From: Escherichia phage iGC_PHA_EC001
Sequence record: OR437326.1
Direction: 5' to 3' (one strand)
Length of the DNA stretch: 64,000 nt
The notes under the pieces were generated by a model. That model did not search any database. It was not told the origin of the DNA and worked only from the letters and a program-made list of their open reading frames with translations. The translations under genes and the position numbers were made by a program. This document shows, in pieces, positions 1 through 64,000 of this stretch (positions within the stretch are counted from its first letter, which is position 1; each line of letters begins with the position of its first letter).

Positions 1-878
1 TCATAAGATGTACTAATCCTATCAGTTGGAGTGGTGGTTTTAATGTACTGCGTATTCTGGATAACAACTTCTACGGGGAAAACAATACTACCTGGTATTA
101 CGGTATTCGCATCCTCTTAGCTGCTGCCGGTACTTTGAAAACACTAGCAATTAAAGGTAATACCTTCACTGGATTGTACCGACCTATCATCGTTAATGGT
201 GTACTTGGGTTTGCGGTTGACGATAACGTATTTCAAACATGTGGCGGGACAACACCACCTTCGTCAGGCGGTGTCATTACCGCTGAAAACCCGTTGTCCA
301 TAGTTCGTCTGTCCGGGTGCAAAAGTGGCACAGCAGCAAATAACGTGTTCCAGGATTGCAATGACCCAGTATGTATATCTGTGGCAAGGGACCAAGTAGA
401 TTCGTCATACTCTTCGTCTGTAGAAGTTAATGGGAACATCTCCCGTGCTTCTGGATGCTTGTTGTCGCTACACTATGCGGACCGTTGCACGGCAAGAGAC
501 AACAAATACATTGGCTTGGCAACAGACTTCTACGGCATCTACGTTGGTGAGACATCCTTAGCTTGTGTTATTGATGGGTTCTATTGCTCGCAGGGTAGCG
601 GTCAGGCTGTGCATGTCAATGGTGGCCCCCGTCACGTAGTCCGAGATGTTGTGGCTTTCGGGACTGACACCACAAAGGCAGCAATTGTCTTCCACAACAC
701 CAACACTGCAAGGTCTATGGACAATGTGGTAATGGGGGGTTACTTGTCTTCTGGATACATCTTGTTATCCGGTACTACCGTGAACTACGTTGGTGATGAA
801 CCAAACATGACTATTGCCAAGCAAGATACGGCAACAGGCGTGAAGGTTGTCTACACGAAAGCGGCAGTGCAAAACTAA
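1..878 (+). CDS. Tail fibre/tailspike-like protein, C-terminal part (5' end lies outside window)
   Basis: Frame is open from nt 3 to the stop at 876-878 (the listed 135 start is an internal TTG); Gly/Thr/Asn-rich composition; heads the tail-fibre block. Confidence 0.4.
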   Translation, partial: IRCTNPISWSGGFNVLRILDNNFYGENNTTWYYGIRILLAAAGTLKTLAIKGNTFTGLYRPIIVNGVLGFAVDDNVFQTCGGTTPPSSGGVITAENPLSIVRLSGCKSGTAANNVFQDCNDPVCISVARDQVDSSYSSSVEVNGNISRASGCLLSLHYADRCTARDNKYIGLATDFYGIYVGETSLACVIDGFYCSQGSGQAVHVNGGPRHVVRDVVAFGTDTTKAAIVFHNTNTARSMDNVVMGGYLSSGYILLSGTTVNYVGDEPNMTIAKQDTATGVKVVYTKAAVQN

Positions 879-938
879 GGAGCACCCAGCCATTTACATT
901 GATTGATGAAAGCGCCAACTGCTGTCACTATTGATAAG

Positions 939-966
939 CACCCCGCTCCGGCGGGGTGTTTTAAAA
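939..966 (+). terminator. Rho-independent terminator
   Basis: GC hairpin CACCCCGC-tccg-GCGGGGTG followed by TTTT, just after the first CDS. Confidence 0.5.
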
Positions 967-987
967 CTACAACATGAGGACTAACCC

Positions 988-1293
988 ATGAATAAGATGT
1001 TCACACAGCCCACTGGCCCAGTGGCTAAACAGGTTAATAAACAAGCCATTGCCCGTAAGTTTGGTGTTAAGCAGAATGAAGTAGTCTACTTTGCTGTAGG
1101 TGCTGTACTAAGTGGATATAAGATTATCTATGATAAGGAGACGCAAAGGGCGTATTCCCTACCTGCTGATATTGCCCCAGGTACTACTGCCATTAGTCTT
1201 AGTGCTACTGTACTTGTGCATTCAGCGGGTTCTGTAGACCTTGGGGAATTAGCTGTATATCGTGATTTAAAAAGTAATGAGAACGCACTATGA
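988..1293 (+). CDS. Hypothetical protein; paralogous to an internal segment of the tailspike at 5617..8670
   Basis: QAIARKFGV..VYFAVGAVLSGYKIIYD..YSLP..SAGSVDLGELAV aligns with tailspike QTIARKYGL..AYATAGQSLTGIKALYD..YTLP..SGGSVDLSALAV. Confidence 0.45.
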   Translation: MNKMFTQPTGPVAKQVNKQAIARKFGVKQNEVVYFAVGAVLSGYKIIYDKETQRAYSLPADIAPGTTAISLSATVLVHSAGSVDLGELAVYRDLKSNENAL

Positions 1294-1532
1294 GAAAATT
1301 TTTAATAGGTATGTTCTGTACATATCCTGATAATAAAGTCAGTTCTACGAAAGTCTGGAACGCTGTAGGCATGTCGGTTATGACAGGCATGTTTATCTTT
1401 TTAGGAATAGAAAAAGAAATTCCTGAATGGATGGGTTGGGCTTTTGTTTTCATGATAACTCCTTCTCGCCTCATGAAAAATCTTATTGATTTACGCTGGG
1501 GCAGATCACAATCTACCAAAGAGGATGACTAA
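1290..1532 (+). CDS. Small membrane protein, holin-like (two hydrophobic segments, charged C-terminus)
   Basis: ATG overlaps upstream stop; hydrophobic stretches VGMSVMTGMFIFLGI and WMGWAFVFMI; C-terminal KEDD. Confidence 0.3.
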   Translation: MRKFLIGMFCTYPDNKVSSTKVWNAVGMSVMTGMFIFLGIEKEIPEWMGWAFVFMITPSRLMKNLIDLRWGRSQSTKEDD

Positions 1533-3019
1533 TGGACGAATATGGTTTGACAGATGCGGGATTTGTAATCCCGACTTTTGACGATGTTTTAAACAACTAC
1601 ATGACAGCAGTAAAAAACACATTTGGTGCAGATGCAGCCACTTCGGAAGATACTGTAATCGGACAACTGTTTAGAATAATTGCATACACAGATTACACAT
1701 TGTGGGAAGGTATGCAAGGTGTTTATAATACTCAAACACTAGATGGTGCAGAAGGTATTTATCTTGACGAAATCTTTTCTAAACGCGGTTTCTATCGAGC
1801 AGGGGCAGCAGCAAGTACAGGTTATGCCTATGTTAAGAGTAATAACAAAGCAGCTTGGACTTATGAGCTAGGCACGGATATTTACTTCAACTCTGATAGT
1901 GATATGAACTACTATGTTAGCACACCGACTATGTTGAATGCTAAGATTGCAGCTTATCAAATCTCTCGTGCTAATGCAACTGCTACAGGTGTTCCAAATA
2001 TTACTTTTTATGCACAAAGTGCGGTAGATGGAGGACTAAACAGTAAAACACTTGCACCTGGTTCTTCTACATTTATAACCGATCTTGAAACTTTTATCAA
2101 GGCAAATTTAACAGAAGCTGATCGTAGTCTTGTATTTTCTGATTCAGGTAACTTATCAATTGGTTTTACTTCTTTAACTAGTGATACTCCAGTGGGACTG
2201 GTAACTCCTATTAAATTTTATGCTAGTGTTCCGGTTGGAACCAAGTGGAGTGAGATTCCGGTAGTTGCAGCAGAGAAAGGATACAACCCTGTTGGCGTGG
2301 AGTCTATTACAGGGATATCTTCTACCTTTACAGGTTATCTTGACAGTGGTAACTTTTATTCATTTTCTCCTGGTCGGGATGTTGAGACAGACGCAGAATT
2401 CCGCTCTCGTTTCAATGACAACGTTGATGAAGCTAACGCAGGGACACGAGCAGCTATTGTGAAAGCTCTGCTACTTACAGATGGTGTTACTAAGGTGAAG
2501 ATTTATGATAACCCTACATTACATGATCAAGAACATGCTCCAGCTATGACTTTCCAGACTATAGTTTATGGTGGCAGTGCAGAAGAAATTGCAAATGTTA
2601 TCTATAAAACCAAACCAATCAACACTTTGACACATGGAACAACCAACATAACTGTTACAACAGAAGACGGAGGACAAGAAATTATTCGCTTCTCCCCTGG
2701 TGCTTCTGCTATGTATTCTGTAAAACTTGTTTATCAAACTGTCAACGGAACAACTTTAAGTGGAACAGAAAAACAAAACATCGTAGAAGCTTTACAAAAC
2801 CTGCAAGCTTACTTTGAATTAGGTTCTTCAGTAACGAACGATCAAATCAAAGGTGTTATTTATGCAGCACTTGCTTTTGGACGCTTGACTTCTCTTCGTG
2901 TTTATGTTAAACTTAATACTGAGGATGACAGTAAATATACAGAGAATAATATAGTTCCTGCTTATAATGTTGTCCCTTCTTTTGACCTTGATAACATTTC
3001 TTACGAGTATGGAGTGTAA
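1532..3019 (+). CDS. Baseplate J-like (gp47/gpJ family) protein
   Basis: 495 aa; start overlaps upstream stop; position and size fit a baseplate wedge protein ahead of an I-like protein and tail fibres; family assignment from memory only. Confidence 0.4.
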   Translation: MDEYGLTDAGFVIPTFDDVLNNYMTAVKNTFGADAATSEDTVIGQLFRIIAYTDYTLWEGMQGVYNTQTLDGAEGIYLDEIFSKRGFYRAGAAASTGYAYVKSNNKAAWTYELGTDIYFNSDSDMNYYVSTPTMLNAKIAAYQISRANATATGVPNITFYAQSAVDGGLNSKTLAPGSSTFITDLETFIKANLTEADRSLVFSDSGNLSIGFTSLTSDTPVGLVTPIKFYASVPVGTKWSEIPVVAAEKGYNPVGVESITGISSTFTGYLDSGNFYSFSPGRDVETDAEFRSRFNDNVDEANAGTRAAIVKALLLTDGVTKVKIYDNPTLHDQEHAPAMTFQTIVYGGSAEEIANVIYKTKPINTLTHGTTNITVTTEDGGQEIIRFSPGASAMYSVKLVYQTVNGTTLSGTEKQNIVEALQNLQAYFELGSSVTNDQIKGVIYAALAFGRLTSLRVYVKLNTEDDSKYTENNIVPAYNVVPSFDLDNISYEYGV

Positions 3020-3021
3020 AA

Positions 3022-3651
3022 ATGGCAGTGAGTGTTGACCATGTAACAACTTGGGCCAGTATCAATGAAGACGTTAAAAACCTTCTGATTGAAGATTTTA
3101 AATCTTCTCCTAACATTGTCAAGCTCCTCTACATCGTATCCAGTGAAAAGCAAAAGATAGATCAGGCAATGATCTATCTTGCTAAACACCGCTTGATCTC
3201 TACAGCTACAGGCAAATACCTAGATATTCTAGGGGAAGAAATGGGGATCGAACGTAATGGCTCTGATGATGAAGAGTATAGAACAATATTAAAAATCAGG
3301 GCTTACCGCGTAGCCTCATCGGGGACTCGTGGTGACATAATTGATATCTTCGCCCGTTTCACAGGAACAGAACGTGAAACGCTTAATACTTACGTAGGTT
3401 TGAATAAAACCTTTGATGTGTTTTTCTACAACCTGTGTCTTCAATCTGATCAAGCTTTAGAGCAGTTGCTAAGTGTTTTCCCTATTATTAGTAGCTACCG
3501 TCTTGGAGCAAAAGCAGGATCAGCTTTTGGTTTTAGTTCTTATTATGCTACCAAACCGCCTCATGGTATTGGTGGTTTAGGTTCCCTGTACATGGAATCT
3601 ACTGGGGATGAAACAGGACGCATGTGTACGCTTCTCAAGCAAATAGATTAA
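3022..3651 (+). CDS. Baseplate/tail protein I-like
   Basis: 209 aa directly after the J-like gene, in the J-I-fibre-chaperone order seen in P2-type baseplate modules. Confidence 0.35.
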   Translation: MAVSVDHVTTWASINEDVKNLLIEDFKSSPNIVKLLYIVSSEKQKIDQAMIYLAKHRLISTATGKYLDILGEEMGIERNGSDDEEYRTILKIRAYRVASSGTRGDIIDIFARFTGTERETLNTYVGLNKTFDVFFYNLCLQSDQALEQLLSVFPIISSYRLGAKAGSAFGFSSYYATKPPHGIGGLGSLYMESTGDETGRMCTLLKQID

Positions 3652-3660
3652 GGAGTTTAA

Positions 3661-4722
3661 ATGGCGAAGCCAATATATTATCCTGACTGGGCTACACAAA
3701 CTGTAACGCTCCCAGGAACTTTAAACACAAACAAAATTAGACCTAAAGAAACCATCCGCACAATTGGTATGGATTATGGTCAAATCATGACTTGCGAAGA
3801 GATGAACTGGATTCTTAATAATATCGGTTTATGGATTCGCTATTTGGTGGATGATTTTCTTCCAACTTTACCTAATACCTACTTGCCTTTAGTGGGAACT
3901 AAGATTACAATGGCAGGTGATGCTACTGGTGAGGCCACTTGGAACGGTAACAAAGAAGTTACTTTATCTATCCAAGTTCAAGATAACAGTCATAATCACT
4001 TGTCAGCAAACATTACAGATGCTACTAGTTCAACAGTAACACCAAACGTGTTGGTAAAACGTGATGCGGGTGGTGCTATTTATGGTGGTGATGTTTATGT
4101 TAACGGTACTTCCACAACAGATCCTGCAACACTGTTCTTCAAAAACTTTGCAGGACAAACAAATGGTGAGATTTCTGCCGAATACCAAAGTGGAGGTCAG
4201 CTTTATATTTATCGTAGAAATCCTAGCACAGGTAGTGTATCAGCAGGTGTTCGTTTATATGATGCAGGTTATGTTCTAATAGACAGTCCAAGATCAAACA
4301 GTGGACAAGATACTTCTAACGGAAATGCTTTAGTTCGCTTAGATTATCTGAATTCTCGTTTGACTTCTCTTCAGAACACATTGCAGACGAATATTAACAC
4401 TGTTCAAAACAACCTGAATAGTGTTAACAGCAACCTCTCTTCCCGTATAAACAATGTAGAAAGTAATCATCAAAATCAGATTACAAATAACTACAATTAT
4501 GCTAACGGAACATTTGTAAGAGATATTCGTTATACTAGCCAAGGTGTGTATTATCCACCAGGGAACGAGGTTTCTTGGACTTATATCTGTTCTTCTGGTT
4601 ATGTTCTTTCTGGTATTATTGTACAGGAAACAGGACGTAGCTCTGCGGATAACATCGGTGGGGTTTACTTCAAACGCCTCCAGCGCAACGTTAACGGAAA
4701 CTGGTACGATATTGGAGGCTAA
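3661..4722 (+). CDS. Tail fibre protein
   Basis: 353 aa; Asn/Ser/Thr-rich heptad segment LQNTLQTNINTVQNNLNSVNSNLSSRINNVE; immediately followed by a fibre assembly chaperone. Confidence 0.65.
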   Translation: MAKPIYYPDWATQTVTLPGTLNTNKIRPKETIRTIGMDYGQIMTCEEMNWILNNIGLWIRYLVDDFLPTLPNTYLPLVGTKITMAGDATGEATWNGNKEVTLSIQVQDNSHNHLSANITDATSSTVTPNVLVKRDAGGAIYGGDVYVNGTSTTDPATLFFKNFAGQTNGEISAEYQSGGQLYIYRRNPSTGSVSAGVRLYDAGYVLIDSPRSNSGQDTSNGNALVRLDYLNSRLTSLQNTLQTNINTVQNNLNSVNSNLSSRINNVESNHQNQITNNYNYANGTFVRDIRYTSQGVYYPPGNEVSWTYICSSGYVLSGIIVQETGRSSADNIGGVYFKRLQRNVNGNWYDIGG

Positions 4723-5268
4723 ATGATATTTACAAACTTTAAAAAATATATTCCTGAAGATCCTGAACTAAAAGAATTGGTAGAAGCAAAGAACATTCTT
4801 TTTCTTCGTTGCGATCAAGGTTACGATTGGTATGATTTACGTAGCACAGAATTCAATAACGATAAAATGAAAGTCGTTTTTGATGATCAAAATCGTATTG
4901 TGTTTTGGAATACTGATCCTACACTACTTTGCCCTGAAGATCTTTCTATAGCACAAGTAGACTTTAATATAGATACTTTTGAGGATATTAGGAATAAGGT
5001 TCTGGATTTAGAAACCTTAACTCTTAAGGATAAAGAGTATTCCCGTGAAGAGTTGATGACACAAGCTAGTGCAAAAATTCGCTCTTTACAAGAAACAGCG
5101 GTAGCACTTATAACACCTTTACAGTATGCTAAAGATTTAGAAATGGCTACTGAAGACGAATTAGCTTATCTTAAAAATCTTCAAGTTTATGTGGTTAAAC
5201 TAAATCGTGTTCCGCTTCAAAAAGATTATCCTTACACTATAGATTGGCCTACATTACCGACGGAATAA
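4723..5268 (+). CDS. Tail fibre assembly chaperone (Tfa-like)
   Basis: C-terminal PLQYAKDLEMATEDELAYLKNLQVYVVKLNRVP matches the conserved Tfa C-terminal motif; start overlaps the fibre gene stop. Confidence 0.7.
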   Translation: MIFTNFKKYIPEDPELKELVEAKNILFLRCDQGYDWYDLRSTEFNNDKMKVVFDDQNRIVFWNTDPTLLCPEDLSIAQVDFNIDTFEDIRNKVLDLETLTLKDKEYSREELMTQASAKIRSLQETAVALITPLQYAKDLEMATEDELAYLKNLQVYVVKLNRVPLQKDYPYTIDWPTLPTE

Positions 5269-5277
5269 GGGATCACT

Positions 5278-5613
5278 ATGGAATTTCAAGAAGCATGGGG
5301 ACTTGCAAAGGATGCAATAATCCCTTTAATCGGAGTCATCTGGTTCTTTTTCAAACAAAAAATGGATAAATTCGGCTCTGATCTTGAGGAAATGGAGGAG
5401 AAAAGTCGAGAGCTAGAGAAGAAGTTGGTCTTTGTTGAATCAACTTATGCAACTAAAGCCGAACTTACCCAGATGCTAAATCAAATTAACTCTACATTAA
5501 TGGCAAATAATAACACCCTTGAGCAAAAAATTGAAAAGATTATGGACCTCAAGAATGCGACTATCCAAATGATGCTAGATGACATAGTTAAACGTACACA
5601 GAATAAGGGGTAA
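5278..5613 (+). CDS. Hypothetical protein with N-terminal transmembrane helix and coiled-coil
   Basis: IIPLIGVIWFFF hydrophobic segment then charged heptad-like region. Confidence 0.3.
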   Translation: MEFQEAWGLAKDAIIPLIGVIWFFFKQKMDKFGSDLEEMEEKSRELEKKLVFVESTYATKAELTQMLNQINSTLMANNNTLEQKIEKIMDLKNATIQMMLDDIVKRTQNKG

Positions 5614-5616
5614 TTA

Positions 5617-8600
5617 ATGGCAACATTCCCAACATATCCAGCAACGTCTCTCGAACAGGGCGTAGATCTGGTTATTTTCTCATCTAACCAACTCCATGAT
5701 GTTATTAATGGAAGTGCTACAGAGAGTATTGAAACAGAATCAGGGTTGATACCAACCCTGAGAAAAGCCCTTGTTGACAACTTTTTCTTTAAAAGCCCAT
5801 TAGATTGGGCGCAAGGCACAAACGAAACAGTTTTTAACCAACTTCGTTATTTCCAGAATGGAGTATTGAGCGGTTATTACTATGCTCCTAACGCTACATT
5901 GGTTAACCCAATCCCTATGCAAGGGACTCCAGTAGGAGATAACAACTGGGTATTGTGGGGACTGAAAACAGAACAATTAGCAACAGAAGTCACCCCGTGG
6001 GTATACTCTGGTGCAACTGGTTATGAAACAGTAATTAGTCCTCCTTACATCTTTGATAGTGCTATTGTTACGATCAATGGTGTTATTCAGGTTCTGGGGG
6101 AAGCTTTCCGTATAGAAGACAGTAAGATCATCTTATCTGAACCTTTGGGACACGATCCTGCAACAGGACTGCCAAACAAGCTTTTTGCTTATATTGGTAA
6201 AATCGTAGCTTCAGCAGATACAGATCCTAATCTAGAGAACCGTCTTGTTAGTTTAGAAACAAAAACGGAAGAACTAACAGAAAGCATGGATAAAGTCCCT
6301 CTGCAAACTATTGCTCGTAAGTATGGTTTGTTAGATGATGAGGTGGCTTACGCAACAGCAGGTCAATCGTTAACAGGGATTAAAGCTCTGTATGATCCGG
6401 TAGCACAGTCTTCCTACACATTACCTCCTAACATCACAGGAACTTTAACATCCTTATCTGTTTCTGGAGTAATGACTTATTCTGGAGGATCTGTAGACCT
6501 TTCTGCACTGGCTGTTGAGCGTGGACAGTTTGTTCATTTGCCTACAAGCTTTGGTAATAACGTAACTCTGACAGCTAAAAATCAGACGATTGGACGTGGT
6601 GCTGGTCGTTATCGTTGGGCTGGAAGTTTACCAAAAAGTATTTTGGCCTCTGATACATTGGAGACAAGCGGAGGATTAGGTCCAAATGCATGGGTTCTGA
6701 CTAATACAGAAGGACTGTTAACCCCTCGTGGTGGAACATACAACGATCTATTCGATGTTGTCTACTTGTCAGAATTTGCTAACAATACAACTACCTATAC
6801 CACACCAGAAGCAGCTTTCCAGGCGGCACTGTTAGCAGCAAAAGCTTCGAAAAGCAAGATTCTCGATGCTTACGGTTGCGACATGACTTTCACGACAAGC
6901 TCTTTTGATATTCAAGATATCACTTTGCGTGGTGGTGTGTTCCGTGGTCAACGCGATTATCGTGTGCAGAATGCTACAATAGAAGGCACAACTTTCCGTA
7001 ACTCTCGTGTTATGTATTGGGGTGGTGCTGTGCGCATGTTCGATTGTTTGTGGGACGGTGCTCCTCGCGCAGGTCAAGTTGGTAGCTTGGTATTCCAAGG
7101 CAACCCAATATCAGGTACTTTTGAAATTGATAACTGTACTTTTAAAAACGGGTTGTATGGCATCCTTCAACAAGGAACAGGGGAACCAGTAACACGTGGT
7201 GTCTTCCGTAACCTTACCTTCATGGACATGCAAGGTGATGCAATAGAACTGAACGTCATCAATAAACATTATGACGATGGTTGTGTGATTGAGAATATTT
7301 ACCTGTCTAATATCGATGGGACTAACGCTCCTATTCCTCTGTCCAACTGGGGTATCGGTATCGGTATAGCTGGTAAAGGACCATATGGTTACGGAATCCC
7401 TGATGATCAATATTGCAAGAATATTACAATTCGTAACGTTTTTGCAAAACGTTGTCGTCAGATTGTCCACGTAGAAGTTGGTCGTAATATCTCTATCGAA
7501 AACATTCATGGCGATCCAGACCAGACCGTATCTGTTGGGACAGGTTTGGCAACTGGCGCAGTTGTAATGTATGGAAGTAAAGATTTTACGATTGACGGTG
7601 TTTACGGAGAGCCTAAAACAGACGGTAGCACACTTGCAAGTAATATCCGTATGATTTATTTGGAGTGGGGAACTAACGCAGTTCTGGACGAAGAGGGTAA
7701 TCCGGTAGTTCCGGCACAGGGTAGACCTTCAAACCCATGCTTTAACTATTCTGTTCGTAACATTCACACCAAAACTGGGCGTGTTTTTGCGGGAGTTTCC
7801 GCTGGGCCAGGTTATGAAAACAGAGTTAGCTTTGAAAATATTCGTTGCGCTGCATTGCAGTTGTTCGGTATAGCTTCTTGGCTTTCAATGTCTAACATCA
7901 CCTGTAATATCTTCGACTGTGTTGGTCAACCTGAATCTGGTCCAGGGACATTTTATGATGGATTCTTCCGTAGAGAAAAATCTGTTCTTGAAATGGTTAA
8001 CGTAAACTGTTACCCAGATGGCAAGACGATGGTTACTGGTCGTCCACAGTGGAGCCGTTGCCGTTACTCGGATATTCATCGTGTCAACTGTAATGTTGAA
8101 GCTAATATGTATACCAATATCGCAGGTGGTATTGGAGCTATTGTAGGGACAACGGGCAAAGTTTATTACTTAGAGCCTAATCCTAGTCGAAACATTGATG
8201 GAATGCATTTCCCAACAGGGAAAGAGTTTGACAAAGGTGATATGATAGTCAAGGCGGATAATACGTTCTTCCTTGTAACAACAAGTGGGGCATATATTCC
8301 AGATATCCCAGCTTTCGGTATTCGAGCTACACAGGCAGGAGATACCTTCCTGACACAGAACTTGACTCCTAACGGGACAGCAACAAATGCTTCTTGGTTG
8401 TATCATTACCCTCTGTCAGCAGGGACACGTATCCGTATTCCTGGTGCTGGCGTAGGTGGAGCAGATTTGGACACAGTTATTACTCGTGCACCTTATCAAG
8501 ATAATGATACGTGGACTAACCCAGTTAAAATAGACATTGCAGATCCAATTGTAACGCCTACAAGTGCTGGAGTTAGAATTAAAACCATACCTAATGATTC

Positions 8601-8670
8601 CAGTAATGTTTCTGTAGGTAATACTGCGGTTATTCGCCCAACGCCAGTAGTAGATGTGCCAACAACCTAA
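5617..8670 (+). CDS. Tailspike protein with right-handed beta-helix (putative polysaccharide depolymerase)
   Basis: 1017 aa; repeated N-x-T/S-[IV]-x-N rungs (NCTFKNG, ITIRNV, ISIENI, YSVRNI, VSFENI) typical of pectate-lyase-like beta-helices. Confidence 0.6.
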   Translation: MATFPTYPATSLEQGVDLVIFSSNQLHDVINGSATESIETESGLIPTLRKALVDNFFFKSPLDWAQGTNETVFNQLRYFQNGVLSGYYYAPNATLVNPIPMQGTPVGDNNWVLWGLKTEQLATEVTPWVYSGATGYETVISPPYIFDSAIVTINGVIQVLGEAFRIEDSKIILSEPLGHDPATGLPNKLFAYIGKIVASADTDPNLENRLVSLETKTEELTESMDKVPLQTIARKYGLLDDEVAYATAGQSLTGIKALYDPVAQSSYTLPPNITGTLTSLSVSGVMTYSGGSVDLSALAVERGQFVHLPTSFGNNVTLTAKNQTIGRGAGRYRWAGSLPKSILASDTLETSGGLGPNAWVLTNTEGLLTPRGGTYNDLFDVVYLSEFANNTTTYTTPEAAFQAALLAAKASKSKILDAYGCDMTFTTSSFDIQDITLRGGVFRGQRDYRVQNATIEGTTFRNSRVMYWGGAVRMFDCLWDGAPRAGQVGSLVFQGNPISGTFEIDNCTFKNGLYGILQQGTGEPVTRGVFRNLTFMDMQGDAIELNVINKHYDDGCVIENIYLSNIDGTNAPIPLSNWGIGIGIAGKGPYGYGIPDDQYCKNITIRNVFAKRCRQIVHVEVGRNISIENIHGDPDQTVSVGTGLATGAVVMYGSKDFTIDGVYGEPKTDGSTLASNIRMIYLEWGTNAVLDEEGNPVVPAQGRPSNPCFNYSVRNIHTKTGRVFAGVSAGPGYENRVSFENIRCAALQLFGIASWLSMSNITCNIFDCVGQPESGPGTFYDGFFRREKSVLEMVNVNCYPDGKTMVTGRPQWSRCRYSDIHRVNCNVEANMYTNIAGGIGAIVGTTGKVYYLEPNPSRNIDGMHFPTGKEFDKGDMIVKADNTFFLVTTSGAYIPDIPAFGIRATQAGDTFLTQNLTPNGTATNASWLYHYPLSAGTRIRIPGAGVGGADLDTVITRAPYQDNDTWTNPVKIDIADPIVTPTSAGVRIKTIPNDSSNVSVGNTAVIRPTPVVDVPTT

Positions 8671-8676
8671 TGGAAT

Positions 8677-8702
8677 AGAGGGGGAATCCCCCTCTTCTTC
8701 CA
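8677..8702 (+). terminator. Rho-independent terminator
   Basis: Hairpin AGAGGGGGA-atc-CCCCCTCT followed by TCTTCC, 7 nt after the tailspike stop. Confidence 0.5.
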
Positions 8703-8731
8703 ATAGAATGGTCTAACGATAGGAGAGATAA

Positions 8732-10738
8732 ATGAATTTAACAAGACCTAATAGTGCGATAGCCGATCTGGTAGAAGCTACTTATCGAAAACGTCGCAGC
8801 TTTGAGGCAGGTTTTACATTACGTAATTCCCGTGAAGTGTTGCTGTTAGCAGCAGAAGGGAATTATTACCAATGGAAAGGAACTTTTCCTAAAGTAGTTC
8901 CAGCAAACTCTACGCCAGCCGCCACAGGTGGTATTTCTTCCCTTGCATGGCAAAGTGTTGGGACCGCTGATGATATAGCAATTATCAATGCCAAGTTTAC
9001 GGCAATGCAGCAACAAATTGATGATCTGTCGGAAACAATACCTGAAGCTGGTAAATCGGCTTATCAGATCGCACTTGATAATGGTTTTGTTGGAACAGAA
9101 GCACAATGGCTTGCCTCTTTGAAAGGGGATACTGGTGCTCAACTTAATATTAAAGGATCATTAGCAAGCACTAGTGAACTACCATCCACAGGTAACGTTG
9201 CAGGGGACGGTTATATCGTAGGCGATGTAATCTACGCTTGGGATGGTTCTGTTTGGAAACTTATTTCTTCTCTTGGGCCAGAAGGTAAATCAGCTTACGA
9301 GGTATGGTTGGCAGATGGTAATACAGGATCTGTTTATGATTTTCTTACCTCTATAAAAGGTGATAAAGGTGATGTTGGTCCTACAGGGCCACAGGGAGCA
9401 CCTGGTGTTAACGCCAACGGTTTTGATTATCGTGGGGATTTGCCTTCTACAAGTAACTTACCACAACCTAACTCGGAAAACGTAAGCCAAGCTTATTCTA
9501 TCAATGGTAATCTTTATGTCTCTAACGGGACAGCTTGGGTCAACATGGGTAATATTGTTGGTCCTCAAGGTCCACAAGGTGAGGCAGGTAAAGACGGTCT
9601 TGATGGAACAGATGGAGATGAAGGGAAATCTGCATATCAAAGTTGGCTGGATGCTGGTAATGAAGGGACAGAAGTAGATTTTATTGCCTCACTTAAAGGT
9701 CCAAAAGGAGACAAGGGTGATCAAGGAGAGCGAGGTCCACAAGGTGAACTAGGTCCACAAGGACCAGTGGGTGCAACAGGATCAGGCTTAGAGATTATCG
9801 GGGTTCTGAACAGTGAAGCTGAACTTCCTCCTACTGGAGAAGTAGGCGATGCATATAAAATTAATAATGATTTGTATGTTTGGGTTCAAGATGCTACGGA
9901 ATGGATGAATGTTGGCAGTCTTGGAGGAATATCAATTACAGCTAAAGGTCATGTTCCGAACAGTGAAGCTCTCCCTGTTTACAATAACTATGGTGATGCT
10001 TACTTAACTGAAGACACTAGTAATCTTTACATCTATACTTACGATCAAGACACCAATTCCGCATCTTTTGTTGACATGGGAAGTATTAAAGGTGACAAAG
10101 GTGAGAAGGGTGATCCTGGAACAAACGGAACCAACGGTACTGATGGGACCAACGGTAAGGACGGCGCACAGTGGTTTGTAGCAACAACTAATCCAGTCGC
10201 AGGAGACGGTGTTATCAATGATTACGCCTTCAATACTAACACTGGAGCAGTGTTTAAGAAAACAGATTCTTCTACGTGGACACTTATAGGAACTCTTCCT
10301 AGTATACCAGAAGCCCCTCAAGATGGCTTGACGTATGGTCGTTCTGATGGAAACTGGATCGAAATATCAGGATCAGACCCTACAGAAGCTATAACACCGA
10401 CTAGAGTTACAGCAGGTTTCATGGAACTTGAAACAACTACTGCCAACTCTGGAGCATCTTGGACTCCTTCTGGAACTTCCAATATGTATGTTGTTACAGT
10501 AACTGACGCTCTGACAGTTGGAGCATGGCCTGGTGTCACTGGCTCTACAAAACCTAAAGCGTTTTCAGCAATGATTTATTTGATTCAAGATACAACGGGA
10601 CACACGGTTACACTAGATGCGTCTTATGGAGCACTAAATGATACAGAAATAGCAACTACTGCTAACGCAGTAACAATTTTGCAATTAACGTATCCTGGTG
10701 TGGGTGATATCGTGGACATGGTTGTTGTAACACGATAG
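8732..10738 (+). CDS. Tail fibre protein with collagen-like Gly-X-Y repeats
   Basis: GDKGDVGPTGPQGAPG, GPQGPQGEAGKDGLDGTDGDEG, GPKGDKGDQGERGPQGELGPQGPVGATG, GDKGEKGDPGTNGTNGTDGTNGKDG; three copies of a GKSAY..W(L)..G..V.F(I/L)ASLKG module. Confidence 0.65.
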   Translation: MNLTRPNSAIADLVEATYRKRRSFEAGFTLRNSREVLLLAAEGNYYQWKGTFPKVVPANSTPAATGGISSLAWQSVGTADDIAIINAKFTAMQQQIDDLSETIPEAGKSAYQIALDNGFVGTEAQWLASLKGDTGAQLNIKGSLASTSELPSTGNVAGDGYIVGDVIYAWDGSVWKLISSLGPEGKSAYEVWLADGNTGSVYDFLTSIKGDKGDVGPTGPQGAPGVNANGFDYRGDLPSTSNLPQPNSENVSQAYSINGNLYVSNGTAWVNMGNIVGPQGPQGEAGKDGLDGTDGDEGKSAYQSWLDAGNEGTEVDFIASLKGPKGDKGDQGERGPQGELGPQGPVGATGSGLEIIGVLNSEAELPPTGEVGDAYKINNDLYVWVQDATEWMNVGSLGGISITAKGHVPNSEALPVYNNYGDAYLTEDTSNLYIYTYDQDTNSASFVDMGSIKGDKGEKGDPGTNGTNGTDGTNGKDGAQWFVATTNPVAGDGVINDYAFNTNTGAVFKKTDSSTWTLIGTLPSIPEAPQDGLTYGRSDGNWIEISGSDPTEAITPTRVTAGFMELETTTANSGASWTPSGTSNMYVVTVTDALTVGAWPGVTGSTKPKAFSAMIYLIQDTTGHTVTLDASYGALNDTEIATTANAVTILQLTYPGVGDIVDMVVVTR

Positions 10739-10741
10739 CAG

Positions 10742-10768
10742 AAGCCCCGAAAGGGGCTTTCTTTTTAT
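10742..10768 (+). terminator. Rho-independent terminator
   Basis: AAGCCCC-gaaa-GGGGCTT followed by TCTTTTTAT. Confidence 0.6.
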
Positions 10769-10779
10769 GGAGGGTTTAA

Positions 10780-11814
10780 ATGTTTCCAATTCCAATATTT
10801 ACTATTATGACCAGCACTGGTGTCGTTCCTCTGCCAGCAGGTATTGTTAAAAAAGTAATCACTTTAGATTACCCAGATAATGCTGGTAATTCTAACAGCA
10901 GTTTAGCAATTTTGCTTAATGATGGTAGATTGTTCACTCAAGGCGCAAACCTTTTTGGTGAGATTGCAGATGGAACTCGTAGTGCACGATTCAATAATTT
11001 CCACTTGGCTTCTACTGTAGCAGCGGATGTGTTTACCGCAGATCGTTGTTTTGTTATTAAAACTAACAGTGGGGGATGGCAATATTCAGGATTGACAGCA
11101 GGGTTGGTAGGATCTATAGCAGCAGGTGGTACGGACGCATGTGTAACTACTTGGACCAGCTTTCCATCTGTAATAACAGGGACTATCTCTTTAGCCAATC
11201 TTAAAGAGGTTAAGGGAGGATATAACAACACTCTCTGGTTAATGAATAGTGGTGTTCTTTACGGATCTGGTCAAAACACAGTAGGCAGTTTAGGTGCAAG
11301 TAATACTAACGAAGTTTCTACTCCTCGTCAGATAACAAGTGCAGCAGTTGCTTTTGATGCAGGTTACAACCAATGCTCTTATGTCAACAATGTGGGAACC
11401 TTGCGTGTTTGTGGAGCTAGTAAAGGCTTAGCAGGTAATAATAACACAACAACAGCTTTTGTCAATGCCAAGATATCCGCTACTGAAACAGTGTATGTCA
11501 AAGATTACATCAATACGGTTTCCCAGACAATAGTTGTAGGAGATACCTCCGGTGGCACGGGTACAGTAAACTACTTATATGTTAGATCTAATACAGAAAC
11601 AACCTACACTAAACTGGATACCTTTGCAGCAGGTTTCTCAACATGGAAGTTTCCACCAAGCCGCCACTCTTTTTTCGTTGGGATCAATAATTCCTTGTGG
11701 GCTATTGGTAAGAACTACACTGCAAACTTAGGTTTGGGGTATGATTCTGCGAGCGGAGATCCACTCCAAGTGGAAAACCAGTTAAACCTGAAGGAGTGGG
11801 TTCCTGGGATATAA
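10780..11814 (+). CDS. Hypothetical tail-associated protein
   Basis: 344 aa Gly/Thr/Asn-rich ORF between fibre genes; 19-nt overlap with the next gene. Confidence 0.35.
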   Translation: MFPIPIFTIMTSTGVVPLPAGIVKKVITLDYPDNAGNSNSSLAILLNDGRLFTQGANLFGEIADGTRSARFNNFHLASTVAADVFTADRCFVIKTNSGGWQYSGLTAGLVGSIAAGGTDACVTTWTSFPSVITGTISLANLKEVKGGYNNTLWLMNSGVLYGSGQNTVGSLGASNTNEVSTPRQITSAAVAFDAGYNQCSYVNNVGTLRVCGASKGLAGNNNTTTAFVNAKISATETVYVKDYINTVSQTIVVGDTSGGTGTVNYLYVRSNTETTYTKLDTFAAGFSTWKFPPSRHSFFVGINNSLWAIGKNYTANLGLGYDSASGDPLQVENQLNLKEWVPGI

Positions 11815-13451
11815 ACAAGCTCACAAGCGTTCATACGCTGAATATGGATGTTACTAACCAATTAGGTTATCAAGGAACCTTTTTCGTTTATAATGGAGAT
11901 ATGTATTATTCCGGTATTTGGAAAGATGGGAAAGCCTCGTATCTGTTCAATAGTGGTCTAAACTATAATAAATTCACACCAATAGCAAGCTCCGTGATTA
12001 CGGGTGATATTCTGGCAACTGGTTTAACTACAGATTCTTTAGGAATTTGTATTGTAGGTGGAACTAAACAGTTGACACATTCTGTTAGCCCAGAAGGAGG
12101 TAAACTTTTCAATATTAAATACACTTCTTCTGCCCCTGCAAACATGACAATATCATCTACTGGTTTAATGACTTTCCATGCAGAAGGTGGTTTTGATGCA
12201 GGTATGACAGCCTTAAACGCTGAAGGAACAACTTTATCAGATACCTCTGGAGGATATGCTTCAACATTGAGTGTTTACACCCCTAGCTTATCTGCGATGG
12301 ATGTAGGAACAACACAAACAATGGTAGCAGAAATAACGCCAACAGGAGCAGCAAGCTTACCTGGTATGGTTGTTGAGTATACAACTACAGATCCTAATGT
12401 TGCTACAGTAGATCCTACAACTGGTGTAATAACTGGTGTTGGTGATGGTGGTTGTAGAATTGGTTGCACAGCTACGTATCAAGGTGTTGTTACCGCTTCT
12501 GATAGTTCTTATTTAACGGTGAACGCTGTTGCGGGAAAGGAGTTAGCTCCATCTCCGAGTAGTAGTTTAACGGTTCTAAACGGATATTTCAACCACTCGG
12601 CAGATGGGGCAATCACGTTCCCAATTTTATCGGGTACTGTCACACCAGCTAACTTTGTAGTTAAGGTGGATGACGTTGTAATACCTTCAAATAAAGTAAT
12701 ATTTAGAAATAAAGCTTTCTCTACAGTGGATAGTTATCCAGCAGGAGAATATAGACTGGCTATTGAATTTGCAAGTGCTTCGGTAGTGAATAGTGTTGAT
12801 GTGTCTATGGAAGCAAATCCAGATCTTTTAGAATTATGGGGCGGCAACAGAATTGGTTATTCTACAAGCCCAGCCTCACAATTCTTAAAAGGTTGTGCTA
12901 ACTTAAGACGAATAACTTCTGATTGTTTTAGTAACACATCTTACACCGGAACATCTATAAGTGGTATCTTCTCTGGCTGTACAAGTTTGACAGCTATCCC
13001 TGAAGGATTATTCAGTGATGCTTTATTTCCTTCAATGACAACAATGTCAAGCACGTTTGAAGGTTGTACATCTTTAACATCTATTCCTTCAGATTTATTT
13101 AAGAATCTATCAAAAGTTACAAGATATTCTTACACCTTTAAAGATTGCACCTCTCTTGCAGAAGTTCCAGCAGGAATGTTTGATAATATTCCAACGAAAG
13201 TGACCTCCTTAACAGCTACATTCCAAGGTTGTTTAGCACTTACAGATTTTAATAAAATCTTTAATGACAATCCAGGGTTAACTGTTTGTGGTAAACGTGG
13301 AGCATTATCTTCTTTCTTTAGTGGATGCACAAATCTTACAGGAACAGGAACAACATTAACAAATACATTAGGCGGAGTAGCTAATAGTTACCTATTCAGG
13401 TATTGCACAAAACTTTCTGATTATAATAATATTCCTTCGGGTTATAAATAA
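11796..13451 (+). CDS. Tail fibre/adhesin-like protein with Big_2 Ig-like domain and BspA-type leucine-rich repeats
   Basis: GTG start 7 nt after AAGGAG; Big_2-like TTDPNVATVDPTTGVITGVGDGGCRIGCTA; repeated C-T-S-L-T-x-I-P-x-x-L-F units (CTSLTAIPEGLF, CTSLTSIPSDLF, CTSLAEVPAGMF). Confidence 0.5.
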   Translation: MGSWDINKLTSVHTLNMDVTNQLGYQGTFFVYNGDMYYSGIWKDGKASYLFNSGLNYNKFTPIASSVITGDILATGLTTDSLGICIVGGTKQLTHSVSPEGGKLFNIKYTSSAPANMTISSTGLMTFHAEGGFDAGMTALNAEGTTLSDTSGGYASTLSVYTPSLSAMDVGTTQTMVAEITPTGAASLPGMVVEYTTTDPNVATVDPTTGVITGVGDGGCRIGCTATYQGVVTASDSSYLTVNAVAGKELAPSPSSSLTVLNGYFNHSADGAITFPILSGTVTPANFVVKVDDVVIPSNKVIFRNKAFSTVDSYPAGEYRLAIEFASASVVNSVDVSMEANPDLLELWGGNRIGYSTSPASQFLKGCANLRRITSDCFSNTSYTGTSISGIFSGCTSLTAIPEGLFSDALFPSMTTMSSTFEGCTSLTSIPSDLFKNLSKVTRYSYTFKDCTSLAEVPAGMFDNIPTKVTSLTATFQGCLALTDFNKIFNDNPGLTVCGKRGALSSFFSGCTNLTGTGTTLTNTLGGVANSYLFRYCTKLSDYNNIPSGYK

Positions 13452-13454
13452 GAA

Positions 13455-13482
13455 AAGGAGCCATTTGGCTCCTTTCTTTTAT
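13455..13482. terminator. Bidirectional terminator between convergent gene blocks
   Basis: AAGGAGCCA-tt-TGGCTCCTT hairpin flanked by T-runs, between the + tail module and the - replication module. Confidence 0.55.
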
Positions 13483-13507
13483 AAAAACTCTTTATAAATC
13501 AATAAGA

Positions 13508-14395
13508 TCAGAACGGAATATCATCGTCGAAGTCCATTGGAGGTTCTTCTTGATTACTTGGAGTTGGTTCTGGTTGTGGTTCAGGCTTCTTAACTTCTTT
13601 CTTCTCTTCTTTCTTAGGTTGTTCTACGGAACCACGAATGGCAGCAGCAACTTTATCAGACAGAGCCAGAACTTTACGAGCAGAGTCAATCAGATCTTCT
13701 ACAGATACAGTTTTAATGGTATGGTCTTTACAAGCATTGAGAATAGCGTGACCAACAGATGCCCCAAGATCATAATCATTAATATCAACGCCACGAGATT
13801 CAGCAATTTCAGATTTCAGCGTGACAGTTGCAGATTGAACAACCCCAGCGATATCGAAAGCATCGCCTTTAACACCATTACGAATCAGTTCCAGTGCACC
13901 ATTTACTGCGTGACCAGTTTCCAGACCTACAGTATCACGTTTTTTATAGGACTGCTTAGGAGCAGCATCGTTGGAACCTTTATTGCCAGAAGATTTGTTA
14001 GACTTCTGAACACCATCGGTAGACAATACTGTAATACGAGATTTTTTAGTATTGTAGTAAGTCTTACCGCCTTTATTATCAACGCGATCAATATCAATAC
14101 TTACTTCTACACCTTTTTCAATAGTGATCCAATTATCACCTTCTTTGACTTGCAGGTTTTCATAACCTTCTTTCAGTTCAATGTCACCAAGAGAAATCCA
14201 AACACCTTTCTCATCTGGTTTAGCACCTTTCTCTTTCAGAACAAGAGAAGCTCGGTGAGTTGAAACAATCGTTTTTCCTTCCCAATGAAAAGTTTTAGGT
14301 TCAGCGAATTTATCCAGTTTAACGTAGTCTACGATACCAGTTGCATAAGTTACGGTTTTGCCTTTACGATCAGTTTCAGTATTAATTACGGACAT
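13508..14395 (-). CDS. Single-stranded DNA-binding protein
   Basis: C-terminus PPMDFDDDIPF is identical in its tip to the acidic SSB tail (DFDDDIPF); Pro/Glu/Lys-rich linker before it. Confidence 0.6.
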   Translation of the reverse strand: MSVINTETDRKGKTVTYATGIVDYVKLDKFAEPKTFHWEGKTIVSTHRASLVLKEKGAKPDEKGVWISLGDIELKEGYENLQVKEGDNWITIEKGVEVSIDIDRVDNKGGKTYYNTKKSRITVLSTDGVQKSNKSSGNKGSNDAAPKQSYKKRDTVGLETGHAVNGALELIRNGVKGDAFDIAGVVQSATVTLKSEIAESRGVDINDYDLGASVGHAILNACKDHTIKTVSVEDLIDSARKVLALSDKVAAAIRGSVEQPKKEEKKEVKKPEPQPEPTPSNQEEPPMDFDDDIPF

Positions 14396-14411
14396 TATTA
14401 TCTCCTCTATA

Positions 14412-14804
14412 TTACATTAATTTTGCACAGAAAGAGCGGAGTCTTTCCATATCATCTTGCTCTAACAGGTATTTACCTTTACCTATTCCAACTCCAATTT
14501 CACCATTAGGAAAATGAACTATTTGCACTGGGAAACCTCCGAGTTTAATTGTGGCAGCTTTGCCTTCTTCGTCTATAACGTTTCGGATTGTATCTTGCAG
14601 TGAAATGAATTCTTTGTTTGTAACAGTGGTTTCAATTATTTCAGATGTTCCAACACGAGCGGTTAGCTTCTTGTCGCCACCTTGAATAACCAAAATTTGA
14701 AAATAAAAAGAGTTGTCAAGACCTACAACATTTTTCTCAACTAGTGTCAAACTGGTGTAGTTTCCATAAACAGTTTCAACAGCTATCTTAGAACGTTCAG
14801 TCAT
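14412..14804 (-). CDS. Hypothetical protein
   Basis: 130-aa ORF in same-strand block. Confidence 0.35.
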   Translation of the reverse strand: MTERSKIAVETVYGNYTSLTLVEKNVVGLDNSFYFQILVIQGGDKKLTARVGTSEIIETTVTNKEFISLQDTIRNVIDEEGKAATIKLGGFPVQIVHFPNGEIGVGIGKGKYLLEQDDMERLRSFCAKLM

Positions 14805-14849
14805 TGAATGCTATCCTATCATAAAATGTTTAATATTGTCAAGCTTTAA

Positions 14850-15443
14850 TTACCAAGGAATATCATCTTCTTCCAATCGGGTATCTACTTGAGGTGGACG
14901 TGGAACCTTAACCTCTTTCACAAAACGAAGATACGGGAAACGTGTAGCAATTTTAATAACGTGTTTGGCATCTTCTCTAACATCTTTGTGCAAGAAGCAG
15001 ATCCCTGTTTCCAAAGTTGTTTCAAAATCTTTAGAGTAATAACAATCCTTTCCATCAAATGCAGCCTGGCAGATGGACAGATCAAACTCATTTAGAAAGG
15101 TTGTCATTACGCTTGGTTCCATAATCATAAGGTTGCAAAGCTGACCATCACGTTCAAACTCAAAAACGTGTTTAAGACCAGTAACACCTTCATAATTGTC
15201 AGAAGCCTCTTTGTTTCCTAGTTTACGAATATTGGTTCCCATTAAAGCAGATGCAATTAATCCTTGTATTTGTTCTTCAGTCCGATGTGCAGGAAGGGAC
15301 GTATAGAAATCCAGATCACGTCCAGCAATATCAAGAATACGCCAATCACGAACAGCACCGCCAGCCAAGACAGAATTAGGATCAGCGATCTTTAATACGG
15401 TAAGAATTTCTTTGGCAATATTGATTTGTTTTGATTTAGTCAT
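14850..15443 (-). CDS. Nucleotidyltransferase-fold protein with SSB-tail-like C-terminus
   Basis: AGGAVRDWRILDIAGRDLDF fits the Pol-beta-type hG[GS]-x(9-13)-DxD motif; ends in EEDDIPW resembling the SSB tip. Confidence 0.35.
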   Translation of the reverse strand: MTKSKQINIAKEILTVLKIADPNSVLAGGAVRDWRILDIAGRDLDFYTSLPAHRTEEQIQGLIASALMGTNIRKLGNKEASDNYEGVTGLKHVFEFERDGQLCNLMIMEPSVMTTFLNEFDLSICQAAFDGKDCYYSKDFETTLETGICFLHKDVREDAKHVIKIATRFPYLRFVKEVKVPRPPQVDTRLEEDDIPW

Positions 15444-15654
15444 TGATACGCTCCACAGTTACTTTTACAACATCGTCCATATTAATCTCATCCCCCAAGA
15501 CCTCAATAACACCTTCCTCATAAAGTCGAGCACATTCTTCCCACACTTCAGCTTCCGTCATTCCACCTGCAATCTTATTTGCAAGACCTTTAATAACATC
15601 TTCATTTTGTTCATCAACAAGAATTGAAACATTAAAGCTCACTAATTTACGCAT
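15436..15654 (-). CDS. Hypothetical acidic protein
   Basis: 72-aa ORF overlapping neighbour by 8 nt. Confidence 0.3.
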   Translation of the reverse strand: MRKLVSFNVSILVDEQNEDVIKGLANKIAGGMTEAEVWEECARLYEEGVIEVLGDEINMDDVVKVTVERIND

Positions 15655-15831
15655 TGTTTTCTCCTTATACTTCTAAACGGAAAGTTTCTTTAGATACAAA
15701 ATCGTATCCACCTTTTTCAAGCCAGTCATTGTAAACCTCATCGGCTTGAGACTCTATCATAAAATACCGAGTGGTAACTTCGTCTCCGACAATACGCACA
15801 ATTTTATAGCAAATCATGATACCATTTCCCA

Positions 15832-16044
15832 TTAATCTTCCTCCAGATCAATTTCATTATAACAATGTATACAGAAACCATCATTGTGCATATGTTGTTC
15901 ATAAGACATATCTTTACCACAAGACCAACAACGGATATCCCCATCGTCCCATTCACGTTCTTCTTCGCCTTCAAATTCATCTGGTAGGTAAGGCATACCA
16001 AAATAATCTAAATCGTAACTCATATCTTCTCCTACCGAGTCCAC
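15832..16044 (-). CDS. Small acidic zinc-ribbon protein
   Basis: CWSCG..x18..CIHC four-Cys arrangement; acidic termini. Confidence 0.3.
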   Translation of the reverse strand: MDSVGEDMSYDLDYFGMPYLPDEFEGEEEREWDDGDIRCWSCGKDMSYEQHMHNDGFCIHCYNEIDLEED

Positions 16045-16622
16045 TCCTTACGTTGTTCAATATGTTCAAGCATATCGTTATACAATGTTTTAAGATGTGG
16101 AACAACTCTTTGATCTTCTGTTTCAAAAAACTTTGTAAGCTGTTCTGCTTTAGCTTTCAACCAACAAAGATGTGCCTCAAGTTCAGTATCAAAACGTCCG
16201 AGCGTTATAATACGACCATCTACTTTTATATGGGCTTTATATTTCTTACGATCTTTTTCGTAATAGAAGCCTACCATAGTGCCATGAGATCTTTTACTTA
16301 CCCTGTAAGCTAAAAACTTGTTAAGATCCCCTGTTACTAAAAGGCAGGTGGCGGGAGAGTAAACTCTCCCTCCTATGATATCTTTATCGAGTTCTAAGTT
16401 TTCCCAGTTATCCCAAGTTTTCAACCAAGTATAGAAGTTGGAAAACAGTTTCCATTCTTCACAGACCGTCACTCCATGATAACAAGGATCACGTTCTTGT
16501 TGGCAAGGGGAGTAACATCTCCCCAACATAGCCATCCATTTCATATAAGCAGGATGAGTTCCATGTTTATCCTTCACCACAATATGTCCATCGAAAACAC
16601 CAACACCATATACTGTTCGCAT
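16032..16622 (-). CDS. AP2-like DNA-binding protein (homing-endonuclease-associated type)
   Basis: YMKWMAMLGRCYSP..YHGVTVCEEW and MVGFYYEKDRKKYKAHIKVDGRIITLGRFDTELEAHLCW resemble phage DNA-binding modules of AP2 type. Confidence 0.35.
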   Translation of the reverse strand: MRTVYGVGVFDGHIVVKDKHGTHPAYMKWMAMLGRCYSPCQQERDPCYHGVTVCEEWKLFSNFYTWLKTWDNWENLELDKDIIGGRVYSPATCLLVTGDLNKFLAYRVSKRSHGTMVGFYYEKDRKKYKAHIKVDGRIITLGRFDTELEAHLCWLKAKAEQLTKFFETEDQRVVPHLKTLYNDMLEHIEQRKEWTR

Positions 16623-16648
16623 AAAACTCCTTTAAAATCAAGTAGATA

Positions 16649-19600
16649 TCAATGACATGTGGCCCAAGAGTTACCCACATCATATCCGGCAGTAAGCTGA
16701 ACGTTAAGATTGTAAAATTCTCCAGCCTTAGTAACAGCTAAAGCAGCAAGTTCTCCTGCCCGACTATAAGCTGTAAACCATCCACCTTTGGGAGATTCAT
16801 GAATGTTAGCCCAAATTTGTCCCGTTTCTTTTTCCTTATTATGCTTCCATTCTTCAACTTTAGCAAGGCATTCTTTATCAATTTTCTTTTGTTCTTCGGG
16901 ATCGTCTACTTTCTTCCAACCTAATGATTCAGGTGAAAACCATTTAAATTCTACAAGGTTACGAGAAACTTCAAGCTGGGCTTCATCGTGATATGCAATC
17001 ATTTGTTGCACGAAATCTTTATTCTTCCAGTCATCTTTAAAGAAGTCAACACTTAGTCCTTCTTCTTCGATCATGTCGTCATAAATAACCATTGCACGTT
17101 TAGCACAGATAACCCCACCACTTTGGAACAGAGAGTTAAGAATCGCGTGAGCAGAACGAGTAGGAACCTTACGACCGTCAATACCCAAAACATATTGTTT
17201 ACCAGTCTTAACCCAAAAATCGTTTAAACGTTCTTTAAGACGCGCCAATGGGAATGCAGCTTCCCAGAAAGCATCAAACACCAATTGACCTGTAAACTTA
17301 TCGCTACCAATTGTTTTAGCAACCTTGTCGGCTTGTGCACCATAGGTAATACCATACTTAACAGATTTAGCAGGACTACGTTCAAATTTACGTCCAATAG
17401 TTTCAGTAATACGTTTTGCCATCATTGTGTGAACATCATTAGGTTTCTCTAACAACAGAGCGTTACAATACTCGTGTGGCTCCGGCTCGTACCGCCAACA
17501 GTTTCCTGTGATGGTAATGCAGTCTTTCTGACGCATGACCCACGTACCAAGTTCTGTTTGTGGACACCAAACATCCTCTACACCCCACTCTTCAATAGTC
17601 AAACTTTGAACAGGAATGTGAGAGCGGTTAGTCAATGTTGCCACTTTTACTTTCTGCTCTTTTGTATTGAAAGCTACAGAGATATTGCCTCCATGCACCA
17701 GGTACGAGGCAGTTAAAGCTGCTTCAAAAAGTTCACCTGGGTTCTGCGCCCAACGCCAAACAGGTTTTTGTTTATGTTCGTGCCAGTAACCATCTGCAAT
17801 CAAGAAACCTTCCAAGAAAGCTACACGCTCGGCATGAGACATATTAACTACACGTTCTACCCACGGAACATCCCATTTACCTTGTTGAACAGAAGTTAAA
17901 CTATTTACCTGATCTTGTTCCATGTTAAATGGAGCATTACAAATAATGTTATCTCCTGTGCAAAGCTCGGCAGTTGTTCTGACTTTAGGCACATAAGTAT
18001 TCCCTTTACTACGGGTATTAACATACCAACGGTGATCTGCTGTTGCACGGTAAGTGTGTGATTTCCCTTTAATCTCAAACGTCTTACTATTTTTATAGAA
18101 GACCTTACCTTTTACTTTAGTCCATTCTTTCAGACCTGTTTCAGCATTGTACCCTAAAATCTCATCCCCTTCCTTCAGGTCGTGATATCCTACCCAACCT
18201 TTACGAGTCAAAGCTTGAGCATCCATCGGCACACAGTAGTGTGATTCAATTTTTGCTTCCAAAGAGTCGAAGTCGTAGCCGATCTGGAAGTATTTAGGAA
18301 CCTCTACACCAAACAAGTTACGCATCTCCCACCCAAACAAAGATGTGACACGAGGAATATTAGCTACAGATCTATGCTTCATACGAGAGGTTGCAGCATC
18401 ACATGTAGCGGCTGGGGTAGGAATACGCCCATCCGCCCTTACTGCGGCTAAGAAACCTTTATCGTATTCTTGATCTTCTTCATCTTCTTCCCAATCAGCA
18501 CCGCCACCTAAAATAGAGTTCCTACGATGCTTATACGTTAAGTATTCTACAATCTGTGTAGCATAAGGAAACTTCTCACTCAAAGCTTGCAGGTTAGGAC
18601 AAATTTCTTTTTCCTGACCTTTGGTAAAACACGGGTTAGTCAATACTTTAAGACCGCGACCTTTACCTTTTGCTATACGCTCTTGAATCTTCCTTTCCAG
18701 GGTTTCCGGTGTGCACTCCAGATGATCACAACGATCCTGACAAAAATTAGAAGATAGAGTTTGCTCAACGTAAGCTCGGATACCTTTCTGAAGTTCTTCC
18801 TCGCTCTTTTTAATCTTGGTGCCAGATTTAAGAGTCAAGTCTTTATCTTTATATTCAGACGGTACCCAACCTAATCCTACAAGCCAGTTTTTAATATGGG
18901 TTGTATCGTTTAATGTTGCAGGAATGTTAGGATCACATAGAGGTTCATCTGCTGCAACTGGCAGTTTCCACTCTTTCCCCAACATAACTAACCACCAATC
19001 GCCATCCCTCTCTTCCAAATGACCATCATGTTTCTTAGCAAAATTGATCATATGGTTAGTTGGCTCTAAGTTCTTTTTAATTTGCAACTTAGGTGGAATA
19101 AAAGCCTTAAGATAACCTTTTGTTGCTGGTTTAGGTGGCAAAATAGGCTCAACGAGTAAACGAAGACGCTCCATTTCTGCATCCAAAAAAGCAAGGTTCT
19201 CTTCTGCTTGTTTCATGTTAAAAGCAAACCCACGGTGTTCCTGGCGTGTAATAATGTCTGCTACACGTTGTTCAAGTTCAAATGGACCTTCCCATTTATC
19301 ATAATCACCCCATTCTTCCATAAGGTAATTATATACACTTGTATTGGCTTTGTTGTCATAGATACAGTAATAAAGCATATCCGCAGCAAAAGTCTTAAAT
19401 CGATCTTCTTCTGGAATCTCTTTACGGAAATCTATTTTTACATCACCACCTGCTTTTCGAGAAAGTGCTGCCAAACTATGTCCTGATTTGCCCTCAATCT
19501 TTCGATCTGGGTTTAACACTTTACTCAAAATCAAGGAGTCAATAAGTTTTACCTTATTTTTGCCCCACGTATTATATTTAACACTGTAATCTAATCCATA

Positions 19601-19981
19601 AAACAGTTTTGTAGCCAACCAGTCGTAGTTGATACCGTTGTGAGCCACAGCCATTTCAACCAGATATTCAGGCTTGTCTTTAAAATAACCTTCATGATTA
19701 ATAAAATCTGGGAAATCTTTTAGTTGAAAATGTGTGTAATCTTGCGCCACATACTCTTTAAGAACATATGTGTATTTACCATCTGACTCTTCATAAGGAC
19801 GCCCATCAAAGATGTATTTAGGGCCATCGTGGAAAGCTACTATTTCTCCTGTTTCATGGTTCTCTAAGACAATACAGTGCATTTGAAATGTGTCTTTGAG
19901 ACGATAAGGACTAGCTAAATAATCAATAGTGTCATTATTCAACAATCCGTTTGCTTCAATATCCCATGTAAACTTACTCAC
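16649..19981 (-). CDS. DNA polymerase, family A, with 3'-5' exonuclease domain and an intein insertion
   Basis: Exo I WDIEANGL, Exo II HNGINYDWL, Exo III YYCIYDN; motif A DFDSLEAKIESHY; motif B RSPAKSVKYGITYG; about 245 extra aa between motifs A and B. Confidence 0.85.
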   Translation of the reverse strand: MSKFTWDIEANGLLNNDTIDYLASPYRLKDTFQMHCIVLENHETGEIVAFHDGPKYIFDGRPYEESDGKYTYVLKEYVAQDYTHFQLKDFPDFINHEGYFKDKPEYLVEMAVAHNGINYDWLATKLFYGLDYSVKYNTWGKNKVKLIDSLILSKVLNPDRKIEGKSGHSLAALSRKAGGDVKIDFRKEIPEEDRFKTFAADMLYYCIYDNKANTSVYNYLMEEWGDYDKWEGPFELEQRVADIITRQEHRGFAFNMKQAEENLAFLDAEMERLRLLVEPILPPKPATKGYLKAFIPPKLQIKKNLEPTNHMINFAKKHDGHLEERDGDWWLVMLGKEWKLPVAADEPLCDPNIPATLNDTTHIKNWLVGLGWVPSEYKDKDLTLKSGTKIKKSEEELQKGIRAYVEQTLSSNFCQDRCDHLECTPETLERKIQERIAKGKGRGLKVLTNPCFTKGQEKEICPNLQALSEKFPYATQIVEYLTYKHRRNSILGGGADWEEDEEDQEYDKGFLAAVRADGRIPTPAATCDAATSRMKHRSVANIPRVTSLFGWEMRNLFGVEVPKYFQIGYDFDSLEAKIESHYCVPMDAQALTRKGWVGYHDLKEGDEILGYNAETGLKEWTKVKGKVFYKNSKTFEIKGKSHTYRATADHRWYVNTRSKGNTYVPKVRTTAELCTGDNIICNAPFNMEQDQVNSLTSVQQGKWDVPWVERVVNMSHAERVAFLEGFLIADGYWHEHKQKPVWRWAQNPGELFEAALTASYLVHGGNISVAFNTKEQKVKVATLTNRSHIPVQSLTIEEWGVEDVWCPQTELGTWVMRQKDCITITGNCWRYEPEPHEYCNALLLEKPNDVHTMMAKRITETIGRKFERSPAKSVKYGITYGAQADKVAKTIGSDKFTGQLVFDAFWEAAFPLARLKERLNDFWVKTGKQYVLGIDGRKVPTRSAHAILNSLFQSGGVICAKRAMVIYDDMIEEEGLSVDFFKDDWKNKDFVQQMIAYHDEAQLEVSRNLVEFKWFSPESLGWKKVDDPEEQKKIDKECLAKVEEWKHNKEKETGQIWANIHESPKGGWFTAYSRAGELAALAVTKAGEFYNLNVQLTAGYDVGNSWATCH
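17501..18235 (-). mobile_element. Intein with LAGLIDADG homing-endonuclease domain, inside the DNA polymerase
   Basis: Starts at Cys583 right after motif A (CVPMDAQAL, then GDEIL); block B TADHRW; AELCTGDNII; LAGLIDADG-like FLEGFLIADGYW; ends ITGN followed by Cys (aa 583-827). Confidence 0.55.
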
Positions 19982-20775
19982 TATTCCTCCTTTCTAATGT
20001 TCTCCAGAACCCACTGAAGTTCTTTTAAACTTAAACTTCTTACTCCCGCAGTTTTACTAGCTTCAGCTTTAAGTAACGGGTAAGCCTCAATGATACGCGT
20101 TTTAAGATCAGAAGTCAAGGCTTTTAAAAAGTAGGTAGATGCTTCAGATAAAGAATCTTCTTCTGATAACACTTTACCTGCACTTGCTCCCGCTCTCCTA
20201 ACGGCTATATCGTAGTCTTTACTGTTACCTAATACGAACAGTTGATTCTCTCCTAAAACAACGGGAGAACGCTTCTCGTTGCGTTTAATCCATATCTGGA
20301 ATACACAAGGAACATCCCAAGGTTCTCCATGAAGAATAAAAGATCCTTTTGGACATTCTTCTTCGTAAAGAAGATGCATGTGGGGATTTAGTTTGTGTGC
20401 AAAAAAGATTTTTTGAAATGTGCGAGGCAAGATAAAACAAATACCACCTTCGTTATCCAACATTTCAGCACAATGGTTAAAGAACTTAATGGCAAGACTA
20501 GCATTTTTTCCAAACGGAGGATTACCGACAAAAGCAGTTACACTACCAACAGACTCAACAGATTGAGCTAAAAAATCTGCCTCAATACAATCTTCAAACT
20601 TAGGGTCAATATCAAAAGAAGTTATGTTTTTAAAACAAGAAGAGAAAGCCCCTTCTCCCGCAGATGGTTCTACGTAGTTAGCTTCCTCTCCAAAAATTTC
20701 TTTGATCTTATCACATAAGAACCCCGCATAAGCGGGGTTAGTGTAATATTGATCAAGTGTGTTCAACTTGCTCAA
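19981..20775 (-). CDS. DNA N6-adenine methyltransferase
   Basis: DQYYTNP, SAM-binding VEPSAGEGAF, catalytic GNPPFG (NPPF). Confidence 0.7.
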   Translation of the reverse strand: MSKLNTLDQYYTNPAYAGFLCDKIKEIFGEEANYVEPSAGEGAFSSCFKNITSFDIDPKFEDCIEADFLAQSVESVGSVTAFVGNPPFGKNASLAIKFFNHCAEMLDNEGGICFILPRTFQKIFFAHKLNPHMHLLYEEECPKGSFILHGEPWDVPCVFQIWIKRNEKRSPVVLGENQLFVLGNSKDYDIAVRRAGASAGKVLSEEDSLSEASTYFLKALTSDLKTRIIEAYPLLKAEASKTAGVRSLSLKELQWVLENIRKEE

Positions 20776-20784
20776 TAGTCCTCC

Positions 20785-21216
20785 TTAGTTGTTAGCGAAC
20801 TCAATAGTGAGGTCAACTTTACCATCGTCAGAAATAACCATGTTTTTGGTATTTTTAAAGATGATATCTACTTTACCTTCACTTACACGACAGAATGCAA
20901 CACCATCTGCAACTTTATCGATATAATATTTGTAAGAAAGAATACCCACTTTACTACGACCAGCACCTTTTGTGAAAGAAGGGTTTACATCGAAACGGAA
21001 ACCTTTAGAAGAAACAACACGGTAAGAACGTCCAGTTGGAAGATGTTCAATAACAGAGACATTATTCTCAACAACTTTTACAGCAAACTCTTCAGGATGA
21101 TCCTCAACAATCACATGTGGGATGGCAAATGCCAACGCTTGTTTGTGTTTAATAACACCAGCACCCAGAGCACCAGCAGCTTTAACTTTTGCATTCAGAT
21201 CGATTGTCATACGCAT
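20785..21216 (-). CDS. Hypothetical protein
   Basis: 143-aa ORF between methyltransferase and primase-helicase. Confidence 0.35.
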   Translation of the reverse strand: MRMTIDLNAKVKAAGALGAGVIKHKQALAFAIPHVIVEDHPEEFAVKVVENNVSVIEHLPTGRSYRVVSSKGFRFDVNPSFTKGAGRSKVGILSYKYYIDKVADGVAFCRVSEGKVDIIFKNTKNMVISDDGKVDLTIEFANN

Positions 21217-21308
21217 TTTTACTTCTCCTCTTGTTTGGTTGATGAGACAAGTATAAGTCCCTTCCGTAAAGTTGTCAACAGGTATTTTTAATAAAAGGGC
21301 CGAAGCCC

Positions 21309-23087
21309 TTAATAGTTGCTATCCGTAGGCAAATTAGCAGGATTGTTGAAATACTGCTCTTTGTCATGCAGAGTTGCAGTTCTAATGTCATAGTAAAACT
21401 GCCCTGCCGGACCAGTTTCCGAGAACTCACGGTTTTTTAGGATAAAGCAATGAGTCGTATTGCGTTCTACAGGGTCTTCAGCGGCTTTATCTCGTTCCAA
21501 AGCTAAGGTAATACCAGCACCTTTAGCCAAGAAACTACTACCCATTGCATCGTCCTCTGTTAAGTGTTCATTGCCACCATTAGCCGATTTCTTAACGTGC
21601 GAGATGACGATAATAGTTATAGCATACTCTTTCATGATGCGCTTCAACCATGTTGCTAACTCTTCCTGGGCTTGAACATCCATACCAGAAAGCAAATCAG
21701 AATAAGGGTCGATAACAAGAATTGTTACTCCAAAATAGATGATCATCTCCAAAACTTTTTCTTTGATAGACTCCACATCTGCTCCACGATCATCACACAC
21801 ATAAAAACGTGGTGATCCATCTTCTCTTTCGTAAAAATCTAGGATTTTTTCTTTATTCTCTTCCAAGATTTGAAATTTCTCTTCCGGTGTTTTCCTGTGT
21901 AGAGGAATATGCAGGAACGAGGACAACAGGTTACGAGAATATTTCTTATAAGTTGCTTCCAAGGACAGAATACCTAGGGTATGTTCTGGGTGCGCAACAA
22001 TAATATGTTTGGTGATCTCGTTCACCATCAAAGTTTTACCGATACTGGTCTTTGCCAGGATGACTGTAATCTCTTCCTCTACTAAACCACCACCCAGCAT
22101 ATTTGCAGCAACACGCATAAAAGGAGGCAAGGTAATCATCTTGGATTCCAAGCATTCTAATGCAGCTTCATACAAGACATTAGAAGCATAAACACCTGCT
22201 GGGGTGTATAGACGAGCACTCCAAAAAGCTTTTACGAAATCTTTTGCACGACCTTCTTCCAGATACTGATTGGCATCCTTAAGATCCATCTGCATACGGT
22301 AGACTTTGTTACGAGGTAGCACCTTAACAATATTTTCAAATGCCTCATTACCTGCTTTGTCATTATCCATGCAAACAATAATCTTCTTAAATTTTTCAAA
22401 GAAAGGATATTGTGCCTGAACTTGTTTATACATACTGGTTTCACCAGTTGTGCCACTAACTACTGCTGGAAGTTCATATTTGTTGTCCAAGTTTTCAGAC
22501 AGCATTTGATAAGCTGCCAGAGCATCGTGTTCACCACCTGTAATTACCACAGTATGAGAACGGTCTGCAAAACGAATTTGTCCAAAAAGATCTACATCTT
22601 TACCTACTTGACCAATAGGTTTACTGAAATCTTTAGGATGAATACGACGCTTAAAACCAACCAATTCTTTACCGATGGTAGTTGGATATAAACAACTTTC
22701 TACTACCATCTGATCCCCTTCCTGACGGTATTCATAACGCACACCATAGAAAGATGAAACTTTTTCTTTAATGCCTCGATAACCACGTGGGTTGGTTGAT
22801 GTTTCTTGAACAATTTTACGATGAATCTGTTTATTAAATTCCGAACCCACAATCTCCTCCTCTTCTTCTAAAACTTCACCATTTTCTCGTAACCATTCTA
22901 CGCTAGGAATAGTGTATTCACACGCAAAGCACTTAGCACCTTTATGCTCTCCATTAGAATCTAATCCATAAACCATCAGGTTATTACGAGAGCGATCCTT
23001 GCCATTTTTCATGCAGCGCGGACAACCTGTATGCCCTTCCTTGCTAAGATCAACATCAAATCCATATTTAGTTATAATGTGCGACAC
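21309..23087 (-). CDS. Bifunctional DNA primase/helicase (T7 gp4-like)
   Basis: N-terminal Cys4 zinc ribbon (CPRC..CFAC); C-terminal helicase P-loop ILAKTSIGKT; 592 aa. Confidence 0.8.
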   Translation of the reverse strand: MSHIITKYGFDVDLSKEGHTGCPRCMKNGKDRSRNNLMVYGLDSNGEHKGAKCFACEYTIPSVEWLRENGEVLEEEEEIVGSEFNKQIHRKIVQETSTNPRGYRGIKEKVSSFYGVRYEYRQEGDQMVVESCLYPTTIGKELVGFKRRIHPKDFSKPIGQVGKDVDLFGQIRFADRSHTVVITGGEHDALAAYQMLSENLDNKYELPAVVSGTTGETSMYKQVQAQYPFFEKFKKIIVCMDNDKAGNEAFENIVKVLPRNKVYRMQMDLKDANQYLEEGRAKDFVKAFWSARLYTPAGVYASNVLYEAALECLESKMITLPPFMRVAANMLGGGLVEEEITVILAKTSIGKTLMVNEITKHIIVAHPEHTLGILSLEATYKKYSRNLLSSFLHIPLHRKTPEEKFQILEENKEKILDFYEREDGSPRFYVCDDRGADVESIKEKVLEMIIYFGVTILVIDPYSDLLSGMDVQAQEELATWLKRIMKEYAITIIVISHVKKSANGGNEHLTEDDAMGSSFLAKGAGITLALERDKAAEDPVERNTTHCFILKNREFSETGPAGQFYYDIRTATLHDKEQYFNNPANLPTDSNY

Positions 23088-23099
23088 TTTGTTCTCCTG

Positions 23100-23378
23100 T
23101 TAAAATGGTTCGTTAGTCTCCATCATATATTCTGCTTCTAGTTCTTCCATATGCTTTCTAAATTGGAAAGCAATTTCTGCTACAGTTACATTTAAATCTT
23201 TTTCAAAAACTTCTGTAGAGCCTTCATAAAAACGAATACCGTCAATTAAAAGCCCTCCGTGGTAATCCCAATCACTTTCACGAGAAAGCGGGTTAGGCTC
23301 TTCATAATAGTAATCCACCTCCACAACTAAGGCTTTCCCGTTACGAGTGGTGTATTCAAAATCAAAAGTGTTAATCAT
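23100..23378 (-). CDS. Hypothetical protein
   Basis: 92-aa ORF abutting neighbours. Confidence 0.3.
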   Translation of the reverse strand: MINTFDFEYTTRNGKALVVEVDYYYEEPNPLSRESDWDYHGGLLIDGIRFYEGSTEVFEKDLNVTVAEIAFQFRKHMEELEAEYMMETNEPF

Positions 23379-24322
23379 TATAGCTCCTCAAATAAAAGTC
23401 TACGACGCTCATTCAACACATCAATGTGATAATGAGTCCTGACATACTTAGCTAATGCTAATCCTTTCTCCATGCAAACATCGGGAGCACTTAATAAGTA
23501 TTCCGTAATATCTTTCCACTCGGAAGGTGTTTCAGCAAAGAATAACAAATCTTTAAACTCTTGTGGATGATAATTCTCACGAGGAGAACAGATCAAAGGT
23601 AAACCCTTAGCACCTGCCTCAAGAATTTTAAGATTGCTTTTTGCATTATTAAACACGTTATCAATCAATGGCGCAAGACTGATTTGATGACCATCGTAAG
23701 ATTCCATGTAGTTGGCATATGGTCTTACACCTTCATAAACACAAGTTGGTGCTACATTTTCTCTGATCACAGACCATTCACGACTACTTAAAACTTCAGA
23801 ATCCCTACGAAAACCACATATTGTAAGATCTTTACCAAAATCGGGCAAGATAGCCAAATCTTGTTTATGTGTTTCACTTCCAGCCCAGACTAATGGAGTT
23901 TTGGAGTAGCGATCACGGGTCAACACAAATTGACCTTCATCGTAAGGAAGTCCATTAGGGATTATGTGCACATTATCATTGTATTGTGAAAGTTCAACTT
24001 GCAAAGCAGGTGTCGTAGTTGTAACAAGATCGCTGTGCTCTAAAAACCATTTTAAATGTTCACGAATACCTGATTCAAAAATACCTTCTAGCATGTGTCC
24101 TTTTGGAATAACTAAAGAGTCATCCAAATCCATAACCATTTTAAAACCTAGGTTTTTAAGGGCTAAAAAGCCCTCTTTACCTTTTGTTGGCACCCCGTTA
24201 AAAACGAAAACGTTGTGTTTAGGTTGTGAAGAGAACTGCCTTGAGTAAGGCAGCACTACCCTATGGAAATCGCAGACACTATAATTGATTCCGTTACGAT
24301 TGTCAAGAATTATTTGTCCCAT
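23378..24322 (-). CDS. Glycosyltransferase, GT-B fold (GT4-like)
   Basis: C-terminal NLKILEAGAKGLPLICS resembles the GT4 E-x-F-G..LEAMA-x-G-x-P-VI motif; paralog of the next gene. Confidence 0.45.
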   Translation of the reverse strand: MGQIILDNRNGINYSVCDFHRVVLPYSRQFSSQPKHNVFVFNGVPTKGKEGFLALKNLGFKMVMDLDDSLVIPKGHMLEGIFESGIREHLKWFLEHSDLVTTTTPALQVELSQYNDNVHIIPNGLPYDEGQFVLTRDRYSKTPLVWAGSETHKQDLAILPDFGKDLTICGFRRDSEVLSSREWSVIRENVAPTCVYEGVRPYANYMESYDGHQISLAPLIDNVFNNAKSNLKILEAGAKGLPLICSPRENYHPQEFKDLLFFAETPSEWKDITEYLLSAPDVCMEKGLALAKYVRTHYHIDVLNERRRLLFEEL

Positions 24323-24329
24323 ACTTCAC

Positions 24330-25277
24330 CTACAAACTTTCAATAACCTGGCGTCGCAACTCGTTTGCATCTGCCAGATTATAATGTGTTCGAACATGTT
24401 CAGCCAAGAACAAGCCACGATCTTCCCGATAGTTTGGATTGCGAAGAAGCTTAACAATTTCGTAATGCCATTCTGCTTTATTCTCTGCGTAAGCAACAGC
24501 GCGAGCATCTACAGGGTTAAAATAAGGTAATACCTTAGAACAAACAATTGGAATACCTTTTGCTCCAGCTTCCAGGATTTTGAGATTACTTTTACAATTA
24601 TTAAAATCGTTATCTACCAAAGGAGCTATAGCAATAGCATGACTTTCGTAAACACTCATGTAATTATCTAAATCTTTTACAGCGGCTTTATATTTGGCAT
24701 TTGGTAAATTTCTGCGAATCTTAATCCACTCTTGTCCCGTGATGCTTTGTGATGCTTCATATCCCGCAATAGTAAGAAGTTCATCATCGAAAGTATTAGA
24801 GACTAATCGTAAATCTGGTTCGTGACTAGCACCGCCAGCCCATACAACAGGGGTACCGGATGAACGATCATTTGACAAAGTGAATTGTCCGCTATCAAAA
24901 GGAAGTGCATTTCGGATCACAACGACATTTCTATTTAAGTGACGGATCTTATATGCCAAATATTCTGTAGTCACAATAACCACATCAGCAAGCTTAACCA
25001 TAGCTACAATAGCATGAGTGTTTGACTCGTATAGACTTGCTAAATAATGCTCTGGATTAAGTTGGTAAAAATCATCTAAATCTACAACAACCTTAACACC
25101 TTGACGTTTCAAAGATAAAACGTATTCTGCACCTTTAGAGTGGATACGGTTAAACACAACAATATCTTTCTTAGGTTGAAAATTATTGTTGTTAAATGGC
25201 ATAACAATACGATGATAGTCACAACCGCTATGAGGTTTTGCATCAATTTTTAGTTTAGACCATTTTTTATTTGACAT
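24330..25277 (-). CDS. Glycosyltransferase, GT-B fold (paralog of 23378..24322)
   Basis: NLKILEAGAKGIPIVCS; alignable with neighbour; start set at ATG 25277 (AGGAGG upstream) rather than overlapping 25316. Confidence 0.45.
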   Translation of the reverse strand: MSNKKWSKLKIDAKPHSGCDYHRIVMPFNNNNFQPKKDIVVFNRIHSKGAEYVLSLKRQGVKVVVDLDDFYQLNPEHYLASLYESNTHAIVAMVKLADVVIVTTEYLAYKIRHLNRNVVVIRNALPFDSGQFTLSNDRSSGTPVVWAGGASHEPDLRLVSNTFDDELLTIAGYEASQSITGQEWIKIRRNLPNAKYKAAVKDLDNYMSVYESHAIAIAPLVDNDFNNCKSNLKILEAGAKGIPIVCSKVLPYFNPVDARAVAYAENKAEWHYEIVKLLRNPNYREDRGLFLAEHVRTHYNLADANELRRQVIESL

Positions 25278-25950
25278 GTGCCAGTGCCTCCTCATAGGAA
25301 ATTCGGATTTTCCCATTTTTAATATCCTCTAAAGATGCTTTATATTCTTCCCAGTTAATCCCGATAGCAGCTTCTTTCTCTTCTTTTGTCAGATTAGCAA
25401 AAGGCATAGGGTTGTTTCCAAAAACATCGTCTGGGTGGATATAAGCCATGATACGAAGTGGACAAGGTGTTGCCTGAATACCATGATTCAAACCAGCAGC
25501 TTGCAAACGGTGTCCCCATTCAGCATCTTCAAAACCATAGCCGTGAGTGTAAGGACGGAAATAACCCATCTTCTCAACAACGGCACGAGAATACATTGCA
25601 AATTGACACATTGCAAGTTCCCAGAGAATAACTTCTCCTTTGCTTCCAACAACTTTATCTTTGAAATACTCCGGCATACCAAAGAAATCCCATCCTCCAG
25701 AGACAGCTTGATCTACAAAGTATGTTTCCCATCCCTCCATGACTGGGTAGCAATCGTCGTCAAAAATAAACCAATAATCATAACCTTCTTCATAAAACTG
25801 GTGCATAAGTTCATTCCTGGCATAAGCTACACCTTTACGATCTGGATCGTTGAATACTCGAAAATCTGCACGTGGATCTGTTACAAGGTAGTCTTTAAGT
25901 GGACGGACACCTACAGTGATAACACCCACTCCAATTTTAATATTTTCCAT
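25267..25950 (-). CDS. Glycosyltransferase-like protein (GT-A/DxD type)
   Basis: GVAYARNELM and FDDDCYP acidic motif; YGFEDAEWGHR. Confidence 0.35.
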   Translation of the reverse strand: MENIKIGVGVITVGVRPLKDYLVTDPRADFRVFNDPDRKGVAYARNELMHQFYEEGYDYWFIFDDDCYPVMEGWETYFVDQAVSGGWDFFGMPEYFKDKVVGSKGEVILWELAMCQFAMYSRAVVEKMGYFRPYTHGYGFEDAEWGHRLQAAGLNHGIQATPCPLRIMAYIHPDDVFGNNPMPFANLTKEEKEAAIGINWEEYKASLEDIKNGKIRISYEEALAHVK

Positions 25951-25958
25951 TTTCTCTC

Positions 25959-26522
25959 CTAAATAGTTTTACTGTGATCATGACAGTGTAATAAATGATG
26001 TATAGACCGTTGAGGATTTGTTTGACCTAATCTGTAAATGTGAAACAGATACATTCCCCGCATCAATCCTAACCTCTTTCCTTTTTCATGTAAAGTGCGA
26101 GAGAAAATTAAGTCGAATTGGATAGATTTTTCTTCGAAAGGAATTTCATTCCACAATGATTTTCTAAAAAGCAAGAAGAAACCTGCCAGAGGTGTTCCGA
26201 AAGGAACTTCTTCAACACTCACTTTATGATATTCTCTTGCAATCTTAGCATATTCTATATGGTTTAGAATATCTGGATCATCATTAATTTGGTTAGAGAA
26301 AAGCTGATAACCACTGCCTAACCTGTTACAAGTTGCACCTATTACATCAAAAGGCGGGTTTGACATAACAAGCTCTTCAAGCATAGATGGTTGATCAGGT
26401 AGGAGGAACATTGTATCGGTATCTCTTAAACACACCCAACTATCATCTGGAAGAACGGCAATGGCTTCATTGATAGCCTTGCCGATATTTCCTGTCAGAT
26501 AGGGAGTAATATAATAAATCAT
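25959..26522 (-). CDS. Glycosyltransferase-like protein (tentative)
   Basis: CLRDTDTMFL acidic D-x-D-like motif; fourth member of the contiguous cluster. Confidence 0.25.
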   Translation of the reverse strand: MIYYITPYLTGNIGKAINEAIAVLPDDSWVCLRDTDTMFLLPDQPSMLEELVMSNPPFDVIGATCNRLGSGYQLFSNQINDDPDILNHIEYAKIAREYHKVSVEEVPFGTPLAGFFLLFRKSLWNEIPFEEKSIQFDLIFSRTLHEKGKRLGLMRGMYLFHIYRLGQTNPQRSIHHLLHCHDHSKTI

Positions 26523-26539
26523 TCTCCCCCTCCGTTATA

Positions 26540-26731
26540 TTAACTGTCAGCTACAATCCCACGTTTAATCATTTCTTGTTGAATCTGGATCACACGATCT
26601 CGTGCTTCCATATATTCTTTAAAAGATTCTTGGAGATGGTCACGGGCTACGTCCCGTAGTTTAATCAGTTTGTCGTTTGTCACTTCTTGAAGAGAGATCT
26701 CGCCAGTTTCATTGGTCCCAAGCGTTTTCAT
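26540..26731 (-). CDS. Hypothetical small protein
   Basis: 63-aa ORF in operon context. Confidence 0.25.
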   Translation of the reverse strand: MKTLGTNETGEISLQEVTNDKLIKLRDVARDHLQESFKEYMEARDRVIQIQQEMIKRGIVADS

Positions 26732-26987
26732 TTACAACCTCCTTAATAGCTACTGCACAGTTCTTACAAATACATTGACCTTTGTTCTTAGAAATTTCAA
26801 TGTAAGGTTCATTTTCGTTTTCTCCGCGTCGTGAGTCGTATATTACTGTATTGAAGCAGACAACGCAAATGTTTTTAATAACGACATATTTTTGCACTTT
26901 CTGTTTAGTGCGAAAATTGACTTCAATGACTTCTCCCATCAATGAATCTCCCCTAAAATGTTGTTTTGAGACATTACTGCGGAGCAT
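26709..26987 (-). CDS. Hypothetical Cys-rich small protein
   Basis: CVVCF..x..CICKNC pattern. Confidence 0.3.
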   Translation of the reverse strand: MLRSNVSKQHFRGDSLMGEVIEVNFRTKQKVQKYVVIKNICVVCFNTVIYDSRRGENENEPYIEISKNKGQCICKNCAVAIKEVVNENAWDQ

Positions 26988-27223
26988 TCTACAGCATCAT
27001 GAGTCCTTGCAAAACGCTCCCACAACACAGCATCTACTTTAAGAACCATACAAGGATAAATACTGTCGTTGATCATATCAATGCTATATTTATCTACATC
27101 CTTTTCATCTTCCATAAACAAAGTAGCGTATGCTTCTAAATGCTTACGGGTGTAGTATACATCCTCTTCAGTAAGACCGACAACCAGGTAACTTGCTACA
27201 ACAACAGTATTATCTTCTTGCAT
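26939..27223 (-). CDS. Hypothetical protein
   Basis: Start placed at ATG 27223 (GGGGAG upstream) directly after the upstream stop; the longer listed ORF overlaps the hydrolase gene. Confidence 0.3.
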   Translation of the reverse strand: MQEDNTVVVASYLVVGLTEEDVYYTRKHLEAYATLFMEDEKDVDKYSIDMINDSIYPCMVLKVDAVLWERFARTHDAVECSAVMSQNNILGEIH

Positions 27224-27224
27224 T

Positions 27225-27746
27225 TTAACTCCCCTTTGGTAGATAGAAACCATGCACTTTATCTCGATAAACAAGACGCATATCACGTTCCCAGTGTGTC
27301 CTTATATTCCGTTTCTTGAAGTATAGAGCACCTTTAGTAACATCTAAAACAGACCGCAATTCAGGAAAATGTTTCTCTAAATAAAGTAAACGCTCCGCTA
27401 TTGCTTTTGCTTCCTGCCACTTATCTTTCTCTGTTACGTTAAAAGTTTTCGCATATGAGAATTGTCCTTTCTGGAACAAGACTCCTCTGACTGTGTTAGG
27501 GAAGTAGGTATCATTTCTTCTGTTGATTACCACATTCCCAACGGCATTCATTCCTTTTTTACCCAGACCGCGACCTTCTGCGTAAATTGCACAAGCTAAT
27601 AGAATTTTATCATTATATTGCTTTGTACATTTGTGAACTACTTTAGCGGTTTTTACGTTTGCAGCTTCGGCTTTCGCCACAACAGGTGTAAATGTAAAAG
27701 CAGTTAAGGATAGTAACGCAACTGTTACAAAGTTTTTTATCAGCAA
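27225..27746 (-). CDS. Cell-wall hydrolase, SleB/Hydrolase_2-like, with signal peptide
   Basis: N-terminal LLSLTAFTFTPVVAKA; AIYAEGRGLGKKGMNAVGNVVINRRND..FPNTVRGVLFQKGQFS matches the SleB-type motif; TTG start 7 nt after AAGGAGG. Confidence 0.55.
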   Translation of the reverse strand: MLIKNFVTVALLSLTAFTFTPVVAKAEAANVKTAKVVHKCTKQYNDKILLACAIYAEGRGLGKKGMNAVGNVVINRRNDTYFPNTVRGVLFQKGQFSYAKTFNVTEKDKWQEAKAIAERLLYLEKHFPELRSVLDVTKGALYFKKRNIRTHWERDMRLVYRDKVHGFYLPKGS

Positions 27747-27774
27747 ATTTTGCCTCCTTTTTAAGTTAACGAAT

Positions 27775-27806
27775 TTCTAGTATAACACGATAGAGGCTTT
27801 ATTGCA
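27775..27806 (-). promoter_or_regulatory. Sigma70-like promoter for the cell-wall hydrolase gene
   Basis: On - strand: TTGCAA, 17 bp, TATACT, about 25 nt upstream of the AAGGAGG site. Confidence 0.35.
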
Positions 27807-27807
27807 A

Positions 27808-27827
27808 GAGGGGGATTTCTCCCCCTC
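27808..27827. other. GC hairpin GAGGGGGA-tttc-TCCCCCTC
   Basis: Perfect 8-bp stem, near-identical to the terminator stem at 8677..8695; lies between TerD and the hydrolase promoter. Confidence 0.4.
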
Positions 27828-27845
27828 AAAATCATTTGTTAATTA

Positions 27846-28448
27846 TTATGGACATTCATACCATTCTTTTTTACCACCGAAGGCCATCACCACATCACAA
27901 ATATCCAGACCAGCTTTACCTACACCATATGCTTTCAGCTTCCATTCCCCATCTTCACGAACCAAGGAAGCCACGTGGCAGATTGTGTTGCCAGCTACTT
28001 CAGGAGCCAGGAAGTCAAAATCCAGAATTTCCACATTGCGCTCGGAGTCGAAGATTTTAAGCATACCTTCAGAAGCATGACCAAAACGTTTCAGACCTGT
28101 ATCATCATCAATGGTCAGAACAAAGGCAATCTCTTGTGCATCAGGAGAGATTTTAGCCAGAGTAATATCAATCTGCTCCATGCTGCCAGTTCCATCACGA
28201 ACATCGTCACCAGCGAAGGTAGAACGTTCAGGATCAAACTTGTTAGCATAGCAAACCAGATGACGTGCAGACAGCATTTCAGGATTACCAGCGGCATTGT
28301 GACGACAAACCAGTGCACTTACATCCAGATCCAGTTTAGAATCAGATTTCCAAGAGAATTCCAGGCGCAGTTCTTTCAGAGCCGGAGCAACTTTCTTCAG
28401 GGAAATTTTTTCGCTAGAGCCTTTTTTCAGGGAAATTTTATCAGTCAT
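27846..28448 (-). CDS. terD: TerD-family protein
   Basis: ISLKKGSSEKISLKK, DLDVSALVC and GEWKLKAYGVGKAGLDICDV match the TerD fold (E. coli TerD SLSKGGNVSLSK / DLDASAFLL / GEWKFRAVGQGYAGGLASVC). Confidence 0.8.
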   Translation of the reverse strand: MTDKISLKKGSSEKISLKKVAPALKELRLEFSWKSDSKLDLDVSALVCRHNAAGNPEMLSARHLVCYANKFDPERSTFAGDDVRDGTGSMEQIDITLAKISPDAQEIAFVLTIDDDTGLKRFGHASEGMLKIFDSERNVEILDFDFLAPEVAGNTICHVASLVREDGEWKLKAYGVGKAGLDICDVVMAFGGKKEWYECP

Positions 28449-28463
28449 CTTTTGTCTCCTCTA

Positions 28464-28733
28464 TTATTTAAGTGTAATACCAGTTACAGTCAATTCTACT
28501 TCCAAAAGCTTAGATGTGTTTTGGATTGATACTAATTGTGCATGATGGTTTAGTTCTACAGCAGAATAATCATTTTCCCCATCATCTACTTTTAAATAAA
28601 CAATGATTTCACTAAGGTCTAAACCATTTTCGTCAAATGCATTTTCATAGACGAAAGTATCTCCTACATCCAAATCTTTAATGGTAAGGCATCGTTTATT
28701 TACTTTTTGCTCATCAATTTCGAAGTTTAACAC
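28464..28733 (-). CDS. Hypothetical small protein (paralog of 29755..30033)
   Basis: Shares L-x-I-x-DLDVG-x-TF-x-Y..A..E-x-GLD and a C-terminal VEL-x-VT-x-ITLK motif with its paralog. Confidence 0.35.
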   Translation of the reverse strand: MLNFEIDEQKVNKRCLTIKDLDVGDTFVYENAFDENGLDLSEIIVYLKVDDGENDYSAVELNHHAQLVSIQNTSKLLEVELTVTGITLK

Positions 28734-28962
28734 TTCTTCCTCCTAATGTTATCTCCGGTTTGTATATACGAAGAATTATAGCATTTTCATTTTCTTTGTC
28801 AACCCATTCTTCATAATCGGGCCATACATGAATCTCTACTCTACTTACAATATCTTCCATTCGCACAGTCCCAATGAAATACTCTTTGAGACTGCGCATA
28901 ATGAAAGCTTCTCTCTCGCGCCAATAATTTTCTATGACTTGAGAGGCAAGCTCGTCGATCAT
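28714..28962 (-). CDS. Hypothetical protein
   Basis: 82-aa ORF overlapping both neighbours by a few codons. Confidence 0.3.
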   Translation of the reverse strand: MIDELASQVIENYWREREAFIMRSLKEYFIGTVRMEDIVSRVEIHVWPDYEEWVDKENENAIILRIYKPEITLGGRSVKLRN

Positions 28963-29753
28963 TTTTTAGCACCCACTTTAACAACCCACTCTCCGAACTC
29001 TTCAGATAAGAGTTTGTCATAAAGCTCTGAATCTGTCAAGTCTAAATCTTTAATGCCAATAAAACCAACATTATCATAAGCATTTGCCAGTTCTTTCAGG
29101 AAGCCAAACTTCTCATTACCAACGCCAACCATGAACCAATAAATAGGTTTATTCTTATTCTCTTCGATAAGACGACGAACAGCACTAGGATCACCATTCT
29201 CACCATCCGTCTGGAAGAATACAACACTAGGGGTAACGTCAGCACCTGGTTCAGATACAGCTACAACTTTTTCACGCTCTACAGACACTGTTTCAGTTTT
29301 ACCAAGCAGACGATTAAAGAAGCCTTTCTTTGGAGCCTCCTCTTGTACCACTTGTTTAGTGGTAATATATTTAGTAACAGTGCCAAAATACTCATCGTAG
29401 ATATCCGCCATTACAGGGGCGTAATTTGTTCCACCTCCGATACGAACATTACGCATACATTTACCAACATAGTCATCGTAAACATCTGCTGTTGCTGGAG
29501 TAAGCTCTTGGGAACTCGTATTGAAGGCCCACATATCAATTTGTTGATTATCGTCGAACAGCATACCAAAAGGAAGCAGTTTACCTACAAAATCACTCAC
29601 TACCCCACTAGAATATAGACCATGCATACTACCAGAAATATCTAGAGCACATGCTACACGAAGAACAATCTTACCTTCATTCAGGTTCTTATTCTTTTTC
29701 AGAGAGAAAGCAAGGTTTTCTTGACGTTTTTTCAGGCTGATTTTCTCGGACAT
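28959..29753 (-). CDS. von Willebrand factor A domain protein, TerF/TerY-like
   Basis: MIDAS motif ALDISGSM; N-terminal EKISLKK shared with the TerD gene; 264 aa. Confidence 0.65.
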   Translation of the reverse strand: MSEKISLKKRQENLAFSLKKNKNLNEGKIVLRVACALDISGSMHGLYSSGVVSDFVGKLLPFGMLFDDNQQIDMWAFNTSSQELTPATADVYDDYVGKCMRNVRIGGGTNYAPVMADIYDEYFGTVTKYITTKQVVQEEAPKKGFFNRLLGKTETVSVEREKVVAVSEPGADVTPSVVFFQTDGENGDPSAVRRLIEENKNKPIYWFMVGVGNEKFGFLKELANAYDNVGFIGIKDLDLTDSELYDKLLSEEFGEWVVKVGAKK

Positions 29754-29754
29754 A

Positions 29755-30033
29755 TTATTTCTCCTTTTTAAGTGTAATATTGGTAACTTCTAAATCTACT
29801 TCCACCATATTTGTATCTGGTGGGATGCAATGAGTATAGCCTCGTTGTGCTAGTGATCCATTAATACAAATCGCACTGTTTGTGGAATTTTTAATGAACA
29901 CCAAGTTACGGTAGGTATCCAACCCTGCGTCTTCATAGGCATCATAATACATGAATGTTGCCCCTACGTCAAGATCTTCGAAAGCAATAGGTAAATCTTG
30001 ACTTTTTTCTTCTTGAATATTGAATCTAAACAC
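29755..30033 (-). CDS. Hypothetical small protein (paralog of 28464..28733)
   Basis: Start placed at GTG 30033 (GAGGAGG 5 nt upstream) to match the paralog's length; the listed 30099 start overlaps the upstream gene by 74 nt. Confidence 0.35.
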   Translation of the reverse strand: MFRFNIQEEKSQDLPIAFEDLDVGATFMYYDAYEDAGLDTYRNLVFIKNSTNSAICINGSLAQRGYTHCIPPDTNMVEVDLEVTNITLKKEK

Positions 30034-30589
30034 GCATACCTCCTCTACCAATTTTGAAGCCCAAATCGTAAGCTTCCTTAGTGATCTTTTGTAACTCACT
30101 TATAGGAAGTGTTACAAGAGGATCATCTTCTTCAATTTCCATCTTGTCATCTTCTGTTTCAATGAGAGTATTATGCACTTTGTGATAAGGGTTGTCAACA
30201 CGTTTAAACTTATTCTTTTCTGTGCTGAAAAAACAATCTGGATCTTCTTCACCATCACCCCAACCTTGGTTAGGATCTCCGTCAGATTGTTCTGTAGGGA
30301 TTTCACCTGTAAAGTACTCTTCCAGCACCATAGCGATACCGTCCCTTGGATTTGAGGAATGCATCAAATCACAAACCTTACTCCAATCCATAGCCCATTC
30401 AAATCGTTCACGAACGCCGTTTTCATCCTCCTTTCCAGAGAAAACACAACCATAACTATCATAGTTGCCATACATCTCTTCAATAACAACACCGTCCTTC
30501 AAAAGAAAAAGATAACAAGGTGATCCGTCGAAAGAAGTAGAAAGGGCAGCTTTGCCCGATTCTTTGCACAAAAAGCTAAAACAACCCAT
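30026..30589 (-). CDS. Hypothetical acidic protein
   Basis: 187-aa ORF in operon. Confidence 0.3.
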   Translation of the reverse strand: MGCFSFLCKESGKAALSTSFDGSPCYLFLLKDGVVIEEMYGNYDSYGCVFSGKEDENGVRERFEWAMDWSKVCDLMHSSNPRDGIAMVLEEYFTGEIPTEQSDGDPNQGWGDGEEDPDCFFSTEKNKFKRVDNPYHKVHNTLIETEDDKMEIEEDDPLVTLPISELQKITKEAYDLGFKIGRGGMRV

Positions 30590-30792
30590 TACAAACCCTC
30601 CTTCAGATTATCAAGAGCTATAGTGGTTTCACAAGAGTCTCCATAAGTTTTATGATGTTCCAGAAAAGCTTCGGGTCCACCCCAGTCATTATCTTGCGTA
30701 TTCCAGCCATCAATAAAAGCATCTTCAATGATTGTGATCAGTTCTTGTCGGGTTAACTGGATAATATTAGGATCGTTATCGTAGTTAAACAT
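30589..30792 (-). CDS. Hypothetical small protein
   Basis: 67-aa ORF, start overlaps downstream stop. Confidence 0.3.
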   Translation of the reverse strand: MFNYDNDPNIIQLTRQELITIIEDAFIDGWNTQDNDWGGPEAFLEHHKTYGDSCETTIALDNLKEGL

Positions 30793-30957
30793 CTTCTTCC
30801 TCCTCTAAAATATGGAACCCGTAATTACAATAATCCTGAAAGGTTTCGTGCGCAAGATCTTCTATATCCTCTTGAGACATATCATCTTCAATTTCGATAT
30901 CCACAACCTCATTGCATCCACACCAAGCAGTTTCAATATTCACTCGTAATATTTTCA

Positions 30958-31158
30958 TTACTCCTCCTCCTCCTCATTGAAGTCAATATCTGCAATGAGT
31001 TCGAATTTACGGAAGTTACGACAACCTTCATAAATATAACAATCACGACAAACTGCTAGAACACTTGGGGGATATATACCTCCCATCGGTGCGAATCGTT
31101 TTTCGTCATCATAACGGACACCAATGTCTTCATCAATTATATAGATACGGATTCTCAT
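30958..31158 (-). CDS. Hypothetical small Cys-containing protein
   Basis: 66 aa with CRDCYIYEGC and poly-Glu C-terminus. Confidence 0.3.
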   Translation of the reverse strand: MRIRIYIIDEDIGVRYDDEKRFAPMGGIYPPSVLAVCRDCYIYEGCRNFRKFELIADIDFNEEEEE

Positions 31159-32267
31159 TTACCAAGCCCTCGTTTCACAGCAGCTACCATCCCGTCTTCC
31201 AGAGATTGAACTTCATTAATATAATCAACACGAGCAGCACGGGCTTCCGTATTGATGCGGTTAGTTTCTTCCAACATCTTAACCAAGTTTTCCTGATCGT
31301 GACGCAGAGTTTCAATATCCAACACTTGACGGTTAGCCAGTGCTGCTGCTTCGATCTGATTCTGTGTGGCAAGATCGCTACCCAGTTTAATTGCTAGGTT
31401 AAATTCATCAAGAACGTTATTCTGCGTCTCTGCTGCTTTCATTTGACGTAAGCTCTCGATATACATTGAGAAGTTAGCAGAGTAAGCAGGAATAACATTA
31501 TTTACTATGTTACGCGCAGATCGCATTAAGCTTGCAGAAACTTTTTGCATACCTTGTACACGCGGTCCCATTTGGACACACAGTAGGCGCAATGCTTTTA
31601 AATCTGCAATACGAATCTCCAGAAGATCCAAAGTATCTCGGATCACTTGTCGCTGTTCTACTGCATCTTCTGGAAGAGCAGCCAAAGCTTGTTCTTCTTT
31701 TTCATAGGTTGCTGTTAGAAGCTGCATATCTCGGTTCAAACTTGCAGCATATTGTCCAATAGCTTGATGTAGCTTTTCAAGATATACCAAGGAATCTTCT
31801 TCTTTGCGAATATCCATTTGAAGGTTCTTTACCAACTCTTCAATACGGTTATTAACATTATCAAACTCCCCAAACAGGTCTTCTTTCATACCCATAACTT
31901 TTTTAATGAGTTTAGTAATACCCTTGCTTTGTTTAATAGAGTTTGGATCAAGTTGTTTTGCCTGTTTAATCAAAGCTGTGAGTCGTTCACTCATCTGATC
32001 GCCTTGATTACTACGTTGATGTTTTAATACCTCGGCATTCAAGGAGCGCAAGGTTGTTCCTGCCTCTGCCCCAATCTCTTCGATCTCTTGTCGGGTCATA
32101 GAAGGCAAAACTGGAACTTCTTGCGGTGCCGCTGGTGCATAAACAGGACTGGCATCTAACACGCTTGGAGCGAATACAGATTTACTTGCATCTGTTGTTG
32201 CAGCAAATACGCTCATTTCAGGCTTCTTCTGACCACCAGTAGCTGCTTTTAAAAATGGACTTGTCAT
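31155..32267 (-). CDS. TelA-like toxic-anion-resistance family protein (tentative)
   Basis: 370 aa, all-helical/coiled-coil character; QVLDIETLRHDQENLVKMLEE resembles the TelA C-terminal region as I recall it; sits inside the Ter gene context. Confidence 0.4.
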   Translation of the reverse strand: MTSPFLKAATGGQKKPEMSVFAATTDASKSVFAPSVLDASPVYAPAAPQEVPVLPSMTRQEIEEIGAEAGTTLRSLNAEVLKHQRSNQGDQMSERLTALIKQAKQLDPNSIKQSKGITKLIKKVMGMKEDLFGEFDNVNNRIEELVKNLQMDIRKEEDSLVYLEKLHQAIGQYAASLNRDMQLLTATYEKEEQALAALPEDAVEQRQVIRDTLDLLEIRIADLKALRLLCVQMGPRVQGMQKVSASLMRSARNIVNNVIPAYSANFSMYIESLRQMKAAETQNNVLDEFNLAIKLGSDLATQNQIEAAALANRQVLDIETLRHDQENLVKMLEETNRINTEARAARVDYINEVQSLEDGMVAAVKRGLGK

Positions 32268-32854
32268 TCTTCATTCTCCTCTTCTGCATCTCTTATATAT
32301 GGTGAAACACCGTACTCTTTAGCTACTTTAACCCAATCGTCCCATTTATACAACCATAATTTTCCTTCGGTCCCTTCTTTATCTGATTTCAACCACATAT
32401 TAGGTTGCTTACCTGGGTACATGCGATTAGGTTTACGATTATAACCTCTAACACATCTTGTCGCAAACCTATCTACCAGAACAAGAACATATTTATACTC
32501 GTGGTTCAACGGCTCTTTGGAAGTGGCTTTAGGATTAGCCCCTAATTCTGCTGCCAGTTTTTGCCAATGAGCACCGTGCCTACTAAACTTACCCATACAA
32601 CCATCAATAGCATGAGCAATTTCGTGCTTCATTGTATCCACGATCATATCTCTTGTGGAGTTCTTATGCAAGTGCCAATTTACAACAACAATTTTATCTC
32701 GGTAGTTGCACCAACCGAAAGAGTTATTCACTTTGTTTCTAACACAAGCTTTATATCCTGCTTCACGTAACATGTTGTAGTAAACAGGAAAATCTTCTTT
32801 TATTTCCTGCATCACTTCCCACCACAAGAGTTGCAAGTCTCTCTCGGTATGCAT
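32264..32854 (-). CDS. SprT-like zinc metallopeptidase domain protein
   Basis: HEIAHAI (HExxH) followed by HGAHWQKL, the SprT-like arrangement. Confidence 0.5.
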   Translation of the reverse strand: MHTERDLQLLWWEVMQEIKEDFPVYYNMLREAGYKACVRNKVNNSFGWCNYRDKIVVVNWHLHKNSTRDMIVDTMKHEIAHAIDGCMGKFSRHGAHWQKLAAELGANPKATSKEPLNHEYKYVLVLVDRFATRCVRGYNRKPNRMYPGKQPNMWLKSDKEGTEGKLWLYKWDDWVKVAKEYGVSPYIRDAEEENEE

Positions 32855-32857
32855 AAC

Positions 32858-33451
32858 TTACACCTTAAAAGCGAAATGCGTGGTCGTGGCTTCAAAATCA
32901 GGGCCAGATAAACTTGCACTGAAATCTGAAATATTTGTAATTAAAAAGCTTTTATGCATACCTAACACAGCCACGCTTTCAATATCTTCTACTAACATTT
33001 CAATCATGTTAGAAACATGGCTGAACGTATAGTTTTGTTTTTTGATGGTGTAGAAAGAAAGACTCCCACCTGCTGTATAAGATACCTCTTCAAAATCTTT
33101 AATCGTATATTGTGTGCCATCAGTAAAGAAAATGGTAGCTTTATTAGTAGCACGTTTCTTGTTTTTTGGTCCTTTTTTACGTTTACTGCGAGTAGGCAAA
33201 CCGTTTGGAAATACTGTAGCTACAAATTCTTCAGGAGAAACCTCCTTACCGAAATCATAACCGTAAGAAACAGCGTCTATAAACTCGTCGTCTTCATTTT
33301 TAAAATAATGGAAATAGGGCCAATTTGAGAGATTATCGAGCATCTTATGCTCATCCACAGCAGAGAACGTATCCCTCAAAGCGCGTGTGATTTGCAAAGC
33401 ATTAGGCAAACTTTTAACACCTGTAATGGAAGTACGAATAGAAATTGTCAT
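32858..33451 (-). CDS. Hypothetical protein
   Basis: 197-aa ORF in operon. Confidence 0.3.
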   Translation of the reverse strand: MTISIRTSITGVKSLPNALQITRALRDTFSAVDEHKMLDNLSNWPYFHYFKNEDDEFIDAVSYGYDFGKEVSPEEFVATVFPNGLPTRSKRKKGPKNKKRATNKATIFFTDGTQYTIKDFEEVSYTAGGSLSFYTIKKQNYTFSHVSNMIEMLVEDIESVAVLGMHKSFLITNISDFSASLSGPDFEATTTHFAFKV

Positions 33452-33465
33452 TGTTTTTCTCCTTA

Positions 33466-33903
33466 TTAACGTCGCTTGCTACGAGATGAACTCTTTTTAC
33501 TTAAAGGGCTATTGTAAGATTTGCGAGTTGTATAGCTACTATTTGTTTTAAAAGTTTGTCTCGGCTTTTCATAAGTTTTTATCTCTTGTTTAGGCTTACC
33601 ATAAAAATTAGTTTTCGGTTTAGGTGTATTATAATGCTTATTAATAATCGTTCTGTTATCGTTATAATCCCCACTGTTACGATTACTACCACCACTCATC
33701 ATATGCCCTAACAACATACCTGTAGCAAACTCACCAACACCGCTACTACTAGAACCGCCACCATTGTTGATAATAGTTGTATCTCCGTCAGATCCTTGTT
33801 GAGCGTATTGTTGAGGAGGTTGTTGGTATTGTGCAGGATTTGTTTCATCCTCGCAAGCTGTTAAAAAGATACAACCAATTAAAATCAGGGCTAGTTTTTT
33901 CAT
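33466..33903 (-). CDS. Lipoprotein (Gln/Pro-rich, Gly/Ser-rich, basic C-terminus)
   Basis: Start set at ATG 33903 (GAGGA upstream): MKKLALILIGCIFLTAC has a lipobox L-T-A-C. Confidence 0.45.
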   Translation of the reverse strand: MKKLALILIGCIFLTACEDETNPAQYQQPPQQYAQQGSDGDTTIINNGGGSSSSGVGEFATGMLLGHMMSGGSNRNSGDYNDNRTIINKHYNTPKPKTNFYGKPKQEIKTYEKPRQTFKTNSSYTTRKSYNSPLSKKSSSRSKRR

Positions 33904-34090
33904 ATTTGCTTTCCTCATTTTGACTATTAATACATCTGTGTTTGAAATCTCCAGAGAAGCAATAAAGTTGCTCTCCATCTCGGTATAAACTCACTTTACT
34001 GCCGTTGATTACGCTTGTCAATACAAAAATTACAACAAACAACCCTATTGCAAAACAAATATTTTCAAACACAATCAACAAGTATTTCAT
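33845..34090 (-). CDS. Small membrane protein overlapping the lipoprotein gene start
   Basis: N-terminal hydrophobic LLIVFENICFAIGLFVVIFVLTSVI; 3' end overlaps the lipoprotein start by about 60 nt in another frame. Confidence 0.3.
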   Translation of the reverse strand: MKYLLIVFENICFAIGLFVVIFVLTSVINGSKVSLYRDGEQLYCFSGDFKHRCINSQNEESKYEKTSPDFNWLYLFNSLRG

Positions 34091-34437
34091 TTTAAAAATA
34101 CCTCATCATCAGTTTCATTATCCCAGAAGAACAAATCCCAACCATTCGGATCATTCCATTTGGCTGCTGGAGAAGTCCATATTTGTTCGATATCAATATT
34201 CAAAACTTCACCGTTTCGTTTTGAAACAGCTTTAGTTAATTCCCAACGAGATACAGGCTCTACTTCCCCTGAACCACTCCCACAACAAGCTACCACGTTA
34301 GGAGGCAAATTAATTGGATCTTTGGTCACGATCATAACGCTTACCCCAGGGTAAACTTTTGAAAGATAATCTAAAACGTAATCCACATCACCAGATAAAT
34401 CCCAAACAAGTTCTTGAATTTCATCAAAATTATTCAT
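34087..34437 (-). CDS. Hypothetical acidic protein
   Basis: 116-aa ORF; ATGA overlap with downstream gene. Confidence 0.3.
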   Translation of the reverse strand: MNNFDEIQELVWDLSGDVDYVLDYLSKVYPGVSVMIVTKDPINLPPNVVACCGSGSGEVEPVSRWELTKAVSKRNGEVLNIDIEQIWTSPAAKWNDPNGWDLFFWDNETDDEVFLK

Positions 34438-34479
34438 AAGTCTCTCCTATAAAATAGCCTCCCGAAGGAGGCTCATCTA

Positions 34480-35454
34480 TTAAACAGCAGCTTCTTCTTT
34501 TTCAGGGAAGATAAAGCTTGCAATAACACCAAGAGCTAATGTGCCTAGAACAATCATCAGACTTACGTTAGGGGAAATATCATGCGGGAGGAATGACCAC
34601 TTGGCATGAAGTGTTTCACCGAACGGGTGATACATAAGTTTAGCACCGACAAATACCAGAACCACAGCAACAGCTTTCTCTAAGTGAACCAGATATTTCA
34701 CAGCCACACTTAACACAAAGAAAAGTGCACGTAAACCAAGAACAGCCATCAGCATTGCAGAATAAACTAGCAGAGGTTCTTGTGTCACACCGATCACAGC
34801 CGGAACTGAATCAAAAGAGAAGACAATATCTGTAAGCTCAATAACAAACACACAAAGAAGAGCAGGAGTTGCATATTTAATACCATTCTTAATGGTGATG
34901 AACTTTTCACCATCCAGTGCATTGTGCACAGGCAGAACTTTACCTACTAAACGAACAGCCCAATGCTTAGAGTAATCAATATCCTCTTCTTCGTCACCAC
35001 CTTTGATGATAGCCACGGCAGACCAAGCTACAATCAAACCGAACAACACTTGGACCGACCAATGAAGGTTAAACAAAGCGGTCCCTGCTGCAACAAAAAT
35101 ACCTCGGAAGACAATGGCTCCTGCAATTCCCCAAAGTAAAATCTTATGTTGGAGATGTGTGCTCTTAATTCCAAAGCTTGCAAAAATTGCCATGAACACC
35201 ATCAGGTTATCTACAGAAAGACTCTTTTCCAACACATAGCCACTTAGGAAAAGCGCGGCAAACTCTTTACCATGTTCTACCCAAATGAATGCGTAATATC
35301 CTAAAGCTAAAGCAATCCAAAAAACAGACCAAAGCAAAGCAGATTTAATTCCAATTTCTTTATTCTCTTTATGACCAAAGAAATCAATACCAATAGACAA
35401 TGCTAAAATACCAACTAAAACAACTACATCAATAATGGGGAAACCGAGTTGCAT
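34480..35454 (-). CDS. terC: TerC-family integral membrane protein
   Basis: Multiple TM helices; EKSLSVDNLMVF signature; 324 aa. Confidence 0.8.
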   Translation of the reverse strand: MQLGFPIIDVVVLVGILALSIGIDFFGHKENKEIGIKSALLWSVFWIALALGYYAFIWVEHGKEFAALFLSGYVLEKSLSVDNLMVFMAIFASFGIKSTHLQHKILLWGIAGAIVFRGIFVAAGTALFNLHWSVQVLFGLIVAWSAVAIIKGGDEEEDIDYSKHWAVRLVGKVLPVHNALDGEKFITIKNGIKYATPALLCVFVIELTDIVFSFDSVPAVIGVTQEPLLVYSAMLMAVLGLRALFFVLSVAVKYLVHLEKAVAVVLVFVGAKLMYHPFGETLHAKWSFLPHDISPNVSLMIVLGTLALGVIASFIFPEKEEAAV

Positions 35455-35455
35455 T

Positions 35456-35530
35456 CTTTTCTCCTCTCTTTGCGGGGAACTATTCCCCGCTTCATGTGAT
35501 ATATCTTACTCTTTTTAAGAACTATGTCAA
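35456..35530 (-). promoter_or_regulatory. Promoter plus 5' stem-loop cassette upstream of terC
   Basis: On - strand: TTGACA, spacer, TAAGAT, then hairpin GCGGGGAA-tag-TTCCCCGC, then AGAGAGGAG and ATG; same architecture as the early-region cassettes. Confidence 0.5.
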
Positions 35531-35533
35531 CAC

Positions 35534-35755
35534 TTATTTTGTTGAATGAGAGGAAAAGATTCCTCGTAATACAGCCAGAATAAACGAAACACAAACCACG
35601 GTCCAGAAGGTTACTGGGACAGTGATATCTGCATGACCCATAACTTCAGCAACATAGTTGTAAGCCAGCAACAGTAACCAAGCTGGAATCAAACTAAGCA
35701 TAAAAGCAATAACAAAAAAGCTTACCACTGCAACAATACCTGCAAAAACACCCAT
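35534..35755 (-). CDS. Small two-helix membrane protein
   Basis: 73 aa, two hydrophobic segments. Confidence 0.35.
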   Translation of the reverse strand: MGVFAGIVAVVSFFVIAFMLSLIPAWLLLLAYNYVAEVMGHADITVPVTFWTVVCVSFILAVLRGIFSSHSTK

Positions 35756-35767
35756 ACTAATCTCCTC

Positions 35768-36241
35768 TTAAAGTTTATAAATAGTCACATCGTGACCTGT
35801 TTTTACTAAAGTTTCTTCAATCATCACTTGGATGATAGCCCAATTACCTCCAGCATATCCAGCGCCAATCATAGGTAAGCCGATCTTACATTTTTGGTCA
35901 CGGAGAAGCAAATCATTAGCCATAGCTATTAGTGCATCATAAAGTGCATCATAGTCCAACTGACGACCTTTAGCATTGTATCCGTAACGGTATTGCCCGT
36001 ATAGATTATATACCAAAGGGTCTGATTGTTCGTCTGGCACCCCTAAACTAAAACAACCTAGTTTACTTTGATCACCAGCCATTGTGTCTAAGTCTGCTGC
36101 ATATGCGTAAGGAAATGCTCGTTTGATTTGTGGGGCAATACCTGCCCCCATATTACACATACAATTGCAACAATGAGCAATAACAGTTACTTCACCTGCT
36201 TTAGCGGCATCAATAAGATTACCTGTTTTAATTTTAAGCAT
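35768..36241 (-). CDS. Macro-domain protein (ADP-ribose binding/processing)
   Basis: Start at ATG 36241 with AAGGAG 8 nt upstream; VIAHCCNCMCNMGAGIAPQI and GLPMIGAGYAGGNWAIIQ match macro-domain glycine-rich loops. Confidence 0.7.
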   Translation of the reverse strand: MLKIKTGNLIDAAKAGEVTVIAHCCNCMCNMGAGIAPQIKRAFPYAYAADLDTMAGDQSKLGCFSLGVPDEQSDPLVYNLYGQYRYGYNAKGRQLDYDALYDALIAMANDLLLRDQKCKIGLPMIGAGYAGGNWAIIQVMIEETLVKTGHDVTIYKL

Positions 36242-36254
36242 TTTTAGCTCCTTA

Positions 36255-37082
36255 TTACAGAATGTGTTGTTTTGTGTAACGATCCAAGAATTCAAAGTTT
36301 TCAGCATACTTTGAAATTCGGTTGTAACCTTCTCCCAAGCATCCAAAGAAAAGTTGCTCTACATAGTAATGTGGCAATTGGCTAAGAATGATTTTGAAGT
36401 CTTCATGATTTTGGCCCATAAGATACTTAATAGGACGAACAAGACACTGTGCATCACGTTCTTCATTAATCATTTTAACAAACGCTTCTGGTGTATTAAT
36501 GTAGTTAAAATTCAGTTTAGCTTCGGTATCTGCTTGATTACCTTCGTATTTTGCAAAATACAGGAAGTAAACATCATTTTTAACTTGATTTTCATCAAGG
36601 ATCTCAATCAGTTTGTCTTCATGCGTTCCAGTGATATTTACATCATCAATGAATACAAGCTTCTTATCACCCCAGAATTCTTTGTTGCAGTAGAATGTAT
36701 CCCCATCAATAAGTTTCTTACGACTAGCTTTATCCAAGAAACCATAATCGTTGATATAGCTAACTTTACGATGAATAATGTCCAGTTCTGCTGAACGACC
36801 TTGATCATATTGTGATTGCAACATATTAAAGTAATTAATAAAATGATCTGTCATCATTGTTGCAGCATTATGCACATGGTTATAAGGAGAAGGAATGATA
36901 ACAAATTGTTCCCCAATATGTTTCATTGCCACTTGAGCAAAAAACTGAAGTGCCAATTCTTTACCCATACGACGCGCAGCTTGGTTACTACCAAATTTCA
37001 ATTTTGAATAATCTTGGATATCAAAAGTAGCAGTTTCCAGGTCATCAAATTTATTTGCAAAAATTTGAGTTTGATTACGCAT
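36255..37082 (-). CDS. Phosphoribosyltransferase-like protein (type I PRTase fold)
   Basis: KKLVFIDDVNITGTHE fits the PRPP-binding motif (hydrophobic run, DD, then T-G-T); ATG overlaps the HAD gene stop. Confidence 0.5.
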   Translation of the reverse strand: MRNQTQIFANKFDDLETATFDIQDYSKLKFGSNQAARRMGKELALQFFAQVAMKHIGEQFVIIPSPYNHVHNAATMMTDHFINYFNMLQSQYDQGRSAELDIIHRKVSYINDYGFLDKASRKKLIDGDTFYCNKEFWGDKKLVFIDDVNITGTHEDKLIEILDENQVKNDVYFLYFAKYEGNQADTEAKLNFNYINTPEAFVKMINEERDAQCLVRPIKYLMGQNHEDFKIILSQLPHYYVEQLFFGCLGEGYNRISKYAENFEFLDRYTKQHIL

Positions 37083-37731
37083 TTACAATTTCTCCTCTTT
37101 TAAGTTTCTCTAGTAAGTCGTTAGGGTTCTTAATATGACAGAAGTTAAATCCTAAGTCAACACATTTTCCATCATATTCTTCACTATCGCCTACGTGCAA
37201 CACTTCGTGCCCTAACAGAGGGATCGGAGAATACGTGAGCGTGCGAGCAAAGAATCGCGGATCTGGTTTACAAAGTAAAGCTTCATCCGAGAAATGGGTG
37301 AACTCAAAACAATTCCAACTATCAAACTTACAAGCACGACGCAGGATATCCCCTGATATGAAGTTGGTATTGCTCTTAATACTCAAATCATAACGCCCCG
37401 AAAGATACAGCAAGTACATCGGCAGATCCACGGCTACGTGTGGTGGAAACTTAAGGAACCACTGTTCACACTCGAAACGAAGCTTTGCAGACTTCCAAGG
37501 CGTTATCCCAAGTTCAGAACCAAGTCTTTCCCAGGCATATGCTGCACACTCGGCTTTGCCTTGAAGTGCTGCATTATCCAGTTCCTTTTTGATCTTTTTA
37601 TAAGCTGCTCTTGCTTCCACTTCCGTAATATCTCCATATTTTGCGATAGTCCAGGCTCGCATGTCTGCATAATTGGAGTTTGCTGTGATCAGTGTGTTCC
37701 ATACATCAAAAGAGATATGTTTAATAGTCAT
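37075..37731 (-). CDS. HAD-superfamily hydrolase (phosphatase)
   Basis: N-terminal ISFDVWNTLI (HAD motif I DxDx[TV]); 218 aa. Confidence 0.55.
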   Translation of the reverse strand: MTIKHISFDVWNTLITANSNYADMRAWTIAKYGDITEVEARAAYKKIKKELDNAALQGKAECAAYAWERLGSELGITPWKSAKLRFECEQWFLKFPPHVAVDLPMYLLYLSGRYDLSIKSNTNFISGDILRRACKFDSWNCFEFTHFSDEALLCKPDPRFFARTLTYSPIPLLGHEVLHVGDSEEYDGKCVDLGFNFCHIKNPNDLLEKLKRGEIVNA

Positions 37732-37732
37732 A

Positions 37733-38338
37733 TTAAGCCCACCATGCGTCTAAGTTAAGATTACTGTCCACTACCACTTGTTCTATGTGGTAGCCTTTTA
37801 TCTGTATCCCACTGTTCAAGAGCATATCATACGCTTCATTGAAACGCAACTTATCTTCTGCGGAATATAAGCGAGCATTATAAAATCGGTAATCAACTTC
37901 TTCAGCATTAGAAGAAATACGGAAGAAGTTTGTTTCTACTTCGGGATCACTTGCTGAAGTCTTAATGTGAACTTCTCCGTAATTTTCTTTACTTAGATCC
38001 ATGAAAAGAACACAGGCAACATGTTTAAACATTCGTTCCAGTTTGTAACGAACAACATTGAAACCTGCATTCTCAAGTTTTTCTACACACTGCAACATTA
38101 AAGTAGTGTCGAGATCGCTTTGATACTTTGTTAACATACGATCACGTTGAGACTTTGTATCCCGATGTAAATCAATTGTTGTGCATTTGGCACCAATAAT
38201 CTTAGCTGCTTTCATCAACTCTTCAGAACTAACGTTAGATAAAGTAAGATGAAAATGGGCTTTCCACACTTTTTTAGCAGGGACACCAAAAGATTTATCC
38301 CCACTATTCGGCATGTTGACTACTACACTATGTTGCAT
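37733..38338 (-). CDS. Hypothetical protein, first gene of the macro/PRTase/HAD operon
   Basis: 201 aa; contains HFHLTL and VHIKTS, only weakly reminiscent of the two H-x-T/S-x motifs of 2H phosphoesterases. Confidence 0.35.
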   Translation of the reverse strand: MQHSVVVNMPNSGDKSFGVPAKKVWKAHFHLTLSNVSSEELMKAAKIIGAKCTTIDLHRDTKSQRDRMLTKYQSDLDTTLMLQCVEKLENAGFNVVRYKLERMFKHVACVLFMDLSKENYGEVHIKTSASDPEVETNFFRISSNAEEVDYRFYNARLYSAEDKLRFNEAYDMLLNSGIQIKGYHIEQVVVDSNLNLDAWWA

Positions 38339-38558
38339 TACTTATCTCCTCACTTAAAATGGAAGTCTTTGAAGTTCATCTCCTCCGATATCAAGTAATT
38401 TAGCAACATCTCGATCAGAAAGCAACTCTTTTCTTTGTAAAATATCCACAAGGGTTGCAAGAATGTCCTTAACGTCCCGATCACTGTTCTTCAAAAGTTC
38501 TCCTGCCGTCCCTACTCTATCTCCTACAGCAAAATATGTAACCATGAAACCTCCTAAG

Positions 38559-39029
38559 TTAATCTGATTGCCAACCACTTGCCGTTTTGGTCCATAATCT
38601 TTGATTATCTGACCCTCTGAAAGGTTTTGTAGTTGGATTGTTTATTTCATACTTTCCGTCTACAATAATGTCAACAAGATTTTTAATATACAAAGGCACT
38701 TCCTCAAAAGTATATCCTGTATACACCATTATATCTTTGCTTGACCCATAAACGTCTCTAACCTTTTCTATAAGGTTTTTAACATTGTAAATATTCTGCG
38801 GATCTAATGGCTCTCCTCCTAAAATTGTTAAACCTTTTACAAACGGTCTTGACAAATCTTTTAAAACTTGCTCTACATTTTCGTGAGTGAACGGTTTCCC
38901 ATAAGAATAAGACCAGGCTTTTTGGTTAAAACAGCCACGACAACCGTGGCTACAACCACTAACCCAGAGGGAGCACCTAACTCCCTCACCATTAATAAGA
39001 TCTACAGGTTCATATCCTGCAAAATTCAA
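38559..39029 (-). CDS. nrdG: Anaerobic ribonucleotide reductase activating protein
   Basis: Radical-SAM-type Cys cluster SGCSHGCRGCFN; 156 aa directly downstream of nrdD with a 4-nt overlap. Confidence 0.75.
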   Translation of the reverse strand: MNFAGYEPVDLINGEGVRCSLWVSGCSHGCRGCFNQKAWSYSYGKPFTHENVEQVLKDLSRPFVKGLTILGGEPLDPQNIYNVKNLIEKVRDVYGSSKDIMVYTGYTFEEVPLYIKNLVDIIVDGKYEINNPTTKPFRGSDNQRLWTKTASGWQSD

Positions 39030-40840
39030 AAATGTTTCTCCCTTTGCAAAACTTCCTGCATTTTACCTTTGTTGTAAGGGCGTGAATTAGGGGCAGAAAG
39101 ATACCCTGACACACGTCTAACTACAGAAATAGTTTCTTCTTCATGGTTGCCACAATCAGGACACTCAAACCCTTTAGCCGTTGCCTTAAATTCTCCATGA
39201 AAACCACACTTAAAGCATTGATCCACGGGCTGATTAATACCAAAATAGTGAATATGTTCATAAGCGTAGTCTACTAAAGTCTCCAAAGCTTCTAAGTTAT
39301 TCTTTAAGTTTGGTGTTTCGACATAACTTATGTTACCACCATTACTAATCTGTGCAAAACCTGCTTCATAATCCCATTTTTCAAAAGGATTTGTTACCAA
39401 CCACACAGGTTGATGAAAAGAGTTAGTAAGATAGTCTCTTTCTACCAAACCTGGGTATTTTTCATTTAAAGCTGTTGCAAACTTATAGCACAAAGATTCT
39501 GCTGGAGTTCCATAGAGACTAAACGCCAAATTAGATCGTTCTTTAAACACAGCACACACATCTTTCATATGTTGCAGAATGCTTTTACCAAGTTCCTTTT
39601 TATCTTTTTCTTCTGGATAAAGGATTTCCAAAGCTTCGGCAAGACCTACATAACCAATACTAATAGAAGCATAACCACCTTCAAACAAAACACCAATTTC
39701 ATCATTGGCATTTAAACGCGCTAAAGCCCCTTCCATGAAAAGAATAGGGTTTTCAGATGCTTTGGTATGTCTGATACGGTTTACACGTAGCATGTGAGCA
39801 TCGTAGGCTATCTCCATATGTTTATTAAGAAGATCGGTGAAAGATTCTCCTTTACTTCTCGCTTCCGCAGCGATCAGAGGTAAGTTGATAGAAACTACTC
39901 CAAGGTTGAATCGTCCATCGTATTTTTCTCCTTGTTCGGTGGCATAGTACGACAAAAAGGAACGACAACCCATACTCGTAACAGTACCATCTGCTGATCC
40001 CGTAACTTCTTTGTTCAAAGGAACAGAAATAAAATCTGGATAAATACGATCAGCACAACATGCCAAAGCTTGTTGCTTAAGGTCATAGTTAGGATCACTA
40101 GGTTTCATGTTAACACCTTCTTGTAAAAAGAAAATAACTTTAGGGAATACAGGCGTTACATGATCTTTGCCTAGACCGTTACTATGCACTTTAAGATAGT
40201 TAGCTGTAATCATTCTGCCAAAAACAGAGGTATCCAGACCCATACTGATTGTAATAAAAGGAGATTGTCCATTAACACTCATTAAAGTATTAACCTGATA
40301 CAAGAGAGTTTGCATAGCATCATATACATCTTGTTCGGTCATTTCCAGGGCTTCTTTCCTTGCATAACAACCGTAGCGACGTTTGGTTATCTCCATGTTT
40401 TTAAGGAAACTAGCTTCAACATAAGGACTAAGACCTTTATCAATGTGCGCACACGTCTGACCTCCATACTGACTGGAGGCAACAGCTTGGATGATTTGAG
40501 TTAGCACTGTGGTAGCTACTCCAATAGATTTTGGTTTTTCTATCTGTGCGGCTCCGATCTTAAAACCATTCTCTAACATATCTTGATAATTAACAAGACA
40601 ACAGTTTGTAAGAGGAGAGAGTAGATAATCCAAGTCGTGAATATGTCCAAAACCTTCTGTATGCCACTCTGACAAGTTTTTTGGCAGTATCTGTGTCATT
40701 GCCATATGTTTGCTTAAAATCCCCGCCAAGAGATCCCTATGCGTGTTAACGAGGTGGGAAGGTTTGTTTGCATTCTCTCTAGTGTATGTTTCTGAAGTGC
40801 GATCTAAAAAAGAAAAAACATCTTGGTACAAATCTTTCAT
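39026..40840 (-). CDS. nrdD: Anaerobic ribonucleoside-triphosphate reductase (class III)
   Basis: 604 aa; C-terminal zinc ribbon CFKCG..CPDCG and glycyl-radical-type tail RRVSGYL. Confidence 0.85.
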   Translation of the reverse strand: MKDLYQDVFSFLDRTSETYTRENANKPSHLVNTHRDLLAGILSKHMAMTQILPKNLSEWHTEGFGHIHDLDYLLSPLTNCCLVNYQDMLENGFKIGAAQIEKPKSIGVATTVLTQIIQAVASSQYGGQTCAHIDKGLSPYVEASFLKNMEITKRRYGCYARKEALEMTEQDVYDAMQTLLYQVNTLMSVNGQSPFITISMGLDTSVFGRMITANYLKVHSNGLGKDHVTPVFPKVIFFLQEGVNMKPSDPNYDLKQQALACCADRIYPDFISVPLNKEVTGSADGTVTSMGCRSFLSYYATEQGEKYDGRFNLGVVSINLPLIAAEARSKGESFTDLLNKHMEIAYDAHMLRVNRIRHTKASENPILFMEGALARLNANDEIGVLFEGGYASISIGYVGLAEALEILYPEEKDKKELGKSILQHMKDVCAVFKERSNLAFSLYGTPAESLCYKFATALNEKYPGLVERDYLTNSFHQPVWLVTNPFEKWDYEAGFAQISNGGNISYVETPNLKNNLEALETLVDYAYEHIHYFGINQPVDQCFKCGFHGEFKATAKGFECPDCGNHEEETISVVRRVSGYLSAPNSRPYNKGKMQEVLQREKHF

Positions 40841-40940
40841 TATTAATCCTTATTTTGTGAGTAGAACTATTATTCTACCTCTTCCAACCGAAAAAAGCTT
40901 TGAGGAAAATCAAAAAAGGCGCAAAGTGCGCCTTTAAGTT

Positions 40941-42359
40941 TTATTGTTTGGAGAGGAATTGTCTTCCCATGATCTTACCGTTCTTTACAGCGGTCCCATC
41001 GTGTCCATTATAATCCCAAGTTCCATCAATGTTACGCAAGAAGCTATCACGAACAGTGTAGGCTTTACCGTTCTCTACTTTACTTTCTTCAACAATAATC
41101 GCCATAACAAGCTTATTTTCAATTTCGGTAGTAACCGATTCTTTAATACCCTCTGTAACTTCACGATCATATTGGATATAAACTCGCTCCTCGGTCACTT
41201 GCACGTCTACCACATTTTTAAATGTGTATGTCTGCTGTGTAGTGTAAAGGACACGAACAACACTCTTCTTACCTACTGGCGGCTTCTTACGAGGCTTACG
41301 GTAACGTGGTTTAGGGTTGTTAGTTGGAAGCCAACCAACAATATCCCGCTCATATCCAACATGACCCCAAGTGAAATGCGTAGCCGATCCACTATCCGTA
41401 GTTCCGTCACGAAAGAGAACTTCTACGTGACCACCACAAGGGCGGTGTCCACCATTATTATAGTTGTATTTTGCCGTGCGCGGGAGAATGAAGTATTCTT
41501 TAATCGCCCACTCTTCCAGATTGTCGATATTCCAAGTGAATACTGTTCCCTTAGCAACATCTGTTTGACCATTGTTGAAGCGAACCTGCACGAAATCTTC
41601 TGAAGGCATAACACCTGTGTTCGGCAGATATTCAAATGCAGTATCTTCCGCTACAAACTGTTCTTCCTCTTGCTCCTCAATACTTGGCACAGGCGCAGCT
41701 TCATCGTATTTCGCAGCAAACATATTTTTAAATTCTTGGGCCGTGACTTGTACAAGGCCGCGATCACCAGTAGCAGCAGAGTGTGGGCGTGGTAAATCCC
41801 CAACTTCAATATGCATTGCATCTAAACCTGCTTGACGATCAAAGAAGATAACCTTGCGGAATTGTTTATCTTTATATTGTGGCAGTTCATACATACTTGG
41901 GTCGATTGTCTTCAAACGTTCAGCATCTTCTGGCTTCCAGAAGCTTTTACCTGTTGCAAATCTAAAGTCTACCAGTAGTTTAACAACATCTCCTAATGAT
42001 AAACTATCTGCATCTACGAAAACGTCTTCGATTCCCAATAACCCTGATTTCTTAAGAATCAGATCTAACATGTAACCTCCTGTGGTTTGTTCTGCGTCTG
42101 GATAACGATCAACACTGGTGCTGGTTACACCGTTTATTTCACCAGTGGAGGCATTGTAGGAAATATATGGGAAGGTCATATCGTTCATTGCAAAATCACC
42201 TGAACAGGTTGGATCATCTTCTCCCTCCCAGCCATACACCTTCACAATACCTTCACACAATTTGTCATACACACCAGCGCGACGTGCTGCTTCAGCAACT
42301 TCCTGTTTACGGGCAAATTTATTAATCATGATTCCTCCTGTTAATTGCCATAGATGCAC
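40941..42359 (-). CDS. Hypothetical protein
   Basis: 472-aa ORF; true start may be the internal MINKFARKQ; Lys/Arg/Pro-rich internal segment. Confidence 0.35.
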   Translation of the reverse strand: MHLWQLTGGIMINKFARKQEVAEAARRAGVYDKLCEGIVKVYGWEGEDDPTCSGDFAMNDMTFPYISYNASTGEINGVTSTSVDRYPDAEQTTGGYMLDLILKKSGLLGIEDVFVDADSLSLGDVVKLLVDFRFATGKSFWKPEDAERLKTIDPSMYELPQYKDKQFRKVIFFDRQAGLDAMHIEVGDLPRPHSAATGDRGLVQVTAQEFKNMFAAKYDEAAPVPSIEEQEEEQFVAEDTAFEYLPNTGVMPSEDFVQVRFNNGQTDVAKGTVFTWNIDNLEEWAIKEYFILPRTAKYNYNNGGHRPCGGHVEVLFRDGTTDSGSATHFTWGHVGYERDIVGWLPTNNPKPRYRKPRKKPPVGKKSVVRVLYTTQQTYTFKNVVDVQVTEERVYIQYDREVTEGIKESVTTEIENKLVMAIIVEESKVENGKAYTVRDSFLRNIDGTWDYNGHDGTAVKNGKIMGRQFLSKQ

Positions 42360-42879
42360 GAGGTTCGGCTATGGCTGTTGCATAAATATATGGATGACCT
42401 TGTGGGGACAATCTTGTTCCGAATGACCCTAATTCTAAACCATTCATGTCTTCCACGTCAAGCCCTATTTCTGTTTCTACAATTCTTGTTTGGACTTTGT
42501 AGTAGGTCCAGAAGAAGTATCGCATTTCTTCGGCATACTCTTTCACTTCACCAAAGCTGGGATAGAACTCAATCAACTCCAGCTTCAAGAAGATGTTGAA
42601 GTGAGAATCATCCAACACTTCCTCTGTGCGGTAACATGGTGTCAGGGCCATGTAGGGATGACCAGCGATAAACTCGTAGCCATCCTTTTCCATTTGCAAG
42701 AATGATTGCTCGGCACTGGCAACATAAAACTTCCCATTAGGATGCCCCAAAGGAGCATCTTCTTTGCCAGGTGGCAGTGTGAATGCCAAAATATCTGCAT
42801 CCACTAAATAAGGAACATCTAACATTTCAGCAAAGCGTCCATAACTCTGGATGGCTTCGGCAATCACACCTGTGTTCAT
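42322..42879 (-). CDS. Hypothetical protein with class-II aminoacyl-tRNA-synthetase-like motifs (tentative)
   Basis: ALTPCYRTEE (motif-2-like) and GLELGSFGTRL (motif-3-like); 185 aa. Confidence 0.25.
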   Translation of the reverse strand: MNTGVIAEAIQSYGRFAEMLDVPYLVDADILAFTLPPGKEDAPLGHPNGKFYVASAEQSFLQMEKDGYEFIAGHPYMALTPCYRTEEVLDDSHFNIFLKLELIEFYPSFGEVKEYAEEMRYFFWTYYKVQTRIVETEIGLDVEDMNGLELGSFGTRLSPQGHPYIYATAIAEPRASMAINRRNHD

Positions 42880-43127
42880 GACCTTCCTCCTGTGCGAAAC
42901 GCACGTTTAGTAATGCTGGACATAATGATTAAATCTTGTAAAGTCATATCTGGGAACTGTTGTTCTAAAACTCCCTCAACAGCACCTATAATATCTGATA
43001 ATTCAACAAGTTGCATTATTTTGCAATCCTGTTCAACAGCATCAAAAAGTTCTTCTACTTCCTCTTTAATCTTTTCTATGCTGCCATAAGGTTGTTTCTT
43101 AATGTCTGTTATGTGATACCCCGCCAT
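42876..43127 (-). CDS. Small all-alpha protein, possibly MazG-like nucleotide pyrophosphohydrolase
   Basis: Acidic helical motifs KEEVEELFDAVEQD..ELSDIIGAVEGV. Confidence 0.25.
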   Translation of the reverse strand: MAGYHITDIKKQPYGSIEKIKEEVEELFDAVEQDCKIMQLVELSDIIGAVEGVLEQQFPDMTLQDLIIMSSITKRAFRTGGRS

Positions 43128-44720
43128 TTAACGATCCTCTCTGATTTGATTAATCTTACGAGCAAGGGCAGCTATAAGCTTATCTTCTTCGGATACAGGA
43201 GCCGTGCTCTTACCTAAACGATGCATGTCTAGAATCTCTTGAACAGTCCGGTTCCATTGTAGACATTTAATACAACGTGTATGTGCAACATACAGAAGGT
43301 TTCGTTCTGATTCTTCAAGACCTACCCACTCACCCTTCTTATCATAATTAGAAGGAAAGTCATTTGCAACAATAACCTGATCCCACTCCAAACCTTTTGA
43401 TTTGTGGGCTGTAGTTAAAGTAACTTTAGCCGTTGGAGAGTTACGGTGCATACGTAAAGTATATGCAATATTATTAGCTTTACCAGAAACAACAATGTTT
43501 AAAAGTCGTTTTGCATCAGGATCTGATTCTGCACACTCTACAAATTCTTCCCAAGAAGTGTAAGGGAGAACTGTCTCATGCTTAACTTTGTCCAAATCAC
43601 CTCTACGTAAAGCATTAACACTATCAACCATAGAAATGAAATCTTTGGTATCTACGTTAATAATAATCTCTTCTCCGTTAGCGATTCGGTCCATAGCTTC
43701 GAGCAACAGAGTCAAATTCTTACGGAAAATAATGGTGTAAGGTTTACTATAATCTACCACATCAGAATGAAAACTTCCAGTGACAGTATCATAACCTTTG
43801 CCTACCAGCGGATGCTTCAGAGGTGAACGATCAGAAAGGATCGCATTAGCAATTTCCGCAACTTTAGGACCAAAGCGAAAACAAGCTGTCAGAGGCAACT
43901 CAACCCCATATGTAGCCGTTTGCTTCATCATGTTCTGGCTTCCACGGAACTGATAAATACTCTGAAATTCATCACCCACAACAACAATACGTTTAGCCGA
44001 TTTAGCATTGCGAAGGATAGACAGGAATGCAGGGTTAACATCCTGGAATTCATCTCCGAAAATAATATCATATCCTAAGTCTTCTTTGCTCAATTCAAAT
44101 AGTTTCACATAGGTGTCATGAGTCATAATTGTTTCTGATTTAGGATCAATACGCTCACGCCAAAGTTGCTTCGCATATTTAACAACTTCGTTAATAAGTT
44201 TTTGTTCGTTGATGTTTTTACGTTTTAGGTCTGACATGTGCACTTTAGGAAAATGTTTATGTCCAATATGTTCATCGTCAGAAAACTCATATTTAGCTAA
44301 AGTTTGTTTTACCATTAACCCGATCATTGCACGAGTCAGTAGCACTTTACCATTCTTATCGATCAAGTTCTGAATCTTGAATTTCTTGGCAATCTCACTA
44401 CCAGTTCCAGCTACGTTAACATATTGACCTTCTGGACGAGATAATTTGTGTCGAAGGTTTTGTGGAAGACGCTGGTAACAGATTGAATGTAGCGTTCGGC
44501 ACATAACGTTAGGCGGCATTTTACGCCGAGCTTCCTCTGCCATACTTTTGTTAAACGCCAAGTATAGAATACTATCATTTGTGCCATTAGCCAACATATA
44601 CAGTGTTGACGTTTTACCTGATCCAGATTTAGCTTGAATTGTAACGAAACGATTTTCTTTATACCCGCTTTCAATAGCGTATTGTTCCTCGGTAGGTGTA
44701 AAACTCAATTGTGTAGACAC
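43128..44720 (-). CDS. Superfamily 1 DNA helicase (UvrD/PcrA-like)
   Basis: FTPTEEQ..x..IQAKSGSGKTSTL (motif I/Walker A) and FGDEFQD (motif II). Confidence 0.6.
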   Translation of the reverse strand: MSTQLSFTPTEEQYAIESGYKENRFVTIQAKSGSGKTSTLYMLANGTNDSILYLAFNKSMAEEARRKMPPNVMCRTLHSICYQRLPQNLRHKLSRPEGQYVNVAGTGSEIAKKFKIQNLIDKNGKVLLTRAMIGLMVKQTLAKYEFSDDEHIGHKHFPKVHMSDLKRKNINEQKLINEVVKYAKQLWRERIDPKSETIMTHDTYVKLFELSKEDLGYDIIFGDEFQDVNPAFLSILRNAKSAKRIVVVGDEFQSIYQFRGSQNMMKQTATYGVELPLTACFRFGPKVAEIANAILSDRSPLKHPLVGKGYDTVTGSFHSDVVDYSKPYTIIFRKNLTLLLEAMDRIANGEEIIINVDTKDFISMVDSVNALRRGDLDKVKHETVLPYTSWEEFVECAESDPDAKRLLNIVVSGKANNIAYTLRMHRNSPTAKVTLTTAHKSKGLEWDQVIVANDFPSNYDKKGEWVGLEESERNLLYVAHTRCIKCLQWNRTVQEILDMHRLGKSTAPVSEEDKLIAALARKINQIREDR

Positions 44721-44734
44721 GTATTTCTCCTCTC

Positions 44735-45250
44735 TTAATAAAAACTCTTGACAATCCTCATCATTTCCTTAGCTCTGCTGGCATAAGGTTCTTTTAGATT
44801 AGGTGGCAAATGTGCATTAATGTACCCCATTTGTTTTTCCCATGTCCACTTATCTTTAAATCTTGGCATGGTGTCTCCTGCTAAACTGTTTTCTTTTCGT
44901 GTTTGAATAATCCAATTACATGGAAAATGCACACCACCTTTACGGAAAGGAATATAATGTCCCAATGTGAATGCCTTATTGTTCTTTAAACGTCCAGCTA
45001 AATTAAGATTAACAATAAGACTACGAAACACGTAGTATTGATAAAGATTGTCAACAGTATATACAGAGTAGTATGCTCTAAGTGCATTATCTCGACTAAG
45101 ATTACCAACATCCAAACTACACCAGTTTAAATTACTTGGATCGTAGTTGTGATTATCAATCCATTCTTCTCTTTCCTCAAATTCTGCATTAACAGCAGAC
45201 TGCCCTGCTGTAGATACAAAAAGAGAATTTGCATCAAAGAACATACTCAC
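44735..45250 (-). CDS. HNH-endonuclease-like protein (tentative)
   Basis: GHYIPFRKGGVHFPCNWIIQTRKENSLAGD resembles an HNH core. Confidence 0.3.
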   Translation of the reverse strand: MSMFFDANSLFVSTAGQSAVNAEFEEREEWIDNHNYDPSNLNWCSLDVGNLSRDNALRAYYSVYTVDNLYQYYVFRSLIVNLNLAGRLKNNKAFTLGHYIPFRKGGVHFPCNWIIQTRKENSLAGDTMPRFKDKWTWEKQMGYINAHLPPNLKEPYASRAKEMMRIVKSFY

Positions 45251-45257
45251 TCCCCCT

Positions 45258-45611
45258 TTAGTTTACATCGTTTAGAGCATTACCAATCTTTAAGATAATA
45301 ACATCATTAAGAGCTTCTTCTCCATTAAGGCCAGAGAAAGCAGGAGTAACGAAAGTTACCATATAATAATGGTCTTCTTGTAGAATTGCGATAACGCCGT
45401 CTAGTTTAACATCTCCTGTGAAACGAAAAACTTTCAACTTTTGTTCTAAAGGAAGATCTCCTTCAACATTTAAAACCATATCTCCGACACCAAACTTTTC
45501 TGCCCCGATGTAGATGTAAGCTTGGTCCTCTTTTTTATGATAATACAATGTTGCTTGTTTGTCTTGTAGTGTTGTGATACCAAACACATCTACATCAATA
45601 ATATTTTTCAA
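45258..45611 (-). CDS. Hypothetical protein
   Basis: 117-aa ORF. Confidence 0.3.
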   Translation of the reverse strand: MKNIIDVDVFGITTLQDKQATLYYHKKEDQAYIYIGAEKFGVGDMVLNVEGDLPLEQKLKVFRFTGDVKLDGVIAILQEDHYYMVTFVTPAFSGLNGEEALNDVIILKIGNALNDVN

Positions 45612-45623
45612 AAAATTCTCCTC

Positions 45624-46166
45624 TTATTTTGTGTTGACCTTATTTCGCATTAACCTGTGGGATACAGAGTTGCGAGATCTGTTTAGAACCTTACCAATCC
45701 CTGCATGACTATACCCTTCACTATTTAACTTTTCAAGAATCTGGTCTTCTTCCTCTGTCCAGTAGCGGCGTTTAGCTTGTCTATCATCCACACCATACAT
45801 GATAGGTTGCTTTACATCCATCACTTTTAGCAATCTGACAGCCTCTTCCGCTTTCTCTTTTTTGAAACGGAGATAAGGGATTAAATTCTCAAGCAATCTT
45901 ATCACACTTTCTCTGCTGCTAACATTGATATTATACATCAAATTATCATATTTTTCAGCCCAAGCTACGCGCGATGTGAAAGAGACAGTATATCCATAAC
46001 TTTCCAACTCTTTAGCCAAATCGGTCATTTCTTCTGCCGATCTCTCGTGTTGTGTAAGGTTTACTGTGTAGGAGTCTGAAGTCTCCCTGTTTCTGCTTAT
46101 AATAGATCCATCACAATCTATGCAACCTGCGTAGTAAGCATAAAACAGTTGTTCTTTTATGTCCAC
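45624..46166 (-). CDS. LAGLIDADG-like homing endonuclease with C-terminal helix-turn-helix (tentative)
   Basis: N-terminal YYAGCIDCDGSI resembles LAGLIDADG; C-terminal RRYWTEEEDQIL..HRLMR resembles a Myb/HTH module. Confidence 0.35.
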   Translation of the reverse strand: MDIKEQLFYAYYAGCIDCDGSIISRNRETSDSYTVNLTQHERSAEEMTDLAKELESYGYTVSFTSRVAWAEKYDNLMYNINVSSRESVIRLLENLIPYLRFKKEKAEEAVRLLKVMDVKQPIMYGVDDRQAKRRYWTEEEDQILEKLNSEGYSHAGIGKVLNRSRNSVSHRLMRNKVNTK

Positions 46167-46170
46167 AATA

Positions 46171-46533
46171 TTAACCTAAACACATACGTGCGATCAGACC
46201 ATGGATGAGCTTATCTGCTTCTTCACGATCATAGTCGGTATCTTCTATACCACCATCTTCGTCACGATAAACTTTACCTTCCAGGTACCCAGCATCGATC
46301 AAACCAATAATCAAATCGAACTGCCAGCAAGAGTTACCGAAAGGGCGTTTTCCACTGAAGCTATCTTCTTCTTCCCAAAGCGTAGAGAGCAGTCGTCTGA
46401 AATATTCACGCACAGTAACAGTGCCAAGATCATCGTCTTCAAAAACAACATCTAAAGCATCTGGTTCAGCTTTCTCTACAACAGGCACATAACGTTGACC
46501 ATTAATAACAACATCTACGATTGTTTCTCTCAT
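46171..46533 (-). CDS. Hypothetical acidic protein
   Basis: 120-aa ORF. Confidence 0.3.
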   Translation of the reverse strand: MRETIVDVVINGQRYVPVVEKAEPDALDVVFEDDDLGTVTVREYFRRLLSTLWEEEDSFSGKRPFGNSCWQFDLIIGLIDAGYLEGKVYRDEDGGIEDTDYDREEADKLIHGLIARMCLG

Positions 46534-46892
46534 TTTTCCTCCTTTTTGTATTCAATGAACATATCTGCATAGTAAGCTTTACGTTCTTCAAATTTAGCAG
46601 GGTTTACCACAATGAACAACACCTTTCTGTTGTCTTGTGGTTCTTTGACTGTAATATATAAATCTTTTGTGCAATAGAAACCTGTGGCTTTGTAAGCGTC
46701 ACCCCAATTATCCACTCCACGATCTATACGATCAAACTTGCAGTTATACTTTTTATCATCCACTTGGTAGACAGCCTCCCCACCATACCAAGTGAAGAAT
46801 TGGCTACCTTCCACCCCAATCTTGAAACCATCACGGGCGGCTGTAGCATTGGTGGCAATCATCAACATCATGACACAAGGTAGCCTTTTCAT
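46530..46892 (-). CDS. Secreted hypothetical protein (signal peptide)
   Basis: N-terminal MKRLPCVMMLMIATNATAA. Confidence 0.35.
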   Translation of the reverse strand: MKRLPCVMMLMIATNATAARDGFKIGVEGSQFFTWYGGEAVYQVDDKKYNCKFDRIDRGVDNWGDAYKATGFYCTKDLYITVKEPQDNRKVLFIVVNPAKFEERKAYYADMFIEYKKEEK

Positions 46893-47198
46893 TTAGAATT
46901 CCTCTTCAGTCTTCTGTCGGTTTTTGAAGAATACTACGTCATATACCTCTCCGTAACCATCATTTACACAGAACATAATAAAACGATCATCTTCTGCTGT
47001 TGGTGCGCGATGTTCAAGTTCAAAACTTTCAATAAAACCGCGTGAATTTACGTAGTAGATTTCATCCTCGCCAGAGAACATCCAATCCCTGTCTATCAGA
47101 TAGAAAGCTAAACTCACAGGCGACAACTCATCCTTCACAGAATCATTGTACAGCATGTGGGCTGCAACTGCCAAGCTTAAAGTCGGGTTATACAACAT
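46893..47198 (-). CDS. Hypothetical protein (tandem paralog A)
   Basis: Shares EIY..ELE-x-R-x-P..ED..FIM-x-VN-x-G-x-GE..VVF-K with 47198..47545. Confidence 0.35.
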   Translation of the reverse strand: MLYNPTLSLAVAAHMLYNDSVKDELSPVSLAFYLIDRDWMFSGEDEIYYVNSRGFIESFELEHRAPTAEDDRFIMFCVNDGYGEVYDVVFFKNRQKTEEEF

Positions 47199-47545
47199 TA
47201 CACCTCCTCGTCAGACTCATCTGCTTTAGAGAATACAACATTAAACGTTTCACCGCAACCATTATTTACGAAATACATGATAAAGTTTTCATCTTCGTCT
47301 ACAGGGCCACGGTATTCCAGTTCGTAGCTATACAGAGAACTATCGCTTGTGGCTCCCTGCGGATACCAGAAATAGATCTCATCGAAAGATTTAACCCACT
47401 TCAAACCTGTACGATCCTCAAACACTAATGAGGAAGGATTGTCAGCATCTTTGACAGCTTCTTCATAATCTTGGTGGAACTTGACTGCTGTTGATAATGT
47501 GCTCATTATGCCTCCTCGTAATGTTTGCAAACAACGTGTCTCCAC
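47198..47545 (-). CDS. Hypothetical protein (tandem paralog B)
   Basis: Alignable with 46893..47198; stop/start overlap. Confidence 0.35.
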   Translation of the reverse strand: METRCLQTLRGGIMSTLSTAVKFHQDYEEAVKDADNPSSLVFEDRTGLKWVKSFDEIYFWYPQGATSDSSLYSYELEYRGPVDEDENFIMYFVNNGCGETFNVVFSKADESDEEV

Positions 47546-47698
47546 GTCTTCTTATAATGTTCTCGCTTCGTCATAGCTTCTTGATAAGAGGGAATACGCT
47601 GTAACAGAAGTCTCCATTCACAATCTACGCCCATACGTCCGTACAAAGCATAACGAACATTGTTTTTCTTGTCTTGCATACTCCCTCCGATCAGTTAA

Positions 47699-47896
47699 TT
47701 AAACTTTTCCCCAAGTACCAAAAGCACAGGAAGGGTAGATTCCAACTTGAGGGTTTCCGTTATCATCTTTGAAAGTAAAACTGTTATTGTCTTTATCAAG
47801 AACTGTAGAATAAATCTTACCAACAGTAACGCAGTTGGAAGCTTGACCCAGTTCAGTGAGAGTAAGACATTTCATTTTCTGTTTCTTTGTAGCCAT
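47699..47896 (-). CDS. Hypothetical small protein
   Basis: 65-aa ORF preceded by GGAG and a sigma70-like promoter. Confidence 0.3.
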   Translation of the reverse strand: MATKKQKMKCLTLTELGQASNCVTVGKIYSTVLDKDNNSFTFKDDNGNPQVGIYPSCAFGTWGKV

Positions 47897-47926
47897 TTAT
47901 AAAATCTCCTTAGTAAGTGAATCTTT

Positions 47927-47956
47927 ATTCTACACAAAGAGCTTTGCACATGTCAA
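47927..47956 (-). promoter_or_regulatory. Sigma70-like promoter
   Basis: On - strand: TTGACA, about 18 bp, TAGAAT, upstream of 47699..47896. Confidence 0.4.
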
Positions 47957-47978
47957 GTAACTCTTTGTCAGATTAGTC

Positions 47979-48248
47979 TTAATGATTAGTGATGTTGATG
48001 ACAATCTTAGTTTCAACCTTAGCCCAACAGTAATCTGCTTCATTAAAACGACTAGTCACAATGTATTCTCCTGCACGAGAACCTGTTAAGCACACTGCAC
48101 CTGTATCTGTAGCTAAGTAGTAGTCCCGTTCTTGTTCACTTACTTCTGAATCGTAGTAGTAGAAAACAGACATAGGTTCAATTTCAGATAAACGGTATAA
48201 CTTTGGAACAGGGGATTTCTCGATAAACTCAACAGAAGTTTTACTCAT
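47979..48248 (-). CDS. Hypothetical protein
   Basis: 89-aa ORF. Confidence 0.3.
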   Translation of the reverse strand: MSKTSVEFIEKSPVPKLYRLSEIEPMSVFYYYDSEVSEQERDYYLATDTGAVCLTGSRAGEYIVTSRFNEADYCWAKVETKIVINITNH

Positions 48249-48481
48249 TTGTTTTCTCCTAGATCTAAACTAATTAAGAAGTCACGAAGGATGATCATTT
48301 GTTCTGTAGACAATGATAATACACCTTCTCCATAAATATCACCAGACCATTCGGTAGTTAGATCTAGTGTACCAGTACCAGGAAACCAATCAATAGTGAT
48401 CTGATTACCATTAGAGTCAGGTAGTATTTCACTGACTAACATAACACACTCTCCTATTATTGTTCTTGATCTTACGATCAT
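48245..48481 (-). CDS. Hypothetical protein
   Basis: 78-aa ORF, 4-nt overlap with downstream gene. Confidence 0.3.
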   Translation of the reverse strand: MIVRSRTIIGECVMLVSEILPDSNGNQITIDWFPGTGTLDLTTEWSGDIYGEGVLSLSTEQMIILRDFLISLDLGENK

Positions 48482-48611
48482 CTACCGATAAGAACAAGTA
48501 CTTAAATCTCTGTTCTTCGAACATCTAACGATAGAGATTAATCTATTACATAATCTATACTCGCTATCGCTCGACCCTTCGGGGTTAGGGTAGCATATTT
48601 TTTGAAAAAAG

Positions 48612-48968
48612 TCAACACTTATTTTTGGTAAGTAGATAAATCAATTGTTCACCTGCTTCTGGTGCATATAGTGCTTTAGTATCGAAGTCAAAGAAGTGAG
48701 TGACTCCTGTTACTTTGGATGCATGAATAGATGATCGTGCAAGCTTAAGCAGATTATCCATTTCCGCAATCTTTGCACGAAATACTGCACGTGTAGCGTC
48801 AAAAGCTGCATGTGGCATGTATTTACGATTTAGACTACTACGTTTAAATTTACGATAGTCTGCAATGATCCTGTTACGTTCTTTGTTCAAGTGCTTTACC
48901 AGTGCAGTATATACATGTGGTTCTTTGTTAGCCATTGTTAATCTCCTCTTCATATGTTGGTAGTGCAT
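48612..48968 (-). CDS. Hypothetical basic protein
   Basis: 118-aa ORF. Confidence 0.3.
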   Translation of the reverse strand: MHYQHMKRRLTMANKEPHVYTALVKHLNKERNRIIADYRKFKRSSLNRKYMPHAAFDATRAVFRAKIAEMDNLLKLARSSIHASKVTGVTHFFDFDTKALYAPEAGEQLIYLLTKNKC

Positions 48969-49140
48969 GGTATGCGATCACAGGTGCCAAGTCAAAATAA
49001 AAATGACCATTGATAACAGCTATCGTGCCATTGCGTGTTTTGTTAACTTCACAGAATCCCTTCTTGCCGTTTGCCATGATTACAAGCCACTCTCCGATAG
49101 GAACATCCTCGGTACCAGATACTTTAATCCATCCAATCAC
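48928..49140 (-). CDS. Hypothetical protein
   Basis: 70-aa ORF. Confidence 0.3.
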   Translation of the reverse strand: MIGWIKVSGTEDVPIGEWLVIMANGKKGFCEVNKTRNGTIAVINGHFYFDLAPVIAYHALPTYEEEINNG

Positions 49141-49397
49141 TTTACTTCCCCTTTGTAATCGGACACTATACCAGGTCTTACTTTTGCCTTAAGATGTTTC
49201 AACTCTGCCATAGGAGTTGCCACTTGTATAAGGTTAATAATTTCAACCTCGTAGATAGTATACTCATAACCCGCATACTTCCCGATGGAATGCAGGTATT
49301 TGATAGCATGTTCAGGTGAATCTGCTTCAACATACCCCAAATCTTTTGTAGTGCGGCCTTCACAGTCGCCTTCTGTAGTTACGTGATAAAGTGTCAT
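49137..49397 (-). CDS. Hypothetical protein
   Basis: 86-aa ORF. Confidence 0.3.
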   Translation of the reverse strand: MTLYHVTTEGDCEGRTTKDLGYVEADSPEHAIKYLHSIGKYAGYEYTIYEVEIINLIQVATPMAELKHLKAKVRPGIVSDYKGEVK

Positions 49398-49539
49398 AAA
49401 ACCTCCTCATAGTAAGGTAAAGCCTTGATCAATTGTTCTGAAGCACCATTCTCTATCCATGTAGCCCCGTTGTCAAGAGAAACATACCCTTTCTTATCGA
49501 TAAATTTACGAAGACAACCAGTGAACTTGTTTTTGTAGA

Positions 49540-49983
49540 TCATTTCTTCTTTCCTTTCTTTAATTTGTTGTGACCTTTACCCTTATAAAGCTTGTGATTA
49601 CGAGCAGACGGGTTATTTTGGTTCTCCAGTCGGCTAACAGGTGTATTCCAAAGGTTTCCTGCTACAAAAGATGCTGCCACAAGTTCTTCCAGGTATACAA
49701 AATCCAAAGCAGGTATCTTTGTTTCCCTAACCTCGCGTTCTACATTAGACAACACGCCTTCTTCCTTACTGTCTTCTTTTTCAATTACAGACCAACCCTC
49801 TTCCTGCCAAGCTTCCCCTCTGAACCAAGTTTCCATGTTATAACCTTGTTCGTCGAGAATAACACCATCTCGCATCTCAAACCATTCGCCACCACAAAAA
49901 TGGCGGTGCTCAACACGTCTACCTTCCTTCATTGCTTCTTTAGCTTCGGGCCAAGTCAGTTTGATGTTTTGGATGTTTTGCAT
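49540..49983 (-). CDS. Hypothetical protein with Lys-rich C-terminus
   Basis: 147-aa ORF; last gene of the - block before the divergent region. Confidence 0.3.
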   Translation of the reverse strand: MQNIQNIKLTWPEAKEAMKEGRRVEHRHFCGGEWFEMRDGVILDEQGYNMETWFRGEAWQEEGWSVIEKEDSKEEGVLSNVEREVRETKIPALDFVYLEELVAASFVAGNLWNTPVSRLENQNNPSARNHKLYKGKGHNKLKKGKKK

Positions 49984-50097
49984 TTGTTTTCTCCTTTTGT
50001 TTGGTAGTAGTTGATCTTAACAAGATTAAAAAGTATGTCAATACTTGATCTGAAATTATTTTCAGGTATCATATATGAACATTAACAAGAGAGGTAG

Positions 50098-50391
50098 ATG
50101 ATGAACATTACTTTAGCAACTAAGAATATTTCTGAAACAATTAACGGTTTTGGTGTGATTGTAGCCTTGCACGGTAACAATGAGAAATGGTTGGCTTCTT
50201 TTGAAGAGGATCGTCAGCACAACATCATTTTAGATGCTCCTATAAAAGTTATGCATATTGTTGGTGAAAGCAAAGTGCTCACTTCCTCCCGTTCAAAGGA
50301 ACAAATTACAAACGAATTAGTAAAACTGCTTGACAATGTTCTTAACATGTTTGATAATGCACCCATCGACACAAAACGTGTCTTAATGTGA
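50098..50391 (+). CDS. Hypothetical protein
   Basis: First gene of + block after divergent intergenic region; GAGAGG upstream. Confidence 0.3.
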   Translation: MMNITLATKNISETINGFGVIVALHGNNEKWLASFEEDRQHNIILDAPIKVMHIVGESKVLTSSRSKEQITNELVKLLDNVLNMFDNAPIDTKRVLM

Positions 50392-50403
50392 AAGGAGAAC
50401 AAA

Positions 50404-50691
50404 ATGTACTATTCACAAGACGAAGTAGCAAACATTAAACTGGCAGTGGGAGATCTTATTGTGTCACCTAACTACTATTGGGATAACAGAGATTTGGTTG
50501 AAGTAGTAACCTATGTTGGAGTTGAAGGTATTGTGCTCTACACACTAGGTGGAGGTGTTGTTGGGGAAATGGAACGTTATACGACAACGAAGAAACTGGT
50601 AAGCTCTTATCACATGTTTTTACACCAAGGTTCGGAAGAGTATACAGCTTTCTTGTTGAAATTAGATGCAGATCGGGAGAAGGCACGATGA
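50404..50691 (+). CDS. Hypothetical protein
   Basis: 95-aa ORF, GGAG upstream. Confidence 0.3.
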   Translation: MYYSQDEVANIKLAVGDLIVSPNYYWDNRDLVEVVTYVGVEGIVLYTLGGGVVGEMERYTTTKKLVSSYHMFLHQGSEEYTAFLLKLDADREKAR

Positions 50692-51044
50692 AAATTGTAC
50701 ACGATGAAATTCAAATAGAAGAAAGTGACCTGATGGATTTGGATGCAGTTTTGGGGAAGGTAATCTATGCAGGAATTAAAGCCTTCCGTGAGAAGGCAAA
50801 CAATAGCACGTTTGTCATGATCCCCACTAAACTGATGCGTGTTTTGTATCCAAATAGAAGTGCGCCGTATACAGATGAAGAAGAGGAGACAGGTAGAAGA
50901 GAGTGGTTAAATATTTTAGAAAAGATGGAGAATGCTTTTATTGATAGTGGTAATCCAGAAATCGTGTATGCTGAAGATCAAAGGAAGGCACGATTAGAGG
51001 GCCGTCTTTTATTCGCTAGTTATTTTGATAATCTTTGGAGCTAA
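50688..51044 (+). CDS. Hypothetical protein
   Basis: 118-aa ORF, ATGA overlap. Confidence 0.3.
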   Translation: MKIVHDEIQIEESDLMDLDAVLGKVIYAGIKAFREKANNSTFVMIPTKLMRVLYPNRSAPYTDEEEETGRREWLNILEKMENAFIDSGNPEIVYAEDQRKARLEGRLLFASYFDNLWS

Positions 51045-51223
51045 ATATGTCTGAATTCTTCACAATGGCTTTCTTAGGGATCTATCTGATTATTAGTGCT
51101 GTTGGCTTAATCATGTCTCTAATAGAGGAAATGGGAATTAAGTGGAATTGTGTATTCGGTATAGCTCTTATGCTCACTCCGGTTTGGATCTACATCTGCA
51201 AAGCAGTTGAACTAATTGGTTAA
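51035..51223 (+). CDS. Small membrane protein
   Basis: 62 aa, two hydrophobic segments. Confidence 0.3.
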   Translation: MELNMSEFFTMAFLGIYLIISAVGLIMSLIEEMGIKWNCVFGIALMLTPVWIYICKAVELIG

Positions 51224-51234
51224 TATGGGGTAAT

Positions 51235-51486
51235 ATGATTCAGTTCCAAAAAGGTCAAAAGATGACGGTATACGACGCAAAAGATATGGAATTTGCACTT
51301 GAACTTCTCGAAGATGCAGGTTTTGTGTGGATCAACGGCGGAGAGAAGCCTACGGCTTGGCTTCCACATGAAAAAGTAGTCAACCACACCTTTCCTGACA
51401 GTATCAACTGGCATTCTGATGGTAAGATTTGCCGTGGAAGTTACCCAACAGGTGTCGAGTGGACCATTAAATTAGGAGGGCTTTAA
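51235..51486 (+). CDS. Hypothetical protein
   Basis: 83-aa ORF. Confidence 0.3.
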   Translation: MIQFQKGQKMTVYDAKDMEFALELLEDAGFVWINGGEKPTAWLPHEKVVNHTFPDSINWHSDGKICRGSYPTGVEWTIKLGGL

Positions 51487-51487
51487 T

Positions 51488-51826
51488 ATGTTTAGTAAAG
51501 AGATGAGAGACGTAATTGCCACTCTGGTAGTTGATCATGGTGTTGAAGTTGAGCGTCACGTTTGGAAAGATGAGCCTCCTTTCTTTGATTTGGCATCACG
51601 GGCTAAAAGTCACATGTATCTCCTTGAAGATGATAAGGATTTTATTCTGCGTATGCGTTATGATCGAGAGTTTAGAATTCCTCTTGACACAGATCCTGAT
51701 GATGTAGTATTGTGGTTGGCAGAGCATTTCGCATTTAACGCTCTACATGGAAGAAGTTTTGGTAATGAACGTTGGGATACCATTTGTCGTAAACATAATA
51801 TTGAACCAGAATACGGGAGTATGTAA
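51488..51826 (+). CDS. Hypothetical protein
   Basis: 112-aa ORF. Confidence 0.3.
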   Translation: MFSKEMRDVIATLVVDHGVEVERHVWKDEPPFFDLASRAKSHMYLLEDDKDFILRMRYDREFRIPLDTDPDDVVLWLAEHFAFNALHGRSFGNERWDTICRKHNIEPEYGSM

Positions 51827-52077
51827 TGTTAAGCGTTAAGCCTAAGATGATCAGTGAAGACCAGAAAGATTTCATTTACAAGTGTGGACGAATCTGGAGA
51901 GAGTATACCAAGGGTAACGAGGTCGTGGTGGTTACTGAACACCAGATTGAAATCTCTGATCTTTTCGGTGATTATTTGCAAGTGATCAAATTAGGCATTG
52001 ACAGAGGTTTGGTGCAGGTGTTAACATTATCCCAAGTTGAAGCAGAACACTTAGACAAAATCATTGTCGAGTTCTAA
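51826..52077 (+). CDS. Hypothetical protein
   Basis: 83-aa ORF. Confidence 0.3.
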   Translation: MLSVKPKMISEDQKDFIYKCGRIWREYTKGNEVVVVTEHQIEISDLFGDYLQVIKLGIDRGLVQVLTLSQVEAEHLDKIIVEF

Positions 52078-52255
52078 GAGGAGAAAGAATATGATCTCTT
52101 TAGAATCAATAGCTTTTAAGAAAGGGTATACCGCAGGGTTCAAGTTTGGTATGTTTAATAAAGTAAATCCATACTGTCCAATGACACACAAAAAGGAATT
52201 CGAAGAATGGGAAGATGGATTTTCTAAAGGCTACCAGGCAAAGGGTTGGTTGTAA
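52064..52255 (+). CDS. Hypothetical protein
   Basis: 63-aa ORF. Confidence 0.3.
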   Translation: MSSSKRRKNMISLESIAFKKGYTAGFKFGMFNKVNPYCPMTHKKEFEEWEDGFSKGYQAKGWL

Positions 52256-52410
52256 GGAGAGAATATGATTTTAAACTTCATCATCAACTTGTGTTTGACA
52301 TTGGGACTACTCTGTGCAATAGTATCCCCTCTGGTTGGTGAATATTGTTCTGAACTGGCGATGTTTATAGTTCTTGGTGCAGCTATTGCTAATATGTTTG
52401 TCGCTGCGAT

Positions 52411-52770
52411 TTGTATGTTGTGGGAATAGGAGGGAAGTTTATGAAAAAATTAATCTTAGCCACATTGCTGGCTACCGTAAGCTTCACCACTTACGCTCAA
52501 AAATTTGTAGCAGTTAAAACGGATATTGGTAAAGATGTTGTGATCACAGGCAACAAATTTTACTATACCCCTGGAAATGGTGTTCTAGAAGAGTGCCAAG
52601 ATGTTGAGGCATATACAGGAAAAGAAGATAACACGGAACGTCCTTTTTATTCGATTATAGCTACTTGCAAAAATGAAATAGTAGCTATTAAACAATACAA
52701 AGATGCCCCTGGAGGAGAGTACTTATTAATCAAGAATATTAAGAGTGAAAAACTACAAAGTTTACAGTAA
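52411..52770 (+). CDS. Secreted hypothetical protein (signal peptide)
   Basis: MKKLILATLLATVSFTTYAQ. Confidence 0.35.
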   Translation: MYVVGIGGKFMKKLILATLLATVSFTTYAQKFVAVKTDIGKDVVITGNKFYYTPGNGVLEECQDVEAYTGKEDNTERPFYSIIATCKNEIVAIKQYKDAPGGEYLLIKNIKSEKLQSLQ

Positions 52771-52795
52771 TTATTTTAAAAGGAGAAACGTTCTA

Positions 52796-53935
52796 ATGAA
52801 ATACACTATTTTTGGAGATGTGGCTGTTGTAAATAAGGAATATGGTGTTGAAGCTAATAAACTTCCTGCTGGAGTTTGGGTTGTCAACTGCGATCCGCAC
52901 GGTAACTACTCTTTAGTGCGTGGCGAAAGTTTCTCTCTTCCGAACACTCTTTATGGGGAAACTAAAGACCGCGCCGCACATGTTATTAAAACATTTGCTC
53001 GTCGTAGTAAAGAAGGTAAAAATACTGGGGTGTTACTGACAGGAACAAAGGGCAGTGGTAAGACGATGTTAGCTAAACTGATTAGCATGTCCCTAATGTC
53101 CACAGAAGGTTTAGGTATTCCAACCATTTTGGTGACACAGCCTTACACAGATGCTGGATTCTTAGAATTTATGAGTAAAATTACAGATCGTGCTGTTGTT
53201 TTATTTGACGAGTTTGATAAAGTGTACGCTAAGAAAGAAGATCAGGAAGCACTGTTGACCTTGTTGGATGGAACAGGAAGTGGAAATAAACTTTACATCC
53301 TCACTAAAAATAGTGGCTATATCTCGGAATATTTTGTAAACCGTCCTAGTCGTATCTACTACAGTTTCAATTACGATAAACTGTCTAGTGAAACTATGTT
53401 AGATTACTTGGATAAGAACTTGGTAAATAAAAAGCACGTAGATAACTTCCAACGTTTATGGGATGTTAGCACAGAGTTGTCTTTCGATGTTATTCAAGGC
53501 ATTGTAGAAGAATTGAATTTCTATCCAAAAATGACTTTTAAAGAATGTCTTGAAATGATGGGTATTTCTTTAGGGAACGATGCTAAATGGAATGTGGCTT
53601 CTATCGTAGCTAATGGCAAAACCTTGAAGGTGAATTGGATCAATAACTGGCACGACTTCACCCCTACTAAGTTTTTGTCGGGTGCTTGTTCCCTGAACAT
53701 CTATCTACAAAGTTTGAAAGATGATGAAGTGGAAGCAATAGAAACCAACAGTTATGTTATCCTGGATGAAGATGGTGATCCACATATTGATCTATGTGCA
53801 ACGGCGGATGGTCTAACTTGCGATCTGATTGAAGGTGGTAAGATTCTTGTGATGAGCACTACACCAGGAAACACTCTGCGAGTGGTGCTGGAGCCTGTAA
53901 CACAACGTTCCACCACACTTGGTAGCGTGTTCTAA
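52796..53935 (+). CDS. AAA+ ATPase
   Basis: Start at ATG 52796 after AAAGGAG; Walker A GVLLTGTKGSGKTMLAKL; Walker B VVLFDEFDKV. Confidence 0.55.
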   Translation: MKYTIFGDVAVVNKEYGVEANKLPAGVWVVNCDPHGNYSLVRGESFSLPNTLYGETKDRAAHVIKTFARRSKEGKNTGVLLTGTKGSGKTMLAKLISMSLMSTEGLGIPTILVTQPYTDAGFLEFMSKITDRAVVLFDEFDKVYAKKEDQEALLTLLDGTGSGNKLYILTKNSGYISEYFVNRPSRIYYSFNYDKLSSETMLDYLDKNLVNKKHVDNFQRLWDVSTELSFDVIQGIVEELNFYPKMTFKECLEMMGISLGNDAKWNVASIVANGKTLKVNWINNWHDFTPTKFLSGACSLNIYLQSLKDDEVEAIETNSYVILDEDGDPHIDLCATADGLTCDLIEGGKILVMSTTPGNTLRVVLEPVTQRSTTLGSVF

Positions 53936-53940
53936 TAAAG

Positions 53941-53965
53941 ATGCCCCGCAAGGGGCATTTCTTAT
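53941..53965 (+). terminator. Rho-independent terminator
   Basis: ATGCCCC-gcaa-GGGGCAT followed by TTCTT. Confidence 0.55.
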
Positions 53966-53976
53966 AGGATGAAATC

Positions 53977-55185
53977 ATGAGTAAAGCTAAAAGTTGGGAA
54001 GAATATAAAGCAGAATGCGAGATCATAGCTCTCTCTAAAGGATATAAAATTTTAGGCCATAAAGAATGGAAAGGGTGTGAGACTAAACTCCTGATAGAAT
54101 GTCCTGTGCACGGTGTATGGGATACTTGTAAAATATCTAACTTTAAAAGTGGGAAGTCTTGCCCTTCTTGTGGTGAATTAACAAAAAGGGAGAAGAGAAC
54201 GAAGAGCAGAGAGGACCAAGAGAAAGAGTGTGAAGAAGAAGCGTTAAAAAGAGGTTGGCGCTTCTTGGGTATCTATGGAGAATGGCTGAAAGCTAAAAAG
54301 ACACGAGTAATCTTACGTTGTGATAGGGGTCACGAGTTTAACACATCTACCATAGACAACTTTAAGAATAATAAACAAGGTTGTCCAGTTTGTCGTTTAG
54401 AGGATATAGGTAAACACAATAAGCTTTCAGACGATCAGCACATACAAGATTTCATGAGTACGGGTGTGTTTCCCGAAGGCACTACCTTCACTAATACAGG
54501 GGAAAAAGCTGGGAGGAGCGAAATACTTTGGAGTGTATTTTGCCCTATCTGTGCTATAGATGAGTTTTCCAAAGCTGGGGTAGGAACGGGATATTTTATC
54601 GGTAGAGGTAGTTCATTAAAACAGGGTATGCGCCCTTGTCGTTGTTCTGCCAGTTACAAATATTCTGAAGAAGAGATGACATTTAGAGCAAAAAGTGACG
54701 TAGAACGTAGAGGGTACGTGTGGTTGGGGTGGATCGGGAAAGCTTCTATACTTGGGGATTTTGAATATGGTTGCAAGGATCATGGGAAACATGTGTGTAG
54801 TGCTAACAATTGGTTAAATAAGGGGTGTGGTTGCCCTGGTTGTGCAGGTATGAATCAACAACAAGCCTACATTAATTATATTTACGATGAGCAAGATATT
54901 ATCTGTGCACTGAAGTTTGGTATTGCTAATAATAGTAATCGCCGTATCAAAGAACAAAATAGTCGTAATGTGTTTACTATGAAACAGAGCCAAGTGTGGC
55001 ACTTCCCTACTGTGAAGCAATGCAAAGATGCAGAAAAGCGTTGTAAGCGTGTCCTTCACACGGAAGCAGTGAGCAAATATTCTATGCCAGATGGCTACAC
55101 AGAGACAGTGGAGTTATCTTGCATGGCATCAATACAAAATATTTATAAACTTTATGGTGGAACATTACAGGAGGAAACATGTTAG
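53977..55185 (+). CDS. Cys-rich protein with three tandem zinc-ribbon-like repeats
   Basis: Three repeats of G-[YW]-x-[IF]-LG..W..x..C..HG..x..NF..G..CP-x-C (from aa 20, 90 and 236). Confidence 0.4.
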   Translation: MSKAKSWEEYKAECEIIALSKGYKILGHKEWKGCETKLLIECPVHGVWDTCKISNFKSGKSCPSCGELTKREKRTKSREDQEKECEEEALKRGWRFLGIYGEWLKAKKTRVILRCDRGHEFNTSTIDNFKNNKQGCPVCRLEDIGKHNKLSDDQHIQDFMSTGVFPEGTTFTNTGEKAGRSEILWSVFCPICAIDEFSKAGVGTGYFIGRGSSLKQGMRPCRCSASYKYSEEEMTFRAKSDVERRGYVWLGWIGKASILGDFEYGCKDHGKHVCSANNWLNKGCGCPGCAGMNQQQAYINYIYDEQDIICALKFGIANNSNRRIKEQNSRNVFTMKQSQVWHFPTVKQCKDAEKRCKRVLHTEAVSKYSMPDGYTETVELSCMASIQNIYKLYGGTLQEETC

Positions 55186-55544
55186 TTGACGTTCAAATTA
55201 TGCGCAACGAAAGAATGGACTTCTTTGAAGCAGTAGAGAAACATCTGATCAGATGGGACTATGAATTTGTTCCTGCTGGATGTGGACCAGTAGAGCATTT
55301 AGCGGAAGACGACGATGTATACATGATCATTCGTCAAGTGTACCAGACAGACCAGTGTGAAGAAACTCCCGAACTAATTTTGTTTGAGTGCAAAGATCTT
55401 GCAAAATATTTTGACTATGGCGGAAAAGAGGGTCATAATCTCTCCAGATACAATAAACGTCTACTTATCTTAGACTACATGCGGAACAACAAACACAAAC
55501 TCATCGACGCAGACGCAGTTTATGGCTACTGGTGGATGGACTAA
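55179..55544 (+). CDS. Hypothetical protein
   Basis: 121-aa ORF. Confidence 0.3.
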   Translation: MLVDVQIMRNERMDFFEAVEKHLIRWDYEFVPAGCGPVEHLAEDDDVYMIIRQVYQTDQCEETPELILFECKDLAKYFDYGGKEGHNLSRYNKRLLILDYMRNNKHKLIDADAVYGYWWMD

Positions 55545-55737
55545 CAAAGGAGAAACTATGGCACGTTTAGCAGATCATGAAATCTTTAAACCTATTCTGA
55601 ACCACTATGATGAACTTAAAGCAGTGTTGGATTGTTATAAAGAGGATGAAGAACGCTTGGAAGTCAATCTTAAGATAGTTCTGATGAAAGCTTTTCAAGA
55701 CGGGCAAGCTAAAGTCTTAGAAGGTATGAAAAAATGA
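55522..55737 (+). CDS. Hypothetical protein
   Basis: 71-aa ORF. Confidence 0.3.
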   Translation: MATGGWTNKGETMARLADHEIFKPILNHYDELKAVLDCYKEDEERLEVNLKIVLMKAFQDGQAKVLEGMKK

Positions 55738-56276
55738 GAATAACTGACGAATATGTATTCTTCTTTTCACATAAAGATGTTTTTAGTAATTGGTATATTG
55801 CACCCTTTACAGAAACCGAACCAGGTTACAATCAGACATTTAATTGTGTCGAACAATACATGATGTGGCGTAAAGCTTTGCTTTTTAATGACCACAACAC
55901 TGCACAGGCTATTCTGACTCATAGTTTGATACGGAAAGATGAGAAGATCCAAGCTTATTACAAACGTATGGGTAGGGCAGTGTCGGATTTTGATAACAAT
56001 ATGTGGGAAGAGAACCGTGAGCGTATTGTTATGCGAGGTTTATGCTTGAAATATGTACAGAATCCAGATTTGTATGCAGACTTACACCTTTACCAATACA
56101 AAACGTTTGTTGAAGCAAGCCCCTACGATAAGGTTTACGGAATTGGAATGGGGATGTATGAACCAGGGGTGCTAAACCCTGCCACCTGGAAAGGACAGAA
56201 TCTTTTAGGCAAATATCATAATAAACTGATCGAAATACTTTTCCCAGACAAAATACCGCAAAGACGATATTTGTGA
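55734..56276 (+). CDS. NADAR-domain (YbiA-like) protein
   Basis: VFFFSHKDVFSNWY..PF..x..FNCVEQYMMWRKALLF..x..NPDLYADL..x..EASPYDKVYGIGMG matches the NADAR family pattern. Confidence 0.6.
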   Translation: MRITDEYVFFFSHKDVFSNWYIAPFTETEPGYNQTFNCVEQYMMWRKALLFNDHNTAQAILTHSLIRKDEKIQAYYKRMGRAVSDFDNNMWEENRERIVMRGLCLKYVQNPDLYADLHLYQYKTFVEASPYDKVYGIGMGMYEPGVLNPATWKGQNLLGKYHNKLIEILFPDKIPQRRYL

Positions 56277-56330
56277 TATTTTAACTTTTTTCATTTTTAG
56301 AACAAAGGTGTCACTTTGTAGCACAGAAAT

Positions 56331-56368
56331 AAGGCTCCTACAGCACCGTAGAGAGCCTGTTATTTTGT
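56331..56368 (+). terminator. Rho-independent terminator ending the + gene block
   Basis: AGGCTC-ctacagcaccgtaga-GAGCCT hairpin followed by GTTATTTTGTCC. Confidence 0.5.
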
Positions 56369-56520
56369 CCTATACAAACCCTTGTCTTTTTCAGTTTGCA
56401 TCACTAGGATTCGATCTGAGTGGGTTCCTGAAGGTCTGCCAATAAGATTAAAGGTTATCTCAAACTCCCATTACCTATTATCTCAAAAATCCCTCAAATT
56501 ATTTAAACTTTTTAAGAATT

Positions 56521-56566
56521 TACAAAAGTGAAAGTTGAAAACCAAAATTTAAAGTTTAGGAAAATT
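56521..56566. repeat. AT-rich direct repeat, copy 1 (iteron-like)
   Basis: TACAAAAGTGAAAGTTGAAAACCAAAATTTAAAGTTTAGGAAAATT; about 80% identical to copy 2. Confidence 0.45.
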
Positions 56567-56658
56567 ATCTTAAAATGTCAGATACAAAACAAAACTCAAA
56601 AGTCAAGGAAAATTTTAAAAATTTTGCGCGCCCACAGTATTTAAAGTTTTTTTGCTTT

Positions 56659-56704
56659 TACAAAAATGAAAGTACAAAAGCAAAATTTAAAGTTTACAAA
56701 AATT
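56659..56704. repeat. AT-rich direct repeat, copy 2 (iteron-like)
   Basis: TACAAAAATGAAAGTACAAAAGCAAAATTTAAAGTTTACAAAAATT. Confidence 0.45.
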
Positions 56705-56714
56705 TATGCAGATG

Positions 56715-56825
56715 GGAATGAGAAGAGTTCTCATATGGAAATGCAAATGATAATGATTCGCATTTAGGTTTATAAATGAGATTGATTCTTATTTGATAAG
56801 GTAAATGATAATCATTCTCATTTAG
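56715..56825. promoter_or_regulatory. Cluster of Fur-box-like palindromes
   Basis: AATGAGAAGAGTTCTCAT (56717..56734), AAATGATAATGATTCGCATT (about 14/19 to GATAATGATAATCATTATC), AATGATAATCATTCTC (about 16/19 including an exact AATGATAATCATT 13-mer). Confidence 0.4.
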
Positions 56826-57055
56826 AGAATGACGCGCAGGGGCGGTGTTTGTCTCGCGCTCCCGTGTCCCCTCGCCATGTAATAAGAATAACAGATCCAG
56901 CCAGGAAAGCAAGCGATTATTTTATCTTTACATTTCTTTACAAATATATAGCGCCCAGCCTACCGGCGATCAACCTTCCAACCAGTGCCCCTGGTATGTT
57001 AGCCCCGCCTTTACGCCGTGGGGTGGCGCTTCCTCTTCTGTATGTAAAACAGTAT

Positions 57056-57095
57056 AAGCCCGATCCCTGGGCTTGTCAAGATTATTTTTTGTTTT
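57056..57095. terminator. Bidirectional terminator
   Basis: AAGCCCGATCCCTGGGCTT hairpin; T-run ATTATTTTTTGTTTTC on + side; lies at the 3' end of - gene 57082..57348. Confidence 0.5.
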
Positions 57096-57348
57096 CTTGC
57101 CAGGTCAGGACACCTAGCCAAAAATGAATATCACCTTTTCCCCAATGTGGTATATTGCTTTCTTTCCCACCTTCACGCGCCCAGGTAAAACCGCCCGTGT
57201 AACTTTGTAATTGATAACTATCCTCGACCTTATAATCTGATAGGTTGAGAACGGTTTCAACCTTTAAGCCCGTTGCGCTTGCTACCTGGTGCACCGTGCC
57301 GCCTTGCCAGCCCAATGAGTGCATAAGATGTAATGTAGTATTTGTCAT
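57082..57348 (-). CDS. Hypothetical protein
   Basis: 88-aa ORF, the only - strand gene in the early region. Confidence 0.3.
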   Translation of the reverse strand: MTNTTLHLMHSLGWQGGTVHQVASATGLKVETVLNLSDYKVEDSYQLQSYTGGFTWAREGGKESNIPHWGKGDIHFWLGVLTWQENKK

Positions 57349-57456
57349 GGTGTCGCCCTTTCTTTGTTGTGCGCCCTGGTTGGCGCGGTAGAAAGATGAT
57401 AGCCCTTTCCTTTATATATAGCAAGCAAAAAGAAAATAAAAAAGATTGAAAAAGTG

Positions 57457-57514
57457 GTTGACGTTCGCCAGGTGGCGGCATAATATTTACCACGTAGCGC
57501 GGCAATGGTGCCGC
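57457..57514 (+). promoter_or_regulatory. Early promoter plus 5' stem-loop cassette
   Basis: TTGACG, 17 bp, TAATAT, then hairpin GCGGCAATGGTGCCGC, then GGAG and ATG. Confidence 0.5.
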
Positions 57515-57535
57515 TCACTATTTGGAGTTAAGATC

Positions 57536-57733
57536 ATGGCAACATTGCACATTGTGGCGAAAGCTGGACAAATCAACGTAATAGTAAACGGTTTTACTGA
57601 GTTCAGTCATCCCCAGGATGATCATGAAACGGTTTTATCTTTCATTGATTCCCTGTTAGAAATGGGAGTCATTACAGAAGACCAGCACGCTACAAAATGC
57701 AAGCGCGTTAATCAAATTGCAGGGATAGAATAA
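57536..57733 (+). CDS. Early hypothetical protein
   Basis: Start set at ATG 57536 downstream of the cassette (the listed 57446 start would run through the promoter). Confidence 0.4.
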   Translation: MATLHIVAKAGQINVIVNGFTEFSHPQDDHETVLSFIDSLLEMGVITEDQHATKCKRVNQIAGIE

Positions 57734-57739
57734 AAAGTA

Positions 57740-57798
57740 TTGACAACAAACAACAACCTGATAAGATGTATCACATAGGGCGGGAAGTGGTTTCCCGC
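57740..57798 (+). promoter_or_regulatory. Early promoter plus 5' stem-loop cassette
   Basis: TTGACA, 16 bp, TGaTAAGAT extended -10, hairpin GGGCGGGAA-gtggt-TTCCCGC. Confidence 0.55.
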
Positions 57799-57823
57799 TC
57801 GTAACAGAAGAGAGATTATCATC

Positions 57824-58096
57824 ATGGCATCATATAGCGCAACAATGATCGTAGCTGGCACAACTGGTAAACCTATGAGCGGTGTCGGATCTTTCGCTAA
57901 TATCAATATTGACGGGCGTTTATCCCTGGACGCAGCGATTGCCATTGCACGGGAAACATTTAAGAAAGAATGTAATTTCAACAAGCAAGATTATCTCGGT
58001 TTCGCTATTGAAAAAACCGCGCGCTTTGTTGATTATAAAAGCCCGAAAATGGTTGATACTACACTAAAAGCGCAAGATGTAGCGTTTTTGCTTTAA
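57824..58096 (+). CDS. Early hypothetical protein
   Basis: 90-aa ORF after cassette; AGAGAG site. Confidence 0.4.
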   Translation: MASYSATMIVAGTTGKPMSGVGSFANINIDGRLSLDAAIAIARETFKKECNFNKQDYLGFAIEKTARFVDYKSPKMVDTTLKAQDVAFLL

Positions 58097-58099
58097 GGC

Positions 58100-58156
58100 T
58101 TGACATTAACGAATAATTTGTTAATATGTTACATAAAGCGGGAATAGTTCCCGCTA
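58100..58156 (+). promoter_or_regulatory. Early promoter plus 5' stem-loop cassette
   Basis: TTGACA, 16 bp, TAATAT, hairpin AGCGGGAA-tag-TTCCCGCT. Confidence 0.55.
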
Positions 58157-58172
58157 TTTGTAAGGTGGTAGA

Positions 58173-58430
58173 ATGTTTTACATCAAATTAAAAGGTCACG
58201 TGATCGCGTTCAAAGATAACGCTTTTTACAGATTAGCAAAATATGCGTTAATACATCCCCACTATGTTTATATAAGGGGGCGTGACGAAATAAATATCTT
58301 TGATCAAACAACATGCGAAAACATCGAGATCCGCAAGGTTGGCGTACGTGATTATCGTACATCTTTCTACCCTTGCAAGGATTCAGCAAGTCTTTTTAAG
58401 GTATGTCAATTGTTGAAAAAAGGTGGTTAA
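58173..58430 (+). CDS. Early hypothetical protein
   Basis: 85-aa ORF after cassette. Confidence 0.4.
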   Translation: MFYIKLKGHVIAFKDNAFYRLAKYALIHPHYVYIRGRDEINIFDQTTCENIEIRKVGVRDYRTSFYPCKDSASLFKVCQLLKKGG

Positions 58431-58431
58431 T

Positions 58432-58989
58432 ATGGGCCGCGAATATGTGATCCAGTCTTGGGTAAAACATGAAGCAGATGATCCGCGCATCATTCCCGAT
58501 CATCTTATCGATGAATCCACGGGATATAGCGGTGAGCAAATAGGTAACAGATTAGCACGTAGTAACGGCAACATAAAAGCGCGTTATGTGCGCCCTGGCT
58601 GGCTGGCAAATGGTAACGCTGATTTATCCAGTGCGGAAGATGCGAGCGACGGCGCGAAAGATAATCCTTTGTACAAAATTGATCCGGCTTTTCGTGTCCT
58701 GGATGAATACCCCAGCAAGATAGCGGCGCTTGATGAAGCATTGGAAAGTAAGCGCATCTCCTGGACCGCTTACAACATGGCAAAAAACGTACTTGATGGT
58801 AAATTGATTCAAGCTGAAAGAAAATTAGCCAAAATTGCAGCCATAGCCCAGGAGGAAGACGAGGAGACAACGGAAGAGGAAGAGTACGAAGAGATCCCGC
58901 CGTTGTTGTGTGTTGATGCTTTTCCTGATTATCAGCCGACAGAGGAAGAAAAAAGGATCGCACTAGAAAACTTTGAAAATAGTCTTTGA
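58432..58989 (+). CDS. Early hypothetical protein with acidic C-terminal region
   Basis: ATG 58432 after AAAGGTGG; 185 aa. Confidence 0.4.
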   Translation: MGREYVIQSWVKHEADDPRIIPDHLIDESTGYSGEQIGNRLARSNGNIKARYVRPGWLANGNADLSSAEDASDGAKDNPLYKIDPAFRVLDEYPSKIAALDEALESKRISWTAYNMAKNVLDGKLIQAERKLAKIAAIAQEEDEETTEEEEYEEIPPLLCVDAFPDYQPTEEEKRIALENFENSL

Positions 58990-59044
58990 CATATCGCCGC
59001 CACTGGCATAATATTTACCACGTAGGGCGGCAATGGTGCCGCTC
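58986..59044 (+). promoter_or_regulatory. Early promoter plus 5' stem-loop cassette
   Basis: TTGACA, 17 bp, TAATAT, hairpin GGGCGGCAATGGTGCCGCTC. Confidence 0.55.
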
Positions 59045-59071
59045 ATAGTGAAATTATGCAAGAGGTTTACA

Positions 59072-59167
59072 ATGATTGATAAAGAAAATAGCTTGACGGT
59101 TGGAACGATTAACGCTATCATTCTTGCCGTTCCATTTTGGATTGTATTAGCGGCTATTATTTTCTAA
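59072..59167 (+). CDS. Possible 31-aa hydrophobic peptide
   Basis: Short ORF MIDKENSLTVGTINAIILAVPFWIVLAAIIF between two cassettes; below the ORF-track size cutoff. Confidence 0.2.
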   Translation: MIDKENSLTVGTINAIILAVPFWIVLAAIIF

Positions 59168-59176
59168 AAAATATTC

Positions 59177-59237
59177 TTGACAACGTTTTTTAATCTGATA
59201 AGATGTATCACATAGGGCGGCGGAATACTTCCCCGCC
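59177..59237 (+). promoter_or_regulatory. Early promoter plus 5' stem-loop cassette
   Basis: TTGACA, 16 bp, TGaTAAGAT, hairpin GGCGGGGAA-gta-TTCCGCCGCC read on either strand. Confidence 0.55.
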
Positions 59238-59258
59238 AAAACAAAAAAGGGTAACACA

Positions 59259-59621
59259 ATGAGCAAGCAAATCAATACTATCATGTTTAATCTGGTATCT
59301 TTCCGCGATGATATGAAAAATTTACCACGTGAAACGGTTGATATTCATGTTTCAGCTTATCGCGCCCTTATTGATATGTTACCGCTAAAACGTGATCAAC
59401 ATGCCGCTAATATGATGCTTAATGCTATGCTTAAAAAGATGATTCAAACGGATCTTACTCTGGCGTATGAGTATCAAGGGCGCTTATATGCTACTTACAA
59501 CAAAGCGGTACCTGGTCTGGGAAGTACCGAAGAGTTGCACGGCTTAAACCTGGATCAAAACACTTGGGATAGTATGCGCCGCGTTATGGTATGGGCCGAA
59601 AGCGGTAAAATTTACGAATAA
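59259..59621 (+). CDS. Early hypothetical protein
   Basis: 120-aa ORF after cassette. Confidence 0.4.
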   Translation: MSKQINTIMFNLVSFRDDMKNLPRETVDIHVSAYRALIDMLPLKRDQHAANMMLNAMLKKMIQTDLTLAYEYQGRLYATYNKAVPGLGSTEELHGLNLDQNTWDSMRRVMVWAESGKIYE

Positions 59622-59626
59622 AAACG

Positions 59627-59685
59627 GTTGACACTGTTTAAAATTCTGGTATAGTTTATCACGTAGGGCGGCAATGGTGCCGCCA
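59627..59685 (+). promoter_or_regulatory. Early promoter plus 5' stem-loop cassette
   Basis: TTGACA, 17 bp, TGgTATAGT, hairpin GGCGGCA-atg-GTGCCGCC. Confidence 0.55.
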
Positions 59686-59704
59686 ATAATGAAAGGTTAA
59701 CATC

Positions 59705-59884
59705 ATGGCTATCATTGCAAAAACTGAGATTATAGGTTTAGATCCGATCCTCCTGGCTTATGAGGAAACTTTAAAAATGTATGTAGTGACCTATGGTGAT
59801 TATGTGCGTGAATACGAATACATTGATCTTGCTTTCGAATGTTACATTCGCCAGGTCAATAAAGCCTATAACGATTATCGTTAA
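59705..59884 (+). CDS. Early hypothetical protein (59 aa)
   Basis: ORF after cassette, below the ORF-track size cutoff. Confidence 0.35.
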   Translation: MAIIAKTEIIGLDPILLAYEETLKMYVVTYGDYVREYEYIDLAFECYIRQVNKAYNDYR

Positions 59885-59902
59885 AAGTTTTAGTCTTATA
59901 CT

Positions 59903-59931
59903 ATTGACAATGAGTGATAGTATAAGCATAA
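59903..59931 (+). promoter_or_regulatory. Early promoter (no GC stem-loop; degenerate cassette)
   Basis: TTGACA followed by AT-rich -10 region (TATAAG/CATAAT) upstream of 59980. Confidence 0.35.
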
Positions 59932-59979
59932 TAACTTTTATCGGGAATACTCCTAACTAATCAAAAGAGATTAAAGACT

Positions 59980-60345
59980 ATGGCTAAAAATATCAATGTT
60001 TCTGCTTATGCTACCCTGGCTAACACTGCTAAAATTGAACTATCCAGCATTGAAGCGGTACATATTAGCGCCCGTCGCTGGTTTCAAAAGTCTTATGGTA
60101 ATACTTATTTCTCTTTGATGGTTGACGTTGAGATCGGCGGTAAACTGATCGAAGTGGTTAACGTTCCGTTTCAATATGGCTATGGGGATCATTTTGATAC
60201 CGTCGCCCTAGAAGAGTTTAGCAAGGTTATCAACCTGGAAGGTAAAGAGTTTTCAAATTATGCCTACCTTTCCCGTTTTTGCCGTGACAATGGGATCACT
60301 GTATACAGTCATGCGAGCGATGTAAAACGTAAAAAAGATTTATAA
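59980..60345 (+). CDS. Early hypothetical protein
   Basis: 121-aa ORF. Confidence 0.4.
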   Translation: MAKNINVSAYATLANTAKIELSSIEAVHISARRWFQKSYGNTYFSLMVDVEIGGKLIEVVNVPFQYGYGDHFDTVALEEFSKVINLEGKEFSNYAYLSRFCRDNGITVYSHASDVKRKKDL

Positions 60346-60351
60346 AAAGCA

Positions 60352-60411
60352 TTGACAGCACGAATAAAAAGAGTAAACTGTATTACATAGAGAGCGGGAA
60401 CACTTCCCGCC
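60352..60411 (+). promoter_or_regulatory. Early promoter plus 5' stem-loop cassette
   Basis: TTGACA; GAGTAAACTGTATTACATAG box; hairpin GCGGGAA-cac-TTCCCGC. Confidence 0.55.
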
Positions 60412-60434
60412 TCACTGAAAAAGAGAGAAAAATC

Positions 60435-60674
60435 ATGGCTAAATCTAAAATGTACAACGGTCACAAAAACAAAACTCATTGGAATGTAAGCCTTTGGATT
60501 AATAACGATGAATCGTTATACCGGTTGGCCCAAGATTTTATTAACGCTAATGCTAATCGTAATGATGCGGCGCGGGATATGATGCTTTTTCTGGAACAAA
60601 CTGGACAAGATAAAACGCCAGACGGTTTCAAATATAGCACTACTGCGATCCGTGCCGCGATGGTTGGAATGTAA
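60435..60674 (+). CDS. Early hypothetical protein
   Basis: 79-aa ORF after cassette. Confidence 0.4.
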   Translation: MAKSKMYNGHKNKTHWNVSLWINNDESLYRLAQDFINANANRNDAARDMMLFLEQTGQDKTPDGFKYSTTAIRAAMVGM

Positions 60675-60684
60675 TAAAAACAGT

Positions 60685-60744
60685 TGACAACGTTTAAAAT
60701 TAGTGTAAGATGTATCACATAGGGCGGGAAGTGGTTTCCCGCCA
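60685..60744 (+). promoter_or_regulatory. Early promoter plus 5' stem-loop cassette
   Basis: TTGACA; GTGTAAGATGTATCACATAG box; hairpin GGGCGGGAA-gtggt-TTCCCGCC. Confidence 0.55.
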
Positions 60745-60764
60745 AAACAGAGAGATTAAAGATT

Positions 60765-60992
60765 ATGGCTATCAATATTGTTCGCGTATCCGGCACCGTT
60801 GGCACTTCCCAGGTTATTGCAGTTGTAACAAACAAAAAGATTAATGATGTATGTGAGATCTTGAATAAGTGGGCTATTGCTAATTTTGGGGAATATGCAA
60901 GCGTCGAGTACATCGAATCCTACCAGGTGCCAACCATCAGCCTAACCGATCTCAACGTTGATCGCCTGTTATGCCTGGATGAATTGATCTGA
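60765..60992 (+). CDS. Early hypothetical protein
   Basis: 75-aa ORF after cassette. Confidence 0.4.
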   Translation: MAINIVRVSGTVGTSQVIAVVTNKKINDVCEILNKWAIANFGEYASVEYIESYQVPTISLTDLNVDRLLCLDELI

Positions 60993-61001
60993 AAAAGATT
61001 G

Positions 61002-61059
61002 TTGACACCGGAAAGAAAAAGAGTAAACTGTATTACGTAGGGCGGCAATGGTGCCGCTC
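61002..61059 (+). promoter_or_regulatory. Early promoter plus 5' stem-loop cassette
   Basis: TTGACA; GAGTAAACTGTATTACGTAG box; hairpin GGGCGGCAATGGTGCCGCTC. Confidence 0.55.
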
Positions 61060-61082
61060 ACAACAAAAGAGAGATTATTACG

Positions 61083-61295
61083 ATGGCTAATATCCGCACA
61101 CTGTTAAAAAATGCAAGTCAAGTTTTATTTTCTGATCACGATCATTTTAATAAAGATATTACAGGCGTGAAGAATATCAAAGATGTAAAAAGTGTTATGG
61201 GTATATATTGCAATGTTAAACGTGTTGGAACTTTCGGTGATAAAGTATTGTACCAATCAGGGGATTACAATTTTACTTTGACAATTATTTCATAA
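61083..61295 (+). CDS. Early hypothetical protein
   Basis: 70-aa ORF after cassette. Confidence 0.4.
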   Translation: MANIRTLLKNASQVLFSDHDHFNKDITGVKNIKDVKSVMGIYCNVKRVGTFGDKVLYQSGDYNFTLTIIS

Positions 61296-61301
61296 AACCG
61301 C

Positions 61302-61363
61302 TTGCAATCTTAATAAAATAAAGTAAACTGTATTACATCAAGGCGGCGGAATGGTCCACCGCC
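61302..61363 (+). promoter_or_regulatory. Early promoter plus 5' stem-loop cassette
   Basis: TTGCAA; AAGTAAACTGTATTACATCA box; hairpin GGCGGTGGA-ccatt-CCGCCGCC read on either strand. Confidence 0.5.
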
Positions 61364-61387
61364 TAACAAAGAGAAGAGGAAAATATC

Positions 61388-61609
61388 ATGATCACTTTCG
61401 CTATTGTCGCCGTTGTCGCTGGTCAGGTTTACGTAAACGATACATTCACCACAGAAGACAAGGCCGCAGGAGACATAACCGCCGTTTACAACGAGTGCAA
61501 GGCAGTAGAAAGGATGTTAGCGCCTTGTATGTTAATGAGTGAACGCCAGGACGGGATAACAGTGTTTACTAACATTGAAACAGGGTACCAAATGGTAGTA
61601 ACAAAATAA
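61388..61609 (+). CDS. Early hypothetical hydrophobic/acidic protein
   Basis: 73-aa ORF with AGAGAAGAGGA site upstream; preferred over the overlapping Arg-rich frame 61351..61542. Confidence 0.4.
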   Translation: MITFAIVAVVAGQVYVNDTFTTEDKAAGDITAVYNECKAVERMLAPCMLMSERQDGITVFTNIETGYQMVVTK

Positions 61610-61612
61610 AGC

Positions 61613-61670
61613 TTGACACGGATTTAATTTTCAGTAAACTGTTACACGTAGGGCGGGAATAGTTCCCGCT
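61613..61670 (+). promoter_or_regulatory. Early promoter plus 5' stem-loop cassette
   Basis: TTGACA; CAGTAAACTGTTACACGTAG box; hairpin GGGCGGGAA-tag-TTCCCGCT. Confidence 0.55.
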
Positions 61671-61687
61671 AAAAAGAGAGAAAGACC

Positions 61688-62041
61688 ATGAAAGCACAAA
61701 ATGCAATTAAAGAGTACATCCTTGCCGCTATCGATTTTAATGATTACGGTATTACAACCGAAAAAGAGAAGATCGCGGAATTGATGCGCCGTTTTAATTC
61801 CGAGTACTGGTACCCTGATAATCAATCACGTTTTAATTATAGTATTGTTAAAGCACTTGCATCATGGTTACAAGGCTTGCCATCAGATATTAACATAGCT
61901 TTCGAATATTGGGAAATTGATCGTTTGTTAACATCCTGGGGATACATTAAAGAGAATAGCAGCGATGATAAAATCCAACGAGAAAGGGAAAATTATTGGC
62001 TTTATATTGCAGGCGTGATCCTTGCTTGCTCTTATGAATGA
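61688..62041 (+). CDS. Early hypothetical protein
   Basis: 117-aa ORF after cassette. Confidence 0.4.
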   Translation: MKAQNAIKEYILAAIDFNDYGITTEKEKIAELMRRFNSEYWYPDNQSRFNYSIVKALASWLQGLPSDINIAFEYWEIDRLLTSWGYIKENSSDDKIQRERENYWLYIAGVILACSYE

Positions 62042-62047
62042 TAAACC

Positions 62048-62102
62048 TTGACAATTTTACAAAACAGTTTAAATTAATAATATAGCGGCAATGGTGCCGC
62101 TC
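62048..62102 (+). promoter_or_regulatory. Early promoter plus 5' stem-loop cassette
   Basis: TTGACA, AT-rich -10 region (TAATAATAT), hairpin AGCGGCAATGGTGCCGCT. Confidence 0.5.
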
Positions 62103-62120
62103 ATATAAAGAGGAAACAAA

Positions 62121-62267
62121 ATGAATACATCTAATCGCGCAGAAAAAATTCAATCTTCCAAGATCCGCAAGGCCTGGAACGAGGAAGTGATCCGCAAAGG
62201 CGACAAGCGTAATAAAACAAAGCGCGGGAAGAGTGACAAATATAATTGGATGGATTTAGAGGATTAA
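62121..62267 (+). CDS. Early small basic protein (48 aa)
   Basis: ORF MNTSNRAEKIQSSKIRKAW..; AAAGAGGAAA site; followed by terminator. Confidence 0.35.
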   Translation: MNTSNRAEKIQSSKIRKAWNEEVIRKGDKRNKTKRGKSDKYNWMDLED

Positions 62268-62274
62268 CATAACA

Positions 62275-62302
62275 AGGGCGCACCAAGCGCCCTTTCTTTT
62301 TA
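62275..62302 (+). terminator. Rho-independent terminator
   Basis: AGGGCGC-accaa-GCGCCCT followed by TTCTTTTTAC. Confidence 0.55.
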
Positions 62303-62322
62303 CATGTAGAGGATAAACAAAA

Positions 62323-62508
62323 ATGACTTTAAACGAGCTTAAAACAGCCTACAACGCAACATTAAAAATAGCCGTGCGTTACCGTGACGAATACGGTTTT
62401 ATTGCGCAGGGCGTTATCCTGGGCTTTTCTGACGATGGTTTGATCTATGTTGATGCACATCACAACAAGGTTAAACCGGAAAACGTTATCAGTATAAAAT
62501 ATCTTTAA
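62323..62508 (+). CDS. Early hypothetical protein
   Basis: 61-aa ORF. Confidence 0.35.
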   Translation: MTLNELKTAYNATLKIAVRYRDEYGFIAQGVILGFSDDGLIYVDAHHNKVKPENVISIKYL

Positions 62509-62514
62509 AAGTGG

Positions 62515-62573
62515 TTGACACCATAACCGGACCTGTTAAACTGTATTACATCAGGCGGGGAATAGTTCCCACC
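62515..62573 (+). promoter_or_regulatory. Early promoter plus 5' stem-loop cassette
   Basis: TTGACA; TGTTAAACTGTATTACATCA box; hairpin GGCGGGGAA-tag-TTCCCACC. Confidence 0.5.
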
Positions 62574-62592
62574 ATACAAAAAGGTAAATATT

Positions 62593-62799
62593 ATGATCAC
62601 CGCAAAACAAGAAAAAATCATTATCGACGTTGCAGCCGTAGCCGCTATTGCTATTATCGGTACCTACTATGACACCGCGCGTCCTTCCTCCTTGCATGAG
62701 ATCGCCGCCGTTGCATCAGTTGGCGTACTGTTTTACGTTGGTAAACGCTATTTATCACCAATGATTAACAAGCTGACACCGTGGAAAAATAAAGGTTGA
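62593..62799 (+). CDS. Early small membrane protein
   Basis: 68 aa with hydrophobic IIDVAAVAAIAIIGTYY and IAAVASVGVLFYV. Confidence 0.4.
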   Translation: MITAKQEKIIIDVAAVAAIAIIGTYYDTARPSSLHEIAAVASVGVLFYVGKRYLSPMINKLTPWKNKG

Positions 62800-62852
62800 T
62801 CCTGTTTTATATTGTGTTATAGTTATCGTGTAGGGCGGCAATGGTGCCGCGC
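62796..62852 (+). promoter_or_regulatory. Early promoter plus 5' stem-loop cassette
   Basis: TTGATC; TGTTATAGT -10-like; hairpin GGGCGGCAATGGTGCCGCGCCC. Confidence 0.45.
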
Positions 62853-62870
62853 CCCTTTGAGGATGCAATC

Positions 62871-63155
62871 ATGAGTAAAGCTAACACCGTGCTAATGTTT
62901 TCCCTGATTAATGATCCCGCTTACTTGTCCAACATGACGCAGGAGGGTAACACATTAACGGCAACATTCACCAATAAGCTTGACCGAGTGATCATCATCT
63001 CACTGAAAACAGTTAGTAAAGGCTTTTACTCGTTAGCTTATCATTGGATCACTGATACCGATGAGACAAGCCAGGACTATAGCGCCCCTTTCCCTGAATC
63101 AATGGCACGGGAGATCATCGCCGCCGTTGTAAATGATGGTTTGTTTACTGGATAA
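62871..63155 (+). CDS. Early hypothetical protein
   Basis: Start set at ATG 62871 after GAGGATG; the listed 62841 start would translate the cassette hairpin. Confidence 0.4.
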   Translation: MSKANTVLMFSLINDPAYLSNMTQEGNTLTATFTNKLDRVIIISLKTVSKGFYSLAYHWITDTDETSQDYSAPFPESMAREIIAAVVNDGLFTG

Positions 63156-63173
63156 AATAATTCAGAAAAAGGC

Positions 63174-63230
63174 TTGCAATCATTTTGGGATAATGTATAT
63201 TTAATGCATAGGGCGGCGGGAATAGTTCCC
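63174..63230 (+). promoter_or_regulatory. Early promoter plus 5' stem-loop cassette
   Basis: TTGCAA, spacer, TAATGT; hairpin GGCGGCGGGAA-tag-TTCCC. Confidence 0.45.
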
Positions 63231-63253
63231 AAAGCAAACGAGAGGATTACACG

Positions 63254-63373
63254 ATGAGCAAGTACACAGTAGAATACACGGTAGAGAATCCGGCAGTATC
63301 CGAAGGTAAAAAGATGACATTTGCCATCAGTATAATCGCTTTCGTTGTCACTATCTTATCAATCATCTTATAA
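63254..63373 (+). CDS. Possible 39-aa membrane peptide
   Basis: MSKYTVEYTVENPAVSEGKKMTFAISIIAFVVTILSIIL; GAGAGGA site. Confidence 0.3.
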   Translation: MSKYTVEYTVENPAVSEGKKMTFAISIIAFVVTILSIIL

Positions 63374-63383
63374 GGTGCACACC

Positions 63384-63545
63384 ATGAAAACAACAGATAT
63401 TATCAAAGAGATCGCCCTTGCCGCTGACGTTGAGATCGAGGAAGTGATCGCGCTCAATCTTACAGAAAACGATCTGCGCAACTATGAAGCGGAAAGCGTG
63501 AAAGCAAGTGGCGCGGTCCTGGCATATAATCCGGCTAACAAATAG
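63384..63545 (+). CDS. Early hypothetical acidic protein (53 aa)
   Basis: ATG 63384 directly after the previous stop; the listed ORF 63345 starts upstream in the same frame. Confidence 0.35.
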   Translation: MKTTDIIKEIALAADVEIEEVIALNLTENDLRNYEAESVKASGAVLAYNPANK

Positions 63546-63602
63546 TTTGACAAGCTGAATCAACCTGATAAGATGTATCACATAGGGGCGACAAGCGCCC
63601 CG
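63546..63602 (+). promoter_or_regulatory. Early promoter plus 5' stem-loop cassette
   Basis: TTGACA; TGaTAAGATGTATCACATAG box; hairpin GGGGCG-acaa-GCGCCCC. Confidence 0.55.
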
Positions 63603-63625
63603 CCTAACAGAAGAGAGAAAAAATC

Positions 63626-63904
63626 ATGACCATCGTTAAATTAACAACCGAAGAAATGAAAACAATGTTAACCACTAATTTACAAAATTGGAAAATTGGT
63701 GTTGACGTTGAAACAGTGTGCAAGTTGAACGACAAACTAACACCGGACGACATTGAAACGATCATCCGTGCAGATTTCTATGATGCTTTATACGATGATT
63801 CCACAGTCCTTGAAACGATGTTGGATAACGCTTGGATCAATCCCGATTTGGCGGCTTATGGTCATCTTGCCTTTGAAGCCATCCATAATGTTTATAATCG
63901 TTAA
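63626..63904 (+). CDS. Early hypothetical acidic protein
   Basis: 92-aa ORF after cassette. Confidence 0.4.
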   Translation: MTIVKLTTEEMKTMLTTNLQNWKIGVDVETVCKLNDKLTPDDIETIIRADFYDALYDDSTVLETMLDNAWINPDLAAYGHLAFEAIHNVYNR

Positions 63905-63914
63905 GGGGGATAAC

Positions 63915-64000
63915 ATGAATCCGAAAGATATGCAAGCATGGAAAGGGTACGACGATCTAAGCGCCTTGCGCAATAAGTCAAGCCGTAACCTTAGACGGTT
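63915..64000 (+). CDS. Hypothetical protein, 5' part (3' end outside window)
   Basis: ATG 63915 after GGGGGA; frame open to window end. Confidence 0.3.
   Translation, partial: MNPKDMQAWKGYDDLSALRNKSSRNLRR

What the first reader, a model, noticed from the sequence alone, without database searches (positions are those of the whole stretch)
52796..55185. AAA+ ATPase followed by a protein with three tandem Cys-rich zinc-ribbon-like repeats, upstream of NADAR
The 402-aa protein contains three about 70-aa repeats each ending in a C-P-x-C ribbon, suggesting a modular nucleic-acid- or protein-binding scaffold. It is co-transcribed with an AAA+ ATPase and, after two small genes, the NADAR gene; together these may form one functional unit of unknown role.
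Basis: seen in the sequence. Interest (0 to 1): 0.4.

Follow-up and report, generated by a model that had tools for sequence, protein, structure and literature searches.

The report
Free-standing phage homing endonuclease gene
The 402-aa "zinc-ribbon repeat" protein is a known kind of selfish phage gene, a homing endonuclease with four zinc-finger DNA-binding modules and a C-terminal nuclease domain. It sits as a swappable cassette between an unrelated, highly conserved ATPase gene and the genes downstream, so the finding is ordinary.

Summary
The window is a Phapecoctavirus (phAPEC8/ESCO5-like E. coli myophage), 98.7% identical to ESCO5 over this region. The ORFs are real, and so are the three CPxC-ending repeats (R1/R2 z=17, R2/R4 z=5.3). 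A fourth zinc module, the canonical CapR type (CxxC…CxC), lies between repeats 2 and 3. The last ~110 aa form a T5orf172/GIY-YIG-like nuclease domain with invariant Arg323, Glu353 and Glu376.

The protein matches Pfam CapR (E 1e-22) and PHROG 681 "endonuclease" (E 5e-75), and RefSeq already calls it "endonuclease". Barth, Dunham & Seed (2023) described this architecture: T5orf172 homing endonucleases with repeated CapR/DUF723/DUF4379 zinc fingers.

It does not form a unit with the ATPase or NADAR:
- Related phages carry at least five alleles of 332-486 aa, with 1-3 N-terminal repeats, between flanks that are ~98% identical.
- phiWec188 has a clean empty site.
- A terminator-like hairpin separates the gene from the ATPase gene.
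- Distant homologues sit in unrelated neighbourhoods.
- ATPase homologues in other phages lack it.

Verdict: a known kind of element, low interest. The allele-swapping locus is a modest curiosity.

The parts
53977..55185 (+). Free-standing homing endonuclease gene (402 aa): four zinc-finger modules plus a T5orf172/GIY-YIG-like nuclease domain
   Evidence: ORF. PF21817 CapR at E 9.6e-23 with 4 stretches, and phrog_681 'endonuclease' at E 4.5e-75 covering aa 2-400. Annotated 'endonuclease' in RefSeq ESCO5 and phAPEC8. AlphaFold model has mean pLDDT 94.
53977..54186 (+). Repeat R1 (aa 1-70), A-type zinc module; putative ligands C42, H45, C62, C65 (CPSC)
   Evidence: CapR E 6e-8 and DUF723 E 2.5e-3 on the isolated segment. 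R1/R2 z=17.4. Predicted element order helix, three strands, short helix.
54187..54411 (+). Repeat R2 (aa 71-145), A-type zinc module; C115, H119, C136, C139 (CPVC)
   Evidence: DUF4379 'treble clef' E 6e-4. C115, C136 and C139 are present in 65 of 66 homologues.
54412..54651 (+). Module R3 (aa 146-225), canonical CapR-type zinc finger; C189-x2-C192 ... C221-x-C223
   Evidence: Best CapR match, E 6e-10 over profile positions 2-67 of 67. C189, C192 and C221 are invariant in 66 homologues. Same CxxC...CxC motif shown to be needed for CapR DNA binding (PMC8096241).
54652..54855 (+). Repeat R4 (aa 226-293), A-type-like zinc module; C266, H269, C286, C289 (CPGC)
   Evidence: CapR E 1e-3. R2/R4 z=5.3. 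C289 is invariant.
54856..55182 (+). C-terminal nuclease domain (aa 294-402), T5orf172/GIY-YIG-like. Motifs: Y298-I-N ('GIY' strand), K313-F-G ('YIG' strand), R323, E353, G373-Y-T-E376-T
   Evidence: MUG113 at 20.7 bits (cutoff 22.3) and T5orf172 at 19.5 bits (cutoff 20). 24 of 66 homologues hit T5orf172. Domain model pLDDT 94, pTM 0.87. BFVD hits: 'GIY-YIG domain-containing protein' at E 1.4e-7, TM 0.81; 'Homing endonuclease' at 3.6e-8; 'T5 Orf172' at 4.7e-5. Best PDB hit is the GIY-YIG nuclease At-HIGLE (prob 0.90, E 0.07), then Slx1 and UvrC. K313, G315, R323, E353, G373, E376 and T377 are invariant.
53966..55168 (+). Extent of the exchangeable cassette (region where DNA homology to phages carrying other alleles is lost)
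   Evidence: Identity to ZCKP1, REC and 118_SA_NWU is 95-98.5% up to 53965 and again from 55169, with no DNA match between. The phiWec179 versus phiWec188 indel has equivalent boundaries.
53941..53958 (+). GC-rich hairpin ATGCCCC-GCAA-GGGGCAT followed by TTCTTAT, between the ATPase stop and the endonuclease start. It is terminator-like, and the extended stem covers the endonuclease Shine-Dalgarno AGGA.
   Evidence: Flagged by the terminator scan, which listed this palindromic stem on the minus strand only; the plus-strand reading and tail are read from the sequence. RNA MFE -19.6 kcal/mol, z -3.5. Conserved in phages with other alleles and at the empty site. Other alleles have a different terminator-like hairpin, AAACCCGC-TTCG-GCGGGTTTT, at the same place.
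52796..53935 (+). Left flank, not part of the element: conserved AAA ATPase gene. Its 3' end is a possible location of the endonuclease target site.
   Evidence: PF00004 and phrog_2376. 99.5-99.7% aa identity across phapecoctaviruses. A cluster of 6 differences in ~18 bp just before the stop codon separates the endonuclease-less phiWec188 from its endonuclease-bearing sister phiWec179; by my translation of the sequences all six are synonymous.
55179..55544 (+). Right flank, not part of the element: 121-aa ORF (phrog_24465). Its RBS (GGAGGAAA) and start codon overlap the last codons of the endonuclease.
   Evidence: It directly follows the ATPase gene (45-bp gap) in phiWec188.

Best explanation
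The 402-aa ORF is a free-standing homing endonuclease gene (HEG) of the T5orf172 family, within the GIY-YIG superfamily.

Proposed mechanism:
- An N-terminal 'beads-on-a-string' array of four small zinc-binding modules reads a long, asymmetric DNA site. Three are A-type C/H...CPxC modules and one is the canonical CapR CxxC...CxC finger.
- The C-terminal GIY-YIG-like domain (R323, E353, E376) cuts nearby.
- During mixed infection, a cut in a genome that lacks this allele is repaired from the HEG-bearing genome. This copies the cassette, and probably adjacent markers, into the intergenic gap between the ATPase gene and the 121-aa ORF.
- The gene brings its own ribosome-binding site and lies behind a terminator-like hairpin, so it is probably expressed weakly by read-through.

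The ATPase and NADAR genes are bystanders. The conserved 3' end of the ATPase gene is a plausible target region.

Shown here: domain composition, conservation of the catalytic and zinc-ligand residues, cassette replacement, the empty site, and the lack of conserved neighbours.

Inferred only: DNA cleavage, the position of the target site, present-day mobility, and the expression pattern.
For: Family assignment:
- CapR Pfam E 9.6e-23 with 4 stretches, and PHROG 681 'endonuclease' E 4.5e-75.
- tblastn hits to ICP1 'putative homing endonuclease' genes, including ORF165, at E ~1e-16, reaching into the nuclease domain (aa 88-329).
- All 66 homologues carry CapR, and 21-24 also hit DUF723, DUF4379 or T5orf172.

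Nuclease domain:
- High-confidence model (pLDDT 94, pTM 0.87).
- Matches to phage GIY-YIG, T5orf172 and homing-endonuclease models at E 1e-7 to 5e-5, TM 0.66-0.84.
- Best PDB matches are the GIY-YIG nucleases At-HIGLE, Slx1 and UvrC.
- K313, G315, R323, E353 and E376 are invariant in 66 sequences down to ~25% identity.
- E353 aligns with E180 of ICP1 Odn (weak). Mutating E180 abolishes Odn cleavage in vitro and in vivo (PMC8263062).

Mobility:
- Exact cassette boundaries at 53965/55169 against phages with a 486-aa allele, and partial swaps of the DNA-binding half only in phAPEC8 and EF1-1.
- Size classes among the 60 records listed: 6, 12, 15, 20 and 3 records with different spans (my tally of the spans listed).
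- Clean empty site in phiWec188: a 1007-bp insert versus 9 bp, with flanks 98% and 95.6% identical to sister phage phiWec179.

Independence from neighbours.

Literature: Barth, Dunham & Seed 2023 describe exactly this architecture, including repeat-number variation and domain swapping (PMC10448857).
Against: - No cleavage or homing data exist for this protein.
- The T5orf172 and MUG113 Pfam scores fall just below the curated cutoffs, and the PDB fold matches are not statistically significant (E 0.07 and above).
- The gene is present in nearly every Stephanstirmvirinae genome examined. Only phiWec188, and the doubtful EP57 assembly, lack it among the 60 records listed. A purely selfish HEG at fixation is expected to decay, yet all alleles are intact, which could indicate a selected function.
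- Only one reliable empty site exists, so loss by deletion cannot be told apart from never having been invaded.
- The synonymous-SNP cluster next to the site is not unique: another 100-bp bin has 7 mismatches. It also does not track HEG presence across genera.
Confidence: 0.8

Rival explanations
1. Domesticated HEG derivative. The protein still uses its zinc-finger array and nuclease, but it works for the phage. It could be an anti-satellite or anti-competitor nuclease like ICP1 Odn, or a sequence-specific repressor like PLE CapR or I-TevI autorepression. It would not be propagating itself.
For: - Near-universal presence and intact ORFs across two genera, with invariant catalytic residues.
- Other T5orf172 proteins in this same phage subfamily (Inny, Muut, Mt1B1_P17) were proposed to be Odn-like anti-satellite nucleases (PMC10448857).
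- CapR shows that this zinc finger can act as a repressor.
Against: - The DNA-binding part is CapR/DUF723-type, not the RepA_N domain that defines the Odn-like nucleases.
- No PADLOC or NCBIfam defence-related match.
- phiWec188 is an isolated, propagated phage without the gene.
- Whole-cassette and half-cassette exchange between near-identical flanks is the pattern expected of competing selfish alleles.
- A CapR-like repressor role does not need the conserved nuclease residues.
Confidence: 0.15
2. One reading: a zinc-ribbon scaffold that works together with the upstream AAA+ ATPase and the downstream NADAR as one co-transcribed functional module.
For: Same strand and tight spacing (41-bp gap upstream, 7-bp overlap downstream). 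The ATPase-then-endonuclease order is kept in both Phapecoctavirus and Justusliebigvirus.
Against: - The ATPase is 99.5-99.7% conserved while the endonuclease alleles are 33-63% identical to the window protein.
- The empty site in phiWec188 leaves the ATPase, small ORFs and NADAR intact.
- A terminator-like hairpin lies between the two genes.
- ATPase homologues in CBB and LAh_9 lack it.
- Endonuclease homologues elsewhere lack an ATPase or NADAR neighbour.
Confidence: 0.03
3. A decaying, inactive HEG remnant that persists only because its 3' end overlaps the start of the downstream gene.
For: Fixation in the lineage is the stage at which HEGs usually degenerate (established HEG life-cycle model). 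The last codons overlap the RBS and start codon of the next ORF.
Against: All examined alleles are full-length ORFs. Every putative catalytic residue and zinc ligand is conserved across 66 homologues. The model is confidently folded throughout.
Confidence: 0.02

Closest known systems
T5orf172-family homing endonucleases with repeated CapR/DUF723/DUF4379 zinc-finger DNA-binding domains (ICP1 gp165, gp174 and others; Barth, Dunham & Seed 2023, PMC10448857; Netter et al. 2021, PMC8096241)
   Same: - N-terminal array of CapR-type zinc fingers with a C-terminal T5orf172 domain.
- Direct sequence similarity to ICP1 ORF165 (E ~1e-16).
- Variable repeat number and swapping of DNA-binding versus nuclease halves between alleles.
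- Placement beside a highly conserved gene.
   Different: - It is in a different phage lineage (Stephanstirmvirinae coliphages). This locus was not found in that paper's held supplementary tables.
- Its T5orf172 domain is divergent, just under the Pfam cutoffs.
- It mixes two zinc-module subtypes (C/H...CPxC and CxxC...CxC) in one protein.
ICP1 Odn (Gp88), origin-directed T5orf172 nuclease (PMC8263062)
   Same: T5orf172 nuclease domain with conserved catalytic Arg and Glu. Odn E180 aligns with E353 here (weak). Odn is the experimental proof that this domain cleaves DNA.
   Different: Odn targets DNA through a RepA_N domain taken from a satellite and is domesticated. The window protein uses zinc fingers and behaves like a mobile cassette.
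PLE CapR, capsid-operon repressor (PMC8096241)
   Same: Module R3 has the same CxxC...CxC zinc finger that gives the Pfam family its name. In CapR the cysteines are required for DNA binding.
   Different: CapR has no nuclease domain and acts as a transcriptional repressor in a phage satellite. The window protein keeps a nuclease domain with intact catalytic residues.
Classical free-standing GIY-YIG HEGs of T4 (Seg proteins) and I-TevI
   Same: The 'beads-on-a-string' logic (cited, bib52): a GIY-YIG-type catalytic domain linked to modular DNA-binding units that include a zinc finger. Also intergenic insertion between conserved genes.
   Different: Domain order is reversed, with the nuclease C-terminal here and N-terminal in I-TevI and Seg (my knowledge). 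There is no PF01541 GIY-YIG match. There are four zinc modules instead of one zinc finger plus a helix-turn-helix.

Membership tests
T5orf172-family homing endonuclease (GIY-YIG superfamily) | T5orf172 (PF10544) or the related MUG113 (PF13455) domain | tested here: inconclusive
   On the isolated domain, T5orf172 scores 19.5 bits (cutoff 20) and MUG113 20.7 bits (cutoff 22.3). 24 of 66 homologues hit T5orf172 and 12 hit MUG113 at E<0.01. The scores are just sub-threshold but consistent.
T5orf172-family homing endonuclease (GIY-YIG superfamily) | GIY-YIG-like fold of the catalytic domain | tested here: met
   Domain model pLDDT 94.3, pTM 0.87, with predicted element order two strands, helix, strand, helix. 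BFVD hits: GIY-YIG domain protein (K64-1) at E 1.4e-7, TM 0.81; 'Homing endonuclease' (phage UB) at E 3.6e-8; T5 Orf172 domain protein at E 4.7e-5. The PDB top hit is the GIY-YIG nuclease At-HIGLE (prob 0.90), but E is only 0.07.
T5orf172-family homing endonuclease (GIY-YIG superfamily) | Conserved catalytic Arg and Glu | tested here: met
   R323, E353 and E376 are invariant in 66 homologues. The hhalign register puts E353 opposite Odn E180, the residue required for Odn cleavage. That alignment is weak (E 0.014).
T5orf172-family homing endonuclease (GIY-YIG superfamily) | Associated zinc-finger DNA-binding domain(s) of CapR/DUF723/DUF4379 type, often repeated | tested here: met
   CapR E 9.6e-23 with 4 stretches, plus weaker DUF723 and DUF4379 hits. 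Repeat statistics. Cys ligands conserved.
T5orf172-family homing endonuclease (GIY-YIG superfamily) | Presence/absence or allele polymorphism at a fixed site between otherwise near-identical genomes (footprint of mobility) | tested here: met
   Empty site in phiWec188 versus filled site in phiWec179. At least five allele size classes between ~98% identical flanks.
T5orf172-family homing endonuclease (GIY-YIG superfamily) | Site-specific DNA cleavage and super-Mendelian inheritance (homing) | not testable with these tools
   Needs cleavage assays and phage crosses.
CapR-type transcriptional repressor (nuclease-less, satellite-encoded) | CapR zinc finger without a nuclease domain | tested here: not met
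   The CapR domain is present, but a conserved C-terminal nuclease domain is also present.
Canonical GIY-YIG endonuclease (PF01541; I-TevI/Seg type) | Match to the GIY-YIG Pfam model with canonical GIY/YIG motifs | tested here: not met
   No PF01541 hit at E<=1 or E<=10. The motifs are Y-I-N and K-F-G instead of GIY and YIG.
   the genes occur and evolve independently.

The most novel reading that the evidence does not exclude
The ATPase / 121-aa-ORF junction of Stephanstirmvirinae may be a standing 'arena' in which several intact HEG alleles keep displacing one another during mixed infections. The alleles differ mainly in the number (1-3) and sequence of N-terminal zinc-finger modules. Each would cut genomes carrying rival alleles, giving allele-specific marker exclusion. 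That would explain why the gene is almost never lost or degraded despite being fixed. On this reading, repeat gain and loss in the zinc-finger array is the way new specificities arise.
Probability: 0.25. Interest if true: 0.4.

Novelty: already known. Interest (0 to 1): 0.15.

Why it matters
It matters little beyond annotation. The result corrects a plausible but wrong 'operon' reading: the zinc-ribbon protein is a selfish endonuclease cassette, not a partner of the ATPase or NADAR. It also gives the gene a specific family name rather than the bare label 'endonuclease'.

There is a modest wider value. This locus offers a well-sampled natural series in easily grown coliphages: about 70 sequenced phages, at least five alleles with 1-3 extra zinc-finger modules, and one clean empty site. 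That series could be used to measure how T5orf172 homing endonucleases choose targets, and how adding or removing zinc-finger modules changes specificity. This may interest people who engineer modular nucleases.

Tried and rejected
- Sequence search of the whole protein and of a profile of the nuclease domain against PDB sequences found nothing meaningful (a RING E3 ligase at E 0.6, TUP1 at E 0.37).
- Foldseek of the full-length model against PDB gave no significant hit (best E 2e-3, prob 0.38, to tandem dsRBD proteins). This is probably because the model is a string of small domains.
- No paralogue of the endonuclease lies elsewhere in the 64-kb window.
- There is no DNA-level tandem repeat in the gene.
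- IMG/VR gave only 6 related loci, so the phage GenBank collection was used instead.
- EP57 also lacks the gene, but its deletion (53926-55165) fuses the ATPase gene to the next ORF. The 130-kb record shows many other small deletions relative to the window. I treat it as a doubtful assembly, not as a second empty site.
- I looked for a target-site signature. A cluster of six differences, synonymous by my translation, lies at the ATPase 3' end between phiWec188 and phiWec179. It is suggestive but not unique and not consistent across genera, so I do not claim a target site.
- NCBIfam and PADLOC gave no match for the endonuclease and only sub-threshold P-loop hits for the ATPase.
- The supplementary tables of Barth et al. 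2023, as held, do not list phAPEC8, ESCO5, ukendt or ZCKP1.
Full report
**Source and gene layout.** The window comes from a Phapecoctavirus, a phAPEC8-like E. coli myophage of the Stephanstirmvirinae. Positions 52400-56300 are 98.7% identical to Escherichia phage ESCO5 and 97.8% to phage ukendt. The region from about 50.1 to 56.3 kb is a run of tightly spaced plus-strand ORFs. The coordinates in the finding cover two of them:
- 52796-53935, 379 aa.
- 53977-55185, 402 aa.

RefSeq annotates these in ESCO5 and phAPEC8 as 'ATPase' and 'endonuclease'.

**Checking the observation.**
- The first ORF is a P-loop AAA ATPase: PF00004 at 29.9 bits against a cutoff of 21.2, and phrog_2376 at E 5e-111.
- In local alignments against 1000 shuffles, R1/R2 scores z=17.4, R2/R4 z=5.3 and R1/R4 z=2.4.
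- The repeats are not strictly tandem. A fourth cysteine module, R3 (aa 146-225), lies between R2 and R4. It has a different ligand pattern, C189-x2-C192 ... C221-x-C223. It shows no pairwise similarity to the others, yet it is the best match to Pfam CapR (E 6e-10).
- The whole protein hits CapR at E 9.6e-23 in four stretches, with weaker hits to the related zinc-finger families DUF723 and DUF4379.
- The last ~110 residues are not repeat sequence.
- The repeats are ancient, since nothing repeats at the DNA level except the Cys-Pro-x-Cys codons.

**The C-terminal domain.**
- Residues 294-402 give sub-threshold Pfam hits to T5orf172 (19.5 bits, cutoff 20) and MUG113 (20.7 bits, cutoff 22.3).
- Among 66 homologues from the large protein database, all carry CapR, 24 hit T5orf172 and 12 hit MUG113.
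- AlphaFold models are confident: the whole protein has mean pLDDT 94, and the isolated domain has pLDDT 94.3 and pTM 0.87.
- The domain has the predicted element order two strands, helix, strand, helix, followed by a further helix and strand.
- Against predicted viral structures it matches many phage proteins at TM 0.66-0.95. These include 'Homing endonuclease' (phage UB, E 3.6e-8), 'GIY-YIG domain-containing protein' (K64-1, E 1.4e-7) and 'Bacteriophage T5 Orf172 DNA-binding domain-containing protein' (E 4.7e-5).
- Against solved structures, the best match is the GIY-YIG nuclease At-HIGLE (prob 0.90, E 0.07), followed by Slx1 and UvrC GIY-YIG domains. None of these is statistically significant.
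- K313, G315 (the 'YIG'-strand equivalent, K-F-G), R323, E353, G373, E376 and T377 are invariant across the 66 sequences, and Y298 is present in 65 of 66.
- A weak profile alignment to ICP1 Odn puts E353 opposite Odn E180. Odn is a T5orf172 protein, and its DNA cleavage in vitro and in vivo is abolished by E180A (PMC8263062).
- The domain therefore has the fold and the conserved Arg/Glu expected of an active GIY-YIG-superfamily nuclease.

**What is already known.**
- PHROG 681 ('endonuclease') covers residues 2-400 at E 4.5e-75.
- tblastn finds relatives in 398 phage records, including the ICP1 genes annotated 'putative homing endonuclease' (E ~1e-16).
- Netter et al. 2021 showed that the PLE repressor CapR binds DNA through a CxxC...CxC zinc finger, and that it derives from the N-terminal domains of ICP1 T5orf172 homing endonucleases (PMC8096241).
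- Barth, Dunham & Seed 2023 surveyed 229 T5orf172 HEGs. They found that 87% carry CapR, DUF723 or DUF4379 zinc fingers, often several per protein ('beads on a string'), and that repeat number and domain halves are shuffled by recombination (PMC10448857).
- The window protein fits that description in every respect.

**Is it a unit with the ATPase and NADAR?** The comparative data say no.
- *Different rates of change.* The ATPase is 99.5-99.7% identical in protein across phapecoctaviruses. The gene behind it comes in very different alleles: 402 aa (this window, ESCO5, ukendt), 394 aa (phAPEC8, 60% identical), 332 aa (EF1-1), 337 aa (phiWec179) and 486 aa (ZCKP1, REC, 118_SA_NWU; 33% identical). 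The alleles differ in carrying one, two or three N-terminal A-type repeats ahead of a constant R3-R4-nuclease core.
- *Exact cassette boundaries.* DNA identity to the 486-aa-allele phages is 95-98.5% up to window position 53965. It vanishes across the ORF and resumes at 55169. In phAPEC8 and EF1-1 it resumes inside the gene (54634 and 54428), so only the DNA-binding half differs.
- *Size classes.* Among the 60 records listed, my tally of the spans across the locus gives classes of 6, 12, 15, 20 and 3 records, plus two records with no endonuclease.
- *An empty site.* In phiWec188 the ATPase gene is followed after 45 bp by the 121-aa ORF. Its sister phages phiWec179, 181 and 186 carry a 337-aa endonuclease there. 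The difference is a 1007-bp insert against 9 bp, with flanks 98.0% and 95.6% identical. The small ORFs and NADAR are intact in phiWec188.
- *A doubtful second case.* EP57 also lacks the gene. Its deletion has different ends and fuses the ATPase gene to the next ORF. The record shows many other small deletions, so I do not rely on it.
- *Other phages.* ATPase homologues in more distant phages (CBB, LAh_9) have no such neighbour. More distant homologues of the endonuclease sit beside a DNA ligase, between tape-measure and distal-tail genes, or among small ORFs, never with an AAA ATPase or NADAR.
- *Same order in a second genus.* In Justusliebigvirus muut the endonuclease (396 aa, 47% identical) again follows the ATPase gene. 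There it directly precedes the next gene (annotated hypothetical, PVOG VOG0154; not tested here), without the two small ORFs seen in the window.

**Local anatomy.**
- The 41-bp gap between the ATPase stop and the endonuclease start holds a GC-rich hairpin, ATGCCCC-GCAA-GGGGCAT, followed by TTCTTAT.
- As RNA, the extended stem folds at -19.6 kcal/mol (z -3.5) and covers the endonuclease Shine-Dalgarno sequence.
- The hairpin belongs to the conserved flank. It is present with other alleles and at the empty site.
- Phages with the phAPEC8, EF1-1 or muut alleles have a different, clearer terminator-like hairpin at the same place, AAACCCGC-TTCG-GCGGGTTTT.
- At the 3' end, the last codons of the endonuclease overlap the GGAGGAAA ribosome-binding site and the ATG of the 121-aa ORF.
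- So the cassette is almost exactly the ORF plus its own ribosome-binding site, dropped between a terminator and the next gene's translation start.
- I infer weak, read-through-dependent expression, as is usual for free-standing phage HEGs. This was not tested.

**Possible target site.**
- The last 100 bp of the ATPase gene differ at 8 positions between phiWec188 and phiWec179, against a background of about 1-2 per 100 bp.
- Six of these differences fall within about 18 bp just before the stop codon. By my translation of the two sequences, all six are synonymous.
- This is what a cleavage-site immunity or co-conversion footprint would look like.
- However, another 100-bp bin has 7 differences, and the pattern does not track endonuclease presence across genera. 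I record it only as a lead.

**Mechanism proposed.**
- The four zinc modules bind a long DNA site in a modular way.
- The GIY-YIG-like domain cleaves nearby.
- Repair from the HEG-bearing genome during co-infection copies the cassette in.

Established by the data: the domain composition, residue conservation, cassette behaviour and empty site. Inferred only: cleavage, target position and current mobility.

**Main rival.** The main rival reading, at about 15%, is that the gene has been domesticated, because it is almost never missing and never decayed. The same phage subfamily is reported to carry Odn-like T5orf172 nucleases elsewhere in the genome. The most novel reading not excluded is that several alleles persist because each excludes the others during mixed infection.

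**Verdict.** The object is a member of an already described family and is already annotated as an endonuclease in public records. Interest is low.

Noticed in passing
window 56717-56825 (non-coding, about 440 bp downstream of the NADAR gene): Three to four copies of a Fur-box-like palindrome at 29-bp spacing. An example is AAATGATAATCATTCTCATTT at 56803-56823, which matches 16 of 19 positions of GATAATGATAATCATTATC. That is 1 match in the window against 0.02 expected. An iron-regulator operator array in a lytic phage would be unusual. The region is about 73% conserved even in Justusliebigvirus muut, where part of it is annotated 'repeat_region'.
   Followed up: partly
window 56495-56566 and 56633-56704: A 72-nt AT-rich direct repeat (82% identical), with a shorter third copy at 56586-56614. 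It lies in the same ~1.1-kb gene-poor stretch between NADAR and the next ORFs. Its role is unknown; promoter array or origin-like are guesses.
   Followed up: no
window 55734-56276 (+): The NADAR gene is labelled 'GTP cyclohydrolase II' in many related phage records. Here it matches only NADAR (PF08719, E 1e-35) and TIGR02464 'ribofla_fusion' (E 1.5e-32), plus PADLOC PDC-M42C (E 1.5e-35). The cyclohydrolase name appears to be carried over from fusion proteins.
   Followed up: partly
window 53925-53985; L002 about 4540-4612; L003 about 5130-5200: Two unrelated terminator-like hairpins (ATGCCCCGCAAGGGGCAT and AAACCCGCTTCGGCGGGTTTT) occupy the same intergenic position in different phages. Which one is present goes with the endonuclease allele downstream. 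So in some lineages the exchanged segment includes the hairpin.
   Followed up: partly
model of window 53977-55185: Each A-type zinc module has the predicted element order helix, three strands, short helix. The full-length model's only Foldseek PDB hits are weak matches to tandem dsRBD proteins such as TARBP2, R2D2, Loqs and ADAR2 (best E 2e-3, prob 0.38 or lower). This is not significant, but it may hint at the fold class of these DUF723/CapR modules.
   Followed up: no
L018 (Escherichia phage vB_EcoM_EP57, OR544956.1): This 130.7-kb record differs from the window by many short deletions. Examples are window about 51241-51483, 51834-51957, 53926-55165, 55670-56041 and 56356-56478. It also has fragmented small ORF calls. 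It looks like an assembly or consensus problem rather than biology.
   Followed up: no
window about 14000 and about 50000: GC skew changes sign at about 14 kb (plus to minus) and about 50 kb (minus to plus). At 50 kb this matches a switch from minus-strand to plus-strand genes, meaning divergent transcription from about 50.0 kb. No tRNA genes were found in the 64 kb.
   Followed up: no

Follow-up and report, generated by a model that had tools for sequence, protein, structure and literature searches.

A NADAR protein of the AdfN-Bas60 lineage in a Phapecoctavirus, probably an eraser of DarT1 marks

The window that we analyzed—the whole 64,000-nucleotide stretch of record OR437326.1—is a piece of a Phapecoctavirus, ESCO5/phAPEC8-like and in the subfamily Stephanstirmvirinae, and it carries a gene for a NADAR protein. 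We argue that this protein is probably an orphan, antitoxin-like ADP-ribosylglycohydrolase, an anti-DarT factor of the AdfN type that is expressed in a long same-strand block of genes. The finding of a NADAR gene is correct and is mostly known biology, the function of its orthologue having already been published (PMC11825919). Our analysis extends that 2025 result on AdfN-Bas60 to a sister genus and opens no new question, and by placing the protein in the AdfN-Bas60 lineage, it corrects a widespread misannotation.

The original prediction had put a NADAR-domain protein at this position, and the reading frame, the profiles, and the matches of the protein and its AlphaFold2 model to solved structures all agree with it. 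In a search with the Pfam DUF1768/NADAR profile (PF08719), the protein scores 123.8 bits (E 1e-35), well above the gathering cutoff of 35.1, in an alignment that spans positions 3–154 of the profile's 163; phrog_1017 matches as well (E 5e-52). The start of the reading frame overlaps the stop of the one upstream (ATGA), and among four Phapecoctavirus orthologues, dN/dS for the gene is 0.046–0.069, which amounts to strong purifying selection. At least about 70 phage records hold the protein at 80% amino acid identity or more. The labels that its relatives bear in GenBank are “GTP cyclohydrolase II,” “hypothetical protein,” and “YbiA-like N-glycosidase.”

What does the protein look like? Its AlphaFold2 model (mean pLDDT 95.6, pTM 0.89) has strands at residues 7–10, 25–29, 32–36, and 124–127 and five helices, which matches the YbiA-like fold (an alpha-helical core with small beta sheets on its flanks). 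Foldseek returns only two significant matches in the PDB, 8BAU (TM 0.78) and E. coli YbiA, 2B3W (TM 0.69), and the first of these is also matched by sequence (E 1e-14). The predicted catalytic residues are Glu40, Lys47, and Glu127, all of them conserved. E40 and K47 align with E43 and K50 of 8BAU, the conserved catalytic Glu and Lys that are E88 and K95 in the NADAR of E. coli C7 (PMC11543638), and they are invariant in alignments of 10 and of 89 sequences. E127 lies within the motif VEASPYD, is invariant in the larger alignment, and aligns with the Glu that is E127 in the 8BAU chain and E125 as numbered in PMC11543638. That paper names 11 residues of 8BAU that contact ADP-ribose, and 8 of the 11 are identical in the phage protein (E43, K50, K75, R79, W89, R93, E125, and D130 in 8BAU; E40, K47, K77, R81, W91, R95, E127, and D132 in the phage). 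The remaining three are conservative replacements (from 8BAU to phage, Y84 to F86, D86 to N88, and W133 to Y135).

By its active-site residues, the phage protein belongs to the generic Glu-type family, one of the four NADAR families set out in PMC12945103, whose mark is a Glu as the third catalytic residue (E125 of 8BAU, E167 of SCO5665). The residues in question are E127, S129, D132, and W20, and the clade profile gives 123.7 bits on 8BAU vs. 63.2 bits on YbiA 2B3W. In vitro, all four families hydrolyze G-ADPr, and the Glu-type families hydrolyze C-ADPr as well (PMC11125620; PMC12945103); members of the generic family remove both from DNA and from RNA, whereas the NADARs of DarG1 and T4 remove G-ADPr only (PMC12945103).

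Might it instead be a DarG1, or a member of the T4-like “phage NADAR” family? We rejected both. DarG1 carries a catalytic Asp (D171 of C7) and is encoded beside DarT1, and its N-terminal beta1-beta2-alpha1 extension carries a basic DNA-binding surface (PMC11543638); the phage protein has Glu127 where DarG1 has Asp, no N-terminal extension, and no toxin as a neighbor, and these three features are the basis of the call. The phage core starts at residue 1–10, with the catalytic Glu at residue 40 (88 in C7), so that there is no room for the DarG1 extension. The DarG1 structure 8BAT was recovered neither by the clade profile, nor by a broad profile of 10 sequences (E ≤ 10), nor in the Foldseek list. 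The T4-like family, which is marked by a minimal core and by a His as third catalytic residue, was rejected because the phage protein has Glu127 instead of His and is 16% identical to gp30.3 in the alignment. The NADARs of T4 and of Phapecoctavirus were acquired independently.

What is such a protein good for in an infected cell? According to Johannesman et al. (Nat Commun 2025, PMC11825919), AdfN-Bas60, a protein of the BASEL phage Bas60, needs no further phage factor to neutralize DarT1, and it rescues the plating of three phages sensitive to DarTG1 (RB69, T5, and Bas25) on DarTG1 but not that of T5 on DarTG2. We identified AdfN-Bas60 via the bas60/bas61 locus tags. Our protein is 59% identical to bas60_0111 (QXV83846.1) over 172 aa (E 2e-69) and likewise 59% identical to bas61_0107, near-identical copies of AdfN-Bas60 being present in Bas61 and Bas62. 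Bas60–62 are phi92-like phages, a sister clade of Phapecoctavirus (PMC8594841), and the gene order ATPase, CapR protein, NADAR is common to the two genera. Judged from sequence and gene order together, bas60_0111 is the syntenic orthologue of our protein in the sister genus Justusliebigvirus. The suggestion that the phage enzyme could reverse guanine ADP-ribosylation by DarT has, for this 59%-identical syntenic relative, been shown by experiment (PMC11825919). Neither among the neighbors of the NADAR gene nor in the ESCO5 annotation of the corresponding 63 kb is there an ADP-ribosyltransferase or a DarT.

The chain of events that we propose is short. The enzyme, made at a time that we infer to be early, would bind the ADP-ribose that the host's DarT1 had attached to guanine in phage DNA at the N2 amino group, and it would hydrolyze the N-glycosidic bond by way of Glu40, Lys47, and Glu127; the DNA would return to its unmodified state, and replication could proceed in E. 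coli carrying DarTG1. That the Phapecoctavirus protein acts as AdfN-Bas60 does, despite the 41% of residues that differ, is something that we infer. Because the active site is the Glu type of the generic family, cytidine-linked and RNA-linked ADP-ribose may also be removed. Hydrolysis of G-ADPr in vitro is no guarantee of protection in cells. YbiA and T4 gp30.3 hydrolyze G-ADPr, yet neither of them, when expressed alone, saves E. coli from DarT1 (PMC11125620).

Table 1. Features of the window discussed in the text, in order of position
Feature	Coordinates	Strand	Description
Macro-domain gene	35768..36241	-	157 aa; Tk.4/AdfM / SCO6735 / DarG-macro type
AAA-type ATPase	52796..53935	+	379 aa with the start used in the ESCO5/phAPEC8 annotation
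Cys-rich protein	53977..55185	+	402 aa; three CapR-homology stretches
121-aa ORF	55179..55544	+	phrog_24465
Small ORF	55558..55737	+	59 aa in the annotation of relatives; phrog_22330; stop overlaps NADAR start
NADAR gene	55734..56276	+	180 aa, ATG start; assigned as orthologue of AdfN-Bas60
Intrinsic-terminator-like hairpin	56332..56368	+	AGGCUCCUAC...GUAGAGAGCCU then GUUAUUUUGU; closes the gene array

The NADAR gene had been described as the last of an operon that also holds an AAA+ ATPase and a Cys-rich protein, and so we find it: it comes last in a tight same-strand array in which both of the others (the Cys-rich one being the CapR protein) are present, and a terminator hairpin stands behind it (Table 1). 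The RNA fold of 56300–56385 has an energy of −27.1 kcal/mol (z −4.07), the annotation of phAPEC8 has a terminator at the matching place, and 3′ of the hairpin lie some 800 nt without an ORF before the next gene, which is encoded on the other strand. The transcription unit probably takes in more than the three genes of the original prediction, starting at about 50098, and expression of the NADAR protein would be from this long same-strand block of small genes; a hairpin at 53941–53958 may partly interrupt the unit. What we say of promoters and of expression timing comes from consensus matches only. No RNA genes were found by ARAGORN in the whole window, and no Rfam family matched at E ≤ 1 in 49000–60000.

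As for the neighbors themselves, the ATPase matches Pfam AAA (29.7 bits) and phrog_2376 (E 6e-111). An AAA ATPase is the conserved upstream neighbor in Phapecoctavirus and Justusliebigvirus. The Cys-rich protein matches Pfam CapR in its three stretches (E 1e-22) and the endonuclease family phrog_681, its relatives being labeled endonuclease too; its C terminus weakly resembles MUG113/T5orf172 (MUG113 at 17.7 bits, below the cutoff), and it is 47% identical to bas61_0106. The 121-aa ORF is missing at the corresponding position in the Justusliebigvirus phages Bas60 and Bas61. We considered whether ATPase, CapR protein, and NADAR form one functional module and rejected the idea for want of evidence; the three are linked only within Stephanstirmvirinae. 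In KpS8, a Mydovirus, the neighbors of the NADAR gene are instead an HNH endonuclease and an exonuclease, and at the two bacterial homologues examined, there is no conserved partner and no ADP-ribosyltransferase neighbor.

Could the enzyme have other business than DarT1? It might be a broad nucleic acid de-ADP-ribosylase that acts mainly not on DarT1 products but on C- or G-linked ADP-ribose left on RNA or DNA by other ADP-ribosyltransferases of the host, such as pierisin/ScARP-like or YarT-like toxins, a reading that is compatible with the explanation that we favor and that we hold to be unlikely. It accords with the Glu-type active site, with the G- and C-ADPr removal from DNA and RNA credited to that family (PMC12945103), and with a clade profile that is closest to 8BAU, and the best PADLOC match of the protein is the NADAR component of a candidate defense system, PDC-M42C, which shows the NADAR family at work in further conflict systems. 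In the literature that we examined, however, no antiphage system of E. coli is reported to put ADP-ribose on cytidine or on guanine in RNA, and the sole physiological phenotype shown for the orthologue is anti-DarTG1 (PMC11825919). That same phenotype, concerned as it is with DNA modification (PMC11825919), weighs against the notion that the phage protein degrades soluble ADP-ribose-derived molecules (immune second messengers or the products of NADases) and so blunts NAD-based signaling defenses. We give this notion little credence, even though DNA viruses combine NADAR, Macro, SLOG, and Nudix at rates above expectation (PMC9503650) and free ADP-ribose is bound by the NADAR of 8BAU (PMC11543638): the prediction in PMC9503650 was made before the biochemistry was done and is backed by no experiment in the literature examined, and the ESCO5 annotation of the region equivalent to the window has no NAD-salvage or Nudix genes.

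There is also the matter of the names that the relatives bear. “GTP cyclohydrolase II” and “YbiA-like N-glycosidase” speak for a housekeeping N-glycosidase of the YbiA/RibX type that acts on reactive intermediates of the riboflavin pathway, and so does the score of 113 bits on the NCBIfam model TIGR02464 (ribofla_fusion), for which the curated cutoff is 73.7. We rejected this as the main function, and we regard it as very improbable indeed. The model scores the validated AdfN-Bas60 equally (109.4 bits) and therefore does not tell the two functions apart. The similarity to YbiA is weak (29% over 96 residues, E 2e-6), no RibA/RibD fusion or riboflavin genes lie nearby, and it is not evident why a phage should have to keep riboflavin intermediates in check. 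Anti-DarT activity of the AdfN type remains the reading that we prefer.

The macro-domain gene, which had likewise been predicted, is borne out by matches to phrog_335 (3e-54) and to the solved structures 5E3B (9e-13) and 5M31, the DarG macrodomain (3e-6), with TARG1 at about 2e-6; the protein narrowly passes Pfam Macro (23.1 bits; cutoff 22). The PADLOC model of the DarG macrodomain gives it 4e-10, with Tk.4 and our protein in the range of about 1e-9 to 4e-10. It is 36% identical to Tk.4 of T4 (E 6e-21), and the motifs IAH-CN, G-G, N..xQ, and P-IG-G..G-W are common to the two. PMC12945103 counts SCO6735 among the T-ADPr hydrolases. From its sequence matches, the macro protein is a candidate thymidine-ADP-ribose hydrolase. 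The claim that one phage carries two unrelated ADP-ribose-handling folds finds a direct precedent in T4, which has AdfN (NADAR, anti-DarTG1) as well as AdfM/Tk.4 (macro, anti-DarTG2) (bioRxiv 10.1101/2025.11.20.689424). A phage Ter-like cluster (vWA-TerF, TelA, TerC, PRTase_3, and HAD) surrounds the macro gene, and because of this context, the role of the gene is less certain; the cluster suggests a possible alternative role (for Ter systems, see PMC7824862).

Why should one care? ADP-ribosylation of phage DNA by DarT is an established defense, and the erasers AdfN (a NADAR) and AdfM and AdfB (macrodomains) are known phage counters to it. Our reading predicts intrinsic resistance to DarTG1 for these phages, among them some that were isolated with a view to phage therapy, and because an AdfM-like macrodomain is also carried, resistance to DarTG2 is possible too. 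We go one step further only tentatively, with an idea that we ourselves consider doubtful: that the two proteins make up a two-enzyme eraser set, a Glu-type NADAR plus an AdfM-like macrodomain for thymidine-ADP-ribose, assembled independently of T4's, with the NADAR acting perhaps also on C- or RNA-ADPr. If so, the set would resist DarTG1, DarTG2, and possibly still-unknown defenses by ADP-ribosyltransferases that target cytidine or RNA, and the macrodomain may also be tied into a phage-borne Ter system.

How does all of this compare with what is already known? YbiA (2B3W) has the core fold in common with the phage protein (TM 0.69), and both exceed the TIGR02464 cutoff, but the two are not close, BLASTP aligning them at 29% identity over only 96 residues (E 2e-6); in E. 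coli, YbiA sits in the LexA-linked dinG/ybiB neighborhood, whereas the phage NADAR is a stand-alone phage gene. The generic Glu-type family (8BAU, SCO5665, and the E. coli sigma70-linked NADAR) supplies the best structural and profile match, 8BAU, the NADAR of Phytophthora nicotianae, with which the phage protein shares the E/K/E triad and most of the ADP-ribose contacts. Identity to these cellular generic NADARs is about 28–34%, an insertion that 8BAU has after the GIG motif is absent from the phage protein, and 8BAU and the other generic NADARs are cellular proteins, whose physiological partners may be others. DarG1 of the BC4488 type (E. coli C7, G. lovleyi 8BAT) has the same predicted reaction, hydrolysis of guanine-N2-ADP-ribose in DNA.

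There remain the comparisons with phages. T4 gp30.3 (AdfN-T4) belongs to the same superfamily and follows the same counterdefense logic—an orphan NADAR that erases DarT1 marks—and the macro gene of our phage, as distinct from T4 Tk.4, stands between TerC and the PRTase_3/HAD genes. AdfN-T4 needs its T-even context and does not neutralize DarT1 alone, whereas AdfN-Bas60 does so alone (PMC11825919). From AdfN-Bas60, our protein differs in a loop between residues 27 and 36 that is 6–7 residues shorter, in an unlike C-terminal tail, and in the two extra small ORFs that lie between the CapR and NADAR genes. With it, our protein shares its length class, the Glu-type active site with VEASPYD, and the subfamily Stephanstirmvirinae, and both are orphans, with no toxin adjoining.

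The reading frame originally predicted to encode a NADAR-domain protein is a genuine gene under purifying selection and no chance ORF; its dN/dS among four Phapecoctavirus orthologues is 0.046-0.069, and its ATG overlaps the stop of the small ORF upstream (as ATGA). The domain assignment held up in the Pfam search, where the protein matched almost the entire PF08719 profile (E 1e-35; 123.8 bits, with the gathering cut-off at 35.1), and phrog_1017 was matched at 5e-52. Plain phmmer found the Phytophthora nicotianae NADAR solved with ADP-ribose (8BAU) at 1e-14, and an AlphaFold2 model built from 89 homologues (mean pLDDT 95.6, pTM 0.89) had only two significant Foldseek matches in the PDB: 8BAU (TM 0.78) and E. 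coli YbiA (2B3W, TM 0.69).

Is the active site intact? Schuller et al. (PMC11543638) have described the ADP-ribose contacts of 8BAU and the residues required for guanine-ADP-ribose hydrolysis by the E. coli C7 NADAR; the chain numbering of 8BAU is theirs plus 2, an offset that all 11 residue types fit. Of these contacts the phage protein keeps eight unchanged (E43 to E40, K50 to K47, K75 to K77, R79 to R81, W89 to W91, R93 to R95, E125 to E127 and D130 to D132), and the other three are changed conservatively (Y84 to F86, D86 to N88 and W133 to Y135). E40, K47 and G80 are invariant in both of our alignments (one of 10 diverse NADARs, the other of 89 homologues), while R81 is invariant in the first and nearly so in the second, and E127 the reverse. 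The third catalytic position, which is Glu in generic NADARs and YbiA but Asp in DarG1, with His in the phage NADARs of the T4 type (PMC11543638, PMC12945103), is here a Glu within the motif VEASPYD. The clade profile of the phage NADAR scored 123.7 bits on 8BAU versus 63.2 on YbiA and did not retrieve the DarG1 structure 8BAT. With E. coli YbiA, BLASTP aligned only 96 residues, at 29% identity; T4 gp30.3 is 16% identical; and whereas the catalytic Glu of C7 DarG1 is residue 88, that of the phage protein is residue 40, in a core beginning at the N-terminus, so that the DarG1-specific N-terminal extension is absent. No ADP-ribosyltransferase is encoded by the neighbouring genes or in the ESCO5 annotation of the corresponding region. 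These scores, low identities and absences together mark the protein, as judged from sequence, as a stand-alone Glu-type generic NADAR.

What would such a protein do for its phage? The proposed activity, reversal of DarT-type ADP-ribosylation of guanine, was established in 2025 for the syntenic orthologue in the sister genus. At least about 70 phage records carry the protein at ≥80% identity by tblastn, and the next group, at 59%, consists of phi92-like phages, including the BASEL phage EmilieFrey (Bas61, locus tag bas61_0107); PaulScherrer (Bas60) has bas60_0111, and JohannJBalmer (presumably Bas62) is a third BASEL carrier, its gene 96.7% identical. The Bas60-62 group is the sister clade of Phapecoctavirus (Maffei et al., PMC8594841). 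Our protein and bas60_0111 share 59% identity over 172 aa (E 2e-69), and in both genera the NADAR gene is preceded by the genes of an AAA ATPase and of a CapR-repeat protein, the latter 47% identical between them. Johannesman et al. (Nat Commun 2025, PMC11825919) named bas60_0111 AdfN-Bas60 (anti-DarT factor NADAR); no further phage factor was needed for it to neutralise DarT1 in E. coli. It let RB69, T5 and Bas25 plate again on hosts with DarTG1, and it gave T5 no help against DarTG2.

Most likely, then, the phage NADAR is an orphan antitoxin-like glycohydrolase: host DarT1 would attach ADP-ribose to guanine N2 of phage DNA, the NADAR would strip it off, and phage replication would go on. For this protein itself the fold, an intact catalytic site, its orthology and synteny, and purifying selection are directly supported; its anti-DarT1 function we infer across 59% identity from the orthologue's phenotype, and its expression is presumably early. 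Cytidine-linked ADP-ribose is a further substrate of the Glu-type NADAR and YbiA families, which work on RNA too, whereas DarG1 and the T4 NADAR leave the cytidine mark in place (PMC12945103); a wider substrate range, including cytidine- or RNA-linked ADP-ribose, is therefore plausible.

Two other roles have to be weighed. The protein exceeds the cut-off of the riboflavin-intermediate N-glycosidase model NCBIfam TIGR02464 (113 bits against 73.7), which explains the GenBank labels 'GTP cyclohydrolase II' and 'YbiA-like N-glycosidase'; AdfN-Bas60, however, scores 109.4 as well, so the model is unable to decide function, and we consider such an activity highly improbable. (The labels of orthologues are inconsistent: besides 'GTP cyclohydrolase II', which was carried over in error from COG3236 proteins fused to RibA, there are 'hypothetical protein', 'putative YbiA-like N-glycosidase' and 'NADAR family protein'.) Iyer et al. 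2022 (PMC9503650) predicted soluble ADP-ribose derivatives to be the substrates of phage NADARs, but the literature that we examined offers no experimental support for this, and we think it unlikely here. Two close bacterial homologues, one in a prophage-like context and one standing alone, have no conserved partner gene.

Over 4.3 kb around the NADAR gene, nucleotide-level identity is 98.7% to ESCO5 and 97.6% to phAPEC8 (both Phapecoctavirus, subfamily Stephanstirmvirinae), and the macro-gene region matches phAPEC8 and PNJ1809-36 at 98.7-99.1%; the window is thus a piece of a lytic phAPEC8-like myovirus genome of ~150 kb. The description of a tight gene array ending in the NADAR gene is borne out. 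From ATPase to NADAR the genes run in one direction, overlapping or with short gaps, and a terminator-like hairpin follows at the place of an annotated phAPEC8 terminator, with ~800 nt free of ORFs beyond it and then a gene on the opposite strand; the same-strand block in fact begins near 50098, past a divergent promoter-like region. A perfect palindrome inside the presumed operon could be a bidirectional terminator or attenuator. We rejected an ATPase-CapR-NADAR functional module, the linkage being restricted to Stephanstirmvirinae; the arrangement looks like inherited gene order. The CapR-repeat/T5orf172-like 'endonuclease' differs in length (402 aa here, 394 in phAPEC8, 335 in Mt1B1_P17, 325 in Bas61, 467 in Bas60; stretches of relatives compared, L002 4023-5000 and L011 2097-3500), which suggests that Cys-rich CapR repeats are gained and lost.

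Features in the window
Feature	Position	Strand	Remarks
Ter-like cluster	28959-38338	-	phage-borne
vWA-TerF-like	28959-29753	-	Ter-like cluster
TelA	31155-32267	-	Ter-like cluster
SprT-like	32264-32854	-	Ter-like cluster
TerC	34480-35454	-	Ter-like cluster
Macro gene	35768-36241	-	Ter-like cluster; Pfam Macro 23.1 bits, cut-off 22 (narrow pass)
PRTase_3/ComF-like	36255-37082	-	Ter-like cluster
HAD-like hydrolase	37075-37731	-	Ter-like cluster; sub-threshold in Pfam Hydrolase; phrog_14393 'hydrolase'
Perfect GC-rich palindrome ATGCCCCGCAAGGGGCAT	53941-53958		in 41-nt ATPase-CapR gap; T-rich flanks, both strands
CapR protein	53977-55185	+	
NADAR gene	55734-56276	+	180-aa ORF
Terminator-like hairpin, U-rich tail	56332-56368	+	z -4.07; 3' of NADAR gene
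72-nt direct repeat	56495-56566, 56633-56704		82% identity
Partial third copy	56586-56614		
Four palindromic boxes	56717-56825		~19 nt, 29-nt period
Leader copies	57458-57518, about 58986-59046		

The ORF-free spacer 3' of the NADAR gene holds repeats of its own. Both full copies of the direct repeat contain a promoter-like TTTACA-N18-CAAAAT and a common core, AAAATTTAAAGTTTA. The boxes (AATGAGAAGAGTTCTCATA, AATGATAATGATTCGCATT, AATGAGATTGATTCTTATT and AATGATAATCATTCTCATT) share a motif with 5 matches against 0.06 expected and none elsewhere in the window; the last, AATGATAATCATTCTCATT, differs from the E. coli Fur-box consensus at 3 positions, and the array could bind or titrate Fur or provide operators for a regulator of the phage. 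Farther on, a promoter-like TTGACG-N17-TAATAT and a conserved leader occur in two near-identical copies (2 differences in a 42-nt core), each upstream of + strand small genes, with spurious antisense ORFs starting MSGTIAALRGKYYA as a result. In the matched 4.3 kb, the records of relatives contain 'repeat_region' annotations. Elsewhere, four successive glycosyltransferase genes (ESCO5 gp211-214; L009 23802-26946 and the corresponding stretch of the window) lie between a primase/helicase gene and the endolysin region, in the vicinity of the genes for DNA polymerase and a Dam-like methyltransferase. Modification of DNA or of surface glycans is a possible role for them; these phages are nonetheless highly sensitive to restriction-modification systems (BASEL paper, PMC8594841).

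The macro gene lies between TerC and the PRTase_3/HAD pair, with TelA and vWA-TerF close by, and anaerobic ribonucleotide reductase genes adjoin the cluster. For phage Ter systems, proposed roles are defence against superinfecting phages and the making or sensing of a nucleoside-like signal (PMC7824862), and this setting means that the role of the macro gene may differ from that of AdfM, the T4 macrodomain Tk.4. The macro family is present in 2,933 phage records, and large DNA phages that carry Macro together with NADAR have been described before (PMC9503650). The protein matches phrog_335 at 3e-54 and, among solved macrodomains, SCO6735 (5E3B, 9e-13), the Thermus DarG macrodomain (5M31, 3e-6) and TARG1 (about 2e-6); SCO6735, DarG2 and TARG1 hydrolyse the thymidine-ADP-ribose made by DarT2 (PMC12945103). 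Tk.4 is 36% identical to it (E 6e-21), has motifs in common and matches the PADLOC DarG model at a similar score. The AdfM-like macrodomain of the window may act against DarTG2. Because a T4 knockout of Tk.4, hence its recent name AdfM, turned DarTG2-sensitive (bioRxiv 10.1101/2025.11.20.689424), the original proposal that one phage carries two unrelated ADP-ribose-handling folds has a direct precedent in T4.

What the first reader, a model, noticed from the sequence alone, without database searches (positions are those of the whole stretch)
56370..57100. About 730-bp noncoding region with iteron-like repeats and Fur-box-like palindromes between the + gene block and the early region
No convincing ORF lies between the terminator at 56331..56368 and the bidirectional terminator at 57056..57095. 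The region holds two 46-bp AT-rich direct repeats (56521..56566 and 56659..56704), further TTTAAAGTTT repeats, and three palindromes resembling the Fur operator, including an exact AATGATAATCATT 13-mer. A GC-richer 250-bp stretch follows with no credible coding potential. Candidates: a replication origin, an iron-responsive (Fur-repressed) promoter driving a noncoding RNA, or both.
Basis: seen in the sequence. Interest (0 to 1): 0.55.

Follow-up and report, generated by a model that had tools for sequence, protein, structure and literature searches.

The report
Conserved phage RNA locus with Fur boxes
This gene-free gap in a phAPEC8-like E. coli phage holds four binding-site-like sequences for the host iron sensor Fur, next to an undescribed non-coding element kept in two large phage subfamilies that most likely encodes small RNAs read from the opposite strand.

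Summary
56370-57100 has no conserved ORF. It contains a 72-nt AT-rich repeat pair and four (not three) Fur-box-like palindromes exactly 29 bp apart (56716-56823).

A matrix built only from phage palindromes places its top hits on the fepA-fes, fepB-entC, fepD-entS and sodA promoters of E. coli K-12. By sequence, the palindromes are Fur boxes.

The GC-rich 250 bp is the main finding. Two modules (A 56826-56878, B 56946-57044) are the only DNA still alignable with PVP-SE1-, Certrevirus-, Klebsiella- and rV5-like phages. They have no match in Rfam, E. coli genomes or plasmids.

Conserved sigma-70 promoters lie on the minus strand. A second lies between the modules, preceded by an exact CpxR-type GTAAA-N5-GTAAA box. 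A covarying helix with G.U pairs valid only on the minus strand begins at the predicted RNA-A start.

Best reading: two small minus-strand RNAs that end at the Fur array. A Fur-repressed plus-strand RNA, an origin and a Fur decoy are not excluded. All transcripts and all protein binding are inferred. The AT-rich repeats are genus-specific, and nothing tested supports an origin.

The parts
56331..56368 (.). Intrinsic terminator that closes the + gene block (after the NADAR gene). It has a T-run on one side and an A-run on the other, so it could also stop leftward transcripts.
   Evidence: Sequence. Annotated as a rho-independent terminator in phage ASO2A.
56370..56715 (.). AT-rich segment (29% GC) holding the 72-nt direct repeat pair 56495-56566 / 56633-56704. 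Specific to the genus and its sister genus. Role unknown.
   Evidence: Repeat pair. Conservation limits. It contains the lowest-GC 346-bp stretch of the window.
56716..56823 (.). Array of four Fur-box-like 21-bp palindromes starting at 56716, 56745, 56774 and 56803, on an exact 29-bp period.
   Evidence: The phage-derived matrix finds the E. coli ent/fep and sodA promoters. Best E. coli BLAST matches lie at a TonB-dependent receptor promoter and the mntP promoter.
56811..56833 (-). Nine-pair hairpin followed by UAUCAUUU. It is a terminator-like 3' end for RNA-A, built from the right half of the last Fur box plus GAGAAT. It is strong only in this genus.
   Evidence: Including it lowers the fold z-score to -3.15.
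56826..56878 (-). Module A, the predicted RNA-A core. The closing helix P1 pairs 56878-56873 (AUGGCG) with 56834-56829 (CGUCAU). The invariant loop is GAGACAAACACC (+ strand 56844-56855).
   Evidence: Conservation across two subfamilies. P1 covariation. No ORF.
56885..56912 (-). Inner minus-strand promoter. In this genome it is TTGCTT-16-TATTCT (8/12). The predicted start is at 56878. An alternative 9/12 site is 56943..56916.
   Evidence: A positionally conserved promoter in every other lineage (TTGATC-16-TATTAT, TTGCAA-17-TATATT, TTGACC-17-GATAAT, TTGACA-16-TATTAT).
56927..56941 (-). GTAAAGAAATGTAAA, an exact GTAAA-N5-GTAAA direct repeat of the CpxR-box form, upstream of the inner promoter.
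   Evidence: It is conserved wherever the inner -35 is weak, and reduced or absent where the -35 is strong. The only exact copy in 40 kb of E. coli K-12 is in the cpxR-cpxP intergenic region.
56946..57044 (-). Module B, the predicted RNA-B. It has a 33-nt near-invariant core (+ strand GTTAGCCCCGCCTTTACGCCGTGGGGTGGCG) and a hairpin with one perfectly covarying pair.
   Evidence: Fold z-score -1.5.
57051..57079 (-). Outer minus-strand promoter TTGACA-17-TATACT (11/12), with an upstream A-tract. A GC hairpin (57056-57074) lies in its spacer and also fits as a terminator for the 88-aa gene. Predicted start about 57044.
   Evidence: The hexamers are conserved and the spacer varies in all lineages.
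57082..57348 (-). Neighbouring 88-aa gene of unknown function (phrog_19316). It is not part of the element and is absent from several lineages that keep the element.
   Evidence: Context tables.

Best explanation
The region is a conserved, phage-specific, non-coding locus read by the host RNA polymerase from the minus strand.

- A strong early-type promoter (57079..57051) starts RNA-B near 57044. This covers module B, about 100 nt.
- A second promoter between the modules is preceded by a CpxR-type box and has a weak -35, so it is probably activator-dependent. It starts RNA-A near 56878.
- RNA-A is a roughly 50-nt hairpin domain whose first six bases pair with 56834-56829. Its loop, GAGACAAWCACC, is invariant.
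- Five bases beyond RNA-A lies an array of four Fur boxes.
- When loaded with iron, Fur would bind the array. It would then either set the 3' end of the leftward transcripts as a roadblock (together with the local hairpin), or silence a weak opposing promoter embedded in the boxes.

Shown here: sequence conservation, promoter geometry, one covarying helix, and Fur-box and CpxR-box identity by sequence.

Inferred: that the RNAs are made, their ends, that Fur and CpxR bind, and what the RNAs target.
For: 1. Island of conservation. In PVP-SE1, Certrevirus and other distant loci of up to 14 kb, the only DNA similarity to window 52000-60500 is 56744/56804-57045. 370 phage records match. The length from module A to the end of module B is constant at 234-243 nt.
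2. Non-coding.
3. Minus-strand sigma-70 promoters recur at +40..+50 and +194..+213 from the module A anchor in essentially every lineage. This includes the tandem duplicates in rV5. The hexamers are conserved and the spacers vary. No plus-strand promoter is conserved at the same stringency. The outer site matches this phage's own early-promoter signature.
4. Helix P1 starts about 7 nt after the -10 of the inner promoter. It is 94.8% paired. Two pairs show AU/GC/GU series. Covariation is 0.322 against 0.216 in shuffles (1/500). Its 10 G.U cells would be A.C on the other strand.
5. Module B hairpin pair 59-81 is AU:11 / GC:11 with no intermediates.
6. Fur boxes: and host matches.
7. CpxR-type box: exact, conserved, and anticorrelated with -35 strength.
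8. The last Fur box sits at a fixed distance (-38) from the module A loop in all lineages and in both rV5 copies.
Against: - There are no expression data of any kind.
- Single-sequence folding is not better than shuffles for the RNA-A core (z = -0.06) and only mildly better for RNA-B (z = -1.5).
- RNAalifold found no compensatory pairs on the plus-strand module B alignment. P1 was found by eye before it was tested, which inflates the slide control.
- Many sequences are closely related, and phage mosaicism means the covarying haplotypes may have spread by recombination.
- Some candidate helices favour the plus strand. One is a long 3' hairpin in module B with three invariant G.U pairs followed by a U/C-rich tract. 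Another is the module A helix GACGCG/CGUGUC.
- In the window's own genus the inner promoter is only 8/12, and a 9/12 alternative exists.
- No canonical terminator follows RNA-B, and outside this genus none follows RNA-A.
- A Fur site about 55 nt downstream of a start site is not the usual repressor geometry.
Confidence: 0.45

Rival explanations
1. A Fur-repressed promoter embedded in the palindromes drives a plus-strand non-coding RNA of about 210 nt through modules A and B. It ends at the hairpin plus U/C-rich tract at about 57000-57040. Under iron limitation it would be made and could also act as antisense to the minus-strand transcripts.
For: - The Fur box lies in the spacer of TTGAAT-18-CAGAAT in Vequintavirinae. 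From memory, this layout resembles the aerobactin iucA promoter.
- The plus-strand long hairpin YGUUAGCCCCGC...GGGGUGGCG has three invariant G.U pairs and is followed by UUUCCUCUUCUGU.
- The plus-strand module A fold GACGCG..CGUGUC uses G.U pairs.
- The Fur box keeps a fixed distance to module A.
Against: - That promoter is 8/12 at best, and its -35 is lost in Stephanstirmvirinae, including this window (GTAAAT, CAAAAT).
- A start 7 nt after CAGAAT would omit the 5' arm of either closing helix.
- P1 fails on the plus strand.
- The MFE comparison does not favour the plus strand.
- No plus-strand promoter is conserved upstream of module B.
Confidence: 0.17
2. A replication origin. Strong inward promoters make a G-rich RNA that forms a persistent hybrid on the C-rich template, as in ColE1 RNA II or the T4 oriF/oriG type. 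That hybrid primes DNA synthesis next to the most AT-rich, repeat-bearing DNA of the region, which unwinds. The Fur boxes modulate firing.
For: - The lowest-GC stretch of the whole window lies at 56470, and it carries repeats.
- The minus-strand RNA is the G-rich strand over module B (G 24, C 35 on the + strand).
- Promoters point at the AT-rich DNA.
- The element is essential-looking and conserved as DNA.
- The locus lies between gene blocks.
Against: - The AT-rich repeats are not conserved beyond the genus and its sister genus, whereas the modules are.
- There are no DnaA boxes.
- The neighbours are a generic AAA ATPase, an endonuclease and a NADAR protein, not an initiator.
- Cumulative GC skew turns only where gene orientation turns.
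- Specific invariant loops and a covarying terminal helix suit a folded RNA better than a mere hybrid-forming tract.
- rV5 has the A unit twice.
Confidence: 0.13
3. A host-factor decoy. The Fur-box array (and possibly the CpxR box) acts mainly by titration. As the genome is copied to hundreds of copies, the boxes soak up Fur and derepress host iron uptake, whatever is transcribed nearby.
For: - The same boxes, on the same 29-bp period, occur in unrelated T5-like phages, in non-coding DNA with no modules A/B.
- There are up to nine boxes per array, and the array lies in a terminal repeat, so it is present twice per genome.
- Multicopy Fur boxes are known to titrate Fur in vivo (the Fur titration assay, from memory).
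Against: - The last box keeps a fixed distance from module A in every lineage and in both rV5 copies. This argues for local regulatory coupling.
- Several lineages have a single box (PVP-SE1, L016), which would be a poor sponge.
- No data exist on Fur occupancy or on the host iron regulon during infection.
Confidence: 0.12

Closest known systems
Fur-regulated promoters and operators of Enterobacteriaceae (fepA-fes, fepB-entC, fepD-entS, sodA, aerobactin iucA)
   Same: The motif is the same. A matrix built only from the phage sites ranks those E. coli promoters first. Matches to the 19-bp consensus overlap in 6-nt phase. Sites occur in tandem, as in strong operators.
   Different: Four to nine boxes on a strict 29-bp period in a virulent phage. 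They are not placed over a clear -35/-10 of a protein-coding gene. They lie about 55 nt downstream of the best-predicted start site, on the opposite side of the RNA.
Fur-repressed small RNAs (RyhB type)
   Same: A small non-coding RNA locus adjacent to Fur boxes.
   Different: No sequence or Rfam similarity. The conserved promoters are on the other strand. The locus is phage-borne and absent from E. coli genomes.
CpxR-activated promoters (cpxP/cpxRA)
   Same: An exact GTAAA-N5-GTAAA just upstream of a weak -35. The centre is about -48, or about -58 in this genus, one helical turn further.
   Different: Binding is untested. A single exact occurrence is not significant in 64 kb (0.35 expected). 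The support comes only from conservation and from the anticorrelation with -35 strength.
T5 'Repeat Region 3' / injection-stop-signal region
   Same: It shares the Fur-box-like palindromes, and in rV5 a second palindrome, TTAGCGTGCTAA. It is non-coding and conserved, and its function is unknown.
   Different: T5-like phages have DnaA boxes and DRD repeats there, and no modules A/B. The present locus has no DnaA boxes and is internal, not in a terminal repeat.
Phage-encoded small RNAs in general, and transcription-primed origins (ColE1 RNA II, T4 oriF/oriG)
   Same: Promoter plus a short structured RNA in an intergenic gap. A G-rich transcript next to AT-rich DNA.
   Different: No homology to any described family. 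No primer-processing or unwinding evidence.

Membership tests
Fur box (E. coli-type Fur operator) | Match to the 19-bp consensus GATAATGATAATCATTATC, beyond chance | tested here: met
   16/19 at 56801-56819, with 0.02 expected per window. The top two matches of the window and 5 of the 14 sites at 14/19 all lie in 56743-56825.
Fur box (E. coli-type Fur operator) | The motif is equivalent to experimentally established Fur operators | tested here: met
   The phage-only matrix gives its top 4 hits of 45 kb in fepA-fes, fepB-entC (two hits) and fepD-entS, scoring 15.7-11.2, with the next hit at 5.9. The top hit of another 40 kb is upstream of sodA. That these promoters are Fur-controlled is established knowledge recalled from memory.
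Fur box (E. coli-type Fur operator) | Fur protein binds, and iron-dependent regulation follows | not testable with these tools
   Needs EMSA or footprinting, and infection of fur mutant or iron-depleted hosts.
Small regulatory RNA gene | Promoter at a conserved position | tested here: met
   Minus-strand promoters at two fixed positions in all lineages.
Small regulatory RNA gene | Conserved secondary structure with compensatory changes | tested here: inconclusive
   P1: two pairs with double changes, covariation above 499/500 shuffles. Module B: one pair AU:11 / GC:11. The rest is invariant. RNAalifold found no compensatory pairs. MFE z-scores are weak.
Small regulatory RNA gene | Intrinsic terminator at the 3' end | tested here: inconclusive
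   This genus has a 9-bp hairpin plus a U-rich tail after RNA-A. It is weak or absent in other lineages, and none is clear after RNA-B.
Small regulatory RNA gene | A transcript is detected | not testable with these tools
   No transcriptome of these phages was found in the searchable literature.
Any Rfam family | Covariance-model match | tested here: not met
   Nothing on modules A/B at E up to 10 in the window, or at E up to 5 in five diverged lineages.
CpxR box | GTAAA-N5-GTAAA upstream of a promoter | tested here: met
   Exact at 56927-56941. Conserved in 17 loci. The same form occurs uniquely in the cpxR-cpxP intergenic region.
CpxR box | CpxR-P binds and activates | not testable with these tools
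   Needs EMSA and infection of a cpxR mutant host.
Iteron- or DnaA-type replication origin | Conserved iterons or DnaA boxes beside an AT-rich unwinding element and an initiator gene | tested here: not met
   No DnaA boxes. The AT-rich repeats are not conserved beyond the sister genus. No initiator gene is adjacent. AT-richness alone is met.

The most novel reading that the evidence does not exclude
Virulent enterobacterial phages of unrelated lineages (rV5/phAPEC8-like and T5-like) carry arrays of host Fur boxes, and here also a CpxR box, to tap or manipulate host stress sensing. As the genome replicates, the arrays titrate Fur and derepress iron uptake for the phage's iron-dependent nucleotide synthesis. 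Fur occupancy also gates a new family of phage small RNAs.
Probability: 0.15. Interest if true: 0.8.

Novelty: new variant of a known kind. Interest (0 to 1): 0.62.

Why it matters
Phages of the rV5, PVP-SE1, phi92 and phAPEC8 groups are widely used in phage therapy and biocontrol, yet this locus is left blank or filled with spurious ORFs in their annotations.

It is the most conserved DNA of its neighbourhood across two subfamilies, so it almost certainly does something important.

If the reading is right, it adds a new phage RNA family. It would also be a clear case of a strictly lytic phage wiring host iron (Fur) and envelope-stress (CpxR) sensors into its early programme. Iron limitation and envelope stress are the conditions met in the gut and in infection.

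The shared Fur-box arrays also offer a concrete, testable lead for the long-unexplained repeat region at the end of the T5 terminal repeat.

Tried and rejected
- Rfam scans of the window and of five diverged lineages gave nothing on the modules. A tRNA/tmRNA scan found none.
- Protein-coding reading: rejected. There are no PHROG hits, no conserved frame, and frame-breaking indels.
- Host or plasmid origin of modules A/B: no E. coli match. Plasmid hits were only chance AT-rich Bacillus matches. One 4-kb MAG contig matched among 185,579 species genomes.
- My first by-eye model was a plus-strand hairpin with G.U pairs around the loop GGUGWUUGUCUC. An MFE comparison of both strands did not favour the plus strand (15/21 and 14/22 sequences fold better on the minus strand), so I dropped it as the main model.
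- RNAalifold on the plus-strand module B alignment gave no compensatory pairs.
- MAFFT misaligned the 5' arms of module A between lineages. I therefore tested P1 on a gap-free pseudo-alignment of the arms plus the fixed-length 3' segment.
The second, with 15 specified bases, returned mostly chance hits and had to be filtered.
- Resemblances recalled from memory were considered and set aside: the SRP RNA GGAA region, type I-E CRISPR repeats (GTT..CCCCGC..GCGGGG), and anti-Shine-Dalgarno mimicry. No model match exists and the arms do not fit.
- Literature searches for Fur sites in virulent phages, for transcriptomes of these phages and for small RNAs in rV5-like phages found no description of the element.
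Full report
IDENTITY AND OBSERVATION

The window is a phAPEC8-like phage (Phapecoctavirus, Stephanstirmvirinae). The 851 bases around the finding are 98-99% identical to many such genomes. Related records leave the gap unannotated, apart from a 38-bp 'repeat_region' in phage anhysbys and a terminator in ASO2A.

- The 56331-56368 terminator is there.
- The AT-rich direct repeats are there, and they extend to 72 nt at 82% identity: 56495-56566 and 56633-56704.
- The Fur-like palindromes are there.
- The hairpin at 57056-57074 is there.

There are four palindromes, not three, on an exact 29-bp period at 56716, 56745, 56774 and 56803.

No ORF in the gap is credible. The 48-92-aa ORFs hit no PHROG family. 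No ORF is conserved in frame, length or position, even within the genus. Indels of 1, 2, 5 and 10 nt sit inside the conserved blocks.

THE PALINDROMES ARE FUR BOXES BY SEQUENCE

- The 19-bp Fur consensus matches 56801-56819 at 16/19. The expected number of such matches is 0.02 per window.
- The two best matches in the 64 kb, and five of the fourteen 14/19 matches, lie in 56743-56825. They are offset by 6 nt, the hexamer phasing typical of Fur operators.
- I built a weight matrix from 41 distinct palindromes taken only from rV5/phAPEC8-like phages. I scanned E. coli K-12 600000-645000 with it. Its four best hits fall in the three divergent enterobactin promoters: fepA-fes 15.7, fepB-entC 14.7 and 11.2, fepD-entS 13.7. 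The next hit scores 5.9. Those intergenic regions make up about 1.6% of the stretch.
- In a second 40-kb stretch the top hit lies 80-100 nt upstream of sodA, at 10.5 against 5.5 for the next hit.
- The best BLAST matches of the array in 5,426 E. coli genomes include a site 43 nt upstream of a TonB-dependent receptor gene and the mntP promoter region.
- In the whole window only the four array sites reach 10 bits.

That these host promoters are Fur-regulated is established knowledge recalled from memory. Fur binding to the phage DNA itself is inferred.

THE GC-RICH STRETCH IS A DEEPLY CONSERVED NON-CODING ELEMENT

A sensitive BLAST of 56370-57100 found 370 phage records. Beyond the genus, only query positions of about 435-680 align. 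These matches are in Justusliebigvirus, unclassified Stephanstirmvirinae of Klebsiella, Seunavirus (PVP-SE1), Certrevirus (Cronobacter, Pectobacterium, Enterobacter), Mydovirus, Henunavirus (Erwinia) and, for the first half, Vequintavirus (rV5).

In loci of up to 14 kb from distant lineages, the only similarity to window 52000-60500 is 56744/56804-57045. The element is therefore an island in a sea of diverged genes.

It consists of four parts.
- Module A (56826-56878), with the invariant GGTGWTTGTCTC.
- An AT-rich linker.
- Module B (56946-57044), with a 33-nt near-invariant core.
- A promoter-like end.

The distance from module A to the end of module B is 234-243 nt in every lineage.

rV5-type phages carry 'Fur box + module A' twice in tandem and have no module B. 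A Pectobacterium phage carries module B twice.

Neither module matches Rfam in the window or in five diverged lineages. Neither matches E. coli genomes, plasmids, or, apart from one 4-kb MAG contig, 185,579 species genomes.

DIRECTION OF TRANSCRIPTION

This phage's early promoters have a clear signature: an A-tract, TTGACA, 16-17 nt, and TAAGAT/TAAACT/TAATAT. The site at 57079..57051 on the minus strand (TTGACA-17-TATACT, 11/12, with an A-tract upstream) fits it.

Across lineages the two hexamers are kept (TTGACA/TTGACG/TTGCAA and TATACT/CATAAT/TATAGT/TATATT), while the GC-rich spacer changes freely.

A systematic scan relative to the module A anchor finds minus-strand promoters at +194..+213 in all lineages. 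It also finds a second one at +40..+50 in nearly all of them: TTGATC-16-TATTAT, TTGCAA-17-TATATT, TTGACC-17-GATAAT, TTGACA-16-TATTAT and TTGACA-17-CAAAAT. No plus-strand promoter is conserved at that stringency.

In the window's own genus the inner site is only 8/12 (TTGCTT-16-TATTCT, 56912..56885). A 9/12 alternative lies at 56943..56916.

STRUCTURE

My first by-eye model was a plus-strand hairpin. A strand comparison of folding energies did not favour the plus strand.

Read on the minus strand, the six bases that begin about 7 nt after the inner -10 (AUGGCG, 56878-56873) pair with CGUCAU (56834-56829). Relatives show AUGGCG/CGCUAU, AUAGCG/CGCUAU, AUAGCG/UGCUAU and AUAAC/GUUAU.

On a gap-free alignment of 16 distinct sequences the helix gives these figures.
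- It is 94.8% paired.
- Two pairs run through AU/GC/GU series (AU:8 GC:5 GU:3, and GC:7 GU:6 AU:3).
- Covariation is 0.322 against 0.216 in shuffles (1/500).
- Slid registers give 21-65% pairing.
- Its ten G.U cells would be A.C on the plus strand, which would lower pairing there to about 84% (inferred from the counts).

Module B has a hairpin with one pair that is AU in 11 and GC in 11 sequences, with no intermediates. The rest of module B is invariant, and one neighbouring pair is broken in half of the sequences.

These results are modest. I chose the helix before testing it, the sequences are related, and recombination could spread haplotypes.

Evidence pointing the other way also exists. 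A long plus-strand hairpin in module B has three invariant G.U pairs followed by a U/C-rich tract. A plus-strand module A fold is also possible.

Single-sequence stability is ordinary (z = -0.06 for the RNA-A core and -1.5 for RNA-B). Adding the 9-bp hairpin at 56833..56811 and its U-rich tail gives z = -3.15. That hairpin is strong only in this genus.

A SECOND HOST-FACTOR SITE

The conserved linker repeat TCTTTACAnnTCTTTACA reads GTAAA-N5-GTAAA on the minus strand. From memory, this is the CpxR-P consensus.
- It occurs once in the window (56927-56941), which alone is not significant: 0.35 expected.
- It is exact in every lineage whose inner promoter has a weak -35. There it lies 5 nt upstream of the -35, or 14-15 nt in this genus, one helical turn further.
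- It is reduced to a half-site, or absent, where the -35 is TTGACC or TTGACA.
- The only exact copy in 40 kb of E. coli K-12 lies in the cpxR-cpxP intergenic region.

This pattern fits an activator-dependent promoter. Binding is untested.

MODEL AND RIVALS

The best-supported reading (confidence about 0.45) is two small minus-strand RNAs. RNA-B comes from the strong outer promoter. RNA-A comes from the inner, CpxR-box-associated promoter. Transcription runs into the four Fur boxes, which begin 5 nt after RNA-A. Fur would then act as a roadblock that sets the 3' end, or would silence a weak opposing promoter.

The fixed -38 spacing between the last Fur box and the module A loop holds in all lineages and in both rV5 copies. 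This argues that the box and the RNA work together.

Three rivals remain.
This is the usual Fur geometry in Vequintavirinae, but the promoter is weak and not conserved.
- A transcription-primed origin (0.13). This is the most AT-rich DNA of the window. However, there are no DnaA boxes, no initiator gene next door, no skew signal, and the AT-rich repeats are genus-specific.
- A Fur decoy (0.12). T5-like phages carry the same boxes, on the same 29-bp period, in the non-coding end of their terminal repeat. The literature calls that region Repeat Region 3 or the injection-stop region. It gives it no function and never mentions Fur.

These readings are not mutually exclusive.

NOVELTY AND VERDICT

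I found no description of the element, or of Fur boxes in these virulent phages, in the searchable literature. Phage small RNAs and Fur operators are known kinds. The combination found here is a new variant. It comprises an undescribed RNA-like element conserved across two subfamilies, flanked by a periodic Fur-box array and a CpxR-type box, with related arrays in T5-like phages.

Its Fur and ncRNA idea is partly right, but the direction is probably wrong. Its origin idea is unsupported.

Interest is 0.62. The finding is specific, widespread and directly testable, but it rests entirely on sequence.

Noticed in passing
L009 (Escherichia phage HASG4, T5-like) 1040-1560; L147 (Erwinia phage KEY) 1171-1498: T5-like phages carry arrays of the same Fur-box-like palindromes in the non-coding end of the terminal repeat: 4 sites in HASG4 and 9 in KEY, partly on the same 29-bp period. 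The T5 literature calls this 'Repeat Region 3' or the injection-stop region and never mentions Fur.
   Followed up: partly
L007 (rV5) 1448; L009 1124 and 1078; L147 1740; L048 12613: A second palindrome, TTAGCGTGCTAA, is shared between the rV5-type locus and the T5-like repeat region. It is not present in the window.
   Followed up: no
L009 about 1258-1273 and 1290-1370: In the T5-like locus, CTGTATATTTATACAG looks like a perfect LexA (SOS) box. It sits next to two TGTGGATAA DnaA boxes, upstream of the Fur-like array.
   Followed up: no
L007 (rV5) 1500-1560 and 1636-1700; L008 (Pectobacterium phage P7_Pc) 1700-2000: Cassette-like behaviour. rV5-type phages have [Fur box + module A + minus promoter] twice in tandem and lack module B. 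P7_Pc has module B with its promoter twice, and one copy is degenerate.
   Followed up: partly
window 57458-63574 (+ strand), and 35530 and 21278 (- strand): About 15 near-identical early promoters: A-tract, TTGACA, 16-17 nt, TAAGAT/TAAACT/TAATAT. Each is followed about 10 nt later by a conserved 5' stem-loop, GGCGG(N)CCGCC, ahead of a tiny gene. Annotators of ASO2A called these hairpins terminators placed after promoters.
   Followed up: partly
window 56927-56941 (- strand): An exact CpxR-box-form repeat, GTAAAGAAATGTAAA. The 9-10-nt insertion between it and the -35 in this genus equals one helical turn. It also creates an alternative promoter-like site, TTGTAA-16-AATAAT, at 56943..56916.
   Followed up: yes
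GenBank records MG065650, MG065689, OP562383, MH252123: Records labelled Campylobacter, Acinetobacter and Klebsiella phages are 98-99% identical to this E. coli Phapecoctavirus region. The host labels may be unreliable, or the phages may be contaminants of the propagation strains.
   Followed up: no
window 53977-55185 (+): A 402-aa protein has three CapR-homology domain repeats plus a weak MUG113/T5orf172-type nuclease signal (PHROG 'endonuclease'). Relatives annotate it as a homing endonuclease. It lies between a generic AAA ATPase and a NADAR-domain gene.
   Followed up: no
L148 (E. coli H7) 1501-1536, Qin-type prophage between ynfN and gnsB: A 36-nt, 84% match to the second and third phage palindromes lies in a cryptic-prophage intergenic region that is not known to me as Fur-regulated.
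   Followed up: no
L154 (MAG 'Proteobacteria bacterium' contig JAEZZU010000352.1, 4 kb) 1001-1023: This is the only genome-collection hit to the module B core. It is probably a phage fragment binned into a MAG. I did not examine it.
   Followed up: no
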